Shown here: piece by piece, positions 1 to 64,000 of the stretch
Layout of the letters: each line of letters opens with the position of its first letter
Position numbering within the stretch: position 1 is the first letter of the stretch
Source: Pedobacter sp.
Lineage (GTDB): Bacteria > Bacteroidota > Bacteroidia > Sphingobacteriales > Sphingobacteriaceae
DNA: 64,000 nucleotides
Assembly: GCA_008015505.1 (NCBI GenBank)
Contig: SSFR01000004.1
Coordinates: 15,194-79,193, forward strand
Direction of reading: 5' to 3'
The notes under the pieces: model-generated
The model's database searches: none
What the model saw: the letters and a program-made list of their open reading frames with translations, nothing else
What the model was told of the DNA's origin: nothing
Program-made: the position numbers and the translations under genes

Positions 1-188
1 ATTATTTAGTCTCTGCTTACGATGATGCATCCGATCCACAGGGAAGGGTGCATCAAGGCTGGTTTATTTTGGTGGACCTGAATAAGCATATTCGAGGAGC
101 ATATGATGGAACGAAAAAAGAACAAGTAGATAAGATGGTGAAGGATATGGAAATATTATTAGCGGAATGTCAAGGCAAATGCCATTGA
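1..188 (+). CDS. SCO1/SenC-family protein, C-terminal fragment (runs off the window start)
   Basis: Manual translation from nt 3 gives YLVSAYDDASDPQGRVHQGWFILVDLNKHIRGAYDGTKKEQVDKMVKDMEILLAECQGKCH*, with TGA at 186-188. H-x-G-x-FILVD...HIRG-x-YDGT is the SCO-family C-terminal signature. Confidence 0.8.
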   Translation, partial: YLVSAYDDASDPQGRVHQGWFILVDLNKHIRGAYDGTKKEQVDKMVKDMEILLAECQGKCH

Positions 189-202
189 CACTCCGCATAA
201 GA

Positions 203-1711
203 CTATCGCACAGGAAAGTTCATCGTTAGACGTGATCCATCAGCGGTAATACCGCTGATGCGTATCATGTCATTTGTAGAGGCATTCAATGCATTATCAA
301 TATCATCCACACTATTCACCTGCTTTCCATTAATGCTGGTGATGATTAATCCTTTAGGGACATCATATTGGTCGAACAGGCCACCATTACGTATTTCTGC
401 AATCTGCATCCCTGAGCTAATTCCAAACCTCTTTTTAGTAGCATTGTTTAGTGGTGCAAAGCTTGCCCCCAATTTGTTAAATACCTCAGCAGAAGATTGA
501 TTATTATTTTTTGCTGTTTTGATGGACTCCTCACCTTTCAAAGTAACATTGATATTACGTTCTTTTCCGTCACGTAGGTAGGACAGTTGTATTTTATCTC
601 CAGGACGAAGACGGCCAACCCGTTCCTGTAGATCGGAAGATGAAGTAATATCTTTGCCATCTACTTTGACAATAATATCTCCTTTTTTTAGGCCAGCGGA
701 CTCGGCAGCACCTCCTGCCATTACTTGATCAACGTATAAACCATTAATTTGATCTACACCAAGCTGTTTAGCTACTTCAGAATCTAGTTCTCTAAAGCTT
801 ACGCCAATATATCCGCGTTTCACCAAGCCAAATTTCATGAAATCGTCCAGGATTTTTTTAGCCAGGTTGATCGGTATGGCAAAACCGTATCCTTCATAGC
901 TACCACTTTGCGATGCAATAGCCGCATTGATACCAATGAGCTCACCACGCGTATTAACCAAGGCCCCACCACTATTTCCTTTATTGATTGCTGCATCTGT
1001 TTGAATGAATGATTCGATGGCTGTCCGCACTTGTACTTCTCCATTTGATCTGGAGCTATTATTCTGATCCAAGATACCTATCTGACGCCCTTTAGCACTG
1101 ATTATGCCAGCTGTTACGGTTGTATTTAAGGCAAAAGGATACCCTACAGCTAAGACCCACTCACCTACACGTGTCTCGTCCGAATTACCCAATTTCACAA
1201 CTGGAAATCCTTTTCCTTGAATTTTAACCAAGGCTAAATCAGTGTTAGGATCTCGACCAATAACTTTGGCTTGGAACGAACGTTTGTCCGGTAGGATGAC
1301 CTCGATCTTATCAGCATTTTCTACAACATGGTTATTAGTAACAATATAGCCGTCATCAGAAATAATTACCCCCGATCCAGAAGCCATAACAGGGCTTGGA
1401 TTACGTCTTCTGCCTCCAAAAAAATCATCGAACATGCCTTCAAAAGGGTCTCTGTCTGTTCCGTTATTTGAATTATTATAAGTCGTTTTAATATGTACCA
1501 CAGCTGGAGTTACAGCTGCTGCCGCTTGAGTAAAATCAAGATCCCCAGTTGATGTGGTAACTGACCGACCCAAATTATTGGCAAAATAAACTTTCTGCCT
1601 GTCCTCAAAAGACAAGTTGTTATTGTGGTTATTCTCTATGAGTTTGTAGGCTCCAATAGCTACTGCACCCCCAACACATGCAGTTAAAAAAGTAATACCA
1701 ATCGCTTTCAT
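203..1711 (-). CDS. degP: DegP/HtrA (Do family) serine protease with PDZ domains
   Basis: N-terminal membrane anchor; triad motifs TNNHVV, TDLALVK and GNSGGAL; two C-terminal PDZ-like repeats. Confidence 0.95.
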   Translation of the reverse strand: MKAIGITFLTACVGGAVAIGAYKLIENNHNNNLSFEDRQKVYFANNLGRSVTTSTGDLDFTQAAAAVTPAVVHIKTTYNNSNNGTDRDPFEGMFDDFFGGRRRNPSPVMASGSGVIISDDGYIVTNNHVVENADKIEVILPDKRSFQAKVIGRDPNTDLALVKIQGKGFPVVKLGNSDETRVGEWVLAVGYPFALNTTVTAGIISAKGRQIGILDQNNSSRSNGEVQVRTAIESFIQTDAAINKGNSGGALVNTRGELIGINAAIASQSGSYEGYGFAIPINLAKKILDDFMKFGLVKRGYIGVSFRELDSEVAKQLGVDQINGLYVDQVMAGGAAESAGLKKGDIIVKVDGKDITSSSDLQERVGRLRPGDKIQLSYLRDGKERNINVTLKGEESIKTAKNNNQSSAEVFNKLGASFAPLNNATKKRFGISSGMQIAEIRNGGLFDQYDVPKGLIITSINGKQVNSVDDIDNALNASTNDMIRISGITADGSRLTMNFPVR

Positions 1712-1834
1712 ATGTTTAAAGTTTATTTAATTGTCCTGAATAAAGTATACCAATAGACCTAATTCGTCTTTATGATCAATTAGTTAAGGAACTTATCCCG
1801 TTAGTAGTCTCCAAATTATGAACATGAAGGTTAA

Positions 1835-1849
1835 TCAAAAATAATGCCA
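1835..1849 (-). promoter_or_regulatory. sigma54-like -24/-12 element TGGCA-ttattt-TTGA upstream of degP
   Basis: Reverse complement of tcaaaaataatgcca. The same motif and spacing occur upstream of dnaK. Confidence 0.5.
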
Positions 1850-1912
1850 TTAGGGAGATCTTCATAGAGTCGGGTGTGGCAATAGCGTTAAAAAAATGTT
1901 AAACCGCAAATT

Positions 1913-1920
1913 TATATTTG
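1913..1920 (+). promoter_or_regulatory. Bacteroidota -7 promoter box (TATATTTG) upstream of dapF
   Basis: Matches the TAnnTTTG consensus, about 100 nt before the ATG. Confidence 0.45.
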
Positions 1921-2019
1921 AATTTACAATTCAGAAAGATTTATGCGAATTTCGTAATTGGTTTGCATTTGTACTAACCAAATGTATTAAGGTGTTAGTT
2001 GTCATTCAACTTAGAGGTC

Positions 2020-2808
2020 ATGAGATTACATTTTTCTAAATACGAGGGGGCTGGAAACGATTTTATTTTGATTGACAATCGGATGCATTTGGTTAATCAT
2101 CAGCAACCCCAGTTGATTAGTAAACTATGTGACAGACGCTTTGGTATAGGGGCTGATGGAATCATTTTTTTGCAAAATAAAAAGGGTTTCGATTTTGAAA
2201 TGATTTATTATAATGCTGATGGTCAGAGTAGTAGTATGTGTGGAAATGGTGGAAGATGTGCTGTTGCGTTTGCTAAAAAACTAGGCATTATCCATTACCA
2301 AACTACCTTTTACGCGGTTGATGGCTCGCACGATGCAACGCTTATCGAAGATGATCAAGTGAGCTTACAAATGATTGACGTACATCAAATCAATGCAATT
2401 GAAAATGCATTTGTATTGAATACGGGTTCACCACATTATGTGCTTTGTGTAGATGATTTAGCGCACAAAGATGTGTATGTTGATGGTCGAGCAATTCGGT
2501 ATAGTCCGTCCTATGCGGCAGAAGGAATTAATGTCAACTTTGTGGAAAATAAAAGTGATCATTATTTTGTCAGGACCTACGAACGAGGGGTGGAAGATGA
2601 AACCTATGCTTGTGGTACGGGGGTTACTGCGGTAGCCATAGCCATGGCCAAACAGAATCAACAAAGGGGTGCTATTCATACCAAAATTCGTGTTCTAGGT
2701 GGCCGTTTGGATGTTCGTTTTCAATATGATGGCCATGCTTTTACACATGTATTTTTAGAAGGGCCGGCAACTTTTGTGTTCGATGGAATTATCGATATGC
2801 CATCTTAA
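2020..2808 (+). CDS. dapF: Diaminopimelate epimerase
   Basis: FSKYEGAGNDF, MCGNGGRC and ETYACGTG motifs. ATG 2020 is preferred over the upstream TTG at 1999. Confidence 0.97.
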   Translation: MRLHFSKYEGAGNDFILIDNRMHLVNHQQPQLISKLCDRRFGIGADGIIFLQNKKGFDFEMIYYNADGQSSSMCGNGGRCAVAFAKKLGIIHYQTTFYAVDGSHDATLIEDDQVSLQMIDVHQINAIENAFVLNTGSPHYVLCVDDLAHKDVYVDGRAIRYSPSYAAEGINVNFVENKSDHYFVRTYERGVEDETYACGTGVTAVAIAMAKQNQQRGAIHTKIRVLGGRLDVRFQYDGHAFTHVFLEGPATFVFDGIIDMPS

Positions 2809-2863
2809 AGTGGGATTTCATTGTTTGGGTCTTATTTCATCACATCTTATGCCATTTTTTGGT

Positions 2864-2871
2864 TAAATTTG
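2864..2871 (+). promoter_or_regulatory. -7 promoter box (TAAATTTG) for the pseudouridine synthase gene
   Basis: TAnnTTTG 50 nt before the ATG. Confidence 0.5.
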
Positions 2872-2920
2872 CATTTTCCCCATTCTTATTCACTTCTTAG
2901 AAAAAAGAAAGACCCGTATC

Positions 2921-4102
2921 ATGCCATTTCAAGGAAACAGGAACAGTCGAGATGATAAATCCAAAAAATCTGCTAAAAGCATTCCTGCTCATTCGCGGGA
3001 ATTTGGTCGAAAAAAGCGCGAAAAATCAGATCGGCATATAAAAAATAACAACGAATTAACTAGTGGCAAACCAGCTAATAATAACCATACATCAAAGTAT
3101 AGCAAAAGATCAGCTGATTTTCGGTCTATTGAAAATAATCCTTCCTCAAGAGGAAGGGAAAAACCATCCAGCAATAAATCATTTAAAAATGACAGTTCAA
3201 TAACTGATAAAAAGGTATATAGAGAACGGTCCTTTCGCTCTAAATCAGACAGTGCTAAAGATTCAAAGTATACCCGGTCTGGTCAGAGCTCCGATACTTC
3301 TTGGAATGTTGAAGAGCGCTCCAAGTCAAGCGGTCGTATAAAAACGACAAAATCTAAAAGCCATAAAGATCATGAGCTTATTCGCCTTAATCGTTATATA
3401 GCCAATGCAGGTATCTGTTCCCGTCGCAAAGCGGATGAGTTAATTGCTGCGGGTGTCATATCTGTCAATGGCGAAGCTGTTACTGAGCTCGGCTTTAAAG
3501 TAAATCCTGCAAAAGATGTCATTCGATATAATGGCAGGGTATTAAAGCGTGAAAAAATGGTTTATGTGCTTTTAAACAAGCCCAAAGACTATATCACAAC
3601 TACGGATGATCCTCAAGAGCGAAAAACGGTAATGAGCTTAATCGAAAAAGCATCTAGTGAGCGGATTTACCCCATTGGTCGTCTCGATAGAAATACCACA
3701 GGTCTATTATTATTAACCAATGACGGGGACCTGGCTGAAAAATTATCTCATCCAAGAAATCAGATCACTAAAATCTATCAAGTTGAACTAAATAAAAATC
3801 TTACTCAAGGCGATTTTAATAAAATAGCTTATGGTATTGAACTTGAAGATGGATTTATTAAGCCCGATGCGGTGAGCTATGTTGCTGGTGGGGGAAAGAA
3901 TGAAATAGGCATTCAAATACACAGTGGAAAAAACCGAGTTGTTCGCCGAATATTTGAGTCCTTGGGCTATGAGGTAGTTAAACTCGACCGTGTTATTTAT
4001 GCCAATCTTACCAAAAAAGACCTTCCCAGAGGACGATGGAGATATCTTGAAGAAAAAGAAATCATACAGCTAAAACACCTGATGCAGACTAATCCCAAAT
4101 AA
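2921..4102 (+). CDS. rluB: 23S rRNA pseudouridine synthase (RluB/RsuA family) with a long K/S/R-rich disordered N-terminus
   Basis: S4-like RLNRYIANAGICSRRKADELI, LNKP and catalytic GRLDRNTTGLLLLTNDG. Confidence 0.85.
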   Translation: MPFQGNRNSRDDKSKKSAKSIPAHSREFGRKKREKSDRHIKNNNELTSGKPANNNHTSKYSKRSADFRSIENNPSSRGREKPSSNKSFKNDSSITDKKVYRERSFRSKSDSAKDSKYTRSGQSSDTSWNVEERSKSSGRIKTTKSKSHKDHELIRLNRYIANAGICSRRKADELIAAGVISVNGEAVTELGFKVNPAKDVIRYNGRVLKREKMVYVLLNKPKDYITTTDDPQERKTVMSLIEKASSERIYPIGRLDRNTTGLLLLTNDGDLAEKLSHPRNQITKIYQVELNKNLTQGDFNKIAYGIELEDGFIKPDAVSYVAGGGKNEIGIQIHSGKNRVVRRIFESLGYEVVKLDRVIYANLTKKDLPRGRWRYLEEKEIIQLKHLMQTNPK

Positions 4103-4113
4103 GGAACAGTATT

Positions 4114-6174
4114 TTATGCTTTTGACTGCTTGGTTGCTACAACATAAAGCGTGAGTCCCATGATGATAAAAAAGAGAAATCCAAGAAATTGGTAATTATC
4201 TGCTCCTAAATTCTCTGTCAAGTATTGCTCTATATTTAATTGGTCTATGGGTTTTGCTGTTGTTTCGAATGCTTTTAAAAAGGCATAAACTACACCCATT
4301 AATGCCCCACCAGCTACTAAACCTGTCGCAAATAGACTTCCTTTTCCTAACTCACTATCCTCTATTTGTTCATCTTTCTTTTTTGCCCGCTGATCGACAA
4401 GTCCCTTGATAAGACCGCCAGCAAAAATGGGAAGTGTAGTTGATAAGGGCAAATAAGCACCAACAGCAAATGACAGCGATTGAACTTCGCATAGCTCCAT
4501 CGTAATAGCCAAAAAAACCCCAACCAATACGAATTGCCAATCTAAGTTGAACGATAGTAAACCCTTAATCAAGGTAGCCATCAATGTTCCTTGTGGTGCG
4601 GGAAAAGCATCTGTTCCAATGGCATGTTGAATACCCTGCGCTAGAAGCACAGGACTTGGGCGATCTAAAATCGAAAGTGTCACGCCAATCACTACTGCTG
4701 ATACAATAGCCCCAACAAATAAAGCAAACTGTTGATATTTGGGAGTTGCACCTACTATATAACCCGTTTTTAAATCTTGTGAGGTAGCTCCCGCATTAGC
4801 CGCAGCAATACAAATCATGCTACCCACGACTAAAGCCATGGGTTCAAACAAATGTCCCGTCCAACCAATACTAACAAACACCAAGCAGGTACCCATAAGT
4901 GTAGCAATGGTCATACCTGAGATTGGGTTTGATGAAGAACCTATTAAGCCAACAATCCGACTCGAAACCGTCACAAAGAAAAATCCAAATAAAATAATAA
5001 GCACTCCAATTAATAATTTATTAACCAAAGAATCACCTGGTATTTGTGGTAAGACAGCCATTAATACCACCAAGGCAGCACTTCCCAAAATAACGATCTT
5101 GAAGGATAGATCATGTTCTGTTCGTTTTATTTCTAATTTCTGAGTAGTTTGTTTATTTCCACGGACGGACCTCAAACTCGATTTAAATGAGGAAATAATA
5201 GTCGGAATCGTTTTAATTAGAGTAATAAATCCACCGGCAGCCACTGCACCGGCACCAATCTGGCGCACATATGCCTTATAAATAGCTAATGCCGTATCTG
5301 TAAAAGATCGGGTTTGGGGGTTCCATCCCCCAGGACCTCCGGGACTTGCTAGATCCCTCAAATAGCCTAGCTTAATCAATTGCATGGCAACTGTTTCGGC
5401 TGGCACTACAGATGCTAGTAAGGGAATTAATCCTAACCAAGCAAGTACTCCTCCAGCAACCAACACTCCTGCTATTCGAGGTCCAATGATATAGCCTACC
5501 CCCAAATATTCAGGGGTGATGTCTCCATTTATAGTGGCTGAAGGAAAATACTTGTTAGTTTGTCCGGTTACCCAAGCGGGAGTTTCAGCAATCAAATGGA
5601 ATACTTTTTGGAGAATCGCATAAACAAAGGCAAAACCTAAACCTTGATAGGCTGTTTTAGCGAAATCACCACCTTTATCTCCAGCAATCAATACAGATGC
5701 ACAAGCTGTTCCTTCCGGATAAGGAAGTGATTCATGTTCTTCCACAATCAATGAACGTCGAAGTGGGATCATCATTAATGTTCCCAAAATCCCCCCCAAG
5801 GCAGCAAGAAAAAATATAGGCCAATAGGAAAAAAAACTCTCCCCATGACTCCCTGATGATAAAAATAGGAATCCAGGAAGCGTGAAAACCACACCAGCAG
5901 CAATAGATTCCCCAGCTGAACCCGTCGTTTGAATAATATTATTTTCAAGAATAGTTGTTTTGAAAAATTTCTTTCCGATCGAAATAGCTAAAACAGCAAC
6001 TGGAATAGATGCTGATACCGTCAATCCAGCCTTCAAGGCTAAATAAACAGTTGCAGCTCCAAAGATGACCCCAAAAAGGGCGCCCAGCAGAATGGATTTT
6101 AGAGTAAACTCAGCAATTCGACTATCAGCCGATACATAAGGGGTAGTTCCTTTCTTAGATGAATTAGTGGACAT
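4114..6174 (-). CDS. OPT-family oligopeptide transporter
   Basis: YLALKAGLTVSASIP, ENNIIQTTGSAGES, LPYPEGTACA, SSNPISG and QDLKTG motifs; polytopic membrane protein. Confidence 0.93.
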   Translation of the reverse strand: MSTNSSKKGTTPYVSADSRIAEFTLKSILLGALFGVIFGAATVYLALKAGLTVSASIPVAVLAISIGKKFFKTTILENNIIQTTGSAGESIAAGVVFTLPGFLFLSSGSHGESFFSYWPIFFLAALGGILGTLMMIPLRRSLIVEEHESLPYPEGTACASVLIAGDKGGDFAKTAYQGLGFAFVYAILQKVFHLIAETPAWVTGQTNKYFPSATINGDITPEYLGVGYIIGPRIAGVLVAGGVLAWLGLIPLLASVVPAETVAMQLIKLGYLRDLASPGGPGGWNPQTRSFTDTALAIYKAYVRQIGAGAVAAGGFITLIKTIPTIISSFKSSLRSVRGNKQTTQKLEIKRTEHDLSFKIVILGSAALVVLMAVLPQIPGDSLVNKLLIGVLIILFGFFFVTVSSRIVGLIGSSSNPISGMTIATLMGTCLVFVSIGWTGHLFEPMALVVGSMICIAAANAGATSQDLKTGYIVGATPKYQQFALFVGAIVSAVVIGVTLSILDRPSPVLLAQGIQHAIGTDAFPAPQGTLMATLIKGLLSFNLDWQFVLVGVFLAITMELCEVQSLSFAVGAYLPLSTTLPIFAGGLIKGLVDQRAKKKDEQIEDSELGKGSLFATGLVAGGALMGVVYAFLKAFETTAKPIDQLNIEQYLTENLGADNYQFLGFLFFIIMGLTLYVVATKQSKA

Positions 6175-6280
6175 GCGTTTTGTGGGTTGGTGTCCGACGA
6201 AAATAATTTTTTTTGATGACTATGAGAGCCATTATAGGTAGAGTTTTGACCGCGAAGTAGAATAAAGTAGTTTTGTGTAA

Positions 6281-6775
6281 ATGAAATATCAAAGAAAGGC
6301 CATTTTTTTAGATAGGGACGGTGTACTTAATGAAGAGATAGGTGATTATGTTTGTCGTTTAGAAGATTTTAACATTCTAGAACACAATTTTGCCCCACTA
6401 CTTGAGCTCCAACGCAGTGGATATTTATTAATCATTATTACTAATCAGGGTGGCTTGGCTAAAGGATGGTATGCCGAAGAAGTACTTCATCAGATGCACG
6501 CTCATTTGAGGGTAACTTATCTCCGGCATGGAATTAAGCTTACGGAGATCTATTATTGTCATCATCATCCTGAATTTAATGGAAATTGTTTGTGCCGTAA
6601 ACCTGGTTCTATCCTTGTTGAGAAGGCATTGGCTCGATTTAATATTAATGCTTCAAAATCGTATTTCATCGGGGATCGACAGCGCGACATTACCGCCGGA
6701 GAGGCCGCCGGAGTAAAAGGTATTTTGATCAATAGCAATCAGTCGATTGCCGACGTGTTGCATCGAATCATCTAA
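6281..6775 (+). CDS. gmhB: HAD IIIA phosphatase, D-glycero-D-manno-heptose-1,7-bisphosphate phosphatase-like
   Basis: FLDRDGVLN, TNQGG, Zn motif CHHH..CLCRKP and IGDRQRD. Confidence 0.8.
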   Translation: MKYQRKAIFLDRDGVLNEEIGDYVCRLEDFNILEHNFAPLLELQRSGYLLIIITNQGGLAKGWYAEEVLHQMHAHLRVTYLRHGIKLTEIYYCHHHPEFNGNCLCRKPGSILVEKALARFNINASKSYFIGDRQRDITAGEAAGVKGILINSNQSIADVLHRII

Positions 6776-6796
6776 AATATAAGACAGATAAGTTTA

Positions 6797-7474
6797 TCAT
6801 TTGAGCTTAGCCTCCGAGGAAGAGGCTGCCCCAGCATGGTCCGCTAAAAATTGAGCTAAACCACTATCCGTTAACGGATGTTTAAGTAAGGCAAGTATAG
6901 CCGATAATGGTCCCGTCATCACATCGGCGCCTACTTTAGCACACTGGATGATATGCATCGGGTGGCGAATTGAAGCAGCTAGAATCTCTGTTTCAAAGCC
7001 ATAGTTATCATAAATCAATCGAATATCTTCAATTAAGGCTAATCCATCTGTTGAGACATCATCCAAACGACCCACAAACGGAGAAACATAAGTGGCTCCA
7101 GCTTTGGCCGCTAGTAAGGCCTGTCCAGCAGAAAATACAAGGGTACAATTTGTTTTGATTCCTTTAGAACTAAAGTACTTGATTGCCTTGATACCGTCTT
7201 TAATCATTGGAACTTTCACCACAATTTTGGGATTTAGTGCAGCAAGAAGAGTACCTTCTTGGATGATTTCTTCATAAGCAGTCGCAATTACTTCAGCACT
7301 CACATCACCATCTACTAGATCACAAATAGCCTTATAATGATTAATCACCCGATCATGGCCAGTAATACCTTCTTTTGCCATTAGGCTAGGATTGGTCGTT
7401 ACACCGTCCAAAACACCTAAATCTTGAGCCTCTTTTATTTGTACCAGATTAGCTGTGTCAATAAAAAATTTCAT
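6797..7474 (-). CDS. fsa: Transaldolase of the short TalC/Fsa family
   Basis: [22 protein letters not shown] and [11 protein letters not shown] motifs. Glu in SAEV plus Phe in SPF indicates transaldolase chemistry. Confidence 0.9.
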
Positions 7475-7538
7475 ACCGATTACTATCTAGGAGATTGTTT
7501 AAGCAGCACTATATCTACAGGAATGTATTTAAGAAAAA

Positions 7539-7639
7539 ATGGGCAAGCCCCCTTTATCGCACCGCTACAACCTTCTACCCTTGCTGCGTTCCCACCCTGG
7601 GGGAGTTCAAAGGGAGCTGGTCGTAAAGGACTTACCCAT
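7539..7639 (-). ncRNA. ffs: Signal recognition particle RNA (small bacterial 4.5S type)
   Basis: The minus strand reads atgggtaagtcc...gaactcccccAGGgtgGGAAcgcAGCAaggg...gggcttgcccat. The termini pair over 12 bp, and the helix-8-like CAGG/GGAA loop/AGCA core is present. A -7 box TACTTTTG lies 5 nt upstream. Confidence 0.9.
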
Positions 7640-7644
7640 GGGGG

Positions 7645-7652
7645 CAAAAGTA
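7645..7652 (-). promoter_or_regulatory. -7 promoter box (TACTTTTG) of ffs
   Basis: caaaagta on the + strand, just 5' of the predicted SRP RNA start. Confidence 0.7.
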
Positions 7653-7764
7653 GCAATTTTTTCGATTCATGAATTTGAAAATTTTATACAAAAATTAAAT
7701 CTCCCTTATCTCCGCAACAACAAGCCAATCAAAAACATAACTTTGGGTGTTAAATTTTACTGCT

Positions 7765-8079
7765 ATGCAAGAAATTACCGTACAAACTTTAAAACAAAAA
7801 TTAGACAACAAAGAAGATTTCCAACTGATCGACGTACGCGAAACCTTTGAATACGAAATGTCTAATCTGGGTGGTGAGAACATTCCACTTGCCGGCATAT
7901 TAATTGAGGCAGATAAAATCAGTAAGGACAAACCCGTGATTGTACACTGCCGAAGTGGAAAACGAAGTATGATAGCCATCATGCAGTTAGAGCAACTCGG
8001 ATTTACCAATCTGTATAACCTTAGAGGGGGAATCCTAGCCTGGGCTGAAGAAATAGAACCCAACTTACAAGTTTACTAG
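7765..8079 (+). CDS. Single-domain rhodanese-like protein
   Basis: LIDVRETFEY and VHCRSGKRS motifs. ATG 7765 follows a TAACTTTG box at 7738-7745. Confidence 0.9.
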   Translation: MQEITVQTLKQKLDNKEDFQLIDVRETFEYEMSNLGGENIPLAGILIEADKISKDKPVIVHCRSGKRSMIAIMQLEQLGFTNLYNLRGGILAWAEEIEPNLQVY

Positions 8080-8362
8080 CGTGTTTAAAAAAGTTCTTTT
8101 AAATATATTTCTCGATGTAATCACTATCGTAAAATACCTTTCTACGCAAGCGTATATACGCTTGCTTCCCTTTCCAATAGCAGTCTTCATCATACAAATA
8201 AAATGCCCCATTGCTTTGTAGAAAGGCAAAACATTCTTTTTCAAATGCGCGCTCCCTCTGTGCTGAACGCATATGAATGCTAAATTTTCGTTACTAGTTA
8301 TAAATCAGCTGAAATTAATTCATCCGCTACACCTGTGTTTTACAAAAAATAATTTATTTGAC

Positions 8363-9550
8363 ATGAGGGTTATTCTATTTGACGACTTATCACAACGTGC
8401 CAAGCTATTTCCGCTGACACTTACACGTCCCATTGCCGCATTGCGTGTTGGTATTTTAACCATATCCGAAAAATGGGAAAAGTATCTAGGTTGCCCGGTA
8501 AGTTACCAAACCGAACCATATTTACAGAAAAAATTTCCTGTCAAATATGACGAGCAGAATTTATTGATCAATGGATCATTATGTCCAAATAGTGAACTTA
8601 TTGAAAAGATCAATAATCTTTCAACAGATGAAGCATTATTTGCTTATGATACCTTATTAGCTATCAAATTACCTGAGGAATTGGCTAAAAAATGGGATTG
8701 TCTTGATCTATCCATGTATAAACCCATTCATTATAAAGCCCCTATCACGAAGCTTGTTTTTCCAGAAGACATTTTTAAGTGGAATGACGCTGAAATTCGA
8801 AAAGATTACACATTATTAACCAAAAACAGGACTTCTCAAAATTTAAGTAATACCAATTGCATTTTGGGTGAAAATATTTTTATCGAAGAGGGTGTTAGTG
8901 TCGAATGTTCAACATTAAATACGCTCGAAGGCCCCATATACCTAGGAAAAAACAGTCAAATCTGGGAAGGATGTAATATCCGAGGGTCTTTTGCACTTTG
9001 TGAGCACGCTCAAGTCAAAATGGGGGCGAAGATATATGGAATGACCACTATCGGACCTCATTCCAGAGTTGGGGGGGAGATTAATAATGCCGTCATTCTT
9101 GGATACACCTCTAAAGGTCATGATGGATATCTAGGAAATTCTGTTTTAGGAGAATGGTGTAACCTAGGAGCAGACACCAATACCTCCAATCTTAAAAATA
9201 ATTATTCTGAGGTAAGTCTATGGGATTATAATAAAATGTACTTTCGCAAAACCGGACTCCAGTTCTGCGGTCTTATTATGGCCGATCACGCAAAGTGTTC
9301 CATAAACACGATGTTTAATACCGGCACGGTGGTAGGTGTAGGTGCCAATATCTTTGGTGCAGGTTTCCCTAAAAACTTTGTCCCTGATTTTGCATGGGGG
9401 GGAGCTGGGGGATTTGAGACTCATCAATTAACCAAACTATTTGAGACTGCTGAAAAGGTATTTGCACGTAGAAACAAAAGCTTTGATGTGACCGAAAAAG
9501 ACATATTAATTAAGGTATTTGAACTCACGGAGACCGCTAGAATCATTTAA
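8363..9550 (+). CDS. GlmU-related putative sugar nucleotidyltransferase with a hexapeptide (LbH) domain
   Basis: LFPLTLTRPIAALRVGILTI N-terminus, hexapeptide repeats, KGHDGYLGNSVLGEWCNLGADTN. ATG 8363 is preferred. Confidence 0.85.
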   Translation: MRVILFDDLSQRAKLFPLTLTRPIAALRVGILTISEKWEKYLGCPVSYQTEPYLQKKFPVKYDEQNLLINGSLCPNSELIEKINNLSTDEALFAYDTLLAIKLPEELAKKWDCLDLSMYKPIHYKAPITKLVFPEDIFKWNDAEIRKDYTLLTKNRTSQNLSNTNCILGENIFIEEGVSVECSTLNTLEGPIYLGKNSQIWEGCNIRGSFALCEHAQVKMGAKIYGMTTIGPHSRVGGEINNAVILGYTSKGHDGYLGNSVLGEWCNLGADTNTSNLKNNYSEVSLWDYNKMYFRKTGLQFCGLIMADHAKCSINTMFNTGTVVGVGANIFGAGFPKNFVPDFAWGGAGGFETHQLTKLFETAEKVFARRNKSFDVTEKDILIKVFELTETARII

Positions 9551-9560
9551 AGTACAAATC

Positions 9561-10328
9561 ATGAGACAAAAAATTGTTGCGGGTAACTGGAAAATGAACA
9601 CCAATTACGTTTCGGGCTTAGCCTTATTTTCCGAAATACTTCATATGGTGAATGCTGAAGCACTCAATGATCAAAAAGTAATTGTTTGTGCGCCATTCCT
9701 TTCTTTAAATAGTTTAACTCAACTAGCCAAGGGGCATAAAAGCCTATATATTGGTGCTCAAAACTGTCACCAGGAAGATCAAGGTGCATACACCGGTGAG
9801 ATTTCAGCAGCTATGCTTCAAGCTATAGACGTATCTCATGTTATATTGGGACATTCAGAGCGTCGCGAATATTTTGGGGAAACAGATACTTTATTGGCTC
9901 AGAAAGTCAATGCTGCTTTAAGAAATAAACTGACACCTATTTTTTGCATCGGTGAAACTATCGATCAAAGAACCAATCAGACCTATTTTCAAGTGTTGAG
10001 AGAGCAACTGAAACAAGGTTTATTTCATCTATCCAGCCAGGAGTTTAGCAATCAAATAATCATCGCTTATGAGCCAGTTTGGGCTATTGGTACTGGACTG
10101 ACTGCAAGCCCCGAACAAGCACAAGAAGTTCATGCGTTTATTCGTAAGGAATTGACTTGGCAGTATGGGCAAGAAATAGCAAATAGTACATCAATCCTTT
10201 ATGGAGGTAGCTGCAATGTGCAAAACGCCACTAGTCTTTTTACACAACCAGATATTGATGGGGGACTCATTGGAGGAGCGTCTTTAAAGTCTCGGGATTT
10301 TGTAGATATCATAAAAGTGTTTAACTGA
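9561..10328 (+). CDS. tpiA: Triosephosphate isomerase
   Basis: VAGNWKMN, ILGHSERR, AYEPVWAIGTG and LIGGASL motifs. Confidence 0.98.
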   Translation: MRQKIVAGNWKMNTNYVSGLALFSEILHMVNAEALNDQKVIVCAPFLSLNSLTQLAKGHKSLYIGAQNCHQEDQGAYTGEISAAMLQAIDVSHVILGHSERREYFGETDTLLAQKVNAALRNKLTPIFCIGETIDQRTNQTYFQVLREQLKQGLFHLSSQEFSNQIIIAYEPVWAIGTGLTASPEQAQEVHAFIRKELTWQYGQEIANSTSILYGGSCNVQNATSLFTQPDIDGGLIGGASLKSRDFVDIIKVFN

Positions 10329-10331
10329 AGA

Positions 10332-11192
10332 ATGGATTATCAAGAATTAACATTTACAACTGCATCACTAAAAGACTACGGACAAGATTTACTGATCGAT
10401 GCATTAGCTCAAATTGGTTTTGATTCATTTGAAGAGACAGATCAAGGGTTTAAAGCATATATCCCATGGTCGACATTTGATCAAACTATACTCGACAATA
10501 CACTGAATCAAACTTTAATTTCTTTCGAAGAGGATCCATCTGCTATCACTTATTCGAGTCATTTAATTCCTCATACCAATTGGAATCAAGCCTGGGAAAG
10601 CAATTTTGAGCCAATCACGATTGGCAAGAAATGCTATGTTCGAGCTACATTTCACGAGCCACATCCGGAATATCCTCACGAGTTAATCATTGATCCCAAA
10701 ATGGCCTTTGGTACGGGACATCATCAAACCACTGCACTCATGATGGAAATGATGCTTGAACACGTATTCGAAAAAAGAGCAGTATTAGATATGGGTTGTG
10801 GAACAGGTATCTTGGCCATTCTTGCTTCAAAATTAGGGGCTAGTCCGATCGCTGCTATCGATTGTGACGAGATGTGTATTACCAGTGTCCAGGAAAATCT
10901 TGGGCTTAATCAAGTTGAGAACGTGACTACGTATTGTGGTTCCAAAGAAGCCATCCCTAATCAACATTTTGATATCATATTAGCCAATATCAATCGTAAT
11001 ATTTTATTAGATCAACTAGCTAATTATTCAGAATCATTGGTTGATGGCGGTCTACTTTTTTTAAGTGGATTTTACCAAGAACCCGATCTACCTATTCTAA
11101 TTAAGGAAGGGCACTCAAATGGCTTAAAATACATTACTCACAGCAGCTCAGAGAACTGGGTGGCTGCCAAGTTTATTAAAAACGGTACATAA
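10332..11192 (+). CDS. prmA: 50S ribosomal protein L11 methyltransferase
   Basis: IIDPKMAFGTGHHQTT, LDMGCGTGILAI and ILANIN motifs. Confidence 0.95.
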   Translation: MDYQELTFTTASLKDYGQDLLIDALAQIGFDSFEETDQGFKAYIPWSTFDQTILDNTLNQTLISFEEDPSAITYSSHLIPHTNWNQAWESNFEPITIGKKCYVRATFHEPHPEYPHELIIDPKMAFGTGHHQTTALMMEMMLEHVFEKRAVLDMGCGTGILAILASKLGASPIAAIDCDEMCITSVQENLGLNQVENVTTYCGSKEAIPNQHFDIILANINRNILLDQLANYSESLVDGGLLFLSGFYQEPDLPILIKEGHSNGLKYITHSSSENWVAAKFIKNGT

Positions 11193-11207
11193 AAGAACAG
11201 CTTACTC

Positions 11208-12581
11208 ATGACTAAGAAGCGGATACATCTCATTGCAATAGGAGGAAGTGTGATGCATAATTTGGCTATTGCACTTGCTAAAAAAGGATATCAAGTAACA
11301 GGTTCCGACGATATGATTACTGAACCTTCCAGGTCACGTTTGATGCAACATCATTTATTACCAACTACTGAGGGCTGGAATGTAAATAATATCCATGCTG
11401 ACTTAGACGTTGTGATCTTAGGAATGCACGCCAAAGCAGATAATCCAGAATTATTGAAAGCACAAAAGATGGGAATACCTATTTATTCCTATCCAGCGTA
11501 CATCTACGAGCAATCAAAAGATAAGCTCCGTGTGGTGATTGGCGGTAGTCACGGCAAAACGACGATTACAGCCATGATTATTCATGTACTGAACTATCAC
11601 GGCAAAAACTTTGATTATTTAGTAGGTGCACAGCTTGACGGTTTTGATACTATGGTGAAGCTCACAGAAGATGCGCCATGGATAATTATTGAAGGAGATG
11701 AATATTTGGCTTCGCCGATTGATCAAAGACCAAAATTCCATTTATACAAAGCTGATATTGCTGTGTTGAGTGGTATAGCTTGGGACCATATCAATGTATT
11801 TCCAACTTTTGAGACTTATAAAGAACAGTTTGTTTTGTTTTTAGAGACAATTAAACCCAGGGGTACACTTATTTACTGTAATGAAGACACTGAATTAAAA
11901 AGAATTGTTGACGGGGATCTCAACAACTTGATAAAAATACCTTACCAAATCCCCGACCATCAAATTGAATCAGGAATTACCAAATTAATCGTTAATAAAA
12001 GAAAGATACCATTACAAATTTTTGGAGATCACAACCTACTGAATTTAACTGCTGCAAAATTTGTGTGTACAGCACTAGGATTACAAGAGGAAAATTTTTA
12101 CGAAGCCATTCAAAGTTTCAAAGGGGCGGCCAAGCGTTTGGAGTTACTAGGCAAAAATGAACACGTAGTTATATTTAAAGATTTTGCTCATTCACCATCA
12201 AAAGTACGAGCAACAATACATGCTGTAAAAACACAATATATTAACAAAAAGTTAATTTCTGTCTTAGAGTTACACACGTTTAGTAGTTTAAATGAGACAT
12301 TTCTCACGCAATATGCAGGCACTATGGATGAAGCGGATCAGGTTATTATTTTTTGTAACGAAGCTACTTTATCCCACAAAGGAGCAAAAAAAATTGATTT
12401 ATTGGCTATGAATAAATTTTTTCGTAACTTAGAGTTAGAATATTTTTCTTCTCCTGACAATTTGGAGAAGTACCTAAGTAGCCTGAACTACGAGAACAAA
12501 GTACTGCTGCTAATGAGTTCAGGCAATTTTGGAAATATGAATCTTTTAACATTAAAAGATAAAATCTTATCAAAATATTAG
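11208..12581 (+). CDS. mpl: Mur ligase, Mpl-like (murein tripeptide ligase)
   Basis: IHLIAIGGSVMHNLA, GGSHGKTTIT P-loop, EGDEY, DHINVF and DFAHSP motifs. Confidence 0.7.
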   Translation: MTKKRIHLIAIGGSVMHNLAIALAKKGYQVTGSDDMITEPSRSRLMQHHLLPTTEGWNVNNIHADLDVVILGMHAKADNPELLKAQKMGIPIYSYPAYIYEQSKDKLRVVIGGSHGKTTITAMIIHVLNYHGKNFDYLVGAQLDGFDTMVKLTEDAPWIIIEGDEYLASPIDQRPKFHLYKADIAVLSGIAWDHINVFPTFETYKEQFVLFLETIKPRGTLIYCNEDTELKRIVDGDLNNLIKIPYQIPDHQIESGITKLIVNKRKIPLQIFGDHNLLNLTAAKFVCTALGLQEENFYEAIQSFKGAAKRLELLGKNEHVVIFKDFAHSPSKVRATIHAVKTQYINKKLISVLELHTFSSLNETFLTQYAGTMDEADQVIIFCNEATLSHKGAKKIDLLAMNKFFRNLELEYFSSPDNLEKYLSSLNYENKVLLLMSSGNFGNMNLLTLKDKILSKY

Positions 12582-12640
12582 GTATATTTAACGAATTATA
12601 TATAATAACTATTAAGAATAAATAAAACAACAATTGTAAA

Positions 12641-12973
12641 ATGAAAACTTTAGGTAAAAAAATTAAGCTATTGAGACATCAGAGAAGTTGGAATCAAGAG
12701 GATATGGCTAAACGGCTAGACATTTCAATACCCGCATTTTCTAAAATAGAAACAGGTATAACAGATGTTAATCTGTCCCGGTTGGAGCAGATTTCAAGCT
12801 TGTTTGATATGGATGTTGTTCAGCTACTTACCTATAATGATGACAATAAAGAGTCGAAAAAGAATGCCTCTGAGTTAGAAGCTCTAGTAGGTAAAGTAAA
12901 AGAACGTGAAGCAGAAATTGTTCAACTTCAAAAGAAAATAATCGATCTATATGAAGAGCTCAGACGTTCATAA
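12641..12973 (+). CDS. XRE-family helix-turn-helix regulator with a coiled-coil C-terminus
   Basis: LGKKIKLLRHQRSWNQEDMAKRLDISIPAFSKIETG. Confidence 0.9.
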   Translation: MKTLGKKIKLLRHQRSWNQEDMAKRLDISIPAFSKIETGITDVNLSRLEQISSLFDMDVVQLLTYNDDNKESKKNASELEALVGKVKEREAEIVQLQKKIIDLYEELRRS

Positions 12974-12988
12974 ACCCAGCTCGGGAAT

Positions 12989-13030
12989 AAAAAACCTTCT
13001 CGAAGAACCAAACTTAGGGAAGGTTTTTTT
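12989..13030. terminator. Bidirectional intrinsic terminator between convergent genes
   Basis: Inverted repeat aaaaaaccttc...gaaggtttttt with A/T tracts. Confidence 0.65.
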
Positions 13031-13039
13031 ATCTATATC

Positions 13040-14158
13040 TTAAAATATTTTCTTCATTGTGGCGTGCTTTTTTCCGAATTTAGCACCTGTTGCTTTGTGT
13101 ATAGCCATCATTTTATCATTAAAATCGCCAACCCACGAGAGCTCTACCTCTGTATATTGTTGTTTCGGAATAACATATTCTTTTAGTTTAATGAATAACG
13201 CTGATTCCAGACCATGATTTTGAAAAGCAGATTTAGTACCCATAACAATAACTCGCATTCGAGATACACCCCTCCATTTCCTATATGCAAATTTTATTTT
13301 TTCTATAAAGCCAAGCTTCCCATTTAGGGATTTAATCATCTGATTAACATCTGGAAGAATAACAATAAATGATGCTGGTTCGTCATCTACATAGGCAAAC
13401 CAAATTAACTTTTCGTCCATAATGGTTTTCATCTTATGTAAACTCTCCATGACACTAGATCTGGTAATGGGAATAAAGTTTTCAAAGTCTTTCCAAGCGT
13501 CGTTATAAATCTCAATAAAATCAGAGCCGAATTGTTCGATATCTTTAATTCGAAAATGTTCAAATCGATAACCTGGCTTCTTGGATACCCATTCCGCTAT
13601 TTTTGTAAAACGTTCTGGAAAAGGTTTTAGAATATCAAGATGATTGGTAATTTGTTCGTACAGTACAGTAAAACCGTATTGATCAAAAAACGTTTTATAA
13701 TACGGTGGATTATAGTTCATCCCATAAGAAGGTGGTGTAAAACCCTCGATGAGCAAACCCCAATAGTTATTATTCTCTCCAAAGTTTATGGGGCCCATCA
13801 TGGCCTTCATTCCACGCTTTTTGAGCCAATCTTTTGCGGTGTTAAAAAGTAACTCAGCCACCTGATAGTTATTAATACACTCAAAAAAGCCCATGCCGCC
13901 TGTGGGTTCTTCCGTTTGGTACGCTTTTAAGTCGTTAATAAAAGCCGCAACTCGCCCAATGAGCTTTCCATCACTCGACTGAAGAATCCAACGTGTACAA
14001 CTTCCGTGGGTATAGAAACTATTTTTTTGAGGGTCAAAAACTGCTCTAATATCAGTATCAAGCGGACAAATCCAGGAGGAATCATGCTTATAAATTTCTC
14101 TGGGGACATCTATAAAAAGCTTGTCAGCTATTTGGTCATTTACTTCAGTTAATATCAT
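13040..14158 (-). CDS. YghO-like GNAT-fold protein; candidate bacterial ceramide synthase family member
   Basis: FIDVPREIY..W.CPL, GRVAAFIN, GFFECIN, MGPINF, MNYNPPYY and ELSWVGDFN pattern, recognised from memory of this family. Confidence 0.6.
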   Translation of the reverse strand: MILTEVNDQIADKLFIDVPREIYKHDSSWICPLDTDIRAVFDPQKNSFYTHGSCTRWILQSSDGKLIGRVAAFINDLKAYQTEEPTGGMGFFECINNYQVAELLFNTAKDWLKKRGMKAMMGPINFGENNNYWGLLIEGFTPPSYGMNYNPPYYKTFFDQYGFTVLYEQITNHLDILKPFPERFTKIAEWVSKKPGYRFEHFRIKDIEQFGSDFIEIYNDAWKDFENFIPITRSSVMESLHKMKTIMDEKLIWFAYVDDEPASFIVILPDVNQMIKSLNGKLGFIEKIKFAYRKWRGVSRMRVIVMGTKSAFQNHGLESALFIKLKEYVIPKQQYTEVELSWVGDFNDKMMAIHKATGAKFGKKHATMKKIF

Positions 14159-14189
14159 ATACTACATTTACGCTTGCCAATTCAACACA

Positions 14190-14221
14190 AAAAGCATCCA
14201 GAAATTCATCTGAATGCTTTT
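14190..14221. terminator. Probable intrinsic terminator
   Basis: aaaagcatccag-aaattcat-ctgaatgctttt. Confidence 0.5.
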
Positions 14222-14247
14222 GGGTGTCCAATGTATGGACTTTTTAA

Positions 14248-14439
14248 TTAAAAGTCATCGTCTTCGTCATCTTCAAAATTATCGAACCTTAAATCATCAT
14301 CATATAAAGGTGTATCAAGATCATCATCATCTCCAAGGGACTCTTTGGATTTAGGATTTGTTGGCGCTTTTGGATTTTTTTCAATTCCACCTTTTTGTGT
14401 GTCCTCTGCAGAGGTGCTTTTTGGCGATTTTTTTGACAT
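14248..14439 (-). CDS. Small disordered protein with a basic N-terminus and a very acidic C-terminus
   Basis: MSKKSPKS...DDDDLDTPLYDDDLRFDNFEDDEDDDF. It fills the intergenic gap on the same strand as its neighbours, with an AT-rich leader. The ATG could also be 14466. Confidence 0.6.
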   Translation of the reverse strand: MSKKSPKSTSAEDTQKGGIEKNPKAPTNPKSKESLGDDDDLDTPLYDDDLRFDNFEDDEDDDF

Positions 14440-14542
14440 TTTACTGGTATTTAAATTACAAGGCATATGCGTACTCGCATAAAATTATAAAGTTTTTAAA
14501 TTTTTGAAAATTATTTAATAAAATAAGAATATTGATTAATCA

Positions 14543-15118
14543 TTAATCAAAGGGAATGGATGCTTCATTTTTATTAACGATGACCTCATTGAATTGAGGT
14601 AATTCTGTAACTGAATTGATTCCAAGATAGTCCATCAAGGTTGTACTTGTAGCATAAAGTATTGGACGACCAACCATATCCGCCTTCCCAACAATTTTAA
14701 TCAGATCCTTTTCTAACAATTTTTGGATCGTATAATCACAGTTTACGCCTCTTATTTGCTCAATTTCTAGCTTGGTTATGGGCTGCTTATATGCAATAAT
14801 AGCAAGCGTCTCAATCGCAGGTTGACTTAGTTTCTTCTTAGAACGATGAACTTGAAGCTGATTAATCACTGGGTAATATACTCTTTTAGTAAGAAACTGA
14901 TACCCCTCATCAAGATGGATCAACTCAATGGCAAACGAATTAACCTGGTACCGTTCTTTAATGGCTTGTATAGCAGCCAAAACCATTGCTTCGGTAAATT
15001 CCAGACCAAATACTAATCCAATAATATACCGTATCTCAGCAACACTGATACTCCTATCCGATGCAAAAATTAGTGCTTCTATATGCTGTTCAATAGATGC
15101 CGTTGCTGGTTCATCCAT
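14543..15118 (-). CDS. scpB: SMC-Scp complex subunit ScpB
   Basis: IEALIFAS, LSQPAIETLAIIAYKQPITKLEIEQIRGV and GRPILYATST motifs. -7 box at 15208-15215. Confidence 0.95.
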   Translation of the reverse strand: MDEPATASIEQHIEALIFASDRSISVAEIRYIIGLVFGLEFTEAMVLAAIQAIKERYQVNSFAIELIHLDEGYQFLTKRVYYPVINQLQVHRSKKKLSQPAIETLAIIAYKQPITKLEIEQIRGVNCDYTIQKLLEKDLIKIVGKADMVGRPILYATSTTLMDYLGINSVTELPQFNEVIVNKNEASIPFD

Positions 15119-15254
15119 GGTTAGTAATTGAATGCTAATTTAGTATTAAGTATAAAGCTTATGTATGCCCAACGAAATAGAGTCCATATACTCTTTCTAA
15201 TCGGGCCCAAAAGTAAAAAATATCAAGAAAAAATTAGGAGTTCAAATTTAATTA

Positions 15255-15411
15255 GAGCTTGTTTAAAGTTTATTTTATGAAATTATTGCAGGTTATTTTG
15301 AGCGAAATGAGGTAGATTATAAAGCTATAGCGGGGCTTCTATGGCAAAAAAATCTAACGAAATTGCAGTCAAAAAGAACCAAATAAAATCAAATAAACTT
15401 TAAACAAGCTC
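15255..15411. mobile_element. MITE copy 1 (157 bp, IS5-like ends)
   Basis: Perfect 21-bp TIR gagcttgtttaaagtttattt / aaataaactttaaacaagctc, flanked by a TTA direct repeat (15252-54 and 15412-14). No ORF. Confidence 0.9.
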
Positions 15412-15457
15412 TTAAATTATACCAGTTGGCACCTTTTTTATCGTCTTTTATTATCAC

Positions 15458-16582
15458 TTAATAGTTAATTACTTGTTGAATCATTTGCTTGGGCAAGTCT
15501 CTAAACTCATATTGCTGGGTACGTAGTTGAGGTTCAAAACCTGCCTCTCGGATAGCATCCTGTATGCCTTGTGAAGTGAACCGATGAGGAGCACCTGCAG
15601 CAGAAACTACGTTTTCTTCGATCATGATTGAACCGAAATCATTAGCTCCTGCGTGTAAACAAAGCTGAGCAACTGACTTACCTACTGTTAACCAAGATGC
15701 TTGGATGTTTTTGATATTGGGCAGCATGATACGGCTCAAAGCAATCATACGGATGTATTCATCCCCAGTCACCTGATTGGTAATACCACGTATTTTTTTG
15801 AGCAAGGTACCATCGTCTTGAAAAGGCCAGGGAATAAATGCAACAAAACCCTGGACATGCTCAGGCTTTTCTGACTGCACCCCACGTAGCTGAACCAAAT
15901 GTTCAAAGCGTTCTTCCAATGTTTCTACATGGCCAAACATCATGGTTGCAGAAGTTGGTAATCCCAATTGATGCGCAGCCCGCATGACATCTAGCCACTC
16001 CCGACCCCCACATTTTCCTTTGGAAATTAGGCGGCGGACGCGATCATTTAATATTTCTGCTCCGGCACCTGGTAGTGAGTCTAGTCCAGCTTGCATGAGC
16101 ACTTTCAATACTTCAGTATGACTAATATGCTCAAGCTTGGCAATATGTGCAATCTCTGGTGGACCAAGTGCATGTAACTTAAGCGTAGGATACAGCATTT
16201 TCAGCTCCTTAAACAAATCAGCATAAAAGACTAAGCCCAATTCAGGATGATGCCCCCCTTGTAACAATAACTGATCTCCTCCATAACGAAAAGTCTCTTC
16301 TATTTTTTGCTTATAAACTTCGATATCAGTAATATAGCTCTCCTGATGACCTGGCCTACGAAAGAAATTACAGAATTTACAATTGGCAATGCATACGTTC
16401 GTCGTATTGACATTGCGATCAATCATCCAGGTGACTTTGCCATGAGGAACTTGTTTTTTGCGAAGCTCATTAGCCACATACATCAGCTCAGCTGTAGCAG
16501 CGTGTTTAAACAAAAAAACGCCCTCTTCCTGTGTTAAAAACTCAAAACAAGAAGCGCGATCAAGCAAATCTAAGGTGTTCAT
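15458..16582 (-). CDS. mqnC: Cyclic dehypoxanthinyl futalosine synthase (radical SAM, menaquinone futalosine pathway)
   Basis: DRNVNTTNVCIANCKFCNF (CxxxCxxC), LLQGGHHP, LPGAGAEIL, NIQASW and GANDFGS..IEENVV motifs. Confidence 0.85.
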   Translation of the reverse strand: MNTLDLLDRASCFEFLTQEEGVFLFKHAATAELMYVANELRKKQVPHGKVTWMIDRNVNTTNVCIANCKFCNFFRRPGHQESYITDIEVYKQKIEETFRYGGDQLLLQGGHHPELGLVFYADLFKELKMLYPTLKLHALGPPEIAHIAKLEHISHTEVLKVLMQAGLDSLPGAGAEILNDRVRRLISKGKCGGREWLDVMRAAHQLGLPTSATMMFGHVETLEERFEHLVQLRGVQSEKPEHVQGFVAFIPWPFQDDGTLLKKIRGITNQVTGDEYIRMIALSRIMLPNIKNIQASWLTVGKSVAQLCLHAGANDFGSIMIEENVVSAAGAPHRFTSQGIQDAIREAGFEPQLRTQQYEFRDLPKQMIQQVINY

Positions 16583-16586
16583 CGGG

Positions 16587-16594
16587 CAAAGGTA
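16587..16594 (-). promoter_or_regulatory. -7 box (TACCTTTG) 4 nt before the mqnC ATG, suggesting a very short leader or none
   Basis: caaaggta on the + strand. Confidence 0.5.
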
Positions 16595-16608
16595 CGAGGA
16601 TTCAGCTC

Positions 16609-17370
16609 TTAATCTCTTTTCCTAGCTTGTAAAAGAATATAAGGCGACAAAAGCTTGGATTCAAAAGGGACAAGCTTGGTAAGAACTTTACCAACGTACC
16701 AAATGGTCTTGACAAAAATTTTGGTCAAAAAAGGCTTTTCTTGCTTATTCTCTAGCCACACACTAAAGCGCTGAATATACTTTACCTGAACAGCTACCAA
16801 ACCAAGCTCGTAGCTAATAGAGGTCAACAGCTCCAGATCCATACAGTGGATGTTATGCTTTTGATAATTGGCTGGATCAAATACTTTTTGTATCCAGCCA
16901 TTCACCCCCTTAAAATTAGGTAAGGTGATCCACAGTGTCCCACCAGGTTTTAAAAACCGAATATGACGCTGAAGAATATCTCGAGTGTCCTGAAAATGTT
17001 CAATCAAACCACAAGATAAAACCAAATCGTATTGCTCCTGAGGAGTATACTGGAACACATCTGCTTCGATAACGTGAATATCCGTTTGCCCGAGATTATT
17101 TTTTTCTAATACTTTCTGAAGAATACCCCGATGAATAAAATAATCAAACAACGTGGTTTGAATACCAAAATATTTTTTCAAAAAAATGGCATAATGCCCA
17201 GGAAATCCACCTAATTCAATAGCCGTTTTCGGATGATTCTGATCAATTACTTGCTTAAGCTGCTTATAAAAAAGAAATTCACGGTCAACAGATAATACCA
17301 GATCAGGTTTTGACTCCCAGTACGATGTCCAAAAAGCTTTATCAGTTAGTTGATTTGATTGCTGTTCCAT
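16609..17370 (-). CDS. Class I SAM-dependent methyltransferase
   Basis: IELGGFPG motif I, YDLVLSCGLIEHF and LKPGG. ATG 17370 avoids overlap with the divergent GT4 gene. Confidence 0.85.
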   Translation of the reverse strand: MEQQSNQLTDKAFWTSYWESKPDLVLSVDREFLFYKQLKQVIDQNHPKTAIELGGFPGHYAIFLKKYFGIQTTLFDYFIHRGILQKVLEKNNLGQTDIHVIEADVFQYTPQEQYDLVLSCGLIEHFQDTRDILQRHIRFLKPGGTLWITLPNFKGVNGWIQKVFDPANYQKHNIHCMDLELLTSISYELGLVAVQVKYIQRFSVWLENKQEKPFLTKIFVKTIWYVGKVLTKLVPFESKLLSPYILLQARKRD

Positions 17371-17403
17371 GTCCCGCAAAGGAAATAAAAAGAACTTGTA
17401 CTT

Positions 17404-18687
17404 TTGAGCATCTTGAAAGTCATACACTTAAATACATATGCAGGAAATGGTGGTGCGGGAAGAGCATGTTTACGCCTCAATAAAGCCTTAATTGATCAAG
17501 GGATTGATTCTCAAATCTGGGTCAATTTCTCCTTCGAAGAAAATAATCAGGTATCTAACTTCTCTACAGGTTTTTTTCGAAAATGGATTACTGCTGCTGG
17601 GATTATATTAGAAGGTTTGATCTCTAAAGTCTTCACTAAACGACTCCGAATTCCTTTTTCCATCCCCATATGGGGTCGGGATGTATCTAATCATGCTGCG
17701 TTAAAACAGGCTGATATTATTCATATTCATTGGATCAACCACGCATTTTTACGCCCACGCGATTTAGCAAAACTTGCTCGACTCGACAAACCAATCGTGT
17801 GGACCTTTCATGATGTCAATGCCTGTACAGGAGGTTGTCATTATACCCTGTCTTGTACGCATTATCAGCAAGAATGTGGAAACTGTCCCGTACTCAAATG
17901 GTCGAATGATCAAGACTGGTCACGATGGACATGGCAGACGAAGTATCAAGCGTATCAGCACCTCAATTTTCAAATCATTGCCCCAAGTAAATGGATGGCT
18001 GATTTTGTCCGATCAAGTAAATTACTATCCTCGAGAATGGTTCAAGTGATTCCCAATACATTAGATATGACCATTTTTAAACCCACTTCAAAAGAAGAAG
18101 CAAAAAAGAGCCTGGGAATAACACCAAATCAATTTGTTTTGATTAGTGGCTCCATGCCTTCCAGGCAAGATCTGTATAAAGGAGCCTCTTATCTTTTGGA
18201 AGCTATTCCAATATTTGTTAAACAATTTGCCATCAACCCCGAACAAATTGAACTACTCATCTTCGGAAATCGAGATCAAAAAAGTGTTCCCGACTTTGGA
18301 ATCAAGACGACTTTTTTGGGAACGATATCTGATGATATGCAACTAGCCCTATGTTATAGTGCAGCAGATGTTTTTTTGATTCCTTCTATTGAAGATAATT
18401 TGCCCAATACCGTGATGGAAAGTTTGGCTTGCGGCACGCCTGTTGTTGCTTTTACTACGGGCGGGATACCGGATATGGTTTTGCATCAGCAGAATGGCTA
18501 TTTAGCAGCGTATAAATCCTCCAACTCTTTTGCAGCAGGGATTAACTGGATCTATCAACATCCGCAAAGGGAAAAATTAAATATAGATGCACGTAGAACA
18601 GTGGAGGATCTTTTCTCGGAAGCACTTATTGCTAAAAAACATAAGCTATTCTATCAGCAAGTACTAGATCAACATGTTTCAGCCTAA
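17404..18687 (+). CDS. Glycosyltransferase family 4 (WcaC-like)
   Basis: GGAGRA, VWTFHD..ACTGGCHY and EDNLPNTVMESLACGTPVV motifs; TTG start. Confidence 0.9.
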   Translation: MSILKVIHLNTYAGNGGAGRACLRLNKALIDQGIDSQIWVNFSFEENNQVSNFSTGFFRKWITAAGIILEGLISKVFTKRLRIPFSIPIWGRDVSNHAALKQADIIHIHWINHAFLRPRDLAKLARLDKPIVWTFHDVNACTGGCHYTLSCTHYQQECGNCPVLKWSNDQDWSRWTWQTKYQAYQHLNFQIIAPSKWMADFVRSSKLLSSRMVQVIPNTLDMTIFKPTSKEEAKKSLGITPNQFVLISGSMPSRQDLYKGASYLLEAIPIFVKQFAINPEQIELLIFGNRDQKSVPDFGIKTTFLGTISDDMQLALCYSAADVFLIPSIEDNLPNTVMESLACGTPVVAFTTGGIPDMVLHQQNGYLAAYKSSNSFAAGINWIYQHPQREKLNIDARRTVEDLFSEALIAKKHKLFYQQVLDQHVSA

Positions 18688-19426
18688 GCTCAGCGTCATC
18701 ACTGTAGTCTACAATGGCGTTCAAGATATTGAACGTACGATGCTTTCCGTATTCAATCAAACTTATCCGAACATCGAGTATATCCTAATCGATGGTGGTT
18801 CGACAGATGGGACCCTTGAAATAATCAAAAAATACAAACACCATATAGCCAAATTAAATTCCCAAAAAGATCAGGGCATTTATGATGCAATGAATAAAGG
18901 CTTAGCTCTTGCCTCTGGTGATTATCTTCTTTTTATGAATTCTGGGGATGAAATTTATGCACCAGATACCGTCAAACAGATTTTTTCCACCCGACCCGAT
19001 GCTGATATTTATTATGGAGAAACAGAAATGTATTCCCAGGACCAGCAAGCTTTTGGAAAGCGTCGCCATCAAATACCCGAACATTTTACCTGGAAAAGTT
19101 TCCGATATGGAATGTCTATTAGCCATCAGGCGATCTACATCAGGCGATCAATTACCCAGCCTTATGATCTGACCTACCAATTAAGCGCTGATATTGATTG
19201 GATTATCCAAGCCACTAAAAAAGCCAAACTAACCGTGAATACCAAACAGTACGTGGCTAAGTATCAAATGGGCGGGCTATCTAAAAAAAGACATTTTCAG
19301 AGTCTAAAAGAGCGTTTTCAGATTTTTGTTAAACATTATGGTCTCATCCCTACTCTCATCAACCATGGTATCATTGCCATTCGATGGCTTATCTATTGGA
19401 TACGCCACGGAAAAACAAATGATTAA
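18674..19426 (+). CDS. Glycosyltransferase family 2 (WcaE-like)
   Basis: LSVITVVYN, IDGGSTDGT, DQGIYDAMNKG and ADIDW motifs. Confidence 0.92.
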   Translation: MFQPKLSVITVVYNGVQDIERTMLSVFNQTYPNIEYILIDGGSTDGTLEIIKKYKHHIAKLNSQKDQGIYDAMNKGLALASGDYLLFMNSGDEIYAPDTVKQIFSTRPDADIYYGETEMYSQDQQAFGKRRHQIPEHFTWKSFRYGMSISHQAIYIRRSITQPYDLTYQLSADIDWIIQATKKAKLTVNTKQYVAKYQMGGLSKKRHFQSLKERFQIFVKHYGLIPTLINHGIIAIRWLIYWIRHGKTND

Positions 19427-19514
19427 TTAAGCACTTCCTCACCCCTCTAGAGATAGACCAATATATCCGTAGAGACACAAAAAGCTTGCCCCTACGAATA
19501 AAATCAATTGGTTT

Positions 19515-20258
19515 TTAGAGCATTCCTCCACACACCGGAAGTACTTGGCTAGTAACATAAGTACTCAGATCTGAACCCAGAAAGACACAAACATTAGCCA
19601 CATCATCTGTTTCACCAGCACGCTTTAGCGGAATATTTTGTGCCCACCCTTCCACTACTTTGGGATCTAGTGAATCGGTCATCTCTGTGCGAATAAATCC
19701 TGGAGCTACTACGTTACTTCGAATATTGCGTGACCCTAATTCCTTTGCAACCGACTTAGAAAAGCCAATTATTCCAGCTTTAGAAGCTGCGTAATTTGCC
19801 TGACCCGCATTTCCTTCTACACCAACAACAGAACTCATATGAATAAAAACTCCTTTTTTATTTTTCATCATCACCTTAGAGGCTACCTTGGTCACGTTGA
19901 ATACAGATTTTAAATTGGTATTGAGCACTTCGTCCCAATTTTCTTCAGTCATGCGCATGAGTAAACCATCTTTTGTAATTCCGGCATTATTCACTACAAT
20001 ATCCAATGTGCCAAAATCTACCACAATATCATTAATCAATTGTTCGACCTGATCAAATTTAGAAGCATCAGACCGATAGCCTTTTACCTTAATTCCCTCT
20101 TGCTGAAGTTCTTGCTCCAAAGCCTGCCCTTTTTCAATGGAAGACAAATAAGTAAAAGCCACATGAGCACCATGTTCCACAAATTTTTCGGCTATTTTAC
20201 GTCCTATTCCTTTGGATGCTCCAGTGATTAATGCCGTTTTTCCTTCTAATAATCTCAT
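19515..20258 (-). CDS. fabG: 3-oxoacyl-ACP reductase
   Basis: TGASKGIG, NNAGITKDGLLMRM, NYAASK and APGFIRTEMT motifs. Confidence 0.95.
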   Translation of the reverse strand: MRLLEGKTALITGASKGIGRKIAEKFVEHGAHVAFTYLSSIEKGQALEQELQQEGIKVKGYRSDASKFDQVEQLINDIVVDFGTLDIVVNNAGITKDGLLMRMTEENWDEVLNTNLKSVFNVTKVASKVMMKNKKGVFIHMSSVVGVEGNAGQANYAASKAGIIGFSKSVAKELGSRNIRSNVVAPGFIRTEMTDSLDPKVVEGWAQNIPLKRAGETDDVANVCVFLGSDLSTYVTSQVLPVCGGML

Positions 20259-20315
20259 ATTCGTATTTGGTGTTGTTTACTATTCAAAATTTTTGTTGAT
20301 CAATAAATGGACTTA

Positions 20316-20477
20316 GAGCTTGTTTAAAGTTTATTTTATAAAATTATTGTAGGTTATTTTTGAGCGAAATGAGGCAGATTTTGGAGCCATAGCGGGGCTT
20401 CTATGGCGAAAAAATCTAACGAAATTGCAGCCAAAAAGAACCAAAAGAATAAAATCAAATAAACTTTAAACACGCTC
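20316..20477. mobile_element. MITE copy 2 (162 bp)
   Basis: TIR 20/21 identical, TTA direct repeat (20313-15 and 20478-80), body colinear with copy 1. Confidence 0.9.
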
Positions 20478-20489
20478 TTAATGCCTTGA

Positions 20490-21686
20490 TTAGTCTAGTA
20501 TCGCTTTAACCCCAGGCAATTCTTTTCCTTCCATATATTCTAGTAGTGCCCCCCCTCCAGTGGAAACATAACTCACCTGATCGGTCAAATTAAATTTAGC
20601 AACCGCTGCAGCAGAATCTCCTCCTCCAATTAGCGAAAATGCCCCATGTGCTGTAGCCTCCACAACTGCATCAGCAATAGCTCTAGTGCCTATTTCGAAT
20701 TTTGATAGCTCAAAGACACCCATTGGCCCATTCCATAAAATAGTTTTGGACTCTTCAATAATGGTTTTAAACTGTTCGATCGACTTTGGGCCAATATCTA
20801 GTCCCATCCAATCTGCCTGAATATGATCATTCGATGCAAACTCAATATCCGCATCATTAGAAAAACGATCAGCAATGACTGAATCGACTGGTAAGGCCAA
20901 ATTCACCCCCTTGGCTTTTGCCTTTTCAATGAGATGCCTAGCTAAATCTAATTTATCCTCTTCAACCAAGGATTTGCCGATATGACCCCCCTGTGCCTTG
21001 GCAAAAGTATACGCCATACCCCCGCCAATAATCAAATGATCTACTTTTTCTAACAAACGCTCAATCAATTCAATTTTATCCGAAACCTTAGCTCCCCCCA
21101 TAATGGCAGTAAAAGGCCTTGCCGCATGGCTGATTACTTTTTCGGCATTCTGTAATTCTGCAGCCATCAAATAACCAACACATTTTGCTCCAGGAAAAAA
21201 TTGCGCAATTACTGAAGTGGAAGCATGTGCACGATGTGCTGCTCCAAAAGCATCATTCACATAAATATCACCCAACCCCGCAAGCTCTGCTGCGAATGCT
21301 TTATCACCTTTCTCCTCCTCTGGATGAAATCTCAAATTTTCTATTAAAAGTACTTGGCCAGATCTTAACGCAGCAACCGCGTGTTCAACCTGTGGACCAA
21401 TACAATCACTTACGAACTGGACCTGCTGACCAACTAGGTCAGAAAGATGTTTAACAACGTGCTTTAAAGAATATTTTTCTACAGGCTGCCCTTTTGGACG
21501 TCCAAAATGCGACATCAAAATGACAGCACCTCCATCTTTTAAAATCTTACCGATAGTTGGTAGTGCTCCCTGAATACGACTATCGTCCGTAATTCGATAC
21601 TGATCGTCTAATGGCACATTAAAATCAACACGAACTAAAGCTTTTTTCCCAGCGAACCTAAACGAATCAACTGTTTTTATACTCAT
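20490..21686 (-). CDS. pgk: Phosphoglycerate kinase
   Basis: [35 protein letters not shown] and STGGGA motifs. Confidence 0.98.
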
Positions 21687-21736
21687 TATTATATAGCGTT
21701 TATTTTATGAAATTATTAGCCCAGAATAGGTAATCT

Positions 21737-22627
21737 TTAGACGAGAATCTGTACCAACAGGCCAACCATCCACAAAATAAGAAATTGCCCAACCAGCATC
21801 CCATCCAGAAATAAAAAGTAAAAATATTCATTTCGATTGGTATTGGACCTGGATATGCCCCATCCAACCAATATAATACTCCCCGCAAGTGCTATGGCAC
21901 TTATCGGACCAATTACCCGAGCCAATACCAAGAGTAAAACAAGATAAACCAACAAAAGCCCATAGGCAATAAGAAGTGTCATCTTTCGACCAAGCATTGT
22001 TGGAAGCGTTTTTAGTGCATTTTGTTCATCTTGTAAGGAGTCGCGAATGTCAAAGGGAATGGTTAAAGCTACCACGAATAAAAATTCATTCAGTACAAGC
22101 AAAATACCATCCCAGCTAGGAAAAGTAAATGCTTCAGCACTTTCTAATTCCACAATGGGTAATAATACACAGCTTAAAGACCAAACCAATGCAATTAAAA
22201 AGAGTTTAACCCCCGGCACACTTCTAAGCCCAAACCAATGACCACGAAAATGAAAAATAGGCAAACTATAAGCAATCGAGATTAACGCCAAAAAAGAAAG
22301 TAATAGCAATGCAGGAACAGATAAAAACAAGGCTAGCGGAATCAATGAAAAAGTAGCAATAAGCATCAATGTCACATTCAAACGATAATGCGAAAATATC
22401 CATCGAACTCGTCTAAAAGGCGAGACTTTAAAATTTTTAGGTTTAGATAATAGAATACTAAAGTTGTACAAAGCTAGTGTAGAACAGAATAAAATAGCCA
22501 ACACATCTTTATCTGGCTCAGCATAAAGTAACCGATAGGTAATCAGACCTTGAACCAAAGCTCCTAACGCAATGAAAATGTTGCTAAAGAGTAAAAAATC
22601 AAGTGTTTTCCAAAGGTGTTTTTTCAT
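21737..22627 (-). CDS. UbiA-prenyltransferase-like membrane protein
   Basis: Multi-TM protein with IPFDIRD..QDEQNALKTLP, an Asp-rich second motif. The start could be up to 22678. Confidence 0.6.
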   Translation of the reverse strand: MKKHLWKTLDFLLFSNIFIALGALVQGLITYRLLYAEPDKDVLAILFCSTLALYNFSILLSKPKNFKVSPFRRVRWIFSHYRLNVTLMLIATFSLIPLALFLSVPALLLLSFLALISIAYSLPIFHFRGHWFGLRSVPGVKLFLIALVWSLSCVLLPIVELESAEAFTFPSWDGILLVLNEFLFVVALTIPFDIRDSLQDEQNALKTLPTMLGRKMTLLIAYGLLLVYLVLLLVLARVIGPISAIALAGSIILVGWGISRSNTNRNEYFYFLFLDGMLVGQFLILWMVGLLVQILV

Positions 22628-22678
22628 TGTCGTACAGCAAGGAAACCGCTGAAAAGTTAAAGCTTTTACCCGCATCAA

Positions 22679-23941
22679 CTAGGCGTGACCTTTTTTCAAC
22701 TCAAAGATGGTGATTTCAGGCAAAACACCCACACGACCAGGATACCCCAGAAAACCATAACCTACATTCACGTAAAGCTGCTGATGTTGCTCCTGATACA
22801 AGCCTGCCCATTCCTTATAAATATATTGTATGGGGCTCCACTGCACTTTATCGGTAATGAGCCCAAATTGCATGCCATGCGTATGCCCACTAAACATCAC
22901 ATCAATCTGTGGATATTTGGGCAATACTTGAGCCCGCCAGTGCGACGGATCATGTGAAAGAAGCAACTTAACAGGCAAGTCCTCCGTTCCAGGGACAGCT
23001 AAATCCATGCGCCCATATTTGGAGAAACGCCCAGCGCCCCAGTTTTCGATGCCAATGATTGCAATCTCTTGGCCTCCTACTTTCAGTCTACGATGTGTAT
23101 TCAATAGCAGATCCCAACCCATGTTTTTATGTGTCGTCTTTACCTCTGCCAAACTCTTTGCCTTGGCTAGGGATGGGCCTTTCCCAAAATAATAATCCCC
23201 ATAATCATGATTTCCTAATATGGAAAACACCCCCAACGGAGCCTTCACTTTGGAAAAAATATCTTGATAATCGCACATTTCAGACGCCACATTATTCACC
23301 AAATCTCCTGTAAAAAAGATAAAATCGGGTTTTTCCTTTAAAAGAAGTTCCACCCCTCCTAGCACTGCTTTTCGATTGTAAAAACTACCTGAATGGATGT
23401 CCGATATCTGCCCCAATTTAATCCCATCGAAAGCACTGGGAAGATTCGGAAGATAAAGTATCCGACGTTTAATTCGGTAATCGTAAGCCCCAGAAATAAT
23501 TCCATAGGTTAAAGAAGCCAGTGGTAGCACCGCCACTAACGTTCCCGCTTTAATTAAAAATTCAGACCGAGGAATTGCATTGGTATTCGCCTGATGGACA
23601 ACCTCTACTGGTTGATCTTGTGTTTTAACAAACAACTTCCGCTTAATCCAAATGCCCCCTCGACGCACATCATCAAAAAGTATAAAGGGCAGGAAAAATA
23701 ACTTCGAAATCACCGTCATGAAAAATATCACCACAATAAAAGCCCGCAGCATAAATTTGATATCGCAAAAAATGCCAATAAAAACACCCAAGAGTAGCAA
23801 AATGGAATAAGACCACCAGATGTATGGAAAATGTAATGTCTTCCACTTGGGTCTGACGGTAACAATTGCCCCATAGATGTACATATCAAGTAGAAGTAAT
23901 ACAATCGTAATAATTACCAGTATCTCAATGTGATTAGCCAT
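22679..23941 (-). CDS. Membrane-anchored calcineurin-like metallophosphoesterase (YkuE/YaeI-like)
   Basis: SDIHSG, TGDLVN, LGNHDYG, LLSHDP and SGHTHG motifs; N-terminal TM helices. Confidence 0.92.
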   Translation of the reverse strand: MANHIEILVIITIVLLLLDMYIYGAIVTVRPKWKTLHFPYIWWSYSILLLLGVFIGIFCDIKFMLRAFIVVIFFMTVISKLFFLPFILFDDVRRGGIWIKRKLFVKTQDQPVEVVHQANTNAIPRSEFLIKAGTLVAVLPLASLTYGIISGAYDYRIKRRILYLPNLPSAFDGIKLGQISDIHSGSFYNRKAVLGGVELLLKEKPDFIFFTGDLVNNVASEMCDYQDIFSKVKAPLGVFSILGNHDYGDYYFGKGPSLAKAKSLAEVKTTHKNMGWDLLLNTHRRLKVGGQEIAIIGIENWGAGRFSKYGRMDLAVPGTEDLPVKLLLSHDPSHWRAQVLPKYPQIDVMFSGHTHGMQFGLITDKVQWSPIQYIYKEWAGLYQEQHQQLYVNVGYGFLGYPGRVGVLPEITIFELKKGHA

Positions 23942-23985
23942 AAACTTGATCTTTTGATTCGTACATTATATGTATTGCTTACCCA

Positions 23986-24201
23986 GAAGCCAATCTAAAG
24001 TTTATTTTATTTCATTCTTTTGGTTCTTTTTGGCTGCAAATTCGTTAGATTTTTCGCAATAGTCTCTCACTATTGCTCTAAACCCTAGCGAAGCGAACAG
24101 TTGAATACCTTTGAAAAGTAAATTAATGGCATGAAAAATCCACCTTATTTCGCTCAAAAATAACCGGCAATTATTTCTTAAAATAAACTTTAAACCGGCT
24201 C
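23986..24201. mobile_element. MITE copy 3, inverted orientation, with a roughly 55-bp internal expansion
   Basis: Reverse complement begins gagccggtttaaagtttatttt..ggttatttttgagcgaaat and ends gcagccaaaaagaacc..aaataaactttag. The other TIR is degenerate, and the element end overlaps the hemW stop codon. Confidence 0.75.
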
Positions 24202-25340
24202 TAGGTTTTTAAATCTTCTACAAATAATTCTGAAGCAACATGGTCTGCAAATAACTTACCCTCTCTACTCAACGTAACAACATGCTCCTGTATATTAATC
24301 CAATTTTTCTCTAGAAATCGGTTTAGCTCCTGCTTAATCGTGGTCAAATAGCGCTCACCGAAATGTTGCTTGATCTTCATTAAATCCATTCCCAGACTGG
24401 TCCGTAACGAAGTCATGATGTATTCATTAACTTGATTCTCTTGAGTTAATATTTCGATCTCAGCGGGAATTTGCTTTCGATCAATCGCTTGGAGATATTG
24501 TGCATTATTAGCCACATTCCACTGCCTAGTCTGGCCATTAAACGAATGTGCCGATGGCCCAATACCCAAGTAGGAAACCCCAGACCAATAGTTGGTATTA
24601 TGTTTCGAATACTGACCCGATTTGGCAAAATTGGATATTTCATAGTGCTCAAAGTCTGCTTGCTCCAAGCCATCCATCAACTGAATAAATTGCGCTGCAC
24701 TTTGCGCTTCATCTAATGCTTGCTGCTTCCCCCTGTAAATAAAAGAGGCCAATGCCGTACGGGGCTCAACAGTCATGGCATAAGCGGATATATGTGGCAC
24801 TTGCAGCTGAATTGCTTTAGAAAGGGTATTAGCCCATTTCTCATGGCTCAATAAAGGATATCCATAAATGAGATCAATCGTGATGTTTTCCAAACCAACG
24901 TCTTGAACCCGCTTGATTGATCCTTCAGCTTCCCCTGCCGTATGTGCTCGATTCATCCATCGTAAATCCGCATCAAAAAAAGACTGAATGCCAATACTCA
25001 ATCGATTGATTGCTGTTTGCTTGATTTCTCTCACCTTTTTTGCATTTAAGTCATCCGGGTTAGCCTCCAAGGTGATCTCTACATCTGAAGACAGCTGAAA
25101 ATACGTAGCAATTTTATCAATCAAAGACTGTAGTACTTCGGCAGTTAATAACGAGGGAGTCCCACCGCCAAAGTAAATGGTCTCGATAGATTGAGAGCCC
25201 AAATAGCTTTTCTGCAAAAAAAGCTCAATATGCAAAGCTTTAAGTAATTCATCTCTTTTGCCCAAAGAGGTACTGAAATGAAAGTCACAATAGTGACAAG
25301 CTTGCTTACAAAAAGGGATATGTAGATAAATTCCAGCCAA
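24201..25340 (-). CDS. hemW: Radical SAM heme chaperone
   Basis: YLHIPFCKQACHYCDF, YFGGGTPS, TLEANPD and HNTNYW motifs. Confidence 0.92.
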   Translation of the reverse strand: MAGIYLHIPFCKQACHYCDFHFSTSLGKRDELLKALHIELFLQKSYLGSQSIETIYFGGGTPSLLTAEVLQSLIDKIATYFQLSSDVEITLEANPDDLNAKKVREIKQTAINRLSIGIQSFFDADLRWMNRAHTAGEAEGSIKRVQDVGLENITIDLIYGYPLLSHEKWANTLSKAIQLQVPHISAYAMTVEPRTALASFIYRGKQQALDEAQSAAQFIQLMDGLEQADFEHYEISNFAKSGQYSKHNTNYWSGVSYLGIGPSAHSFNGQTRQWNVANNAQYLQAIDRKQIPAEIEILTQENQVNEYIMTSLRTSLGMDLMKIKQHFGERYLTTIKQELNRFLEKNWINIQEHVVTLSREGKLFADHVASELFVEDLKT

Positions 25341-25379
25341 TAGAAATATTCTTTACTAATGAATGATACGAGGCTTTAT

Positions 25380-27260
25380 TTATTGAATAATAAATACGGG
25401 TATGTCTACATGATGTCTGACTTTATCTACCGTTGTTCCGAAAACCAAATCACTAATTCCCCGATGACCATGTGAACCCATCACAAGTAACTGAATACCC
25501 TTCTTATTAACTACCTCGACAATCGCCTGGGCTGCCGTTCCATAACCAATGGTTAAAGTCACTTGATACCCCATTTGCTGCAAATCTTGCTGATATTTTT
25601 CCATGTTATGAATATCACTCAAAGTTTCATGGTCCAAAACATGATCCCCATAAAACTTAGCCCCCGCTGTTTCGACTACGTGGATAAGATAATAATTACC
25701 CTCTTTCCCTCCCTGTTGCAAAGCTTGCTGAATAGCCTCTCTATCCTTGGAAGAAAAATCTACTGCAATTCCAATTCGATCATACTTAACTCGATCCACC
25801 TGAAGAATATCCAAGGCGACACCATGCGGCACATGCGAAAGCCCACGACCTTTTTTACTAATAAATGGCTTGAAAAATACATAGAGCAATAAACCCGCAA
25901 TAGCAAAAAGTATGGGTAATACCAAAGCATAAATCCACCAAGAATTTCCTTGGGTATTATTTATCCAGGTGGAAACTTCTTCGCAAACAAGCTTTACATT
26001 AAGACCTACAATAATCAAAGCACTAATCCATGCAATCACTTTAACCCATGTTTTGATGGTAAATTCCTTCATTTTTTGACGATCCGAGTTAAAATGGATC
26101 AATGGAATAATTGCAAATCCGAGCTGCAAACTCAATACCACTTGACTCAGTACCAATAAACCACCTAAAGCATCATCCCCAAAATACAAAATGGTAAAAA
26201 GGGCAGGAACAATAGCCAAAAGTCTAGTGATCAAACGCCTTAGCCAAGGTGCTATTCGCAAATTAATATGTCCCTCCATCACGATCTGCCCCGCAAGTGT
26301 ACCGGTAATAGTCGAGCTTTGCCCCGATGCAATCAGCGCAACAGCAAACAATATTGGGGCTGTTGATCCAAAAATATGATCCAATATTTTATAAGCATGT
26401 TGTATTTCGGCCACTTCAAACAATCCATTTTTATAAAATGCAGTAGCGGCAAGGATCAGTATGGCAGCATTAACCAAAAAGGCCAAATTGAGTGCAATGC
26501 CTGTATCAATCAAATTATATTTCAATGAATCGCTAATCCCTTTGATAGTTCGCTCAATTTTTCTGGTTTGAACCAATGACGAATGCAAGTAAAGATTATG
26601 AGGCATCACCGTTGCCCCAATGATACCAATGGCAATATAGAGTGCCTCACCCGAAAGCATCGAGGGTTTAAAACCCGAAACTACTTCACCCAGCACCGGT
26701 TTAACGATAATCATTTCCGCCAAAAAAGATGATCCCACAATAAAAACCATCGATATAATAAATACCTCCATGATACGCATACCCTTATTCATCAGAAATA
26801 ATAGTAATAAGGTATCAAGGATAGTAATTGATACTCCCCAAATCATCGGAAGGTGAAAAAGTAAATTTAGCCCAATAGCCATCCCAATAATCTCTGCTAA
26901 ATCACAAGCAACTATGGCTATTTGTGCTAAAATATAGAGTGAAAAATTGACCAGCTTAGGATATGCATTTCTTGAGGCCTGAGCCAGATCAAGGCCCTGC
27001 ACAATACCCAAACGAGCACTCAGCGATTGAAGAAGCAAAGCGATCAAGTTAGACATCAGCAATACCCAAATAAGCTGATAACCAAACTGACTTCCTCCTG
27101 CAATATCAGTAGCCCAATTTCCCGGATCCATATAACCCACACTCACCAAATAAGCAGGCCCAATAAATGCCCCCAATTTTCTCCATCCGGTTTTATTCGA
27201 AGTTGCTACAGAACCGTGTACTTCGCCTAAAGATTCACCACTTTTAAACTCTCGTATCAT
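25380..27260 (-). CDS. mntH: Nramp divalent metal transporter with a C-terminal universal-stress (USP) domain
   Basis: GYMDPGNWATD and MPHNLYLHS motifs; C-terminal AVDFS...VMGSHGHRG..FGTT. Confidence 0.92.
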   Translation of the reverse strand: MIREFKSGESLGEVHGSVATSNKTGWRKLGAFIGPAYLVSVGYMDPGNWATDIAGGSQFGYQLIWVLLMSNLIALLLQSLSARLGIVQGLDLAQASRNAYPKLVNFSLYILAQIAIVACDLAEIIGMAIGLNLLFHLPMIWGVSITILDTLLLLFLMNKGMRIMEVFIISMVFIVGSSFLAEMIIVKPVLGEVVSGFKPSMLSGEALYIAIGIIGATVMPHNLYLHSSLVQTRKIERTIKGISDSLKYNLIDTGIALNLAFLVNAAILILAATAFYKNGLFEVAEIQHAYKILDHIFGSTAPILFAVALIASGQSSTITGTLAGQIVMEGHINLRIAPWLRRLITRLLAIVPALFTILYFGDDALGGLLVLSQVVLSLQLGFAIIPLIHFNSDRQKMKEFTIKTWVKVIAWISALIIVGLNVKLVCEEVSTWINNTQGNSWWIYALVLPILFAIAGLLLYVFFKPFISKKGRGLSHVPHGVALDILQVDRVKYDRIGIAVDFSSKDREAIQQALQQGGKEGNYYLIHVVETAGAKFYGDHVLDHETLSDIHNMEKYQQDLQQMGYQVTLTIGYGTAAQAIVEVVNKKGIQLLVMGSHGHRGISDLVFGTTVDKVRHHVDIPVFIIQ

Positions 27261-27271
27261 CTACTTATTTT

Positions 27272-29191
27272 TTATACCGACCCTATCTTATCCAACATAA
27301 ACTGCTTCACGGCTGTAATAATGGCTTTTGCATCATATCCACATTCGGTCCAAAGCTCAGGTTGCTCACCATGATTAATCACCCAATCAGGTATTCCTAA
27401 GCGAGTGATTTTTGACTGATAACCTTGATCCATCATGAACTCGATAACAGCACTTCCCATACCTCCCTGCAAACAACCATCTTCCACTGTAATCACATGG
27501 GTAAATTTTCTGAACACTGAATGCAATAATTCCTCATCCAAAGGTTTCACAAAACGCATATCGTAATGTGCTGGGAAAACCCCCTCTTCATTCAATAATT
27601 TACAAGCTTTTAGTGCTTCATTCCCAATATGACCAATCGTTAGAATGGCTGATTCCACTCCTTCACATACTGTTCGAGCCTTGCCTATTTTCAAGGATTT
27701 TAAAGGACGTCGCCAATCAGTCATGACCCCATTACCACGTGGATAACGAATAGAGAAAGGTCCCATTTGATCCTGCTGTGCCGTATACATAAGATTACGC
27801 AGCTCTTCTTCATTCATTGGAGCGGAAACAATCATATTGGGAATACAGCGCATATAGGCCAGATCGTAAGCACCATGATGGGTAGCCCCATCAGCACCTG
27901 CAACTCCAGCACGATCTAAACAAAAAATAACACTAAGCTTCTGAATAGCCACATCATGTATAACCTGGTCATAAGCTCTTTGCATAAAACTGGAATATAT
28001 ATTACAAAATGGTATCATCCCCTGAGCTGCAAGCCCAGCCGAAAACGTAACAGCATGTTGTTCGGCAATTCCCACATCGAAAGCCCGATCAGGCATAGCC
28101 CTCATCATAATGTTTAAGGAGCAACCCGAAGGCATAGCTGGCGTAATACCCATAATTTTCGAATTCTTTTCTGCTAGCTCAACTAAGGTATGACCAAATA
28201 CATCCTGATATTTTGGGGGCTGTGGCTTATCAAAAACTACTTTTTTAATTTCTCCAGTTATTTTATCGAAAAGTCCTGGTGAGTGCCACTTGGTTTGATC
28301 CTGTTCTGCCAACTCATATCCCTTGCCTTTAACTGTTATACAATGAAGCAATTTAGGCCCCGGGATATCACGCAAATCCCGAATTACTTTAACCAAGTGT
28401 TTTACATCATGACCATTAATGGGGCCAAAGTATCTGAATTTCAACGCCTCAAAAAAATTACTTCGTTGAAGTAAGCTTCCTTTTATGCTTTTCTCAATCT
28501 TCTTGACAATCTCATGTGTATTTGGGCCTAATTTGGATATTTGCTCCAACACGTAGGAAATATCATCCCTAAATCTATTGTAAGGCTTGGAAGTAGTGAT
28601 ATCTGTCAAATATTCTTTCAATGCACCTACATTGGGATCAATCGACATACAATTATCATTTAAGATCACTAGTAGATTCGTATTTTCTGTCCCCGCATGA
28701 TTCAATGCTTCAAAAGCAAGTCCAGCGGTCATGGCTCCATCACCGATGACAGCCACATGCTGCCTATCTGTTTCTCCTTTGTAGCGAGAGGCTACAGCCA
28801 TCCCCAATGCAGCAGAAATGGAGGTTGACGAGTGACCTACGCCAAATGCATCGTATTGGCTTTCTGAGCGCTTGGGAAAACCACTTAATCCTTTATAAAT
28901 CCGATTGGTATGAAATTGCTTGCGACGCCCCGTCAGAATTTTATGACCATAAGCCTGATGGCCTACATCCCATATCAGTTGATCATAAGGTGTGTTAAGC
29001 ACATAATGCAAGGCCACAGTGAGCTCTACTACCCCCAAACTGGAACCAAAATGCCCACCACCAACCGATACAGCATCTACAATGAACTGGCGAAGCTCTG
29101 TGCAAATTTGTTCTAAATCTTCCTCCTTAAACTTTCTAAGATCAACGGGATAATTAATTTGATTTAGCAGATCTCCAGGTTTGATCTCCAT
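27272..29191 (-). CDS. dxs: 1-deoxy-D-xylulose-5-phosphate synthase
   Basis: WDVGHQAY, GDGAMTAG..LNDN, ITPAM and GIAEQH motifs. Confidence 0.97.
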   Translation of the reverse strand: MEIKPGDLLNQINYPVDLRKFKEEDLEQICTELRQFIVDAVSVGGGHFGSSLGVVELTVALHYVLNTPYDQLIWDVGHQAYGHKILTGRRKQFHTNRIYKGLSGFPKRSESQYDAFGVGHSSTSISAALGMAVASRYKGETDRQHVAVIGDGAMTAGLAFEALNHAGTENTNLLVILNDNCMSIDPNVGALKEYLTDITTSKPYNRFRDDISYVLEQISKLGPNTHEIVKKIEKSIKGSLLQRSNFFEALKFRYFGPINGHDVKHLVKVIRDLRDIPGPKLLHCITVKGKGYELAEQDQTKWHSPGLFDKITGEIKKVVFDKPQPPKYQDVFGHTLVELAEKNSKIMGITPAMPSGCSLNIMMRAMPDRAFDVGIAEQHAVTFSAGLAAQGMIPFCNIYSSFMQRAYDQVIHDVAIQKLSVIFCLDRAGVAGADGATHHGAYDLAYMRCIPNMIVSAPMNEEELRNLMYTAQQDQMGPFSIRYPRGNGVMTDWRRPLKSLKIGKARTVCEGVESAILTIGHIGNEALKACKLLNEEGVFPAHYDMRFVKPLDEELLHSVFRKFTHVITVEDGCLQGGMGSAVIEFMMDQGYQSKITRLGIPDWVINHGEQPELWTECGYDAKAIITAVKQFMLDKIGSV

Positions 29192-29268
29192 TTGCGTTTT
29201 TCTTTTTTAACCCACAAAAATACGTTATCTGGCATGGATGAACGAACGCCTATTTGACAAAAAATCAT

Positions 29269-30225
29269 TCACAAAAGCAAACCCCTCACTACTTTTTCAT
29301 CCTCGATAAGCTGCAAGCGAAGTGCTTCCAAGGAATCAAATCGCTGATCTTCCCGAACAAAATGTAGAAAATGAATCCGAATGAACTGACCGTAAATAGT
29401 TTCATTAAAATCAAAAATATTCACTTCAATGTTACGCGTCATACCATTAATGGTCGGTCGGTGCCCAATATAGGCCATTCCTTTTAATGGAGGTGAGAGT
29501 AGTCTCGGATATTGATTTTCAGCTTTCAACAATTCCACTTCCACAGCATAAATACCATCAGCAGGAATAAGCTTATAATTTTCCTCCACAAAGAGGTTGG
29601 CTGTAGGAAAGCCCATTCTTCGGCCAATTTGATCGCCTTTTACTACCTTTCCCAGCAACTGGAAAGAATAACCCAAAAACTCCCGAGCCATTTTCACATC
29701 CCCACTGAGCAAAGCATTCCTAATTTTAGTCGAACTGACAGCTATATCATTGATATCCTGCTGAGATATCTCTTCAATATCAAACCCGTAAATGGGGGCC
29801 AATTGTTGTAAATGAGACAATCCACCTTCACGATCTTTACCAAAATGATGATCATAACCGATCACCAGATGTTTCATACCGATCTTATCCACCAAAATAT
29901 TTTTGATGTATGCTTGTGGGCTCAGATTAGAAAAGTCACGCGTAAATGGAGTGATAATGAGATGATCAATACCTAATTGATCGAGCCGTTCTGCTTTTTC
30001 CGCGATGGTATTAATCAACTTAATATGAGCGTCTTCTGGATGTAGAATCATTCGCGGATGCGGAAAAAAAGTAAGCACTACCGTTTCTGATCCAGCTCGT
30101 TCTGCCAATGTCTTCAAACGCTTGAGGATCTTTTGATGTCCCAAATGTACCCCATCGAACGTACCAATGGTTACCGCAGCCTGATCTATTTTATGAAACT
30201 CCTCGATGTCATGATAAATTTTCAT
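29269..30225 (-). CDS. ribF: Bifunctional riboflavin kinase / FAD synthetase
   Basis: GTFDGVHLGH, GYDHHFG, SSTKIR, GFPTAN and IEVNIFD motifs. Confidence 0.96.
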   Translation of the reverse strand: MKIYHDIEEFHKIDQAAVTIGTFDGVHLGHQKILKRLKTLAERAGSETVVLTFFPHPRMILHPEDAHIKLINTIAEKAERLDQLGIDHLIITPFTRDFSNLSPQAYIKNILVDKIGMKHLVIGYDHHFGKDREGGLSHLQQLAPIYGFDIEEISQQDINDIAVSSTKIRNALLSGDVKMAREFLGYSFQLLGKVVKGDQIGRRMGFPTANLFVEENYKLIPADGIYAVEVELLKAENQYPRLLSPPLKGMAYIGHRPTINGMTRNIEVNIFDFNETIYGQFIRIHFLHFVREDQRFDSLEALRLQLIEDEKVVRGLLL

Positions 30226-30246
30226 GTGACCAAAATTGAACTAGAA

Positions 30247-30972
30247 CTATTTCAATTTCCCTTCTTCTTTTAAATGCTTGATCTGACCAATCAATTCCAT
30301 CACTTCGAAGGCATCATTCAAGTGATAATTCCCATTTCGTGTGCGTACTAGCCTTGAAAGATAAGCACCATTATTCAATGCTTTACCAAAATCATGAACC
30401 AACGAACGAATATAGGTCCCTTTACTACATTGCACTTGAAAATCTAATTCTGGTAAATCGATCCGTGTGATATCAAATGCAGCAATGTTAATCTGGCGTA
30501 CTTTTAGCTCAACCTCTTCACCTCGTCTAGCCTTGACATACAAGCGCTCCCCATTCATCTTTACTGCTGAATGTGCAGGTGGATACTGCTCTAGCTGGCC
30601 AATAAACTGCCTGACAGTTTCCTTGATCTGGCTTTGAGTAATGGTACTGATATTGAAAATCTGATCTATTTCCGTTTCTAAATCATAAGACGGAGTAGTT
30701 GCCCCAAGCATTATCGTCCCTGTATATTCTTTCTCCTGCGCCTGAAACTCATCTATTCGCTTGGTGAGTTTCCCCGTACAAATCAACAATAAACCCGTAG
30801 CCAATGGATCTAGTGTTCCGGCATGACCTACTTTGATTTTTAAAGGCTTAAGTGCATTCCGAATTTTACCAACAACATCAAAACTAGTCCACCGATAAGG
30901 CTTGTTGACTAGCAGAAGCTCCCCTTCAGAAAAATTAAAATCGATTTTTTTTAATACTTGTTCATCCATCAA
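30247..30972 (-). CDS. truB: tRNA pseudouridine(55) synthase
   Basis: NKPYRWTSFDVV, KVGHAGTLDPLATG and CSKGTYIRSL motifs. Confidence 0.97.
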   Translation of the reverse strand: MMDEQVLKKIDFNFSEGELLLVNKPYRWTSFDVVGKIRNALKPLKIKVGHAGTLDPLATGLLLICTGKLTKRIDEFQAQEKEYTGTIMLGATTPSYDLETEIDQIFNISTITQSQIKETVRQFIGQLEQYPPAHSAVKMNGERLYVKARRGEEVELKVRQINIAAFDITRIDLPELDFQVQCSKGTYIRSLVHDFGKALNNGAYLSRLVRTRNGNYHLNDAFEVMELIGQIKHLKEEGKLK

Positions 30973-31001
30973 ATCACAAAACCTCCAAAAAGAACGCCCC
31001 T

Positions 31002-31244
31002 TTATTCGGATCGTTTAGGGGTACAAAGAATGGCGAAAAATCCAATAGCAAACCCCAGTAATACAGCTATAGGTGCCAGAACTATTTTCCGGAAATCGTA
31101 AATATCTGTATCTCCCATCATGAGAATAAAACCCAAAATAACTACACCAATACTAATCAACATCAAACGGTAATTATTTTTTCCAAATACGAATGGCTTT
31201 GCATTTACCTTCGTTTCAGTGCTCGAACTGCTCTTTTTAGCCAT
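31002..31244 (-). CDS. Small 2-TM protein (DUF3098-like) coupled to ftsX
   Basis: FVFGKNNY..M.G...F...LAP pattern; overlaps the ftsX stop by 1 nt. Confidence 0.8.
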   Translation of the reverse strand: MAKKSSSSTETKVNAKPFVFGKNNYRLMLISIGVVILGFILMMGDTDIYDFRKIVLAPIAVLLGFAIGFFAILCTPKRSE

Positions 31245-32122
31245 TATCTGTATAGATCATAAATTTGTAGGCGAAGATACTTACTTACTGCAAAATAAGT
31301 ACTCAGCACCGAAATCAAAATACCAAGCCCGATATCAATTGCCAACACCACAGCAAACTCTATCCAATTACTCAACATAGCTATTTCAGGAATCTGCTGC
31401 TGTACAACATATAAGCCCAAACACAATAAAATAACTGCAATAATACCTGCTAATAACCCATGTAACACACTCGACTTTATAAAGGGAATTCGAATAAAAC
31501 CTTTAGTTGCCCCTACCAACTGCATACTCTTAATTAAAAAGCGCTGCGAATGAATGGCCAAACGAATGGTATTATTAATCAACGCAACCGAAACAACAAG
31601 CAAAACAAGCGCAAAACCTAAAATAATCAGACTAATTTTCCGAATATTTTGATCAACCATATCCATTAATGAGGGCTGATAAATCACTTCTTTAACTAAG
31701 GGGTTCTTCATCAACTGAGCAGAAAGCAACTTTATACTATCGTTGTTGGCATAGCCAGCATTCATGTACACATCCAGCGATGAAAGTAAAGGGTTATAAC
31801 CCAAAAATTCCACAAAGTCTTCGCCTAAATCTTTCGCCAGCTGACGTGCTGCCTCCTCTTTACTAACATACTTCGTTTTCAAAACTGCGGGATTAGCATT
31901 GATTTGATGTTGCAAAGCAAAAACGTCTTCTTCTTTAACCATATCACTCATCATGACATTTAAGACCATATTTTCCTTTACATGGCTTGATAATCTTTGC
32001 GCATGAACCAAAATTAAACCTAACAATCCAGCCAACAATAGCACCAAAGTGATACTAATGACAGTCGAGATATAAATTGTTTTTGTTTTTTTTGAGGCTG
32101 CGCTCAGCTCAAATTCTTCCAT
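31244..32122 (-). CDS. ftsX: Cell division permease-like protein FtsX
   Basis: 4-TM layout with a periplasmic loop, YVSKEEA, LGYNPL, INNTIRL and MQLVGAT..FI. -7 box at 32163-32170. Confidence 0.92.
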   Translation of the reverse strand: MEEFELSAASKKTKTIYISTVISITLVLLLAGLLGLILVHAQRLSSHVKENMVLNVMMSDMVKEEDVFALQHQINANPAVLKTKYVSKEEAARQLAKDLGEDFVEFLGYNPLLSSLDVYMNAGYANNDSIKLLSAQLMKNPLVKEVIYQPSLMDMVDQNIRKISLIILGFALVLLVVSVALINNTIRLAIHSQRFLIKSMQLVGATKGFIRIPFIKSSVLHGLLAGIIAVILLCLGLYVVQQQIPEIAMLSNWIEFAVVLAIDIGLGILISVLSTYFAVSKYLRLQIYDLYR

Positions 32123-32261
32123 AACTAGAAAATTGATTGACGAAAATAAAAATTTCGGTCTACAAACTTACGAGGATTTTAGGTGAGCGCTTACCCGAAA
32201 AAAATAATAATTTTGACGGTCTAAATCTCTCTAAAATACCTCCATTATTTATTACCTCCAT

Positions 32262-33041
32262 ATGAAGCCCCTGCAAACAGCTGAACGAGTAGCTCACCAC
32301 GACCCGTCAGATCATGTTATTTATCAAAGATCCCTATTAGCTTACCAGGAAGCTGCTAAACGAATCCATGGGAAAGTGCTTGAAATTGGAACAGGAAGCG
32401 GCTATGGACTTGCATTAATCGCTGAACAGACAGATGAACTGGTGACCATCGACAAATACAAAGCTAGCTTTGATCTTCCTGATCACCTCACCGATAAAAT
32501 TCAATTCATCCAGATGAATGTCCCTCCACTAACAGGTATTCCGGATAAGGAATTTGATTGCGTAATTACATTTCAAGTCATTGAACATATTGACCAAGAT
32601 GAGGATTTTGTTAGTGAGATACATCGCGTTTTAAAAGATGGGGGAAAACTCATTGTCACCACACCAAACGCCAACATGTCACTGACTAGGAATCCTTGGC
32701 ACGTTAGAGAGTATACTGCCCAACAGCTCAAAATACTATTGCGTCGAAAGTTTCAATCTATTGAGACACTCGGTGTTTTTGGTCATTCAAAAGTGATGGA
32801 TTACTATTTAAAGAATAAAGAATCCGTCAAAAGAATAACTCGATTCGACATTTTCGATCTGCAACATCGCTTACCCAGACGATTTTTACAAATCCCCTAT
32901 GATCTGATGAACCGATTGAATCGGAGAAAGCTCCTTAAGCATAACCACGATCTGGTGCTAGATATTACCCACAAGGACCACTTTCTAAGTCAGGCTGATG
33001 ACAAATGTTTTGATCTTTTTTACGTAGCAACAAAACAGTAA
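32262..33041 (+). CDS. Class I SAM-dependent methyltransferase
   Basis: VLEIGTGSGYG, FQVIEHI, LKDGG..TTPN and NPWHVREYT motifs. -7 box TAATTTTG at 32208-32215. Confidence 0.9.
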   Translation: MKPLQTAERVAHHDPSDHVIYQRSLLAYQEAAKRIHGKVLEIGTGSGYGLALIAEQTDELVTIDKYKASFDLPDHLTDKIQFIQMNVPPLTGIPDKEFDCVITFQVIEHIDQDEDFVSEIHRVLKDGGKLIVTTPNANMSLTRNPWHVREYTAQQLKILLRRKFQSIETLGVFGHSKVMDYYLKNKESVKRITRFDIFDLQHRLPRRFLQIPYDLMNRLNRRKLLKHNHDLVLDITHKDHFLSQADDKCFDLFYVATKQ

Positions 33042-33060
33042 AAACCTAGATCTCAAATAT

Positions 33061-33651
33061 TCACAATCCCGTATTTGATCTAAAAAGCTTGATAGCAATT
33101 GCTAATAAAATAACTCCAAAAGCTTTCCGAAGAACATTAAGCCCAGCTTTCCCAAACAATTTTTCCAACCTGAAGGTATTTTTAAGCACGAAATAAACAA
33201 ATATCACATTGAGAATAATGCCTGCAATGATATCCTGCGTAGCATACTGAGACTTCAAAGATAAAACCGTTGTCAGTGTCCCCGAACCTGCAATTAGCGG
33301 AAAAGCCAATGGAACAATTGACACACTTTCAGGCATTTCTTCCTTAAAAAGATTAACGCCTAAAATCATTTCCATTGCAATGAAAAATATCACAAACGAA
33401 CCTGCAATGGCAAATGAAGACACATCTAGACCAATCACATCCAGTAGCTGCTCCCCAATAAATAAAAACAACACCATCAGCACCAATGAAGCAATGGAAG
33501 CCTTTCCAGACTGAATATGCCCCGCTTTATTCCGTAACGCAATAATAACAGGAATAGCCCCAAGAATATCGATAATCCCAAAAAGAATCATTGTTACCGA
33601 AAGTATCTCATTTAGATTGAACTTGAGATAAGACATCATACCATGAAACAA
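33061..33651 (-). CDS. MarC-family membrane protein
   Basis: IIDILGAIP, IVPLAFPLIAGSG and FGVILLAIAI motifs. -7 box at 33672-33679. Confidence 0.9.
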   Translation of the reverse strand: MFHGMMSYLKFNLNEILSVTMILFGIIDILGAIPVIIALRNKAGHIQSGKASIASLVLMVLFLFIGEQLLDVIGLDVSSFAIAGSFVIFFIAMEMILGVNLFKEEMPESVSIVPLAFPLIAGSGTLTTVLSLKSQYATQDIIAGIILNVIFVYFVLKNTFRLEKLFGKAGLNVLRKAFGVILLAIAIKLFRSNTGL

Positions 33652-33699
33652 CGCTAAAAAATTAATAAGGGCAAAGGTACATTTTTTCCCTCTCTGCTC

Positions 33700-35205
33700 T
33701 TATAAACCGCCCTGTTGTTTTCGCACAAGGCTATTCCGAATGCCGTAAATAAAATAAACAAGTAAGCCTACAGCCATCCAAATTAATAATCGTTCCCAAT
33801 TATGCCTCCCCAAACCATACATCATCACCACACAAACCACAATCCCCAATATCGGCACAACAGGCATAAAAGGTGTTTTAAAAGCCCGAGGACGAGCCGG
33901 ATCAGTCTTCCGCAAAATTAACACGCCTAGACATACCAAAGCAAAGGCAAACAACGTCCCAATACTAGTCATATCACCTATCACATCTCCAGGTATAAAA
34001 GCAGCAAATAGTCCTGCCAATACCATAAATACCAGATTAGATTGATAAGGGGTTTTAAAACGGGGATGTATGGTAGAAAATAGTTTGGGGATTAAACCGT
34101 CCTTAGACATGCTAAAAAACAACCTCGACTGACCCAATAACGTCATTAAAATCACGGAAGTAAAACCAGCCAAAATAGCTACCGTAATTGATATCGATAA
34201 CCATTGATGATTGTGCATATAGGTATTTATTACATAGGTTACCGAGGCTTCTTTTCCAGCCAAATCAAACTCTTTATAATTAGCAACCCCAGTCAATACA
34301 TAACCGAAGGACACATATAATAATGTACAAATCACTAACGAACCTAGGATACCTATAGGTAGATCTCGTTTCGGATTTTTACATTCCTGCGCTGTTGTCG
34401 AAAGAGCATCAAAGCCAATAAAAGCAAAAAAAACCACTCCTGCTGCACTAACAATTCCTCCCCAGCCAAATTTGCCAAACTCACCACTAGTAATATGATC
34501 CCAAAAACTAATCTCACCATTCATTAGCTTAATCTCACTCACATTTTGAGGAATGTATGGTATATGATTAGCAGGATTAATATAGCTCCAGCCAATGGCA
34601 ACAAAAGTGATTACTATAGCTAATTTAATAACAACCATAATCATATTTAATACAACTGATTCCTTCATTCCCCGTATCAGAAGCAAAGAAATGATCGTGA
34701 TAATCAATAAAGCTGGTAAGTTCATAACCCCTTGGATACCTTCTATAGAAGTCTGAAATGGGGAATGACACCAAGTATAAGGTATCACTAAACCAAACGT
34801 TTCCAGCAGTTTATTCAAGTATTCCGACCAAGCAATGGCAACAGCAGCGGAAGCCACTCCATACTCCAAAATTAAATCCCAGCCAACTATCCATGCAAGC
34901 ACCTCCCCCATGGTAGCATACGTATAGGTATAAGCACTCCCTGCAACAGGGATCATAGAAGCAAACTCAGCATAACATAAACCGGCTAATGCACAACCCA
35001 CTGCAGCTAAAATAAATCCTAAAGTCACCGCTGGACCAGCATGATCTGCTGCCGCTACAGCAGTTCGAACAAATAAACCTGCTCCAATAATACCTCCAAC
35101 CCCCAAAGCAATCAAATTCCCCGGACCAAGGGTGCGCCTAAGTGTATGCTCTCCACTTTCTGATGCTTCCAACAAAAGAGAATCTAAGGATTTTTTGAAT
35201 TTCAT
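33700..35205 (-). CDS. APC/CAT-type amino acid permease, array copy 1
   Basis: GGIIGAGLF (TM1), CYAEFAS.IP.AGSAYTY, LEYG, FFAFIGFDA and GQSRLFFSMSKDG motifs. Confidence 0.95.
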   Translation of the reverse strand: MKFKKSLDSLLLEASESGEHTLRRTLGPGNLIALGVGGIIGAGLFVRTAVAAADHAGPAVTLGFILAAVGCALAGLCYAEFASMIPVAGSAYTYTYATMGEVLAWIVGWDLILEYGVASAAVAIAWSEYLNKLLETFGLVIPYTWCHSPFQTSIEGIQGVMNLPALLIITIISLLLIRGMKESVVLNMIMVVIKLAIVITFVAIGWSYINPANHIPYIPQNVSEIKLMNGEISFWDHITSGEFGKFGWGGIVSAAGVVFFAFIGFDALSTTAQECKNPKRDLPIGILGSLVICTLLYVSFGYVLTGVANYKEFDLAGKEASVTYVINTYMHNHQWLSISITVAILAGFTSVILMTLLGQSRLFFSMSKDGLIPKLFSTIHPRFKTPYQSNLVFMVLAGLFAAFIPGDVIGDMTSIGTLFAFALVCLGVLILRKTDPARPRAFKTPFMPVVPILGIVVCVVMMYGLGRHNWERLLIWMAVGLLVYFIYGIRNSLVRKQQGGL

Positions 35206-35446
35206 GTTATAATAAGTTTATTTTACATTAAGAACACAAACGACATAATAAGTAGATTATTTTATTTGTTGGAAAACTTGCTTTAAACAGAACGGTCGCC
35301 ACTAAAGGGATAGTTTCTCAAAATAGGCAAAAAACAAACCTTGAAGAATCAAATAGTAATTGAAGGGGGATAATACACACATAAAGCTTCCAGACCATAA
35401 CTAGTCAAAGCCCCATCATTTAACAGACTCCCTATAAATCAAATAT

Positions 35447-35478
35447 AAAAGGCCCCAGAGTAACACCGAGGCCTTTTT
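35447..35478 (-). terminator. Intrinsic terminator after permease copy 2
   Basis: aaaaggcc...ggccttttt. Confidence 0.55.
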
Positions 35479-35507
35479 AGAATAAACAAATACACTATCT
35501 ACTCACC

Positions 35508-37010
35508 CTATTGTTTAGCCTTTTTTCGGATGACACTATTCCGAATGCTATAAGAGAAATAAATTACAAAGCCTATAGCCATCCAAATAAATAATCGTTC
35601 CCAGTTATTGACTCCTAATCCAAGCATCATCGCTACACATACCACAATTCCAAGTATAGGGACTAAAGGCACAAAGGGAATCTTAAAAGAACGTGGACGA
35701 TCTGGATCCGTTTTACGAAGAATAAGCACTCCCAAGCAAACCAATGTAAAGGCAAATAAGGTACCAATACTAGTCATATCGCCCACTATATCCCCAGGTA
35801 CAAATGCAGAAAACAATCCAGCCAACAAAAGAAAAATTAAATTTGATTTATATGGGGTCTTAAAGCGAGGATGCAAATCCGAGAATATTTTAGGCACCAA
35901 GCCATCTCTTGACATACTAAAAAACAATCTTGATTGTCCCCAAAGCATCACCAATATGCCCGAAGTAAAACCAGCCAAAATAGCAACAGTCACTGCGATA
36001 GATAACCAATGATAGCCATACATATAGGTATCAATTGCATAGGCTACGGATGCTTCCTTTCCTACTGTCTCAAACTCTCTATAATTAGCTACTCCAGTAA
36101 GCACATGACCAAAAAGCACATAAAGTAACGTACAAATACCCAATGAAGCCAGTATACCAATAGGTAGATCTCGCTTAGGATTCCGACATTCTTGAGCAGT
36201 TGTTGAAATGGCATCAAATCCAATAAAAGCCATAAATACCACCCCCGCTGCACTAATTACTCCACCCCAACCAAATTTTCCAAAATTACCACTCACTAAA
36301 TGATCCCAAATACCAATTTCTCCACTCATCAGCTTTATTTCACTTTCATTTGGGGGAATATATGGCGTATGATTGATCGGATTGATGTAGCTCCATCCAA
36401 TCGCAATGAATGCTAACACCACAGCCACTTTCAAAATAACCATGAACATATTAACCCTAGCTGACTCCTGCGTCCCACGAATTAAAACCATAGTTAACAC
36501 AGCCATAATCAATAACGCCGGAAGATTAATAATTCCCTGCACACCTTCAAGTGATGTCTGGAAAGGAGAATGGCAAAATTCATAAGGAATACTCACCTCA
36601 AAGACTTCTAACAACTTATTTAAGTACTCTGACCAAGCTATAGCCACCACAGAAGCACCCAAAGCATATTCTAAAACAAGATCCCACCCAATTACCCAAG
36701 CTACAGTTTCTCCCATTGTTGCATAAGTATAGGTATAAGCGCTCCCAGAAATTGGAATCATAGAAGCAAATTCAGCATAGCATAAACCGGCTAATGCACA
36801 ACCTATCGCAGCTAGAATAAATCCTAAAGTCACCGCTGGGCCAGCATGCTCCGAAGCTGCAGCAGCCGTCCGAACAAATAAACCTGCACCAATAATGGCT
36901 CCAATTCCAAGCGCAATTAAATTCCAAGGTCCCAAGGTTCGCTTAAGTGTATGTTCCCCACCCTCCGAAGCTTCCAATAAAAGCTGATCTATAGATTTTC
37001 TAAATCTCAT
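35508..37010 (-). CDS. APC/CAT-type amino acid permease, array copy 2
   Basis: Same motifs as copy 1. ATG 37010 (MRFRKS) matches the paralog starts; -7 box at 37058-37065. Confidence 0.95.
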   Translation of the reverse strand: MRFRKSIDQLLLEASEGGEHTLKRTLGPWNLIALGIGAIIGAGLFVRTAAAASEHAGPAVTLGFILAAIGCALAGLCYAEFASMIPISGSAYTYTYATMGETVAWVIGWDLVLEYALGASVVAIAWSEYLNKLLEVFEVSIPYEFCHSPFQTSLEGVQGIINLPALLIMAVLTMVLIRGTQESARVNMFMVILKVAVVLAFIAIGWSYINPINHTPYIPPNESEIKLMSGEIGIWDHLVSGNFGKFGWGGVISAAGVVFMAFIGFDAISTTAQECRNPKRDLPIGILASLGICTLLYVLFGHVLTGVANYREFETVGKEASVAYAIDTYMYGYHWLSIAVTVAILAGFTSGILVMLWGQSRLFFSMSRDGLVPKIFSDLHPRFKTPYKSNLIFLLLAGLFSAFVPGDIVGDMTSIGTLFAFTLVCLGVLILRKTDPDRPRSFKIPFVPLVPILGIVVCVAMMLGLGVNNWERLFIWMAIGFVIYFSYSIRNSVIRKKAKQ

Positions 37011-37195
37011 ATTACCTTTCAATCGATTTTTTAATAGAATTATAATAAGCGAGCCGGCAAACTTAATATTTTACTTGAAATAAAATATTGTATTTTGATT
37101 AATAACAAAACACAAGCTTCATTCATCAATAAAAAAGTTTTATATAGCAACTCTGACTTCTTTTTTATTACACAAATGGCACAAAATTCCTACTA

Positions 37196-38698
37196 TTATT
37201 TGCGCTGCGATTTACGTATCACACTATTCCTCATCCCATAGCTCAGATAAAGCACTAAACCAATAGCAGTCCAAGAGAATAATTGTATCCAGCTGTCTCG
37301 GCCCAAACCAAGCATCATAACCACACACACAATAATTCCTAATATAGGTACAAATGGCATAAATGGTGTTTTAAAAGGACGATGACGATTCGGATCTGTT
37401 TTACGTAGAATCAGTATTCCTAAACAAACCAACGTGAAAGCAAATAGTGCTCCAATACTGGTCATCTTACCCACCACATCAACAGGAATAACTGCAGCAA
37501 CAATTCCAATGAAGGCAAGAAATATTAAGTTAGATTTATAAGGAGTCTTAAATCTAGGATGTAAATCTGAAAACACTTTTGGTATAAGCCCATCTTGGGA
37601 CATCGTATAAAATACACGAGACTGACCCAATAGCATCACTAAAATAACCGAAGTAAAACCAGCTAAAATAGCCACAGTAATCAGCATAGATAACCATTGA
37701 TAATTTTGCATATACGTTTCAATTGCATAAACTACCGATGCCTCCTGACCCACTGTTGCAAATTCTTTATAATTAGCTACTCCAGTAAGTACATGACCAA
37801 ATAAAACATACAAGATCGTACAGATAACTAATGCACCTAGTATCGCAATGGGCATATCCTTACTTGGGTTCTTAGCTTCCTGCGCAGCTGTTGAAACTGC
37901 ATCAAATCCATTGAAAGCAAAAAAGACAACCCCTGCTGCACAAACAATTCCGCCCCATCCGAACTTACCAAAATCACCACTTGTTAAATAAGCCCAAAGG
38001 TCCATTTCTCCGCTGAACACTTTAGCTTCGCCCATATTTTCTGGGATATATGGCGTATGATTCATCGGATTGATAAACGTCCATCCAATGAGGATGAATG
38101 TGATAACAATAGCTACCTTCACCACAACCATGAGATTGTTTAAGGTCACCGATTCACTAATGCCACGTACTAACAGCAAAGAAACAATCGCTACAATAGC
38201 TAAAGCTGGTAAATTGGCAATACCATGTACCCCATCGACCGAAACCTGAAAAGGTGAATGACAAAATTCATAAGGAATGATAACCCCAAATTTCTCAATG
38301 AACTTATTAAAATACTCAGACCACGAAATAGCTACTGTTGCAGCAGAAACTCCATATTCCAGCACCAAATCCCAACCAACAATCCAAGCAACAACTTCAC
38401 CCATAGTGGCATAAGTATAAGTATAAGCACTTCCCGCAACAGGAATCATAGAGGCAAACTCGGCATAACATAATCCCGCCAATGCACAACCACTAGCTGC
38501 CAAAATAAAACCAAGTGTTACAGCCGGACCCACGTTTTCAGCTGCCGCTCGCGCTGTTTGTACAAATAAACCTGCTCCAATAATGGCCCCAACGCCCAAT
38601 GTAATCAGATTCCAAAGACCCAATGTGCGCTTAAGGGTGTGCTCTCCACTTTCCGAAGCCTCCAATAGAAGGAGATCCAGGGATTTTCTAAATTTCAT
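37196..38698 (-). CDS. APC/CAT-type amino acid permease, array copy 3
   Basis: Same motifs, with variants FAFNGFD and GKMTSIGAL. -7 box TATGTTTG at 38751-38758. Confidence 0.95.
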   Translation of the reverse strand: MKFRKSLDLLLLEASESGEHTLKRTLGLWNLITLGVGAIIGAGLFVQTARAAAENVGPAVTLGFILAASGCALAGLCYAEFASMIPVAGSAYTYTYATMGEVVAWIVGWDLVLEYGVSAATVAISWSEYFNKFIEKFGVIIPYEFCHSPFQVSVDGVHGIANLPALAIVAIVSLLLVRGISESVTLNNLMVVVKVAIVITFILIGWTFINPMNHTPYIPENMGEAKVFSGEMDLWAYLTSGDFGKFGWGGIVCAAGVVFFAFNGFDAVSTAAQEAKNPSKDMPIAILGALVICTILYVLFGHVLTGVANYKEFATVGQEASVVYAIETYMQNYQWLSMLITVAILAGFTSVILVMLLGQSRVFYTMSQDGLIPKVFSDLHPRFKTPYKSNLIFLAFIGIVAAVIPVDVVGKMTSIGALFAFTLVCLGILILRKTDPNRHRPFKTPFMPFVPILGIIVCVVMMLGLGRDSWIQLFSWTAIGLVLYLSYGMRNSVIRKSQRK

Positions 38699-39130
38699 AC
38701 TGCTTTTTAGTCTGTTTGAATGATATAATTCGTTAAAATAACGTAAAAAACAAACATATACTATTATTAGTTATAATGCAAAAAATATATACACACTAAG
38801 CCCTCATTATTCCTAAGTGGAACATCATTCTACCATACTCAAAAGAATATGTCAGTTTTCGATAGATAAATAAGTTTTTTGATTTCTGGAACCCCTATTA
38901 GAAACACACACTTTATCTTAATTTACCAGAATAAAAGATTTTTATTTTTTATCAAAAATAAAACATAATTTAATTATTTTATTAATTTTTAAAAGAAAAC
39001 AATGAGGGGTATTTCTAGTCCAGTATTATAAAACCTTTTAAATAAACTTAAAAAGGATTTCCCCCATAACTAGATTCTTCTGGTACACTCAAAAACTACC
39101 AAAAAGCACTGTGGTTTTATTTATTGCAAA

Positions 39131-40639
39131 TCATTTGTCTGCAATTTGGTTTTTCCTAATAACACTATTCCTAACTCCATAAGTGAGATAAATTATCAAA
39201 CCAATACCCATCCAAATCAATAAGCGTTCCCAACTTGGCTTACCTAATCCAATCATCATGATCACACACACGATAACCCCAAAAATGGACACAAATGGCA
39301 TCAACGGTGTTTTAAAAGGACGATGACGATTCGGATCAGTGATACGCAAAATAAGTACCCCCAAACAAACCAACATAAAGGCAAATAACGTACCAATACT
39401 AGTCATATCACCTACGACATGAGCCGGTACAAACGCAGCAGACAAACCTGAAAAAGCAAGAAATATTAAATTCGATTTATATGGGGTCTTAAATCGAGGA
39501 TGTAGTACAGAAAATATTTTTGGCACAAGCCCATCCTTAGACATGGCATAAAATACCCGAGACTGCGCAAGCAATGTCACCAAAATCACTGAGGTAAATC
39601 CAGCCAAAATAGCCACAGTGATTAAAATCGAAAGCCACCGATAACCTTGCATGTAGCTTTCAATAACATAAGATACTGATGCCTCCTTACCAGCACCCGC
39701 AAATTCTCTATAATTAGCCACACCAGTTAATACGTGGCCAAAGAGAATGTACAAAACCGTGCAGATAAGTAAGGAAGCCAAAATACCAATGGGCATGTCC
39801 TTAGCCGGATTTTTGGACTCTTGAGCAACAGTAGAAACAGCATCAAAACCAAGGAAAGCAAAAAATACAATCCCCGCAGCACTAATAATACCACTCCATC
39901 CAAATTTACCAAAATCATCCCCCCTAATAAAATCCCAAAAACCAATCTTCCCCGACATTAATTTCATCTCTCCCATATTCTGAGGAATATACGGATCATA
40001 ATTTACTGGATTTACAAACCCCCACCCAATAGCAATAAATGCAATCACGATAGCTACTTTTAGAATGACCATGACACCATTTAGTGCTACAGATTGTTTA
40101 GTCCCGCGAATCAGCACTAAAGAAATCAACACAATGATAAAAAGCGCTGGAAGATTTATAATTCCCGATATCCCATCAGCTGAATTTTGAAAGGGCGAAT
40201 GACACCACACATAGGGTATCACTAAACCAAAAGTTTCAAGTAATTTATTCAGATATTCCGACCAAGCAATGGAAACAGCCGAAGCAGCTACACTGTATTC
40301 CAAAACCAAATCCCAACCAACTATCCAGGCTAGAGTTTCTCCCATAGTCGCATAGGTATAGGTATAGGCGCTCCCCGCAATAGGAATCATCGAAGCAAAC
40401 TCAGCATAGCATAGACCTGCTAATGCACATCCAATAGCTGCTAAAATAAAGCCCAAAGTCACAGCTGGCCCCGCATGTTCTGCAGCCGCTCGTGCTGTTT
40501 GCACAAACAAACCCGCCCCAATAATAGCCCCAACCCCCAGCGCAACTAAATTCCCAGGACCTAATGTACGTTTCAAGGTCTGCTCCCCACTTGTTGAAGC
40601 CTCTAGCAAAAGAACATCCAGGGGTTTTTTAAATCTCAT
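39131..40639 (-). CDS. APC/CAT-type amino acid permease, array copy 4
   Basis: Same motifs, with variants FAFLGFD and LVTLLAQSR. -7 box at 40689-40696. Confidence 0.95.
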   Translation of the reverse strand: MRFKKPLDVLLLEASTSGEQTLKRTLGPGNLVALGVGAIIGAGLFVQTARAAAEHAGPAVTLGFILAAIGCALAGLCYAEFASMIPIAGSAYTYTYATMGETLAWIVGWDLVLEYSVAASAVSIAWSEYLNKLLETFGLVIPYVWCHSPFQNSADGISGIINLPALFIIVLISLVLIRGTKQSVALNGVMVILKVAIVIAFIAIGWGFVNPVNYDPYIPQNMGEMKLMSGKIGFWDFIRGDDFGKFGWSGIISAAGIVFFAFLGFDAVSTVAQESKNPAKDMPIGILASLLICTVLYILFGHVLTGVANYREFAGAGKEASVSYVIESYMQGYRWLSILITVAILAGFTSVILVTLLAQSRVFYAMSKDGLVPKIFSVLHPRFKTPYKSNLIFLAFSGLSAAFVPAHVVGDMTSIGTLFAFMLVCLGVLILRITDPNRHRPFKTPLMPFVSIFGVIVCVIMMIGLGKPSWERLLIWMGIGLIIYLTYGVRNSVIRKNQIADK

Positions 40640-40781
40640 ATTTCTTCAATCCGTTTTTACATCTATCCTTATTAGGAAACACAAACGGCAAACTTATATT
40701 ATTTTATCCAGATAATTGATGAAAAAATGGAGAGATCGTAAGAATTTTAGCTCAAAAAAGGGTTATATCATTTCTGATCAC

Positions 40782-40927
40782 AAGCCTTCCTGAGGTTTAT
40801 TTTATGAAACTATTACCAGTTATTTTCTACCGAGATGAGGCAGATTCTGAAAACGTAACGGGGGCAGCTATGATAAAAAACCTAACGGAGTTGCAACAAA
40901 AAAATAAAATAAACTTTAGACCGGCCC
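40782..40927. mobile_element. MITE copy 4, degenerate
   Basis: gtttattttatgaaactatt..gagatgaggcagatt..ctaacggagttgca..aaataaactttagaccggccc followed by TTA; the left end is eroded. Confidence 0.7.
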
Positions 40928-40938
40928 TTAGCCAAAGA

Positions 40939-40976
40939 TTCCCCTTATTTGAGATGGTCACCTCAAATAAGGGGAA
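40939..40976. terminator. Perfect 15-bp hairpin, likely the terminator of the OYE gene
   Basis: ttccccttatttgag-atggtcac-ctcaaataaggggaa. Confidence 0.7.
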
Positions 40977-41021
40977 ATGAAAGTATAAACTCAAAAGCGT
41001 TATACGTTATAAAAGACTCGA

Positions 41022-42143
41022 CTACCTAACCAAAAGTTCTTTTTCAGTATCAAAACAAGGGTAATCCGTATATCCTTGTTCAGCTCCCCCATAGAATGTA
41101 CTTCTATCTGGTTGAGCTAATGGCCAATGATGCTTCAATCTTTCAGGTAAATCTGGATTAGCAATAAATGGCTCCCCAAAAGCAGCAAGATCTATATTTC
41201 CTTCTACTAATAATTCTTCGGACTTTTCACGGTCTAATCCTCCAGCTAAAATAATAATACCCGAATACCACGACCGAAAACGTGCTAAAAAGCCTTCTGG
41301 AAGTGCATAACTACCTCTTGATTTCTGGTCCATAATATGAATATAAGCGATATTACGCTTAGCTAATTCCTGAGTAAGATAATAATAGAGTGGTTCGATC
41401 TCCTCATAATGCGGGGAGTCATGAAGACCTCCATAAGGTGACAAACGAACTGCAACTCGCTCATAACCAATTTTTTCAGCACAAGTATCAACGGTCTCTA
41501 AAAGAAAACGACAGCGATTTTCAATAGTTCCTCCGTACTGATCCACTCGATTATTGATGAACGGATTTAAGAACTGTTCAATTAAATAGCCATTGGCACC
41601 ATGTAGTTCTATACCATCAAAACCTGCTTTTATCGCATTAGATGAAGCTTGGGCAAAATCCACTTCTACCTGCTTAATCTCCTGGCTAGACAAAGGCCGC
41701 GGCTGTGAACAACTGACAAAGTTTTCATTGCCATCTTCATCATAACCCCAAGAAAAAGAGGTAACAGCTCGTATATCAGAAGGTCCAACTGGAAGCTGCC
41801 TGTTAGGCTGATTAGAAACATGAGAAATACGCCCTACATGCCAAAGTTGAGCAAAAACCATACTTCCTTCCCCATGAATGGCTTGTGTTACTAATTTCCA
41901 ACCCTCTGTTTGCTCTGCCGTATGAAGCCCTGGAATACGCAATACACCCACAGAAGTTTCAGAAATAGCCGCTCCTTCCGTGATGATTAGCCCAGCCCCC
42001 GAACGCTGGCGATAATACTCCGCATTCATTGAAGTGGGGACCCCTTTGTCTGGATTTCTAGCACGAGTCATGGGCGCCATGACAATCCTATTTTTTAACT
42101 GAAGAGATTGTTTCTTAAATGGTTCAAATAGCATATGAGTCAA
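41022..42143 (-). CDS. Old yellow enzyme / alkene reductase (NemA-like NADH:flavin oxidoreductase)
   Basis: KNRIVMAPMTRAR, QLWHVGRISH, GFDGIELHGANGYL and NPDLP motifs. Confidence 0.93.
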   Translation of the reverse strand: MTHMLFEPFKKQSLQLKNRIVMAPMTRARNPDKGVPTSMNAEYYRQRSGAGLIITEGAAISETSVGVLRIPGLHTAEQTEGWKLVTQAIHGEGSMVFAQLWHVGRISHVSNQPNRQLPVGPSDIRAVTSFSWGYDEDGNENFVSCSQPRPLSSQEIKQVEVDFAQASSNAIKAGFDGIELHGANGYLIEQFLNPFINNRVDQYGGTIENRCRFLLETVDTCAEKIGYERVAVRLSPYGGLHDSPHYEEIEPLYYYLTQELAKRNIAYIHIMDQKSRGSYALPEGFLARFRSWYSGIIILAGGLDREKSEELLVEGNIDLAAFGEPFIANPDLPERLKHHWPLAQPDRSTFYGGAEQGYTDYPCFDTEKELLVR

Positions 42144-42254
42144 TTAAAGGTTAAAAAACAACTGATATATTTTTAAATAGTTACCAAACTCACAACGCTG
42201 TATCTATTTATAAAGTATCACCTATATCAAAAAATGACTCATTAATGAAATATT

Positions 42255-43781
42255 CTAGCTTGATTTTAAATTGCCCTCTTGCTGCGCCGCTTTACGTATG
42301 ACACTATGTTTAATACTATAAGTAAAATAAATAATCAGACCAATGATCATCCAAATAATTAATCGTTCCCAGTTATGCCTACCTAATCCGAGCATCATTG
42401 TCAAGCAGACCACTATTCCGAGAATAGGTACAAAAGGCATAAAAGGTGTTTTGAATGGACGATGACGTCCCGGATCTGTTTTACGTAGAATAAGCACCCC
42501 TAAACATACCAAAGCAAAGGCAAAAAGCGTACCAATACTGGTCATATCACCCACCACATCCCCGGGAACAAAGGAGGAAAATATACCAGCGAAGAGAAAA
42601 AATATCAAATTGGACCGATAAGGTGTTCGATATTTAGGATGCAAATCAGAAAATGCTTTGGGAATCAGACCATCTTTTGACATGCTAAAAAATACCCGAG
42701 ACTGACCCAACAACAATACCAATATAACCGAAGTAAAACCAGCCAAGATCGCCACACTAACCAATGTGGCTAGCCAATGATAACCATGCATGTAAGTATC
42801 TATCGCATAAACTACGGATGCCTCCTTTCCCACTGTTTCAAACTCTTTATAACTGGCAACCCCAGTTAATACGTGTCCAAAAAGCACGTACAAGACTGTA
42901 CAAATACCCAAAGACACGAGCATCCCAATGGGTAAATCCCTCTTAGGGTCTTTAGCCTCTTGGGCTGCTGTTGAAACGGCATCAAATCCAATAAAAGCAA
43001 AAAACACCACACCTGCAGCACTAATAACCCCACTCCATCCAAACTTCCCAAACCAGCCACTCGAGATATAATCCCAAAAGCCAATCTCCCCACTAATTAG
43101 CTTTTTTTCGCCCAGATTCTCAGGAATATATGGCATATGATTAGCAGGATTGATAAACCCCCACCCAATAGCAATAAATGCAATAACAATGGCTACTTTG
43201 AGAATAACCATGATATCGTTTACTGTTGCCGACTCCTCAATTCCTCGTATCAAAATCAAAGAAACCACTCCAATAATCAATAAAGCAGGAATATTAATCA
43301 GCCCGTGTTCTCCATGAATTGACATTTGAAAAGGCGAATGACACCAGGCATAGGGAATAGTTATACCAAAAGTTTCGAGCAACTTATTCAAATACTCCGA
43401 CCAGGCAATAGAAACTGTGGCAGCTCCCAATGCATACTCTAAAACTAAGTCCCAACCAATGATCCAAGCAAGGGTCTCACCCATAGTTGCATAAGTATAG
43501 GTATAAGCACTCCCTGCAATGGGAATCATCGAAGCGAATTCTGCATAACATAGCCCAGCTAATGCACAACCTATTGCGGCCAAAATAAAACCAAACGTAA
43601 CAGCTGGACCTGCATGATCTGCCGCTGCAGCAGCTGTTCGAACAAATAATCCCGCCCCAATGATTGCCCCAATACCCAGTGCAATTAAGTTTCCAGGGCC
43701 TAAAGTACGTTTAAGCGTATCCTCCCCAGCTTCTGAGGCCTCTATCAATAAACGATCCATAGATTTCTTAAATCTCATCAT
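42255..43781 (-). CDS. APC/CAT-type amino acid permease, array copy 5
   Basis: Same motifs; only 63 bp downstream of copy 6. Confidence 0.95.
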   Translation of the reverse strand: MMRFKKSMDRLLIEASEAGEDTLKRTLGPGNLIALGIGAIIGAGLFVRTAAAAADHAGPAVTFGFILAAIGCALAGLCYAEFASMIPIAGSAYTYTYATMGETLAWIIGWDLVLEYALGAATVSIAWSEYLNKLLETFGITIPYAWCHSPFQMSIHGEHGLINIPALLIIGVVSLILIRGIEESATVNDIMVILKVAIVIAFIAIGWGFINPANHMPYIPENLGEKKLISGEIGFWDYISSGWFGKFGWSGVISAAGVVFFAFIGFDAVSTAAQEAKDPKRDLPIGMLVSLGICTVLYVLFGHVLTGVASYKEFETVGKEASVVYAIDTYMHGYHWLATLVSVAILAGFTSVILVLLLGQSRVFFSMSKDGLIPKAFSDLHPKYRTPYRSNLIFFLFAGIFSSFVPGDVVGDMTSIGTLFAFALVCLGVLILRKTDPGRHRPFKTPFMPFVPILGIVVCLTMMLGLGRHNWERLIIWMIIGLIIYFTYSIKHSVIRKAAQQEGNLKSS

Positions 43782-43844
43782 ACCAAATGATTAATACTCA
43801 TCTAAATCAGCTAGTTTCTAGTCATTATTGATACTATTCAATTA

Positions 43845-45353
43845 TCAAGCTTCTTTAAGCTTCTTTCGCACGATACTATTTTTTACACTATAAGAAAAGT
43901 AAATGATTAAACCTATTGCCATCCAAACAAACAAACGTTCCCAATTGTGCTTTCCTAGTCCAAGCATCATCGTTACACACACTAGCATACCTAATATGGG
44001 TACTACAGGCATAAAAGGAGTTTTAAATGGACGATGACGATGTGGATCAGTTTTACGCAAAACCAAGATTCCCAGACACACAAGTGAAAACGCAAATAAA
44101 GTACCTATACTCGTCATGTCGCCCACCACATCCCCCGGTATAAAAGCAGCAAAAGCACCAACGAACACAAGAAATATATAATTCGACTTATAAGGAGTCT
44201 TAAACTTAGGATGTAAAGCTGAAAATGTTTTGGGTATTAATCCATCTTTTGACATACTAAAAAACACCCTCGATTGTCCTAATAACATTACCAATATAAC
44301 CGAAGTAAAACCAGCCAAAATAGCCACTGTCACTAACGTAGATAACCATGGATATCCATGCATATAAGTAGCAATTACATAAGCTACTGAAGCCTCTTTA
44401 CCTGGCCCTGAAAATTCTTCATAATTAGCCACTCCTGTTAATACATGGCCAAAAAGCACGTACAAGACTGTACAAATACCTAAAGACACGAGCATCCCAA
44501 TGGGCATATCTTTTTTGGGATTTTTAGATTCCTGTGCAGCAGTTGAAACGGCATCAAAACCAATGAAGGCAAAAAACACAACCCCTGCTGCACTAATAAT
44601 TCCACTCCAACCAAACTTTCCAAACCAGCCACTCGAGATATAATCCCAAAAGCCAACCTCACCATTTATTAGCTTTTCTTCACCCAGATTCTCAGGAATA
44701 TATGGCATATGATTCGATGGATTCATATACTTCCAACCGATGGCAATAAAGGCAACAACAATAGCAACCTTTACAATAACCATCAGATTATTTAATGTAG
44801 CGGACTCTTCAATCCCACGAACTAAAACTAAAGTGATCATTACAATGATCAATAGGGCTGGAAGATTGATTAGTCCAGCCACCCCATCTGCTGAAACTTG
44901 GAGGGGAGAATGACAATATTGATACGGAATATGAATACCGAAAGAAGACCCAAGTAATCGATTAAGATATTCTGACCAAGCAATAGAAACTGTGGCAGCT
45001 CCCAAGGCATATTCTAAAACTAAATCCCATCCAATTACCCAAGCAACCACCTCTCCCATGGTTGCATAAGAATAAGTATAGGCACTACCAGCAATGGGAA
45101 TCATCGAAGCAAACTCAGCATAGCATAAGCCCGCTAATGCACACCCAATTGCTGCCAACACAAAGCCCAAAGTAACCGCCGGACCAGCATGTTCTGCTGC
45201 CGCTGCTGCTGTTCGAACAAATAACCCAGCCCCAATAATGGCCCCAACCCCCAAGGCAACTAAATTTCCAGGGCCTAAAGTACGCTTGAGTGTATGCTCC
45301 CCACTCTCAGATGCTTCTAAAAGAAGGTGGTCTAAAGATTTTTTAAATTTCAT
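43845..45353 (-). CDS. APC/CAT-type amino acid permease, array copy 6
   Basis: Same motifs; most similar to copy 5. Confidence 0.95.
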   Translation of the reverse strand: MKFKKSLDHLLLEASESGEHTLKRTLGPGNLVALGVGAIIGAGLFVRTAAAAAEHAGPAVTLGFVLAAIGCALAGLCYAEFASMIPIAGSAYTYSYATMGEVVAWVIGWDLVLEYALGAATVSIAWSEYLNRLLGSSFGIHIPYQYCHSPLQVSADGVAGLINLPALLIIVMITLVLVRGIEESATLNNLMVIVKVAIVVAFIAIGWKYMNPSNHMPYIPENLGEEKLINGEVGFWDYISSGWFGKFGWSGIISAAGVVFFAFIGFDAVSTAAQESKNPKKDMPIGMLVSLGICTVLYVLFGHVLTGVANYEEFSGPGKEASVAYVIATYMHGYPWLSTLVTVAILAGFTSVILVMLLGQSRVFFSMSKDGLIPKTFSALHPKFKTPYKSNYIFLVFVGAFAAFIPGDVVGDMTSIGTLFAFSLVCLGILVLRKTDPHRHRPFKTPFMPVVPILGMLVCVTMMLGLGKHNWERLFVWMAIGLIIYFSYSVKNSIVRKKLKEA

Positions 45354-45526
45354 AAGGTTTACTAATTCGTTTGTATTTCTAATTCGCTTATCTCATGATG
45401 ACGAACCGTAAACATATATTATTTTACTTTAATGACATAATAAATATTTTTAATTAATAAAAATTAACAAATATTAAAACAAAACATTCTTCAGCTAAAA
45501 AGTCATATCAAAAAACCATCTAAAAT

Positions 45527-45566
45527 AAAACAAGCCCCGCACATAGTTATGTGCGGGGCTTGTTTT
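45527..45566. terminator. Intrinsic terminator of hppA (18-bp stem)
   Basis: aaaacaagccccgcacat-agtt-atgtgcggggcttgtttt. Confidence 0.85.
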
Positions 45567-45593
45567 CATAAATTTATACTAAAAAATTCTTAT

Positions 45594-47813
45594 CTAAAGC
45601 GCTTTCTTACAACATACTTGAGTAGGGGAAAAAGCTTTCACCTGAGGAGTTGTTAGCTCCGTTTTTACCTGTTCTCCTTTGTTGGCGACATGGGTGTCAC
45701 CTTGCGAAATATGAGGTGCAATGATGAGTGATACAATAGACATGAGTTTGATCAAGATATTCATCGATGGCCCAGAGGTATCCTTAAATGGGTCTCCCAC
45801 TGTATCACCTGTTACAGATGCTTTATGTGGTTCCGATTTTTTGTAATACATCTCACCATTAATTTCCACTCCTTTCTCAAACGATTTTTTCGCATTATCC
45901 CAAGCTCCACCAGCATTTGACTGAAACATGCCCATCAATACCCCCGATACCGTCACTCCTGCTAACAATCCACCTAATACCTCTGGGCCAAAGGAAAAAC
46001 CAACTATGACAGGAACTAATAGCGCTATTCCCCCAGGTAGCATCATCTCACGAATAGACGCTCGGGTAGAAATAGCCACGCATTTCTCATACTCCGGTTT
46101 GGCCTTGTATTCCATAATTCCGGGTATTTCACGAAACTGACGCCTGACTTCATTCACCATATCCATGGCAGCCCGACCTACAGCAGAGATACACAAAGCA
46201 GAAAAAATAAAAGGAATCATTCCACCAACAAATAGTCCTGCTAGCACATTGGCCTTATAAATATCAATGTGACTAATACCAGCAATACCTACAAAAGCAG
46301 CAAATAATGCGAGTGAAGTTAAAGCAGCTGACGCAATGGCAAAACCCTTACCTGTTGCTGCTGTCGTATTTCCTACCGCATCGAGATTATCGGTACGTTC
46401 CCGTACTTGAGGAGGCAATCCACTCATTTCGGCAATCCCTCCTGCATTATCTGCAATAGGACCAAATGCATCAATTGCTAATTGCATCGCCGTTGTAGCC
46501 ATCATACCTGCTGCAGCAATCGCAACTCCATACAAACCCGCAAAGTAATAGGATCCATAAATGCCCGCAGCAAGTACCAAAATAGGTAATACCGTCGATT
46601 CCATCCCAACGGCTAATCCGGCGATAATATTGGTTGCATGTCCCGTAGACGATTGCTTAATAATAGATAAAACCGGGCGTTTACCCATCGCTGTGTAATA
46701 TTCCGTAATTAGACTCATCAAAGCCCCAACAACCAAACCCACCATAATCGAAAAAAAGACATCCATTTTTGTGAATTGAAAGTCACGGATAGTCATTACT
46801 CCAGGCAGTAACCACTGCACAGCGAAAAAAGCCGCAATGGCCGTCATGATGATCGAAGACCAATTACCCATATTCAGCGCTCTTTGTACACTATCTGTTT
46901 CTTTATCAATACGAACAAATGAAGTAGCTATGATCGAAAAAATTAATCCCAATCCAGCAATCAACATTGGTAAAAGAATTGGAGCAATTCCACCAAAGTC
47001 GTCGACAGAAACAATCTCTCGGCCCAACACCATCGTGGCAAGGATAGTTGCTACATATGAGCCAAACAAATCCGCACCCATCCCAGCGACATCCCCCACA
47101 TTATCTCCTACGTTATCTGCAATAGTTGCCGGATTACGAACATCATCCTCAGGAATACCCGCTTCTACTTTTCCAACCAGATCAGCACCCACATCAGCAG
47201 CCTTCGTATAAATACCCCCACCAACACGCGCAAATAAAGCAATTGACTCCGCACCTAAAGAAAATCCAGCCAGTACTTCGAGTGCTTTCTCCATCTCTTT
47301 CCCATTCACACTACCACCTGTCTGAACAACATATATCTGATAGAATACCATAAACAGAGCCCCCAAACCCAAAACAGCCAAACCAGCCACGCCAATCCCC
47401 ATCACACTTCCCCCCGTAAACGAAACACTTAATGCTTTGGCCAGACTAGTTCTAGCCGCTTGTGTGGTGCGCACATTAGCTTTGGTTGCAATTCGCATCC
47501 CCAGATATCCAGCAAATGCCGAGGTACACGCGCCAATGATGAATGAAATGGCAATCACACAACTTGAAGTTTCAACCAAAGTACCTGAATAAGCTAAGAT
47601 AATAGACGCAATGATGACAAAATAGGTCAACACCTTCCATTCTGCACGCAAAAAAGCCATTGCACCGTCGGCGATGTGACCAGCTAATACATTCATTTTA
47701 TCATCACCAACCTCTTGCTTGGTTACCCAAGCCGATTTAACTAACATGACCACGATACCAATGAGTCCAAAGACAGGAATAGCGTATATCAAATTGTTTT
47801 GCAAAAAATTCAT
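45594..47813 (-). CDS. hppA: Membrane ion-translocating pyrophosphatase, K+-dependent type
   Basis: [35 protein letters not shown] and [14 protein letters not shown] motifs. Confidence 0.96.
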
Positions 47814-48040
47814 GTAAACGAGTTTTAATTTTTATTCAATTTCAGTTTGACCGGCTAAAGTAAGCTGGTTAATCTATTATTCAAAAAATTTATGCCATTC
47901 ATTTCCTGAATTCAAGAATCAAGCCCCACTTTATCATTCCATGGTTGACAACATTAAAAAAAATTAAATAAGTTATAGGAAATAAACCCAAATTTGACAT
48001 TTTTTTAGATATATTGGCGACCGTTTAAAAAAATTATAAA

Positions 48041-49456
48041 ATGGATGAAGTTTTAGAAGAAGGTAAAATGAAACGAGAGGTAAGTCTATTAGACGCCGTT
48101 TCACTCGTTGCAGGAAGTATGATTGGTTCTGGTATTTTTATTGTGTCAGCTGATATTACAAGGCACGTTGGGTCTGCTGGTTGGTTACTTGGTATTTGGG
48201 CAATTACGGGTATCATGACTTTAATCGCAGCCATAAGTTATGGTGAACTAGGAGCGATGTTCCCCAAAGCAGGTGGACAGTATCTTTTTTTAAAAGAAGC
48301 TTATAGCGATTTTGTTGGTTTTTTATATGGATGGAGCTTCTTTGCGGTCATTCAAACAGGATCCATTGCAGCAGTGGGTGTTGCTTTTTCAAAATTCACC
48401 TCATACCTTATTCCCCAAATCAATGAAGAAATGATCCTCATTGCCCTTGGACCATTACAACTATCATCTGCTCAACTTCTTGCTTTAGCAATAATTGTCT
48501 TACTCACATACGTTAATACAAGAGGTGTGAAAGAAGGTAAATCTGTTCAAACCTTCCTCACCGTGATCAAAATAGCTTGCTTACTTGGGATTATTGTTTT
48601 TGGTCTCTGGGCATTAAAGCCAGAGATATGGACTAGCAACTGGCAAAATGCCTGGCCCATGCGTAAAATGAATATTGATGGCTCTTTTGAATCGTACACA
48701 ATGGTTGCTGCATTGGGTGCCATTGCAGCTGCAATGGTTGGCTCTGTTTTCAGTTCCGACTCTTGGCACGCTGCAACAGCGGTCGCTGGAGAAATTAAGA
48801 ATCCGCAGCGCAATGTCGGTTTAAGCTTATTCATTGGCGCTTTAACAGTGATTATTATTTATATCATCATCAATATTGTTTATTTAGGCGTATTACCACT
48901 AAACGAAATTGCTTTTGCAAAAAATGATCGCGTTGGCGTTGCTGCGGCAGATATCATATTTGGAACCACAGGCACCTCTATTATTGCCGCTATGATTATG
49001 ATTTCTTGTTTTGGTTGTGCTAACGGTCTAATTCTAGCAGGCCCAAGGGTATATTATACGATGGCAAAGGATGGACTATTTTTTGAAAAGGTAGCTCATC
49101 TCAACAAAAATGGTGTTCCTTCATTTGGTTTATGGGTACAGTGTTTAGTTGCCTGTGCACTCTGCCTAAGTGGAAGATATGGTGACCTATTAGATATGGT
49201 TTGTTTCGTTGTCGTACTGTTCTATATATTAAATATATTGGGTATTTATAGACTACGAATTACACGACCAAATGCACCCAGACCATACAAGGCATTTGGA
49301 TATCCTATTTTACCGGCCATTTATGTTTTATTAGCCTCGGCTTTCTGCATTTTATTGGTTTTTTACAAACCCAATTACACCTGGCCAGGCCTACTTATTG
49401 TTTTGACAGGAGTGCCCATTTACTTGCTCTGGAAACGTAAATTAGCCGCACATTAA
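48041..49456 (+). CDS. APC amino acid permease of a different (LAT/SteT-like) subfamily
   Basis: GSMIGSGIF, YGELGAMFPKAGGQY, GEIKNPQRN and GPRVYYTMAKDG motifs. Confidence 0.92.
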   Translation: MDEVLEEGKMKREVSLLDAVSLVAGSMIGSGIFIVSADITRHVGSAGWLLGIWAITGIMTLIAAISYGELGAMFPKAGGQYLFLKEAYSDFVGFLYGWSFFAVIQTGSIAAVGVAFSKFTSYLIPQINEEMILIALGPLQLSSAQLLALAIIVLLTYVNTRGVKEGKSVQTFLTVIKIACLLGIIVFGLWALKPEIWTSNWQNAWPMRKMNIDGSFESYTMVAALGAIAAAMVGSVFSSDSWHAATAVAGEIKNPQRNVGLSLFIGALTVIIIYIIINIVYLGVLPLNEIAFAKNDRVGVAAADIIFGTTGTSIIAAMIMISCFGCANGLILAGPRVYYTMAKDGLFFEKVAHLNKNGVPSFGLWVQCLVACALCLSGRYGDLLDMVCFVVVLFYILNILGIYRLRITRPNAPRPYKAFGYPILPAIYVLLASAFCILLVFYKPNYTWPGLLIVLTGVPIYLLWKRKLAAH

Positions 49457-49466
49457 TTCATTTCCA

Positions 49467-51254
49467 ATGAATCGACTCCTATGGATACTGCTCACCCCAT
49501 TAATGGCCATGACACTAGCTACTAATGCCCAAACAAACGTGACGTTTGAGGTTTCTTTCACGGAACCTCAAGCGCACTATGTCGATGTAGTTATGAACAT
49601 TTCAAATATCCATAGTGATCATCTTGAAGTGAAAATGCCAGTATGGGCTCCTGGATCCTACTTGGTCCGTGAGTTTGCTAAAAATGTGGAGTGGTTTAGT
49701 GCAACTGATGCAGAGGGGGGAAAACTTCCTTTTGTAAAAAGCAGCAAAAATACTTGGAATATCAAGACCTTGAAAAACAAAAGCATCCGAATTAATTACC
49801 GGGTATATGCTTTTGAAATATCGGTGCGCACCAGCTTTGTAGATAGTTCTCATGCCTTTTTATCACCCACGGGAGTATTTATGTATATCCCGGGACAAAT
49901 TGAACAAGCTGCAACAGTTACCATTCACCCCATTCCGGCATGGAATAAAATTTCAACAGGCCTAGAACCAATTCAGGGTCAAACCAATACTTTTTATGCT
50001 CCTAATTTTGACATCCTATTTGATTCACCGATTGAAATAGGCACACAGGATGTATTTGAATTTATGGCTGCTGGCGTAAAACACGAAGTGGCTATGTATG
50101 GAGGTGGTAATTATGATCAGGAGCGATTAAAGCACGACATGGCGAAAATCGTCGAAGCAGAAACAAACATTTTTGCGATCAATCCCAACAAACACTATGT
50201 ATTTATTGTACACAACTATAATTCTGCTGGAGGGGGCCTAGAACATTTAAACTCCACCGTACTAGGCATGTCTAGACAGAATTATGCAGATGAGGTAGGA
50301 TATAATAATTTCCTTGGATTAGTTGCCCATGAATATTTTCATCTGTGGAATGTCAAACGTCTGCGGCCACTGGCACTAGGACCATTCAACTATGACCAGG
50401 AAAATTATACCACCAATCTGTGGATATCAGAAGGATTTACAGAATATTATGGCAATCTAGCTGTACATCGTGCAGGTATTTATTCTTTCGAAAAGTACTT
50501 GCAAATACTAGCCAATGATATCAACACGGTAGCCAACCAGCCTGGAGATCGAGTACAGCCTGTTAGTGAAGCTAGCTTTGATGCCTGGATAAAGTCTTAC
50601 CGTCCCAACGAAAATTCCAAAAATTCCACCATCTCTTATTACGATAAAGGGGCTATAGTGGCCTTAGTGATGGATTTGGAAATTTTACAGGCTACTAATG
50701 GTGCTAAAAGTTTAGACGATGTGATGAAAACCATGTATGAAGAATATGCCCTTAAGCTACATCGAGGATTTACTGATTCGGAGTTCAAAGCTGTGGCTGA
50801 ACACACTGCCGGTCATTCTCTGGAAGAAATCTATAGCCGCTATATCAATGGGACCCAACCGATCGATTTCAATCAGTATTTTGATGCTGTAGGCCTAAAA
50901 CTAATTGATGACTTAGCGAACAAAAATGACCCTTATTTGGGAACCACAACAGCCATTAAGGATGGTAAAATCATCATCACAAATATCGCCCGTGGCAGTG
51001 CCGCCTGGACTAGTGGGCTCAATGTGAATGACGAAATTATCGGCATTGATGGCAATCGGGTCAGCGATCTCGACAAACTGATCGCTATGAAAAGGGTCGG
51101 TCAAAAAATTTCCGTGCTAGTTAGTCGCGATGCCTTGTTGAAAACCATCGAACTTACATTAACCAGAAATCCAACAGTAAAATATAAAATCGTCTCTGTA
51201 GAAAATGCCAATGAGACACAACTTGCCCTACGAAAGAAATGGCTGCATCTTTAA
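49467..51254 (+). CDS. M61 glycyl aminopeptidase with PDZ domain and signal peptide
   Basis: Signal peptide, MPVWAPGSYLVREF, GGGLEH, AHEYFHLWN (HExxH), SEGFTEY and YYDKGA motifs. Confidence 0.93.
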   Translation: MNRLLWILLTPLMAMTLATNAQTNVTFEVSFTEPQAHYVDVVMNISNIHSDHLEVKMPVWAPGSYLVREFAKNVEWFSATDAEGGKLPFVKSSKNTWNIKTLKNKSIRINYRVYAFEISVRTSFVDSSHAFLSPTGVFMYIPGQIEQAATVTIHPIPAWNKISTGLEPIQGQTNTFYAPNFDILFDSPIEIGTQDVFEFMAAGVKHEVAMYGGGNYDQERLKHDMAKIVEAETNIFAINPNKHYVFIVHNYNSAGGGLEHLNSTVLGMSRQNYADEVGYNNFLGLVAHEYFHLWNVKRLRPLALGPFNYDQENYTTNLWISEGFTEYYGNLAVHRAGIYSFEKYLQILANDINTVANQPGDRVQPVSEASFDAWIKSYRPNENSKNSTISYYDKGAIVALVMDLEILQATNGAKSLDDVMKTMYEEYALKLHRGFTDSEFKAVAEHTAGHSLEEIYSRYINGTQPIDFNQYFDAVGLKLIDDLANKNDPYLGTTTAIKDGKIIITNIARGSAAWTSGLNVNDEIIGIDGNRVSDLDKLIAMKRVGQKISVLVSRDALLKTIELTLTRNPTVKYKIVSVENANETQLALRKKWLHL

Positions 51255-51310
51255 GCAGTCAAAGTTTGTACTTTTAATCCCACAGAATTTTACCCAACCA
51301 GCTTACCCCC

Positions 51311-52852
51311 GTGGATAACAAAATAGAACACCTACAAACCAAAAGAGAAGAGGCTTTATTGGGTGGTGGAGAGACCCGCATTCAGAGTCAGCATCAAAAA
51401 GGCAAACTTACCGCTCGCGAACGGATTCATTTTTTACTAGATGAAGGTTCTTTTGAGGAAATTGGCATGTTTGTCACCCATCGTTCCACTGATTTTGGCA
51501 TGGAGAACGAGCGCTACCTCGGCGATGGTGTAGTGACCGGATATGGAACCATTAATGGCCGCTTAGTTTACATCTTCTCACAAGACTTCACCGTTTTTGG
51601 TGGCTCACTTTCAGAAACACATGCCGAAAAAATTTGTAAGATCATGGACTTGGCTGTCCAAAATGGAGCTCCGCTCATTGGATTAAATGACTCAGGAGGC
51701 GCCCGTATTCAAGAAGGCGTCGTTTCATTAGGGGGATATGCAGATATTTTTTATCGGAATACCATGGCATCTGGAGTTGTTCCACAACTTTCTGTCATTA
51801 TGGGGCCCTGTGCGGGTGGAGCGGTATATTCTCCGGCCATCACTGATTTTATTTTGATGGTCGAAAATACTTCATACATGTTTGTTACTGGGCCCAACGT
51901 TGTCAAAACGGTAACTCATGAAGAAGTAAGTGCTGAAGAGTTAGGCGGAGCAAATACCCACGCGTCTAAATCAGGAGTGACTCATTTTGCATGTGCAAAT
52001 GAGCTTGCGGCGATTGGACAAATCAAGCAACTATTGAGCTACATGCCCCAAAACTGCGAAGAACAAGCACCCGCACTCCCCTACAAACACAGCCATGAAT
52101 CGCGACCAAAGCTCAATAAACTTATTCCAGAGAACTCCAATCAACCTTATGATATTCGAGAAATTATCGAGGAGATCATTGATACGGAGTCTTTCCTTGA
52201 AGTCCATAAAGATTTTGCGCAAAACTTAGTCGTTGGCTTTGCTCGCCTGGCTGGGCGAAGCATTGGTATTATTGCCAATCAACCCGCTTTTTTAGCTGGT
52301 GTTTTAGATATCAACGCATCGACCAAGGGGGCTCGATTTGTTCGTTTTTGTGATAGTTTCAATATTCCACTGCTTGTACTAGAAGATGTACCTGGCTTTT
52401 TACCCGGTACTGACCAGGAATGGAATGCCATCATTATCAACGGAGCAAAACTATTGTATGCATTCTGTGAAGCTACGGTCCCTCGTATTACGGTAATTAC
52501 ACGCAAGGCCTATGGGGGGGCCTATGACGTGATGAACTCCAAGCATATTGGTGCCGACATGAACTACGCCTGGCCCAGTGCCGAAATTGCTGTAATGGGT
52601 GCAAAAGGAGCGGCTGAAATTATTTTCAAGAAAGAACTTGCTACGGCTGAAGACACGAACACCAAGCTATTAGAAAAAGAAAAAGAATATTCCGAAATTT
52701 TTGCTAACCCCTATCGAGCTGCGGAGCGGGGCTTTGTCGATGAAGTGATCGAGCCTAGTGAAACCCGTATCAAACTCATCAAAGCATTCAATATGTTAGA
52801 GAATAAGGTAGTTAACAATCCTAGAAAAAAACATGGAAATATTCCGCTATAA
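51311..52852 (+). CDS. pccB: Acyl-CoA (propionyl/methylmalonyl-CoA) carboxyltransferase beta subunit
   Basis: [39 protein letters not shown] and KAYGGAY motifs; GTG start. Confidence 0.9.
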
Positions 52853-52880
52853 AAATTTTCAGCAAATGATTAATGCTATT

Positions 52881-52969
52881 TGGGCGTGCCCCTTCGGGTC
52901 GGGCCATTCGTTACAAGTCCTCGTTTCGCTTTGCTACACTGCGGGCCTTCCACTGCTGTCCCTCACGCA
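52881..52969. repeat. 89-bp GC-rich structured intergenic repeat, copy A
   Basis: Colinear with 58441-58529 (73/89 identical by eye); C(UUCG)G loop and gcgtg/cacgc terminal pairing. Confidence 0.8.
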
Positions 52970-53029
52970 AAACACTAAAAATCAAACAAAATCATTCTAA
53001 CTGATCAACTAAACAAGCTCCAAGATAAC

Positions 53030-54136
53030 ATGGCAGAAAAGAAGAAAGTTAAACACACCCCTATCGTCACTAAAAAATCATTAGCTTTTTTAGAACAATA
53101 TATCAACAATGCATCTCCAACTGGTTTCGAGTGGGAAGGACAACGTTTATGGCTCGACTACATCAAACCATACACCGATGAGCACCTTGTCGATAATTAT
53201 GGTACTGCTGTAGCGATTATCAATTCCAAAGCCGACTATAAAGTAGTGATCGAAGCCCATGCCGATGAAATATCCTGGTTTGTAAACTACATCACCAAAG
53301 AAGGCTTGATTTACGTGATCCGCAATGGGGGCTCTGATCATCAAATTGCGCCATCCAAGCGGGTTAATATTCATACAGATAAAGGTATTGTCAAAGCGGT
53401 ATTTGGTTGGCCAGCTATTCATACCCGTAGTGGAGAAAAGGAAGAAGCCCCAACACTAAAAAACATCTTCTTAGATTGTGGCTGTACTTCTCAAGAAGAA
53501 GTAGAAAAACTAGGAGTTCATGTGGGCTGTGTCATTACCTACGAAGACCAATTCATGGTCCTCAACGACCGTTACTACGTAGGTCGCGCACTTGATAATC
53601 GCGCTGGCGGATTCATGATTGCCGAAGTAGCCCGATTACTTAAAGAGAATAAAAAAACACTGCCATTTGGCCTATATATTGTGAATTCTGTTCAGGAAGA
53701 AATTGGATTACGTGGTGCCGAAATGATTGCTAATCGCATCAAACCTAATTTAGCTATCGTAACTGATGTCACACACGATACGCAGACCCCCATGATTAGC
53801 AAAGTAACACAAGGAGATTTAGCCTGTGGTAAAGGCCCTGTTATTTCCTATGCACCTGCTGTTCAAACCAATCTTAATAAACTACTTATTCAAACAGCCA
53901 AGGAGCATGATATCCCCTTCCAACGACAAGCCTCATCACGCTCAACAGGTACAGATACTGATGCTTTTGCTTATTCAAATGGTGGGGTAGTATCAGCTCT
54001 AATCTCATTGCCATTGCGATACATGCACACCACTGTAGAAATGGTGCATAAAGAAGATATGGATAATGTGATCCGTTTGATTTATGAATCTTTACTTAAT
54101 ATTAAGGCGGGACATGATTTTCGTTCCATTAAATAA
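53030..54136 (+). CDS. M42 family metallo-aminopeptidase
   Basis: EAHADEI, ALDNRAG, VQEEIG, DVTH and RYMHT motifs. Confidence 0.93.
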   Translation: MAEKKKVKHTPIVTKKSLAFLEQYINNASPTGFEWEGQRLWLDYIKPYTDEHLVDNYGTAVAIINSKADYKVVIEAHADEISWFVNYITKEGLIYVIRNGGSDHQIAPSKRVNIHTDKGIVKAVFGWPAIHTRSGEKEEAPTLKNIFLDCGCTSQEEVEKLGVHVGCVITYEDQFMVLNDRYYVGRALDNRAGGFMIAEVARLLKENKKTLPFGLYIVNSVQEEIGLRGAEMIANRIKPNLAIVTDVTHDTQTPMISKVTQGDLACGKGPVISYAPAVQTNLNKLLIQTAKEHDIPFQRQASSRSTGTDTDAFAYSNGGVVSALISLPLRYMHTTVEMVHKEDMDNVIRLIYESLLNIKAGHDFRSIK

Positions 54137-54163
54137 AGAATATTACAATGATCTTGATCACAC

Positions 54164-54655
54164 ATGGAAACATTAAAAAGCCCCAAACAAAAAATCACTC
54201 CATTTTTGTGGTTTAATGACCAAGCCGAAGAGGCGGCCAAATATTATATTTCTATTTTCAAAAACTCAAAGATCACACGCCTTACCCATTATGGAGAGGT
54301 TGGTCCTGGTCCCAAAGGAGCAGTAATGTCTGTCGTATTTGAACTTGAAGGCCAGGAGTTTTTTGCTTTAAATGGAGGTCCACAATTTACCTTTACCCCA
54401 GCCATTTCATTATTTGTAGATTGCCAGACTCAGGAAGAAGTGGACCAGCTTTGGGAAAAGCTATCATCAGGAGGCAGAAAAGATCGTTGTGGCTGGCTTC
54501 AGGATAAATATGGTCTATCCTGGCAAATTATTCCCAATGCTTTGGGACAAATGCTAAATGATAAAGATCCTATAAAATCAAAAAAAGTCATGAATGCCAT
54601 GTTACAAATGACCAAAATCAATATTGATCAATTAAAACAAGCCTACGGAGACTAA
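54164..54655 (+). CDS. VOC / PhnB-like protein (DUBQ methyltransferase-like domain)
   Basis: KITPFLWF, ALNGGP.F.FTPAIS and CGWLQDKYGLSWQI motifs. Confidence 0.9.
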   Translation: METLKSPKQKITPFLWFNDQAEEAAKYYISIFKNSKITRLTHYGEVGPGPKGAVMSVVFELEGQEFFALNGGPQFTFTPAISLFVDCQTQEEVDQLWEKLSSGGRKDRCGWLQDKYGLSWQIIPNALGQMLNDKDPIKSKKVMNAMLQMTKINIDQLKQAYGD

Positions 54656-54749
54656 TACCAACCGGTATTGATGCACCCTTAAAGAAAATGTATTGGAACA
54701 TGACTATATATTCGCAATACACAAATCTCAATACACCATATCAAACACA

Positions 54750-55673
54750 ATGAAACCTACTTTACTTATTTTGGCTGCAGGGATGGCTAGTCGCTATGGG
54801 AGCATGAAACAGATTGACGCCTTTGGACCAAAAGGCGAAACCATTATTGATTATTCCATTTACGATGCCATCAAAGCAGGTTTTGGCAAAGTGGTATTTA
54901 TCATTCGTGAAGAATTTGCCAGTGATTTCAAATCAATCTTTGAGCCCAAACTAAAAGGTAAAATTAAAACTGACTATGTTTTTCAATCATTTGATCTGAA
55001 GCCTTTTGGAATTGAACAAATAATCGAAAGACAGAAGCCGTGGGGAACTGCACATGCTGTACTAGCGGCCCGAAATGCAATCAAAGAACCTTTCTGTGTA
55101 ATTAATGCCGATGATTTCTATGGAAATGATGCCTATCAGAAGATGCATCATTTCCTCACTCAGGAAGTAAGCGACACCCATTTTTCCATGATCGGTTACC
55201 AAATAGACAAGACTCTTTCCGAGCATGGGTCTGTTTCACGTGGAGTATGTACCACCAGTGCCAACGGGCATCTTACAAGCATACATGAACGAACCAAAGT
55301 GTATTGGAAAAAGGACAAAATTTTCTACGAAGAAGATAGCAGAGAATTTCCCCTAGATCCACACACACGCGTCTCAATGAACTTTTGGGGCTTCACTCCC
55401 AGAATATTTGATCTGTCGATGAACTTGTTCAAAGAATTCGCATTGGCTAATGCCACCAATCCTAAATCGGAATTCTTTATCACCTCACTCTCTGATACAA
55501 TCATCAAAAATGAGTTGGCTTCTTTCAAAGTCATACCCACCCCCAATCGATGGTTTGGTGTAACCTATAAAGAAGATAAACCCATTGTGCAGGCAAATAT
55601 TAATAAATTGATAGAAGAAGGAGTGTACCCCAAGAACCTTTGGGGTATTGAACATCCGAGTATCCTATCTTAA
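54750..55673 (+). CDS. Sugar-phosphate nucleotidyltransferase
   Basis: LILAAGMASRYG, KPWGTAHA, VINADDFYG and WFGVTYKED motifs. ATG 54750 is preferred. Confidence 0.88.
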   Translation: MKPTLLILAAGMASRYGSMKQIDAFGPKGETIIDYSIYDAIKAGFGKVVFIIREEFASDFKSIFEPKLKGKIKTDYVFQSFDLKPFGIEQIIERQKPWGTAHAVLAARNAIKEPFCVINADDFYGNDAYQKMHHFLTQEVSDTHFSMIGYQIDKTLSEHGSVSRGVCTTSANGHLTSIHERTKVYWKKDKIFYEEDSREFPLDPHTRVSMNFWGFTPRIFDLSMNLFKEFALANATNPKSEFFITSLSDTIIKNELASFKVIPTPNRWFGVTYKEDKPIVQANINKLIEEGVYPKNLWGIEHPSILS

Positions 55674-55708
55674 ACCAAAAGAGAAGGCCACATAGAAAGA
55701 AATGAGAA

Positions 55709-55735
55709 ATGGGTAGTGCACTGCCCATCTTTTTT
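55709..55735 (+). terminator. Probable intrinsic terminator
   Basis: atgggtag-tgca-ctgcccat followed by a T tract. Confidence 0.6.
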
Positions 55736-55746
55736 GATGTTGATTA

Positions 55747-55965
55747 TCAACAATTTCTATATTTTATTACACTGCCATTGAGTACACATGTTACTACACC
55801 CACCACTGACATAAGATTCCGTTGGTTTGTTAGGATGTGTTTAATTATCCACTTATAAAAATCATGAAGAATTCCTCCATTCACTTGATTCATTTGATTT
55901 CCACTTAGCGTTACAACTACTTCCTTATTTAAGGAAAGCTTTTTTGAAAATTTTATCTTTTTCAT
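55747..55965 (-). CDS. RiPP precursor peptide (Bacteroidota class I lanthipeptide-like / double-glycine leader)
   Basis: Leader MKKIKFSKKLSLNKEVVVTLSGNQMNQVNGG has LxLxKx5L and L(-12)/M(-7)/V(-4)/GG. The 41-aa core contains Ser/Thr and 2 Cys. Confidence 0.8.
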   Translation of the reverse strand: MKKIKFSKKLSLNKEVVVTLSGNQMNQVNGGILHDFYKWIIKHILTNQRNLMSVVGVVTCVLNGSVIKYRNC

Positions 55966-56262
55966 AATTATTTCTATTTTTTACTTATAGATTTATATTA
56001 AAAATTGATTAAATAAACATTTTTATTATCGGATTATTTCAAAACACATAGCAATAATAAAACCGATATTTCGCATTATAGATATTTTAAATCAATTAAA
56101 TGCAAATTATTTTTAAATAACATTTTTAAATACAATAATAATTTATTAAAATAATAAATCAACTAGAATTTAAATTATTTCAACAATTCAAACTCACATA
56201 GATTAAAGTTAATTTACACCCAAGCTTTAAGTGGGAAAACATCAGCTAATCTCTTTCAAACT

Positions 56263-56289
56263 AAAAAGGCCCGCATCAAGCGAGCCTTT
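56263..56289 (-). terminator. Intrinsic terminator of dnaK
   Basis: Minus strand reads aaaggctcgc-ttgat-gcgggccttttt. Confidence 0.7.
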
Positions 56290-56320
56290 CCAATTTCCAA
56301 AAGAAATTTAATGCAAATTT

Positions 56321-58231
56321 TTATTTATCGTCCTTTACTTCTTCAAAATCCACATCCGTCACAGTATCTCCGGCACCAGCTGTGCCATCATTACTCTCAG
56401 CATGAGGAGTACCCTGAGTTGTCCCTTCTCCAGTCGCTTTATACATCTCTTCTGACGCAGCATTCCATGCTTCCTGGAGTTCTGTTTGAGCAATCTCAAT
56501 AGCAGCAAAATCCTTAGCTGTATGTGCATCTTTTAGTTTCTTCAGACTGGTTTCAATAGCCGATTTTTTATCTGCTGATAACTTATCTCCATACTCTTTT
56601 AGCTGCTTCTCTGTAGAAAAAATAAGCGCATCTGCAGCATTGATCTTTTCTACTTCTTCTTTGGCTTTTTTATCAGCTTCCGCATTAGCAGTGGCTTCGT
56701 CTTTCATTCGCTTGATTTCTTCATCCGTCAATCCTGAAGAAGCTTCAATACGTATTTTCTGCTCTTTTCCAGTCGCCTTATCTTTAGCGGCAACATGTAA
56801 AATACCGTTAGCATCAATATCGAAAGTTACTTCAATCTGTGGAACACCACGCGGAGCTGGTGGAATGCCATCTAAATGGAAACGACCAATCGTACGATTT
56901 TGGTTTGCCATCGGACGTTCTCCCTGTAAAATATGAATCTCCACAGACGGCTGATTATCAGATGCCGTTGAAAATACCTCCGATTTTTTAGTAGGGATAG
57001 TGGTATTAGATTCAATCAACCTGGTCATTACCCCGCCCATTGTTTCAATACCTAATGAAAGTGGCGTCACATCGAGCAATAAAACATCTTTTACTTCACC
57101 TGTTAATACACCTCCTTGAATGGCAGCTCCAATAGCAACTACCTCATCCGGGTTTACTCCTTTAGAAGGATCTTTTCCAAAGAATGCTTTTACTGCCTCC
57201 TGAATCGCAGGAATACGTGTCGATCCACCCACAAGAATCACCTCGTCGATATCTGATGTTTTCAAGCCCGCATTTTTCAAAGCAGTTTTACAAGGCTCAA
57301 TTGTACGTTTAATTAAATCATGAACCAATTGCTCAAATTTTGCACGAGTTAATGTTTTCACCAAGTGTTTAGGAACACCATCACCGGCGGAGATATAAGG
57401 CAAGTTAATCTCAGTTTGCATCGCACTTGATAGTTCAACCTTTGCTTTCTCAGCAGCCTCTTTCAAACGTTGCAAAGCCATTGGATCCTTACGTAAATCT
57501 ATGGCTTCATCATTTTTAAACTCATCAGCCATCCAATCGATAATTGCCTGGTCAAAGTCATCTCCCCCAAGGTGTGTATCTCCATCGGTTGATTTTACTT
57601 CAAATACACCATCACCTAACTCCAATATAGATACATCATGGGTACCACCTCCACAGTCAAAAACAGCAATTTTCATATCCTTATGTGCTTTATCCAAGCC
57701 ATAAGCCAATGCAGCAGCGGTAGGTTCGTTAATGATACGGCTCACCTTCAGGCCAGCAATTTCTCCAGCTTCTTTGGTGGCTTGGCGTTGTGCATCATTA
57801 AAATAAGCAGGTACAGTAATAACCGCTTCTGTTACTTCCTGTCCCAAAAAATCTTCTGCTGTTTTCTTCATCTTCTGCAAAATCATCGCAGAAATTTCTT
57901 GAGGGGTGTATTTACGATCCTCTATTTCAATACGAGGCGTATTATTATCTCCCTTAACTACAGTATAGGGCACACGACTCATCTCTTTTTTTACTTCATC
58001 AAAGCTGTTCCCCATGAATCGCTTAATTGAAGAAATTGTCTTACGAGGATTTGTAATTGCCTGACGTTTGGCCGGATCCCCTACTTTACGTTCTCCATTA
58101 TCAACAAAAGCGACAATAGAAGGCGTTGTGCGCTTTCCCTCGCTATTGGCGATAACTACAGGCTCATTACCTTCCATTACCGCTACACAAGAATTTGTTG
58201 TTCCTAAGTCGATACCAATAATTTTTGACAT
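56321..58231 (-). CDS. dnaK: Molecular chaperone DnaK
   Basis: [36 protein letters not shown] and final DVDFEEV. Confidence 0.99.
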
Positions 58232-58276
58232 GCTTTTATGTTCCTTCCTAAAATTTAAAATGATATAAATTATATG

Positions 58277-58291
58277 TCAAGCCTCATGCCA
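58277..58291 (-). promoter_or_regulatory. sigma54-like element TGGCA-tgaggc-TTGA upstream of dnaK
   Basis: Reverse complement of tcaagcctcatgcca, 45 nt before the ATG. Confidence 0.55.
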
Positions 58292-58440
58292 ACCATATTT
58301 ATCCGATTACTTGACAGGGTTCGTATCGTGAAAATGACAGCATGGCAGACATCCTAAAACAAAAGTCATCATCTAATCAAAGAAATGATTATCGGAATAT
58401 GATACCTAAATAAGACTTCCTAGTAAAAATTAATTATAGT

Positions 58441-58529
58441 TGGGCATGCCCCTTCGGGTCGGGTTATTCGTTGCAAGTCCTCGTTCCGCTTCACTGCACT
58501 GGGACCTTTGCACTACTATCCATCACGCA
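58441..58529. repeat. 89-bp structured intergenic repeat, copy B
   Basis: Matches 52881-52969. Confidence 0.8.
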
Positions 58530-58751
58530 GATAATCTAAATTAAACGTATCTCTCCCGGAAACTAATACATTTCATTATGAAATATTATAAACTCCTTAT
58601 ATATAATTTCGACCCTTCAGCTCAAGATTCCATTTTAAAATTTAATCGGATTGATTTCACCGAAGAGACCATCCTCCTCTACTAATATGTCCCTATCAGA
58701 ATATATAGCAGTCTAATAGCACCTAACTATTGCCCCTAATGCAGGAATAAG

Positions 58752-58800
58752 ATTAAACTAAAAAAGCCCTAGTTTTTAGCTAGGGCTTTTTTAGTTTAAT
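58752..58800. terminator. Terminator of the rpoA-rplQ operon (perfect 21-bp stem)
   Basis: attaaactaaaaaagccctag-tttttag-ctagggcttttttagtttaat. Confidence 0.85.
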
Positions 58801-58838
58801 CTTATTAATAAAGAATCAACTACCTTAAAACTCCATTA

Positions 58839-59387
58839 TTAATTTGATTCTGGTTCTACTTCTTCTTTACCAGTAGGAGTTGCTCCATTATTTTTACCAT
58901 CTAATGATGTTTCTACTCGAACATCTTCTAGCTCAGATTCAGTAGCCACATTAGTTCCTTTTTTAGTCTTAGATCCGCGCCTTCTAGTTGATTTTTTCTC
59001 AACCGCAACATCACCAGACTTATAAATTTCATTAAAATCGACAAGCTCAATTAAAGCCATAGAAGCATTATCTCCCAAACGATTACTTAATTTCAAAATA
59101 CGGGTATACCCTCCTGGACGGTTAGCAACTTTTTCCGCAACCTCACGAAAAAGAGTACTGACTACATCTTTATCCTGAAGATAGCTAAACACTGTTCTGC
59201 GAGAATGGGTTGTATCATTCTTTGATTTTGTAATAATTGGCTCAACATAAACACGCAAAGCTTTTGCTTTAGCCAAAGTTGTTGTAATACGTTTATGTAA
59301 GATAAGCGAAGAAGCCATATTTGCTAGCATCGCTTTACGATGACTACTTGTACGACTTAGATGATTATTTTTTTTACCGTGTCTCAT
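58839..59387 (-). CDS. rplQ: 50S ribosomal protein L17 with a C-terminal extension
   Basis: [27 protein letters not shown] and RPGGYTRI motifs. Confidence 0.98.
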
Positions 59388-59463
59388 TATTTATTGTATT
59401 TTCACGAGCATACCGTCGATCAACTATTTTAGGATCGGGAATTATGCACATTCGCTTTTAAAT

Positions 59464-60456
59464 TTAATCTTCGTCAAGTTTATATTTAGAAAGATTCATT
59501 CCAAAAGACAATCCTTTTGACCTAACTAATTCTTGTATTTCAGTTAAAGATTTTTTACCAAAATTTCTAAACTTAAGCATATCAGCAACATCAAAAGAAA
59601 CTAAATCAGCTAATGTACGTGTATCGGCCGCTTTCAAGCAATTTAGTGCACGTACGGAAAGATCTAGATCTGTCAATTCAGTCTTAAGAATTTTACGCAT
59701 TTGAACGAATTCCTCATCCACTTCTTTTGATTCTTCTTTATTTTGAGATTCTAGTATCATATTCTCATTAGAGAATAGCATAAAATGATGAATCAAAATT
59801 TTTGCAGCTTCCTTCAAAGCATCTTCCGGATGAATTGATCCATCGGTAACAATATCTAGTACCAATTTTTCATAATCTGTTTTTTGCTCAACCCGAAAAT
59901 TTTCAACCACATATTTAACATTCTTAATCGGAGTATAAATAGAATCAATTGCTATAACTCCAAGCTGGGAATCTATATTTTTATTCTCCTCAGCAGCAAC
60001 GTATCCCCTACCCTTATTAATTGTTAATTCCAACTCAAGCGTAACTGAGGTTTCCATATTACAAATTACCATGTCAGAGTTTAACACAGTGAAATTGCTT
60101 GAAAACTTAGATATTTCACCAGCTTTGAACTGTTCTTTGCCATTAACGACTACAAATATCCTTTCAGAATCACCAGATTCACCTATTTTCTTAAACCGCA
60201 CCTGCTTTAAATTAAGGATAATCTCTGTTAGATCTTCTACTACACCTTTAATTGTAGAAAATTCATGAGATACGCCAGAAAAGCGAACTGAAGTAATTGC
60301 AAAACCTTCTAAAGAAGATAAAAGTATTCTCCTTAAAGCATTACCAATTGTAACACCGAATCCAGGTTCTAATGGTCTAAATTCAAATGTTCCATCAAAA
60401 TCCGTAGATTTTTGCATGATAACCTTATCCGGTTTTTGAAATGCTAAAATTGCCAT
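59464..60456 (-). CDS. rpoA: RNA polymerase alpha subunit
   Basis: [30 protein letters not shown] and RNFGKKSL motifs. Confidence 0.99.
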
Positions 60457-60535
60457 TTATTATTATGGTTAATATAATTGATACTATTTAAATGTAATCC
60501 AGCATGAGCAAAATCTAAAATTATGCTCATTTATT

Positions 60536-61144
60536 TTACTTAGAATACAATTCGACAATCAAATTTTCTTTGATATTTTCGGGGATTTCATCCCTATTTG
60601 GATAGTTTATGAAAACTCCTGTTAATTCTGATGGGCTCCACTCTAACCAACTATATTTATTTAATTTTCTCCCTAGAAGAGATTTTACAATTACTTCTAG
60701 TGATTTCGAACGCTCACGGACAGCAATAGTATCCCCAGGACGCAAAGAATAAGACGCAATATTAACCACAGATCCATTAACAGTGATGTGTTGATGGCTT
60801 ACCAATTGACGTGCTGATGAACGAGTTGGAGCAATTCCCAAACGGTAAACAACATTATCCAAACGAGCTTCCAAAAATTTCAATAAATTTTCTCCAGTAA
60901 TTCCTTCTTTTGCTGAAGATTTATGAAATAAATTTTCGAAATAGCGCTCAAGTACACCATAAGTGTATTTTGCCTTTTGCTTTTCCATTAGTTGAATAGC
61001 AAACTCTGATTGCTTTCCTCTTTTCCTAGAAGTCCCGTGCATCCCAGGAGGATAATTTTTTCTTTCTAATGCTTTATCAGGACCAAAAATAGGCTCTCTG
61101 AATCTTCTTGCAATTTTGGATTTTGGTCCAGTATATCTTGCCAT
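60536..61144 (-). CDS. rpsD: 30S ribosomal protein S4
   Basis: MARYTGPK and [13 protein letters not shown] motifs. Confidence 0.99.
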
Positions 61145-61219
61145 TATTATAACATTTTTAAAGTATCATACAGCCTTTAGCTGCCGAATCTTAGCTTTAA
61201 AACCAATTGTAAATTAAAA

Positions 61220-61609
61220 TTAAACTCTTCTTCGTTTAGGGGGGCGACATCCATTATGAGGAAGAGGGGTATTATCATGTATAGAAGTAACCTCTATTCC
61301 ATTTGTTTGTAACGTCCTAATTGCGGACTCCCTACCAGATCCAGGGCCTTTAACATATACTTGAACCTTCCGCAAACCTAGATCATAAGCAGCTTTAGCA
61401 CAATCTGACGCAGCTTGACCAGCAGCATATGGCGTATTCTTCTTAGAGCCTTTAAAACCCATTTTACCTGCCGATGACCATGATATGGCCTGTCCTTGAG
61501 TATTTGTTAACGTAACAATTATATTATTGAATGAAGCATTGATGTGAGCCTCGCCCACCGATTCAACTACAACAACACGCTTTTTAGTTACTTTTTTAGT
61601 CTTTGCCAT
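61220..61609 (-). CDS. rpsK: 30S ribosomal protein S11
   Basis: [18 protein letters not shown] and [13 protein letters not shown] motifs. Confidence 0.99.
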
Positions 61610-61622
61610 TATTTATGTAGTA

Positions 61623-62000
61623 TTACTTGGTAGCCTTTTTCTTGTTAGCAACAGTCTTACGTTTACCTTTTCGTGTACGGGTATTATTCTTCGTACGTTG
61701 CCCACGAACAGGTAAGCCCTTGCGATGACGTAGACCACGATAACATCCAATATCCATCAAGCGCTTAATGTTCAACTGAACCTCCGAACGTAAGGCCCCC
61801 TCTACTTTTATCTCATCCGAAATAAGTGCACGAATGGCTGTTAATTGATCATCTGACCAATCTTGAACCTTTACATCATAGCCAACTCCAACATGATTAA
61901 GTATACGCTGAGCAGTAGCTCTACCTATGCCGAAAATATAGGTAAGTCCAATTTCTCCTCTTTTATTTTTTGGTAAATCTATACCTGCTATCCTTGCCAT
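61623..62000 (-). CDS. rpsM: 30S ribosomal protein S13
   Basis: [10 protein letters not shown] and [17 protein letters not shown] motifs. Confidence 0.99.
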
Positions 62001-62027
62001 TTATCTATATTGATGATGTGTTCAAAA

Positions 62028-62144
62028 TTATCCTTGACGCTGCTTGTACTTAGGATTTTTCTTATTAATCACAAAAAGTTTCCCTTTACGACGAATAATC
62101 TTACAATCCGCACTACGTTTTTTTATTGACGCCCTAATTTTCAT
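62028..62144 (-). CDS. rpmJ: 50S ribosomal protein L36 (not in the ORF track)
   Basis: Manual translation: [38 protein letters not shown]. Confidence 0.97.
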
Positions 62145-62156
62145 CTTTTTTGCTTA

Positions 62157-62375
62157 TTATTTGTACCGATAAGTTATCCTACCTTTAGTTAAGTCATATG
62201 GAGACATTTCTAACTTAACTTTGTCTCCTATCAAAATTTTAATATAATGCATCCTCATCTTACCAGATATATGAGCCATAATCTCATGCCCATTTTCCAA
62301 TTCAACACGAAACCTAGCATTTGATAATGCCTCCTTAATTATTCCATCCTGTTCAATTGAAGCCTGTTTGGCCAT
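62157..62375 (-). CDS. infA: Translation initiation factor IF-1
   Basis: FRVELENGH and [14 protein letters not shown] motifs. -7 box TAAATTTG at 62418-62425. Confidence 0.99.
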
Positions 62376-62446
62376 ATATCTTTATTATATTTTATAAAAA
62401 ACCGCTGAATTGGGTTGCAAATTTACGCAAAAAAAATAAACATTTA

Positions 62447-63241
62447 CTAATTACGCTTTAGAACTTTTTCTATATAACTAAAAGTAGAAAGTTTATCTGC
62501 CTTCCCCTTCTGAACGGAGACTGTATGTTCAAAATGAGCCGAACATTTTCCATCTACGGTACTTACTGTCCAACCGTCATTCCAAAATTTAACAGCAGCT
62601 TTTCCAGCATTAATCATAGGTTCGATAGCAATAACCATCCCCTCCTCTAACTTCATCCCTGAACCACGTTTACCATAGTTAGGAATTTCAGGTTTTTCAT
62701 GCAACTCAACCCCAACTCCATGCCCTACAAGCTCCCTAACAACTCCATATCCCATCTTCTGAGCATGCTGCTGGATGGCATATCCAATATCACCCACACG
62801 CATTCCGACTACAGCTGCTTCAATACCCAAATCCAAACATTCTTTAGTTACTTTTAAGAGCTTTAAAATATCCTCTGATACCTTTCCAACTGGAAAAGTA
62901 TACGCTGAATCTCCATAAAAGCCCTTCAATATAGTCCCACAATCGACAGACACAATATCTCCATCCTTCAATTCATAATCTCCAGGCAAACCATGTACCA
63001 CTTGATCATTCAATGAAATACAAAGTGAGTTTGGAAAGGAACTCAAAACTCCTGGATGATTCAAAAAAGCTGGAATCCCTCCATGATCACGGATAAAGGT
63101 TTCAGCTAATCTATCTAGGGTTATTGTTTTAACACCAACATCTATTACCTTTGCAACTTCCGAAAGTGTTTTAGAAACTAATAACGCACTTTCTCTGATC
63201 CCTTCTATTTGCTCAGGAGACTTATAATACACCTTTGACAT
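62447..63241 (-). CDS. map: Methionine aminopeptidase type I
   Basis: CISLNDQVVHG, VDCG, GDSA, GHGVG..LHE, IEPM and AHFEHT motifs. Confidence 0.97.
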   Translation of the reverse strand: MSKVYYKSPEQIEGIRESALLVSKTLSEVAKVIDVGVKTITLDRLAETFIRDHGGIPAFLNHPGVLSSFPNSLCISLNDQVVHGLPGDYELKDGDIVSVDCGTILKGFYGDSAYTFPVGKVSEDILKLLKVTKECLDLGIEAAVVGMRVGDIGYAIQQHAQKMGYGVVRELVGHGVGVELHEKPEIPNYGKRGSGMKLEEGMVIAIEPMINAGKAAVKFWNDGWTVSTVDGKCSAHFEHTVSVQKGKADKLSTFSYIEKVLKRN

Positions 63242-63255
63242 CTCAATACTTCTAC

Positions 63256-64000
63256 CTAGGTCATAGCACTAACAGCCTCTACTGGTGTACGTCCTTTCAC
63301 ACGACCACTTTTCATCAAACCATCATAATGACGCATTAACAAATGACTTTCAATCTGCTGTAAAGTATCTAAAACAACCCCTACTAAAATAAGCAAAGAA
63401 GTACCACCATAAAAATGTGCAAACTGACTATTAACTCCCATAATAATAGCTATTGAAGGAAGAACTGCTATAATAGCCAAGAAAACAGAACCAGGCAAAG
63501 TTATTTTCGAAATAACTGAATCTATAAATTCACCTGTGGCTAAGCCCGGCTTTACTCCAGGAATAAATCCTCCATTCTTTTTCATATCATCAGCCATTTG
63601 CACCGGGTTAACTGTGATAGCTGTATAAAAAAACGTAAAAAGAATAATCATCACTGCAAAAGTAATATTATATGTAGCTGAGGTATAATTACTTAACGAA
63701 GATAAAAATGAAGATTGTGTACCAGGGAAAAACTGCCCAATTGTTGCTGGCACAAACATGATAGCCTGAGCAAATATAATTGGCATCACGCCAGCTGCAT
63801 TAACTTTCAAAGGAATATATTGGCGAGCGCCTCCATATTGTTTGTTACCTACAATTTTTTTGGCATACTGTACAGGTATTTTACGAACTCCCTGAACAAT
63901 CAAAATAGTAAACATCACTACCAAGAATAATGCAACAATTTCAACAATAAAGGGGATTAATCCACCTTGTCCACCCATCCTAGAACCAAATTCTGAAATA
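63256..64000 (-). CDS. secY: Preprotein translocase SecY, C-terminal part (continues beyond the window)
   Basis: PLKVNAAGVMPIIFA, GGFIPGVKPG and GGTSLLILVGV motifs; the frame is open to the window edge. Confidence 0.98.
   Translation of the reverse strand, partial: ISEFGSRMGGQGGLIPFIVEIVALFLVVMFTILIVQGVRKIPVQYAKKIVGNKQYGGARQYIPLKVNAAGVMPIIFAQAIMFVPATIGQFFPGTQSSFLSSLSNYTSATYNITFAVMIILFTFFYTAITVNPVQMADDMKKNGGFIPGVKPGLATGEFIDSVISKITLPGSVFLAIIAVLPSIAIIMGVNSQFAHFYGGTSLLILVGVVLDTLQQIESHLLMRHYDGLMKSGRVKGRTPVEAVSAMT

Follow-up and report, generated by a model that had tools for sequence, protein, structure and literature searches.

A CAT-type amino acid permease gene expanded in place into six long-maintained copies in an uncultured member of the Sphingobacteriaceae

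Introduction

Most work on how SLC7/CAT transporters select their substrates, and on how proton coupling was gained or lost, has relied on engineered mutations of a single bacterial homolog, the proton-coupled GkApcT of Geobacillus kaustophilus (PDB 5OQT/6F34). Five of its residues, A119, F231, I234, V317, and M321, are specificity positions at which mutations alter the tolerated substrate size (PMC5803215). The M321S substitution lets Arg and Lys into the pocket, a change in side-chain size at position 321 moves the arginine IC50 from 6 mM to 11 µM, and smaller residues at the equivalents of 119 and 321 accompany larger or cationic substrates (PMC5803215). The coupling role was assigned to Glu115 in TM3: the E115A mutant no longer transports, and E115Q retains counterflow but nothing else. 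The mammalian CATs, facilitators or exchangers, carry Ser in place of this Glu (PMC5803215). Lys191 in TM5 is essential, yet it was concluded not to couple transport to the proton gradient (PMC5803215). MjApcT of Methanocaldococcus jannaschii likewise has a TM5 Lys, located where the Na2 site would be, and the coupling role proposed for that Lys was not upheld for GkApcT (PMC5803215 and work cited there).

A second group of described relatives comprises the branched-chain amino acid permeases BcaP/YhdG of Lactococcus lactis and Bacillus subtilis, which fall within the CAT-like subfamily as well and carry a C-terminal AA_permease_C region; according to the literature, BcaP genes are single and CodY regulated in Firmicutes. 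Tandem, lineage-specific expansions of amino acid transporter genes have been described in eukaryotes, some of them tied to symbiosis, and include the plant AAP/AAT and the aphid slimfast/CAT genes. The plant copies have diverged in expression and specificity. For the aphid expansion, male-biased expression was reported for some paralogs (PMC3231810). A search of titles and abstracts turned up no comparable array of six CAT permease genes in a bacterium. Here, we describe such an array, likewise lineage specific but bacterial, in a 64,000-nucleotide stretch of a Pedobacter sp. assembly (GCA_008015505.1, contig SSFR01000004.1), referred to below as the window.

Results

Six intact permease genes on one strand

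The minus strand of the window carries six uninterrupted permease open reading frames of 500 to 508 amino acids between positions 33700 and 45353, all with full-length matches to Pfam AA_permease_2 and AA_permease as well as AA_permease_C. Each gene was defined by its reading frame and Pfam matches, and the copies are numbered from the MarC end:

33700 to 35205, minus strand, P1, permease paralog of 501 amino acids adjoining MarC
35508 to 37010, minus strand, P2, permease paralog of 500 amino acids counted from the ATG at 37010
37196 to 38698, minus strand, P3, permease paralog of 500 amino acids
39131 to 40639, minus strand, P4, permease paralog of 502 amino acids
42255 to 43781, minus strand, P5, permease paralog of 507/508 amino acids, starting 63 nucleotides after P6
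43845 to 45353, minus strand, P6, CAT-subfamily APC permease of 502 amino acids adjoining the pyrophosphatase gene

The mechanically called frame of P2 begins at a TTG at 37022; the ATG at 37010 was chosen by homology and agrees with two public gene calls of 500 amino acids. The first-pass annotation had described six genes of about 500 amino acids, free of stops and frameshifts and sharing the N terminus M(K/R)F(K/R)K..D.LL.EAS..GE.TL(K/R)RTLG, and both observations were correct.

Repeats in metagenome assemblies can be artefacts, and assembly error or gene decay was therefore considered as an explanation of the six copies. No support for it was found, and we regard it as practically negligible. 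Pairwise identity among the copies is 71 to 80% for protein and only 70 to 77% for DNA, and the longest exact word common to any two copies is 20 to 37 nucleotides, so a short-read assembler would have had nothing to collapse or inflate. Moreover, an identical six-gene layout is present in two independent assemblies (JGI 3300015609, 166-kb contig; ENA ERZ27282943, 220-kb contig). When words sampled from a 6.4-kb part of the array (39000 to 45400, covering P4, the OYE gene described below, P5, and P6) were searched for, 91 to 97% were present in each of at least 20 DNA runs belonging to 10 studies. No reading frame is broken in any lineage examined, and dN/dS is about 0.1 or lower. Between paralogs (NG86), dS is saturated at 1.25 to 2.0 and dN/dS is 0.08 to 0.14, nowhere near the value of 1 proposed as a sign of decaying copies. 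These results bear out the earlier view that the copies are old duplications under purifying selection rather than an assembly repeat.

Membership in the CAT subfamily

All six proteins match AA_permease_2 (PF13520) at 170 to 195 bits (cutoff, 27) over about 400 to 425 of 427 profile positions, which places them in the APC superfamily, and they carry the AA_permease_C extension (PF13906; 42 to 54 bits; cutoff, 27). The top PDB matches were GkApcT (5oqt/6f34; E value, 1e-124) followed by mammalian CAT1 and plant CAT4, all well ahead of LAT and other SLC7 light-chain transporters. With the C-terminal extension and CAT members as nearest characterized relatives, the sequences assign the six proteins to the CAT subfamily (SLC7-like, TC 2.A.3.3) of the APC superfamily.

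The resemblance to GkApcT spans the full length at 45 to 47% identity. The TM1 GAIIG.G motif (the G-x-G motif) is kept, as are Glu115, Lys191, Phe231, Asp237, Tyr268, and Arg327, the one departure being P2, which has Met for Phe231. By analogy, the same mechanism would be expected (LeuT fold, H+ symport, and a substrate held through backbone contacts), together with the same specificity rule, in which side-chain bulk around 119, 234, 317, and 321 matters. The window proteins differ from GkApcT in having about 25 extra residues between TM5 and TM6 and in the Thr43 equivalent, which is Ala in all Bacteroidota homologs examined. Furthermore, GkApcT is known from work on one gene, while the array comprises six paralogs with differing residues at the specificity positions.

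The relationship to the eukaryotic proteins is more distant (CAT1/CAT2 [SLC7A1/2] and plant CAT4; E values, 1e-71 to 1e-75). These belong to the same subfamily but are longer, with 14 TM segments, and the mammalian CATs are not proton coupled, their Ser at the Glu115 position contrasting with Glu in all six window copies. Among NCBIfam models, BcaP (NF053761) ranked first for every copy (E values, 1e-156 to 1e-166), and the CAT subfamily models TIGR00909 and TIGR00906 ranked second and third, both below their cutoffs. BcaP identity was nevertheless rejected, because the copies score 520 to 553 bits against an equivalog cutoff of 690; a BCAA-specific name is thus not transferable. An MjApcT-type identity appears doubtful. 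The window proteins are CAT-subfamily members with a TM5 Lys; MjApcT shares the superfamily and the LeuT fold but belongs to a different APC subfamily, and no MjApcT chain was among the PDB matches at an E value of 1e-10 or less.

Duplication in place

The array lies between two genes that also flank a single permease gene elsewhere, and a further gene interrupts it:

45594 to 47813, minus strand, membrane-bound ion-translocating pyrophosphatase (Pfam H_PPase; E value, 2e-265)
41022 to 42143, minus strand, OYE/NemA-like NADH:flavin oxidoreductase of 373 amino acids (Pfam Oxidored_FMN; E value, 1e-84)
33061 to 33651, minus strand, MarC/NAAT-family membrane protein, from domain and family profile matches

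The pyrophosphatase scores 1259 bits against the NCBIfam sodium-translocating pyrophosphatase model (cutoff, 1059), and synteny at four other loci identifies it as the conserved upstream neighbor of the ancestral single-copy permease; MarC is by synteny the conserved downstream neighbor. The order LAT permease, pyrophosphatase, one permease, and MarC is single copy in Pedobacter immunditicola, GCA_025353765.1, and one JGI contig. In a neighbor-joining tree, the six copies formed one clade (bootstrap, 100), sister to the single-copy genes of the pyrophosphatase-MarC locus, with the topology ((P6,P5),((P3,P4),(P1,P2))). A paralog clade together with single-copy genes at the same locus is the mark of tandem duplication in place. 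The six copies thus arose in place from one permease gene between the membrane pyrophosphatase and MarC, a gene that Pedobacter-like relatives in related genera still have as a single copy.

The expansion is shared by diverged lineages. Lineage R carries six copies in the same order as the window; in lineage S, at least four are present in that order before the contig ends. The R and S copies pair one to one with window copies at bootstrap values of 97 to 100, except for the S copy of P4 (57). Housekeeping proteins of the window and lineage R are 70 to 89% identical, and the lineages carrying the array differ by 11 to 30% in such proteins. Between orthologs, dN is 0.08 to 0.13 and dS is saturated; all copies are under strong purifying selection. 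The first-pass annotation had considered the array atypical of its family, and indeed none of 157 unrelated loci, many of them on short contigs, had three or more copies.

That annotation had also called the genes a tandem array. The six copies at 33700 to 45353 stand, but they are not strictly contiguous, since the OYE gene, absent from that annotation, lies on the same strand between P5 and P4, the second and third copies from the pyrophosphatase end. Its product scores 378 bits against the NCBIfam N-ethylmaleimide reductase subfamily, below the cutoff of 403. The OYE gene is absent from the equivalent junction in lineage R, where an M10 peptidase and a lipid A deacylase gene are found instead; it is an inserted passenger.

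Putative promoters and transcripts

Consensus searches located putative promoter boxes upstream of four copies, and three hairpins were found between genes:

45527 to 45566, minus strand, strong intrinsic terminator with an 18-bp stem, after the pyrophosphatase gene and dividing it from the array
45406 to 45420, minus strand, putative -7 box of P6, AATATATGTTTACGG, Bacteroidota type, near-consensus TAnnTTTA, 63 nucleotides before the ATG
40941 to 40974, minus strand, perfect hairpin immediately downstream of the OYE stop codon
40686 to 40700, minus strand, putative -7 box of P4, AATATAAGTTTGCCG, 57 nucleotides before the ATG, conserved in the R ortholog
38748 to 38762, minus strand, putative -7 box of P3, AGTATATGTTTGTTT, 60 nucleotides before the ATG
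37054 to 37070, minus strand, putative -7 box of P2, AATATTAAGTTTGCCGG, 55 nucleotides before the ATG, conserved in the S ortholog
35447 to 35477, minus strand, intrinsic terminator with a 12-bp stem, after P2

The boxes are consensus matches of the TAnnTTTG type, lying 54 to 63 nucleotides upstream of P2, P3, P4, P6, and several orthologs. An equivalent of the P6 box was located 54 nucleotides upstream of the R ortholog and 66 nucleotides upstream of the single-copy P. immunditicola gene, and the P3 box sits within a leader of about 100 nucleotides that is about 90% identical to that of the R ortholog. The same search gave no exact box upstream of P1 and no box of its own for P5. At 45527 to 45566, subthreshold Thr_leader matches on both strands were attributed to the terminator hairpin.

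RNA contigs of four bioreactor metatranscriptomes span the P6-P5 junction (43113 to 44478) and the P5-OYE junction (40971 to 42906) and no other junctions. RNA coverage falls to 0 to 1 over 40515 to 41015, and the hairpin at 40941 to 40974 is likely the end of a P6-P5-OYE transcript. Over 35004 to 35504, which includes the terminator after P2, coverage is 0 to 1 in three runs of the bioreactor study and about 1.4 in the fourth, X29. By assembler k-mer depth of metatranscriptome contigs, a poor measure of expression in which DNA carryover is possible, the order in the four bioreactor metatranscriptomes was P6 ~ P5 > OYE ~ P3 > P2 > P4, P1. A wastewater run of another study ranked the copies differently, and three RNA-labeled runs had flat, DNA-like coverage.

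Divergence of the binding pocket

Residue roles determined for GkApcT (PMC5803215) were mapped by alignment, and positions are given in GkApcT numbering. The set of pocket residues is the one described in that single paper. One invariant pocket signature is common to about 85 single-copy homologs, the exceptions being four sequences that differ at one or two residues. P6, the copy most similar to the outgroups (77 to 81%), retains this ancestral signature. The other five depart from it: P5 by M321L; P4 by G119A, I234L, M321T, and G324A; P3 by G119S and I234N, the latter introducing a polar side chain into the unwound segment of TM6; P2 by F231M, V317G, and T122V; and P1 by A39G, G119A, V320M, and M321T. 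With Thr at 321, P1 and P4 move toward the small-residue state that in CATs goes with larger or cationic substrates. The core changes of each orthogroup hold over 3 to 7 sequences, and the Asn and Ser of P3 are present in 7 of 7 members; M321T/V320M (P1), I234L/G324A (P4), and M321L (P5) are missing from more distant members.

Among 160 columns with at least 95% conservation across 78 single-copy homologs, only 19 differ in one of the paralogs in the window as well as in lineage R, among them 231, 234, 317, 321, 39, 117, 121, 122, 320, and 324. All three testable specificity residues deviate (hypergeometric P = 0.0014, a value resting on 3 positions), and of the 11 named pocket residues, 4 deviate as well (P = 0.028, resting on 11 positions).

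These pocket changes could be near neutral, the array being kept for dosage or regulatory partitioning with the same substrates throughout, either as raised uptake capacity or as one function under different conditions (high or low affinity, stress-specific promoters). The P6 and P5 pockets are almost identical, many changes are conservative (M to L, I to L, G to A), and the copies have separate promoter boxes and unequal RNA coverage. However, about 85 single-copy homologs of different genera show no variation at the changed positions, the orthogroups have fixed different residues at most of them and retained these over diverged lineages, and I234N, V317G, and M321T are nonconservative. In GkApcT, a change in side-chain size at 321 shifts the arginine IC50. 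In addition, dosage amplifications are usually young and near identical, whereas synonymous sites here are saturated. We consider dosage or regulation as the whole explanation unlikely, although the P6-P5 pair, with nearly the same pockets, may differ in this way only. The subfunctionalized uptake proposed by the first-pass annotation is the best reading of the array: copy-specific pocket changes in five of six copies, at positions that experiments showed to set GkApcT specificity and most of them common to orthologs, point to it, as do the boxes of four copies and the unequal RNA coverage.

Coupling residues

The TM5 Lys (K195 in P6), which aligns with GkApcT Lys191, is invariant, and the alignment confirmed the annotation's statement that all six copies keep it. 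Its use as a mark of ApcT-type proton coupling is weak, because in GkApcT this residue is essential without being the coupling site and because its presence in every homolog examined distinguishes nothing. The equivalents of Glu115, Asp237, Lys191, and Tyr268 are kept in all six window copies. In the P3 orthogroup, the Glu115 equivalent is Ala in 5 of 7 sequences (R, S, and three others), and window P3 has Glu.

It is conceivable that some copies, above all those of the P3 type, changed in mechanism rather than substrate, becoming uncoupled facilitators or exchangers, exporters, or sensors. The Ala in most P3 orthologs corresponds to the E115A change that kills GkApcT transport, and the mammalian facilitators and exchangers differ from GkApcT at this very position. 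Against this, P3 and the other five copies of the window have Glu here, and Asp237, Lys191, and Tyr268 are invariant everywhere; we hold such a change to be quite improbable.

Habitat and lifestyle

The first-pass annotation had linked the array to an auxotrophic or host-associated lifestyle. Auxotrophies are common among uncultured bacteria, and uptake and peptidase genes cluster elsewhere in the window (OPT oligopeptide transporter, LAT-type permease, M61 and M42 aminopeptidases), as would suit an array that compensates for lost amino acid biosynthesis. However, metagenomes and metatranscriptomes that contain the sequence come from wastewater, bioreactors, sludge, and freshwater, with no host-derived sample among the 44 runs listed. 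The window is ordinary chromosomal housekeeping DNA, dapF included, with ordinary GC content and gene density. The array is also conserved in diverged relatives, and its presence in related lineage R would, if that lineage is free living, count against a host link by the annotation's own standard (the same array in close free-living relatives). We regard compensation for lost biosynthesis as very unlikely, and the data gave no support to a host association; this is an uncultured member of the Sphingobacteriaceae with a free-living habit.

Discussion

The array is a lineage-specific expansion of a known family. Since both the transporter family and tandem expansion are well known, it does not represent a new kind of system. 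We put at about 0.68 the probability that this in-place expansion from one CAT permease gene to six was kept for diverged substrate range or affinity, a reading drawn from comparisons of sequence. Each protein would be a secondary transporter of the LeuT fold, bringing in amino acids together with protons in the manner of GkApcT; its substrates are predicted through GkApcT, a homolog 45 to 47% identical, and divergence in range or affinity would account for the retention of six copies. The duplication unit probably included the promoter, and the locus may now form about five transcription units (P6-P5-OYE, P4, P3, P2, and P1, perhaps with MarC) at unequal relative RNA levels. With the M61 and M42 aminopeptidases, LAT-type permease, and OPT transporter of the window, the array fits a heterotroph of activated sludge and freshwater that would scavenge protein and amino acids with a broadened uptake repertoire, and does not point to a host-dependent auxotroph.

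A more specific proposal, which we offer as speculative and rather doubtful, is that the array is a natural mutational series of the CAT/SLC7 pocket. The derived orthogroups (P1 to P4, perhaps P5) would each import a different amino acid class, and the P3 type would be shifting from H+ symport to uncoupled facilitation or exchange, a direction suggested by I234N together with loss of Glu115 in sister lineages. If true, the P3 shift would repeat, inside one bacterial cluster, the mechanistic switch that divides GkApcT from mammalian CATs.

Alongside the designed mutations in GkApcT, the array supplies six long-maintained natural variants (P6 and five derived copies) of a closely related transporter, differing at 119, 231, 234, 317, and 321 on a scaffold otherwise 71 to 80% identical, and orthologs from other lineages serve as replicates. 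It is also a clear bacterial case in which a single gene gave rise to six at its own locus, the promoter apparently having been copied along. Broadened amino acid scavenging would then be a trait of an uncultured Sphingobacteriaceae lineage that recurs in wastewater treatment communities.

Layout and integrity of the permease array

Six unbroken permease ORFs (P1 to P6) of 500 to 508 amino acids were found on the minus strand within 33700-45353, each with full-length matches to Pfam AA_permease_2, AA_permease, and AA_permease_C. The genes are arranged as follows.

33700-35205, minus, P1, adjoining MarC
35508-37010, minus, P2, start at ATG 37010 from homology and two public gene calls (the mechanical ORF runs from TTG 37022)
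37196-38698, minus, P3, ORF
39131-40639, minus, P4, ORF
41022-42143, minus, OYE/NemA-like flavin oxidoreductase of 373 aa, between P5 and P4
42255-43781, minus, P5, ORF
43845-45353, minus, P6, adjoining the pyrophosphatase gene

Because the OYE gene separates P5 from P4, the six copies do not form an unbroken run; the first-pass annotation had counted the six copies correctly and had omitted this gene. A six-way alignment, in which about 260 of roughly 500 columns were invariant, confirmed the N-terminal motif that had been quoted as common to the copies.

Pairwise identity among the copies was 71 to 80% for protein and 70 to 77% for DNA, with saturated dS (1.25 to 2.0) and dN/dS of 0.08 to 0.14, both by NG86. 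The longest exact word common to any two copies was at most 37 nt, indicating that the copies were neither created nor collapsed by short-read assembly. The six-gene layout recurred in two independent public assemblies (contigs of 166 and 220 kb), and between 91 and 97% of the words sampled from 39000-45400, a 6.4-kb part of the array, were present in 20 or more DNA runs spread over 10 studies; no long-read run was found. The ORFs, the Pfam matches, the divergence, and the independent assemblies thus bore out the initial description of six intact, diverged paralogs.

Origin, age, and distribution

In Pedobacter immunditicola, GCA_025353765.1, and one JGI contig, the corresponding locus holds a LAT-type permease on the opposite strand, a pyrophosphatase, one CAT-type permease, and MarC, with an MFS transporter gene between permease and MarC in GCA_025353765.1. 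In the window, six copies stand inside those same pyrophosphatase and MarC flanks. A neighbor-joining tree with 100 bootstraps united the six in a single clade with bootstrap support of 100, sister to the single-copy genes of the pyrophosphatase-MarC locus, with the topology ((P6,P5),((P3,P4),(P1,P2))), so that sister copies are neighboring genes. The LAT-type APC permease (48041-49456, plus) is transcribed away from the gene for an ion-pumping membrane pyrophosphatase within 45594-49456, and the order LAT-type permease, pyrophosphatase, CAT-type permease, MarC is kept in several Sphingobacteriaceae genomes (L088, L090, and L091); the ion pump and the secondary transporters may be functionally linked.

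A related lineage, R (a 543-kb scaffold), carried six copies in the same order as the window, and a third lineage, S, carried at least four before MarC on a 29-kb contig that ends at the array. The R and S copies paired with their positional counterparts in the window at bootstraps of 97 to 100, except for the fourth copy of S, which joined the P4 pair at only 57. At the P5/P4 junction, which is also the deepest split of the paralog tree, the cargo differed by lineage: in place of the OYE/NemA-like gene, R (L081 13560-15984) had an M10 peptidase on the opposite strand, a 37-aa ORF, and a lipid A deacylase.

Between orthologs, dN was 0.08 to 0.13 and dS, computable for all but two ortholog pairs, was saturated; housekeeping proteins of the window and R were only 70 to 89% identical. 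The array had therefore reached six copies before clearly distinct species diverged, and every copy has been retained since the window and R lineages separated. The possibility that the array was an assembly artefact or a set of decaying genes was ruled out by this ortholog constraint together with the divergence of the copies, their short shared words, the independent assemblies, and the DNA runs.

Among the 80 genome loci listed, which are distant homologs (58 to 70% identity) and give a background copy number, not a sample of close relatives, 76 had a single copy within +/-10 kb and 4 had two; a further 77 loci, many of them short contigs, had 0 or 1 copy each. A search of metagenome contigs with P3 returned no close P3 orthologs, the best match being 72% identical. 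Among the loci examined, the array is rare elsewhere. In Pedobacter sp. PAMC26386 (L043 10001-13116), the same permease has been duplicated in tandem independently, giving two copies; these clustered at bootstrap 100, and one has Leu at the equivalent of M321 in GkApcT, a Geobacillus kaustophilus transporter.

Relationship to characterized transporters

The best solved relative of the permeases was GkApcT (5oqt/6f34; E, 1e-124; 45 to 47% identity), followed by mammalian CAT1 and plant CAT4. The top NCBIfam model was the BcaP equivalog, at 520 to 553 bits against a cut-off of 690, so its branched-chain-specific name could not be transferred. GkApcT transport is proton coupled and sodium independent; TM1 and TM6 hold the substrate backbone, and the proton-coupling residue is Glu115 in TM3 (PMC5803215). 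Lys191 in TM5 is essential in GkApcT, yet the authors of that study concluded that it is not the coupling site (PMC5803215).

Equivalents of Glu115, Lys191, Asp237, Tyr268, and Arg327 were present in all six copies when mapped onto GkApcT, and the TM5 Lys was invariant in every homolog examined. The lysine from which proton coupling had been argued in the first-pass annotation is thus real, but it is not the best residue by which to recognize proton coupling, and the argument fails for the closest characterized homolog. At the Glu115 equivalent, five of the seven sequences of the P3 orthogroup had Ala, namely, R copy 3 (L081 18340-19842), S copy 3 (L089 3108-4613), P0080, P0100, and P0110; the window P3 keeps Glu. 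The substitution could reflect an altered transport mechanism in the P3 copies of the sister lineages. Relative to GkApcT, about 25 extra residues also lay between TM5 and TM6 in every copy of the array and in most Bacteroidota homologs (residues 222 to 245 in P6; window about 44619-44690). This stretch, presumably an outside loop, varied more among the paralogs than any other segment and was absent from protein P0063.

Divergence of the substrate pocket

In GkApcT, substrate size is limited by side-chain bulk at A119, I234, V317, and especially M321, and the M321S change shifted the arginine IC50 from 6 mM to 11 uM (PMC5803215). At GkApcT positions 39/115/117-120/122/191/231/234/237/317/320/321/324, about 85 single-copy homologs, spread over several genera, shared the ancestral signature A-E-A[VL]GA-T-K-F-I-D-V-V-M-G; four single-copy sequences departed from it, each at one or two positions.

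Pocket residues of the window copies relative to the ancestral signature (GkApcT numbering)
P6: ancestral signature, likewise in its orthologs
P5: M321L
P4: A117S, G119A, T122A, I234L, M321T, G324A
P3: A117G, G119S, I234N
P2: T122V, F231M, V317G
P1: A39G, A117G, G119A, A120S, T122A, V320M, M321T

The core changes were shared with the orthologs of other lineages (3 to 7 sequences per orthogroup), and lineage-specific departures were few, as in P1 of S, which had V317G and not M321T. Of 160 columns conserved to 95% or more across 78 single-copy homologs, only 19 deviated in a paralog of the window and of R alike, and these clustered in TM1, TM3, TM6, and TM8. All 3 testable specificity residues were among the 19 (hypergeometric P = 0.0014), as were 4 of the 11 residues that the GkApcT paper assigns to pocket or gate (hypergeometric P = 0.028). 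P6 was closest to the outgroups (77 to 81%), and P1, P3, and P4 were the most derived (68 to 75%). Judged from sequence, this pattern is what would be expected if the derived copies were specialized and P6 retained the ancestral job, and the pocket divergence lends new support to the earlier suggestion of sub-functionalized uptake. If so, larger or cationic amino acids might be taken by P1 and P4, and polar ones by P3.

Regulation and expression

A sigma-70 scan was uninformative, as expected for Bacteroidota (46 sites versus 44.7 expected), and the Bacteroidota-type -7 box TAnnTTTG was used in its place. This box, within AATATAWGTTTGCCG, was found 54 to 63 nt upstream of P2, P3, P4, and P6, before a number of the R or S orthologs of these copies, and at -66 of the single-copy Pedobacter gene, indicating that the promoter was evidently copied with the gene. 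P5 had no such box and starts 63 nt after P6. Hairpin terminators were located after three genes, those of the pyrophosphatase, the OYE protein, and P2.

Judged by contig depth, a weak measure of expression, P6 and P5 were similar and highest (13-20x) in four bioreactor metatranscriptomes, followed by OYE and P3 (about 10x), P2 (3-10x), and then P4 and P1 (0-3x); the contigs bridged only the P6-P5 and P5-OYE junctions. In a wastewater run from another study, P4 was relatively highest. These results fit about five transcription units under different control. The RNA-labeled runs X25-X27 were rejected as expression evidence owing to flat, DNA-like coverage and contigs of 50 to 95 kb; on 32200-49500, genes and intergenic regions were covered evenly, on both strands, and contigs reached 95 kb.

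No riboswitch or leader RNA was detected in the intergenic regions with Rfam, either at the gathering threshold or in a permissive search. Subthreshold Thr/Leu-leader and HrrF matches from the latter were treated as chance; the Thr/Leu-leader matches fell on the pyrophosphatase terminator hairpin, two of three on the opposite strand. The 100 nt preceding P3 (38699-38798) matched the corresponding stretch before the R ortholog at about 90% identity despite saturation of coding synonymous sites, which suggests constraint on the promoter and 5' leader. That stretch had no match in Rfam and no conserved hairpin was seen in it.

Habitat and implications of the array

The best named protein matches were to Pedobacter, Arcticibacter, Daejeonella, and Mucilaginibacter, and a near-identical P4 was annotated in a "Sphingobacteriaceae bacterium" MAG. 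Environment labels on the runs containing the sequence read wastewater, bioreactor, sludge, freshwater, or simply "metagenome"; none was host derived, and two runs were unlabeled. Outside the array, the window is ordinary chromosome, with housekeeping genes for HtrA, DapF, TIM, PGK, DXS, RibF, TruB, FtsX, DnaK, and L17 and with the following peptide-related genes.

203-1711, HtrA-like protease
4114-6174, OPT oligopeptide transporter
49467-51254, M61 aminopeptidase with PDZ domain
53030-54136, M42 aminopeptidase

The sole Rfam match above threshold within the window was a Bacteroidales-type small SRP RNA (7537-7644, minus; 107 bits versus a gathering score of 55). In one 626-aa ORF (25380-27260), an Nramp metal-ion transporter carries a fused universal stress protein (Usp) domain at its C terminus, and a 372-aa ORF (13040-14158, minus) had no Pfam match at E <= 1e-5.

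Neither the habitat labels nor the 64-kb window gave signs of host association or genome reduction, and the link to a host-associated lifestyle suggested initially was not supported. The uptake and protease genes (OPT, M61, M42, and the HtrA-like protease) in the same 64 kb are consistent with a proteolytic, amino-acid-scavenging lifestyle. The first-pass annotation had named the same array in close free-living relatives as grounds for refutation; the array was found in the related lineage R, which counts against a recent, niche-specific adaptation and not against specialization.

The permease family, its fold, and the process are all known; no description of a bacterial array of this family was found in the literature. 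The array provides a ready-made natural series for studying specificity and coupling in SLC7/CAT transporters.

What the first reader, a model, noticed from the sequence alone, without database searches (positions are those of the whole stretch)
55747..55965. Orphan RiPP precursor with a lanthipeptide-type, double-Gly leader and an atypical amphipathic core
Seen: the leader contains LSLNKEVVVTL (LxLxKx5L) and hydrophobic residues at -12/-7/-4 before GG. The 41-aa core is ILHDFYKWIIKHILTNQRNLMSVVGVVTCVLNGSVIKYRNC, with 4 Ser/Thr-type sites before or between 2 Cys plus an amphipathic N-terminal helix. No LanB, LanC, radical SAM or peptidase-ABC transporter gene lies nearby: it sits alone between a nucleotidyltransferase and dnaK. 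Known: LxLxKx5L leaders mark Bacteroidota class I lanthipeptide precursors such as pinensin-like ones. Inference: either a trans-processed precursor for a distant cluster, or an unmodified or disulfide bacteriocin/signal peptide exported by a PCAT. The core does not resemble one I recognise.
Basis: partly seen in the sequence, partly recalled or inferred. Interest (0 to 1): 0.7.

Follow-up and report, generated by a model that had tools for sequence, protein, structure and literature searches.

The report
Frameshifted orphan lanthipeptide precursor gene

Summary
The 72-codon ORF at 55747-55965(-) exists, and its first 31 residues are a genuine Bacteroidota class I lanthipeptide leader (NCBIfam NF038153, 45.6 bits against a cutoff of 22; LxLxKx5L; GG with hydrophobic -4/-7/-12).

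The "atypical core" is not native. Conspecific strains (99.4-99.7% identical flanks, same dnaK/NTP-transferase neighbours, at least 37 contigs) carry 10 more bases (AAACATAATG, one unit of an imperfect tandem decamer). They encode ...IIKH-NETHPNKPTESYVSGGCSNMCTQWQCNKI. The window and two other assemblies lack those 10 bases, so residues 44-72 are read out of frame. The ancestral core is still readable at 55757-55840 in the other frame.

That core is conserved (24/28 residues, with synonymous changes) in a homologue inside a complete LanC-LanA-LanB-C39 transporter-HlyD cluster from another contig set.

The 64-kb window holds only housekeeping genes. Related genera have a spacer of at most about 140 bp here and no leader-like ORF at this locus, so the gene plus its 18%-GC promoter is a lineage-specific insertion. 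About 200 nt of that promoter is 70-73% identical to the promoter of a precursor gene in the full cluster.

Two metatranscriptomes contain a discrete contig of the deleted allele. Whether the genome has LanB/LanC elsewhere remains untested. The kind is already known; interest is low to moderate.

The parts
55747..55965 (-). 72-codon ORF: frameshifted allele (P0001) of an orphan class I lanthipeptide precursor gene (lanA-like)
   Evidence: The ORF is listed. The 10-bp deletion relative to seven conspecific loci is shown.
55873..55965 (-). Leader peptide, aa 1-31: MKKIKFSKKLSLNKEVVVTLSGNQMNQVNGG. It has LxLxKx5L, a GG cleavage site, and hydrophobic residues at -4/-7/-12.
   Evidence: Translation. 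HMM match to aa 1-31. Leader alignment with P0003-P0024.
55837..55872 (-). Native N-terminal part of the core (aa 32-43, ILHDFYKWIIKH). It is shared with the intact allele, is moderately amphipathic, and is not conserved in the P0147 homologue.
55838..55847 (-). The single remaining decamer unit (TAATTAAACA in gene orientation). The intact allele has two imperfect units, TAATTAAACA and TAATGAAACA. The deletion junction lies here; because of the shared AAACA, its exact position is ambiguous within about 5 nt.
   Evidence: DNA alignment A1. The insertion is reported at 55837 in the intact-allele runs.
55747..55836 (-). Out-of-frame tail (aa 44-72, ILTNQRNLMSVVGVVTCVLNGSVIKYRNC, plus stop). This is not a native peptide sequence.
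   Evidence: It has no homologue other than the same allele.
55757..55840 (-). Ancestral core reading frame, intact but no longer in phase with the start codon: THPNKPTESYVSGGCSNMCTQWQCNKI*
   Evidence: Translation. Identical to P0002. 24/28 residues conserved with P0147, with 5 synonymous codon changes.
55709..55728 (.). GC-rich palindromic hairpin with T-runs on both sides. It is a likely bidirectional terminator shared by the convergent NTP-transferase gene and the peptide gene.
   Evidence: Terminator scan. Palindrome I3.
55966..56268 (-). Very AT-rich (18% GC) upstream region of the peptide gene. The stretch 55874-56161 (about 200 nt upstream plus the leader) is 70-73% identical to the upstream region plus leader of lanA1 in a complete lanthipeptide cluster (L099/L101).
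   Evidence: GC content. blastn. Alignment A4.
56269..56281 (-). Terminator-like hairpin of dnaK. It marks the far edge of the inserted module.

Best explanation
The ORF is a naturally occurring null (frameshift) allele of an orphan class I lanthipeptide precursor gene.

Ancestral gene. It is still intact in most strains of this wastewater/freshwater Sphingobacteriaceae species. It encodes an L1a-type leader ending in GG, a 13-residue variable spacer, and a conserved C-terminal core, ETHPNKPTESYVSGGCSNMCTQWQCNKI.

Inferred maturation of the intact form (not shown):
- A LanB dehydratase recognises the leader and dehydrates Ser/Thr.
- LanC closes three consecutive thioether rings. The likely pairs are S57-C60, S61-C64 and T65-C69.
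- A C39-peptidase ABC transporter cuts after GG and exports the peptide.
- This is the machinery found next to the homologue P0147.

This window's lineage. One unit of an imperfect tandem decamer (10 bp) was lost, most simply by replication slippage. Translation after His43 therefore runs out of frame for 29 codons to a downstream stop. The product keeps the leader but lacks the conserved ring-forming core, so it cannot give the native lanthipeptide.

Genomic setting. The gene and its AT-rich promoter form a roughly 0.6-kb single-gene module inserted between dnaK and an NTP-transferase gene. The module is still transcribed. No modification or export genes lie within at least 55 kb on one side and at least 18 kb on the other.
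For: Shown:
1. Leader family membership: NF038153 at 45.6 bits against a cutoff of 22.
2. P0002 is identical for aa 1-43 and then differs. In the DNA alignment, the window, L009 and L010 lack exactly AAACATAATG and are otherwise 100% identical over 310 nt to seven intact loci.
3. The native core is readable in the other frame at 55757-55840.
4. The intact frame is the selected one. P0147, from a different contig set, shares 24/28 C-terminal core residues with 5 synonymous codon changes, including AGT<->TCT Ser. It aligns without a gap at the decamer site, so the deletion is the derived state.
5. P0147 lies in lanA1 - esterase - ABC2 - LanC - lanA2 - LanB(1053 aa) - C39 PCAT - HlyD-like. Other leader relatives (P0011, P0015) also sit beside LanC-LanB-PCAT.
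6. The deletion is real and marks a sublineage. It is present in the window, in two DNA runs from different studies (2018 wastewater at 11.5x; 2024 freshwater at 24x) and in two metatranscriptomes. Deletion-allele loci are 99.93-99.96% identical to the window, against 99.35-99.73% for intact-allele loci. Ten other DNA runs examined carry the intact allele.
7. Orphan status: all 64 kb are housekeeping genes.
8. Insertion: in relatives where the NTP-transferase gene abuts dnaK, the spacer is at most about 140 bp. No leader-like ORF occurs in any of 80 related loci.
9. Transcription: discrete contigs at 55648-55991 (X25) and 55650-55913 (X30), with zero depth over the neighbouring NTP-transferase gene.

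Inferred: the ring pattern, the slippage mechanism, and loss of function of the product.
Against: - No peptide-level data exist. Translation of either allele is unproven.
- The RNA evidence comes from low-depth, unstranded contigs.
- Loss of function is inferred from loss of the conserved core. A leader-bearing peptide with 4 Ser/Thr and 2 Cys could in principle still be bound, and even modified, by a promiscuous LanB/LanC.
- Whether the genome encodes LanB/LanC/PCAT at all could not be tested. The native function of even the intact allele is therefore inferred from homologues only.
Confidence: 0.88

Rival explanations
1. One reading: the 72-aa product as written is a functional, novel precursor. 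It would be either trans-processed by a distant cluster, or an unmodified or disulfide bacteriocin or signal exported by a PCAT, with an atypical amphipathic core.
For: - The ORF is open and has a bona fide leader.
- It is transcribed.
- The tail happens to contain 4 Ser/Thr and 2 Cys.
- The allele has persisted in samples from 2018 and 2024.
Against: - The tail is produced by a 10-bp deletion within a >99.3%-identical population.
- It has no homologue beyond the same allele, whereas the alternative frame is conserved across lineages with synonymous substitutions.
- No PCAT, immunity or modification gene lies in 64 kb.
Confidence: 0.04
2. The intact allele in sister strains is an active remote substrate of a LanB/LanC/PCAT cluster encoded elsewhere in the same genome, in the way prochlorosin precursors are scattered away from ProcM. 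On this view the window's allele is a recent knockout of an otherwise working system.
For: - The intact allele is the majority form and is sequence-identical in seven assemblies.
- The core is conserved with P0147, with synonymous changes.
- About 200 nt of promoter is 70-73% identical to the lanA1 promoter of a complete cluster. This suggests retained, possibly shared, regulation.
- The gene is transcribed.
- The P0147 cluster contigs have similar composition (38% GC; tetranucleotide r=0.95-0.96).
Against: - No LanB homologue among the best 120 of 196 hits carries the annotated MAG's organism name. No second L1a-leader precursor does either.
- The P0147 cluster proteins have no accession from the annotated MAG that carries P0002.
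- P0147 occurs mostly in other sample series and only on contigs under 17 kb.
- The frameshift lineage persists across years and habitats.
- All of these are indirect and of limited sensitivity.
Confidence: 0.4
3. The whole locus is a relic. A single lanA with its promoter was acquired without its enzymes, has no cognate machinery in this genome, and is drifting. The frameshift in this lineage would be the first visible step of decay.
For: - It is a lineage-specific insertion, absent from 80 related loci.
- No machinery lies in 64 kb.
- No attributable LanB or second precursor appears in database searches.
- Within-species variants seen in the protein clusters are a frameshift and two non-synonymous changes, I32T and T52P.
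Against: - The intact allele still dominates, in 10 of 12 DNA runs examined.
- The promoter remains conserved and active.
- Absence of machinery in the rest of the genome was not tested directly.
Confidence: 0.45
4. The decamer copy number acts as a reversible ON/OFF (phase-variation) switch for peptide production.
For: - The indel is exactly one unit of a tandem decamer.
- Both states exist in natural populations.
Against: - There are only two imperfect units. Once one is lost, no repeat remains to slip back.
- Deletion-allele genomes cluster together by flanking SNPs, which points to a single event rather than recurrent switching.
- No run showed both states in its contigs, although contigs hide minor variants.
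Confidence: 0.04
5. The 10-bp gap is a sequencing or assembly error in the window.
For: The site is a short tandem repeat in AT-rich DNA.
Against: The same gap occurs in three independent assemblies and four runs from two studies, including RNA-derived contigs, at 5-24x depth.
Confidence: 0.02

Closest known systems
Bacteroidota class I lanthipeptide precursors with the L1a leader (NCBIfam NF038153 / Pfam PF28317; the LxLxKx5L...GG group of Walker et al. 2020, PMC7268733)
   Same: - The leader scores well above the family cutoff.
- It has the LxLxKx5L motif and GG with hydrophobic -4/-7/-12.
- NCBI already names the intact allele 'class I lanthipeptide'.
- Relatives P0011, P0015 and P0147 sit next to LanC, LanB and a C39 ABC transporter.
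   Different: This copy stands alone between housekeeping genes. In this window its core is also frameshifted, so the ring-forming Ser/Thr-Cys segment is not translated in phase.
P0147/P0010 precursor (lanA2) of an uncharacterised metagenomic cluster: lanA1 - esterase - ABC2 - LanC - lanA2 - LanB - PCAT - HlyD (loci L099-L108)
   Same: - The C-terminal core is homologous: ETH.N.PTESYVSGGCSNMCTQW.CNK., 24/28 identical to the intact allele.
- Overall length is the same (72 aa).
- About 20 nt of 3' flank is homologous.
- The window's promoter plus leader resembles that of lanA1 in the same cluster.
   Different: - The leader is only 19/31 identical, and the 13 residues after GG are unrelated (2/13).
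- P0147 is embedded in a full biosynthetic cluster.
- It is found mostly in other samples and probably belongs to another organism.
Pinensins (Chitinophaga pinensis) and Ped15.1/15.2 (Pedobacter lusitanus NL19), the characterised Bacteroidota class I lanthipeptides (cited in PMC7268733 and PMC9680876)
   Same: They come from the same phylum, the same lanthipeptide class, the same leader logic (for the Bacteroidota class I group as a whole: PMC7268733) and, for Pedobacter, the same bacterial family.
   Different: - The cores were not compared here, because no sequences were at hand.
- No bioactivity or structure is known for this core family.
- Those peptides are encoded in clusters.
Prochlorosin/cyanotin-type remote precursors (class II; precursors scattered far from LanM; PMC7268733)
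   Same: The concept is the same: a precursor gene located far from its modifying enzyme, recognised through a conserved leader.
   Different: - The class differs (LanM, Nif11 leader), as does the phylum.
- Here the existence of any cognate enzyme in the genome is unproven.

Membership tests
Class I lanthipeptide precursor, L1a leader type (NF038153 / PF28317) | Leader region matches the family HMM above the curated cutoff | tested here: met
   45.6 bits against a cutoff of 22, E=5.8e-12, over aa 1-31. The intact allele scores 45.4 bits.
Class I lanthipeptide precursor, L1a leader type (NF038153 / PF28317) | LxLxKx5L motif and a double-Gly cleavage site with hydrophobic residues at -4, -7 and -12 | tested here: met
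   The motif is LSLNKEVVVTL. V28, M25 and L20 lie before G30-G31. The motif is described in PMC7268733.
Class I lanthipeptide precursor, L1a leader type (NF038153 / PF28317) | Core peptide with Ser/Thr and Cys positioned for (methyl)lanthionine rings and conserved among homologues | tested here: not met
   The window allele reads out of frame after His43, and its tail has no homologues. The feature is met only by the intact allele P0002 and by the out-of-phase remnant at 55757-55840.
Class I lanthipeptide biosynthetic gene cluster | LanB dehydratase and LanC cyclase, usually with a C39 PCAT, encoded within a few genes of the precursor | tested here: not met
   Pfam scans of all large ORFs in the 64 kb, plus the called genes in L001-L010, show only housekeeping genes.
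Class I lanthipeptide (mature product) | Dehydrated Ser/Thr and thioether rings in the expressed peptide | not testable with these tools
   This needs mass spectrometry or heterologous co-expression.
Trans-encoded (remote) precursor of a cluster elsewhere in the same genome | A cognate LanB/LanC/PCAT present elsewhere in the same genome | tested here: inconclusive
   The species is absent from the genome collection. The LanB homologue search lists no hit named for the MAG among the best 120. The P0147 cluster proteins carry no accession from the annotated MAG. The whole genome could not be scanned.
Unmodified class II (double-glycine leader) bacteriocin or peptide pheromone | GG-leader peptide with an adjacent PCAT, accessory protein and immunity gene or two-component system | tested here: not met
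   A GG leader is present, but no PCAT, HlyD-type, immunity or histidine kinase/response regulator genes lie nearby. The leader belongs to a lanthipeptide-specific HMM.
TIGR04149 GG_sam_targ_CFB (rSAM-modified GG-leader peptides of Bacteroidota) | HMM match above the cutoff and an adjacent rSAM/SPASM maturase | tested here: not met
   The window peptide gives no hit. Relatives score 14.9-18.6 bits against a cutoff of 25. The only radical SAM genes in the window are MqnC/CofH-like and HemN-like.
Frameshifted (pseudogene) allele | An indel whose length is not a multiple of three relative to conspecific and outgroup homologues. The ancestral frame is conserved and the new frame is unsupported. 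| tested here: met
   The 10-bp deletion is shown. The outgroup P0147 is ungapped at the site. The ancestral frame is 24/28 conserved with synonymous changes. The ancestral frame is still readable.

The most novel reading that the evidence does not exclude
The intact allele is a working 'satellite' precursor. On this reading, a single lanA with a portable, conserved promoter module has been transplanted next to dnaK, and it is matured in trans by a cluster elsewhere in the genome or by enzymes of a neighbouring organism's type. This would show that Bacteroidota class I systems can use remote precursors as cyanobacterial prochlorosin systems do. Natural knock-out lineages such as this window would then offer a ready-made comparison.
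Probability: 0.2. Interest if true: 0.55.

Novelty: new member of a known kind. Interest (0 to 1): 0.28.

Why it matters
**For annotation.** This is a cautionary case. An open 72-codon ORF with a perfect RiPP leader can still be a broken gene. A core that looks 'novel' should be checked against conspecific alleles before it is synthesised or mined.

**For biology.** The result defines a small, uncharacterised lanthipeptide core family (PTESYVSGGCSNMCTQWxCNK). One member sits in a complete cluster that could be expressed heterologously.

**For the orphan copy.** It documents a single-gene lanA-plus-promoter module inserted into a housekeeping locus of an abundant wastewater Sphingobacteriaceae species. 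Intact and null alleles coexist in nature. This is a modest but usable system for asking whether orphan precursors are functional or decaying.

Tried and rejected
1. **An apparent third allele (decamer units swapped, premature stop after KWIMKHN).** It was inferred and then rejected. In some searches, every contig laid on the + strand is reported as 'ins TGTTTAATTA + 55843 A>C'. Every contig laid on the - strand is reported as 'ins TGTTTCATTA'. This is the same intact sequence with a strand-dependent gap placement. The 44-aa product is also absent from the protein collection.
2. **Scans with the leader alignment.** Scans of genome contigs and metagenome contigs found no confirmed relatives. 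The patterns were too specific or were swamped by chance hits.
3. **Looking for the species in the GTDB representatives.** The best NTP-transferase match is only 76% identical, so the genome could not be scanned for LanB/LanC.
5. **Looking for a LanB of the window organism by homology search.**
   - The query was the LanB N-terminal region next to P0010.
   - No hit among the best 120 carries the MAG's organism name.
   - Two hits were checked for genomic context: P0025 (the best hit) and P0045 (NCBI source, 115-kb contig). They belong to other assemblies.
   - P0028 was not on record.
6. **P0004 context.** The contig is too short upstream to say whether that precursor is clustered.
7. **Sigma-70 promoter scan of the upstream region.** Hits are at chance level (6 found against 5.3 expected). 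Bacteroidota promoters are not covered by that tool.
8. **Bothwell et al. 2021 (PMC9845027).** The paper is not held, so Ped15 cores could not be compared.

Full report

The ORF at 55747-55965 on the minus strand is present.

Its N-terminal 31 residues match NCBIfam NF038153 (lant_leader_L1a, 'class I lanthipeptide') at 45.6 bits against a curated cutoff of 22, E=5.8e-12. The protein database tags the peptide with Pfam PF28317 Lant_leader_dom.

LSLNKEVVVTL fits the LxLxKx5L motif. Counting back from G31 as -1, V28, M25 and L20 occupy -4, -7 and -12. Walker et al. 2020 (PMC7268733) describe this combination for Bacteroidetes class I LanAs: LxLxKx5L, a GG end, and often a C39 protease in the cluster. 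The leader observation and the 'known' statement are therefore confirmed, and the signal is far above chance.

**2. The core is a frameshift product.**

A homology search returned P0002, also 72 aa and named by NCBI 'MAG: class I lanthipeptide [Sphingobacteriaceae bacterium]'. It has been seen on 37 contigs of up to 588 kb. It is identical to the window peptide for residues 1-43 and then reads NETHPNKPTESYVSGGCSNMCTQWQCNKI.

P0002 lies in exactly the same place in every contig, between dnaK and the NTP-transferase gene. A DNA alignment compared the window with two loci carrying the window's allele (L009, L010) and seven P0002 loci. All are 100% identical over about 310 nt, except that the window-type sequences lack ten bases, AAACATAATG.

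The site is an imperfect tandem decamer (TAATTAAACA TAATGAAACA in gene orientation), and the window retains one unit. Residues 44-72 of the window ORF (ILTNQRNLMSVVGVVTCVLNGSVIKYRNC) are therefore an out-of-frame reading. By coincidence the shifted frame stops 10 nt later, so both products are 72 aa. The native C-terminus is still encoded, out of phase, at 55757-55840.

**3. Which frame is the real one, and which state is ancestral?**

A profile search with four leaders found P0010/P0147: MKKMKFQKRLSLNKEIITKLNDEQMNQLRGG-VHLMHHKTISPND-ETHRNTPTESYVSGGCSNMCTQWKCNKV.

Comparing P0002 with P0147 codon by codon:

| Segment | Residues identical | Codon changes |
|---|---|---|
| Leader (aa 1-31) | 19/31 | 6 synonymous, 12 non-synonymous |
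| Spacer after GG (aa 32-44) | 2/13 | 1 synonymous, 11 non-synonymous |
| C-terminal core (aa 45-72) | 24/28 | 5 synonymous (including AGT<->TCT Ser), 4 non-synonymous |

- The pattern in the C-terminal core is the signature of purifying selection on the P0002 frame.
- P0147 aligns without a gap at the decamer site, so the 10-bp deletion is the derived state.
- The frameshifted tail has no homologue other than the same allele.

**4. Is the deletion real, and how common is it?**

Deletion-allele loci are 99.93-99.96% identical to the window over 8-11 kb. Intact-allele loci are 99.35-99.73% identical. This indicates one species, with the deletion marking a sublineage.

- Two DNA runs from different studies hold the deletion allele: wastewater 2018 at 11.5x depth and freshwater 2024 at 24x.
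- Ten other DNA runs examined hold the intact allele.
- An assembly error is therefore very unlikely.

I briefly inferred a third allele with a premature stop. I withdraw it. The two ways the insertion is reported correlate perfectly with the strand on which each contig was laid (8 of 8 against 6 of 6). They describe the same intact sequence.

**5. Surroundings.**

Pfam scans of all large ORFs and the called genes of the conspecific loci show only housekeeping functions across the 64 kb. Examples include:

- HtrA, DapF and an OPT transporter
- TIM and PrmA
- an MqnC/CofH-like and a HemN-like radical SAM enzyme
- Pgk, Dxs, RibF and TruB
- six tandem amino-acid permeases
- H+-PPase, an M61 peptidase, a carboxyltransferase and an M42 peptidase
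- the NTP-transferase, DnaK, and the rpoA/ribosomal protein operon

There is no LanB, LanC, PCAT, HlyD-type protein, immunity ABC transporter or two-component system. The 'orphan' observation holds for at least 55 kb on one side and at least 18 kb on the other.

**6. Origin of the locus.**

The species is not in the genome collection. The closest NTP-transferase homologues are 75-76% identical, in Sphingobacteriaceae/Sphingobacteriales MAGs.

- In relatives where this gene abuts dnaK (L013, L033, L034, L036), the spacer is at most about 140 bp.
- None of 80 related loci has a leader-like ORF there.
- In the window the spacer is 648 bp. It contains the 219-bp gene (30.6% GC) and about 300 bp of 18% GC upstream DNA, against 38.9% GC for the window as a whole.
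- Window 55874-56161 (about 200 nt upstream plus the leader) is 70-73% identical to the upstream region plus leader of a second precursor, lanA1. That 65-aa peptide scores 56 bits against NF038153 and lies at the head of the P0147 cluster.
- About 20 nt past the stop codon is also homologous to the P0147 gene.

The locus therefore looks like a single-gene module (promoter, lanA and a short 3' flank) derived from a cluster of the P0147 type and inserted between two convergent housekeeping genes. A GC-rich palindrome at 55709-55728 can serve as a bidirectional terminator.

**7. What the family normally looks like.**

- P0147 sits in lanA1 - erythromycin-esterase-like - ABC2 membrane - LanC (406 aa) - lanA2 - LanB (1053 aa, N- and C-terminal domains) - C39 PCAT (725 aa) - HlyD/LcnD-like (427 aa).
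- P0011 and P0015, which have closely related leaders, also sit directly beside LanC, LanB and a PCAT.
- A further LanC plus split-LanB cluster (L098) has its own L1a precursor.
- Clustered organisation is the norm, and the window's arrangement is the exception.

**8. Is there machinery elsewhere in this genome?**

This could not be tested directly. The indirect evidence leans negative but is weak.

- A homology search used the LanB N-terminal region adjacent to P0010. None of its best 120 hits carries the MAG's organism name.
- The two hits checked for genomic context, P0025 (the best hit) and P0045 (on a long NCBI contig), belong to other assemblies.
- The only L1a-leader peptide carrying the MAG's name is P0002 itself.
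- The proteins of the P0147 cluster have no accession from the annotated MAG, whereas P0002 has MFN8405920.1.
- P0147 occurs mainly in other sample series, and never on contigs longer than 17 kb. This suggests a different, rarer organism, even though its GC content (38%) and tetranucleotide usage (r=0.95-0.96) resemble the window's.

**9. Expression.**

Two metatranscriptomes come from the same study as one deletion-allele DNA run. They contain discrete contigs covering 55648-55991 (depth 4.7) and 55650-55913 (depth 2.9), both with the deletion. The whole neighbouring NTP-transferase gene and the AT-rich spacer have zero depth, and dnaK is covered in patches. That pattern argues for RNA rather than contaminating DNA.

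Four other 'metatranscriptomic' runs give multi-kb, evenly covered contigs and are uninformative. The broken allele is thus still transcribed. Strand and exact transcript ends cannot be read from contigs.

**10. Mechanism.**

*Shown:*
- leader family membership
- the 10-bp deletion and the resulting frameshift
- conservation of the ancestral frame
- orphan position
- lineage-specific insertion
- promoter homology
- transcription

*Inferred for the intact allele:*
- LanB binds the L1a leader and dehydrates Ser/Thr.
- LanC forms three consecutive C-terminal rings, most simply S57-C60 (SGGC), S61-C64 (SNMC) and T65-C69 (TQWQC).
- A C39 PCAT cleaves after G31 and exports the peptide.
- The variable 13 residues after GG may be trimmed or may form an N-terminal tail.

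*Inferred for the window allele:*
- Translation yields the leader, 12 native residues and 29 non-native residues.
- The conserved ring region is lost, so no native lanthipeptide can be made.
- Loss of one decamer unit by replication slippage is the simplest cause. With only one unit left, it is effectively irreversible.

**11. Comparison and novelty.**

The kind is known. NCBI's pipeline already names the intact allele a class I lanthipeptide, and the leader type is described in the literature. The specific core family (PTESYVSGGCSNMCTQWxCNK) is uncharacterised, with no NCBIfam hit for the core alone.

What is mildly unusual is the solitary lanA-plus-promoter module in a housekeeping locus, and the coexistence of intact and null alleles in nature.

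I rate this as a new member of a known kind, with interest about 0.28.

Noticed in passing
window 33700-45353 (-), and 48041-49456 (+): Six tandem APC-family amino-acid permease paralogues of 500-508 aa, 71-80% identical to one another. The run is interrupted only by an Oxidored_FMN gene at 41022-42143. A seventh, distant AA_permease (22-25% identity) lies nearby. This is an unusually large local expansion of one transporter family.
   Followed up: partly
window 25380-27260 (-): An Nramp metal transporter fused to a C-terminal universal stress protein (Usp) domain, 626 aa.
   Followed up: no
L101:353-550 (+), also the starts of L099 and L102-L108: A second precursor (lanA1, 65 aa, GTG start, core HSNFCYTWACNVRSNQCGHGGNWTDFGCWTKRGC) heads the P0147 cluster and was not called as a gene. 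Most contigs of that cluster end within 0.2-0.9 kb of it. This suggests that the AT-rich promoter/leader region is repeated in that genome.
   Followed up: partly
L104:3507-6669 and L106:3087-4308: In some samples the reference cluster's LanB is split (872 + 197 aa) or its LanC is split (128 + 281 aa). These could be frameshifts or assembly errors in the biosynthetic genes of the P0147 organism.
   Followed up: no
L109:4411-6638 (GCA_965192765.1): A related LanC / split-LanB / PCAT cluster has an adjacent histidine kinase and a LytTR response regulator. This hints that such clusters are peptide-regulated, which may be relevant to the conserved AT-rich promoter.
   Followed up: no
window 55995-56115: An imperfect 34-nt direct repeat (74% identity), spaced 87 nt apart, lies in the 18%-GC upstream region together with several AT-rich inverted repeats. 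It could be a regulator binding site or simply low-complexity sequence.
   Followed up: no
window 55650-55823 in run X20: In one activated-sludge run the contig breaks at 55795-55823, just beside the indel site. This could reflect mixed variants in that sample.
   Followed up: no
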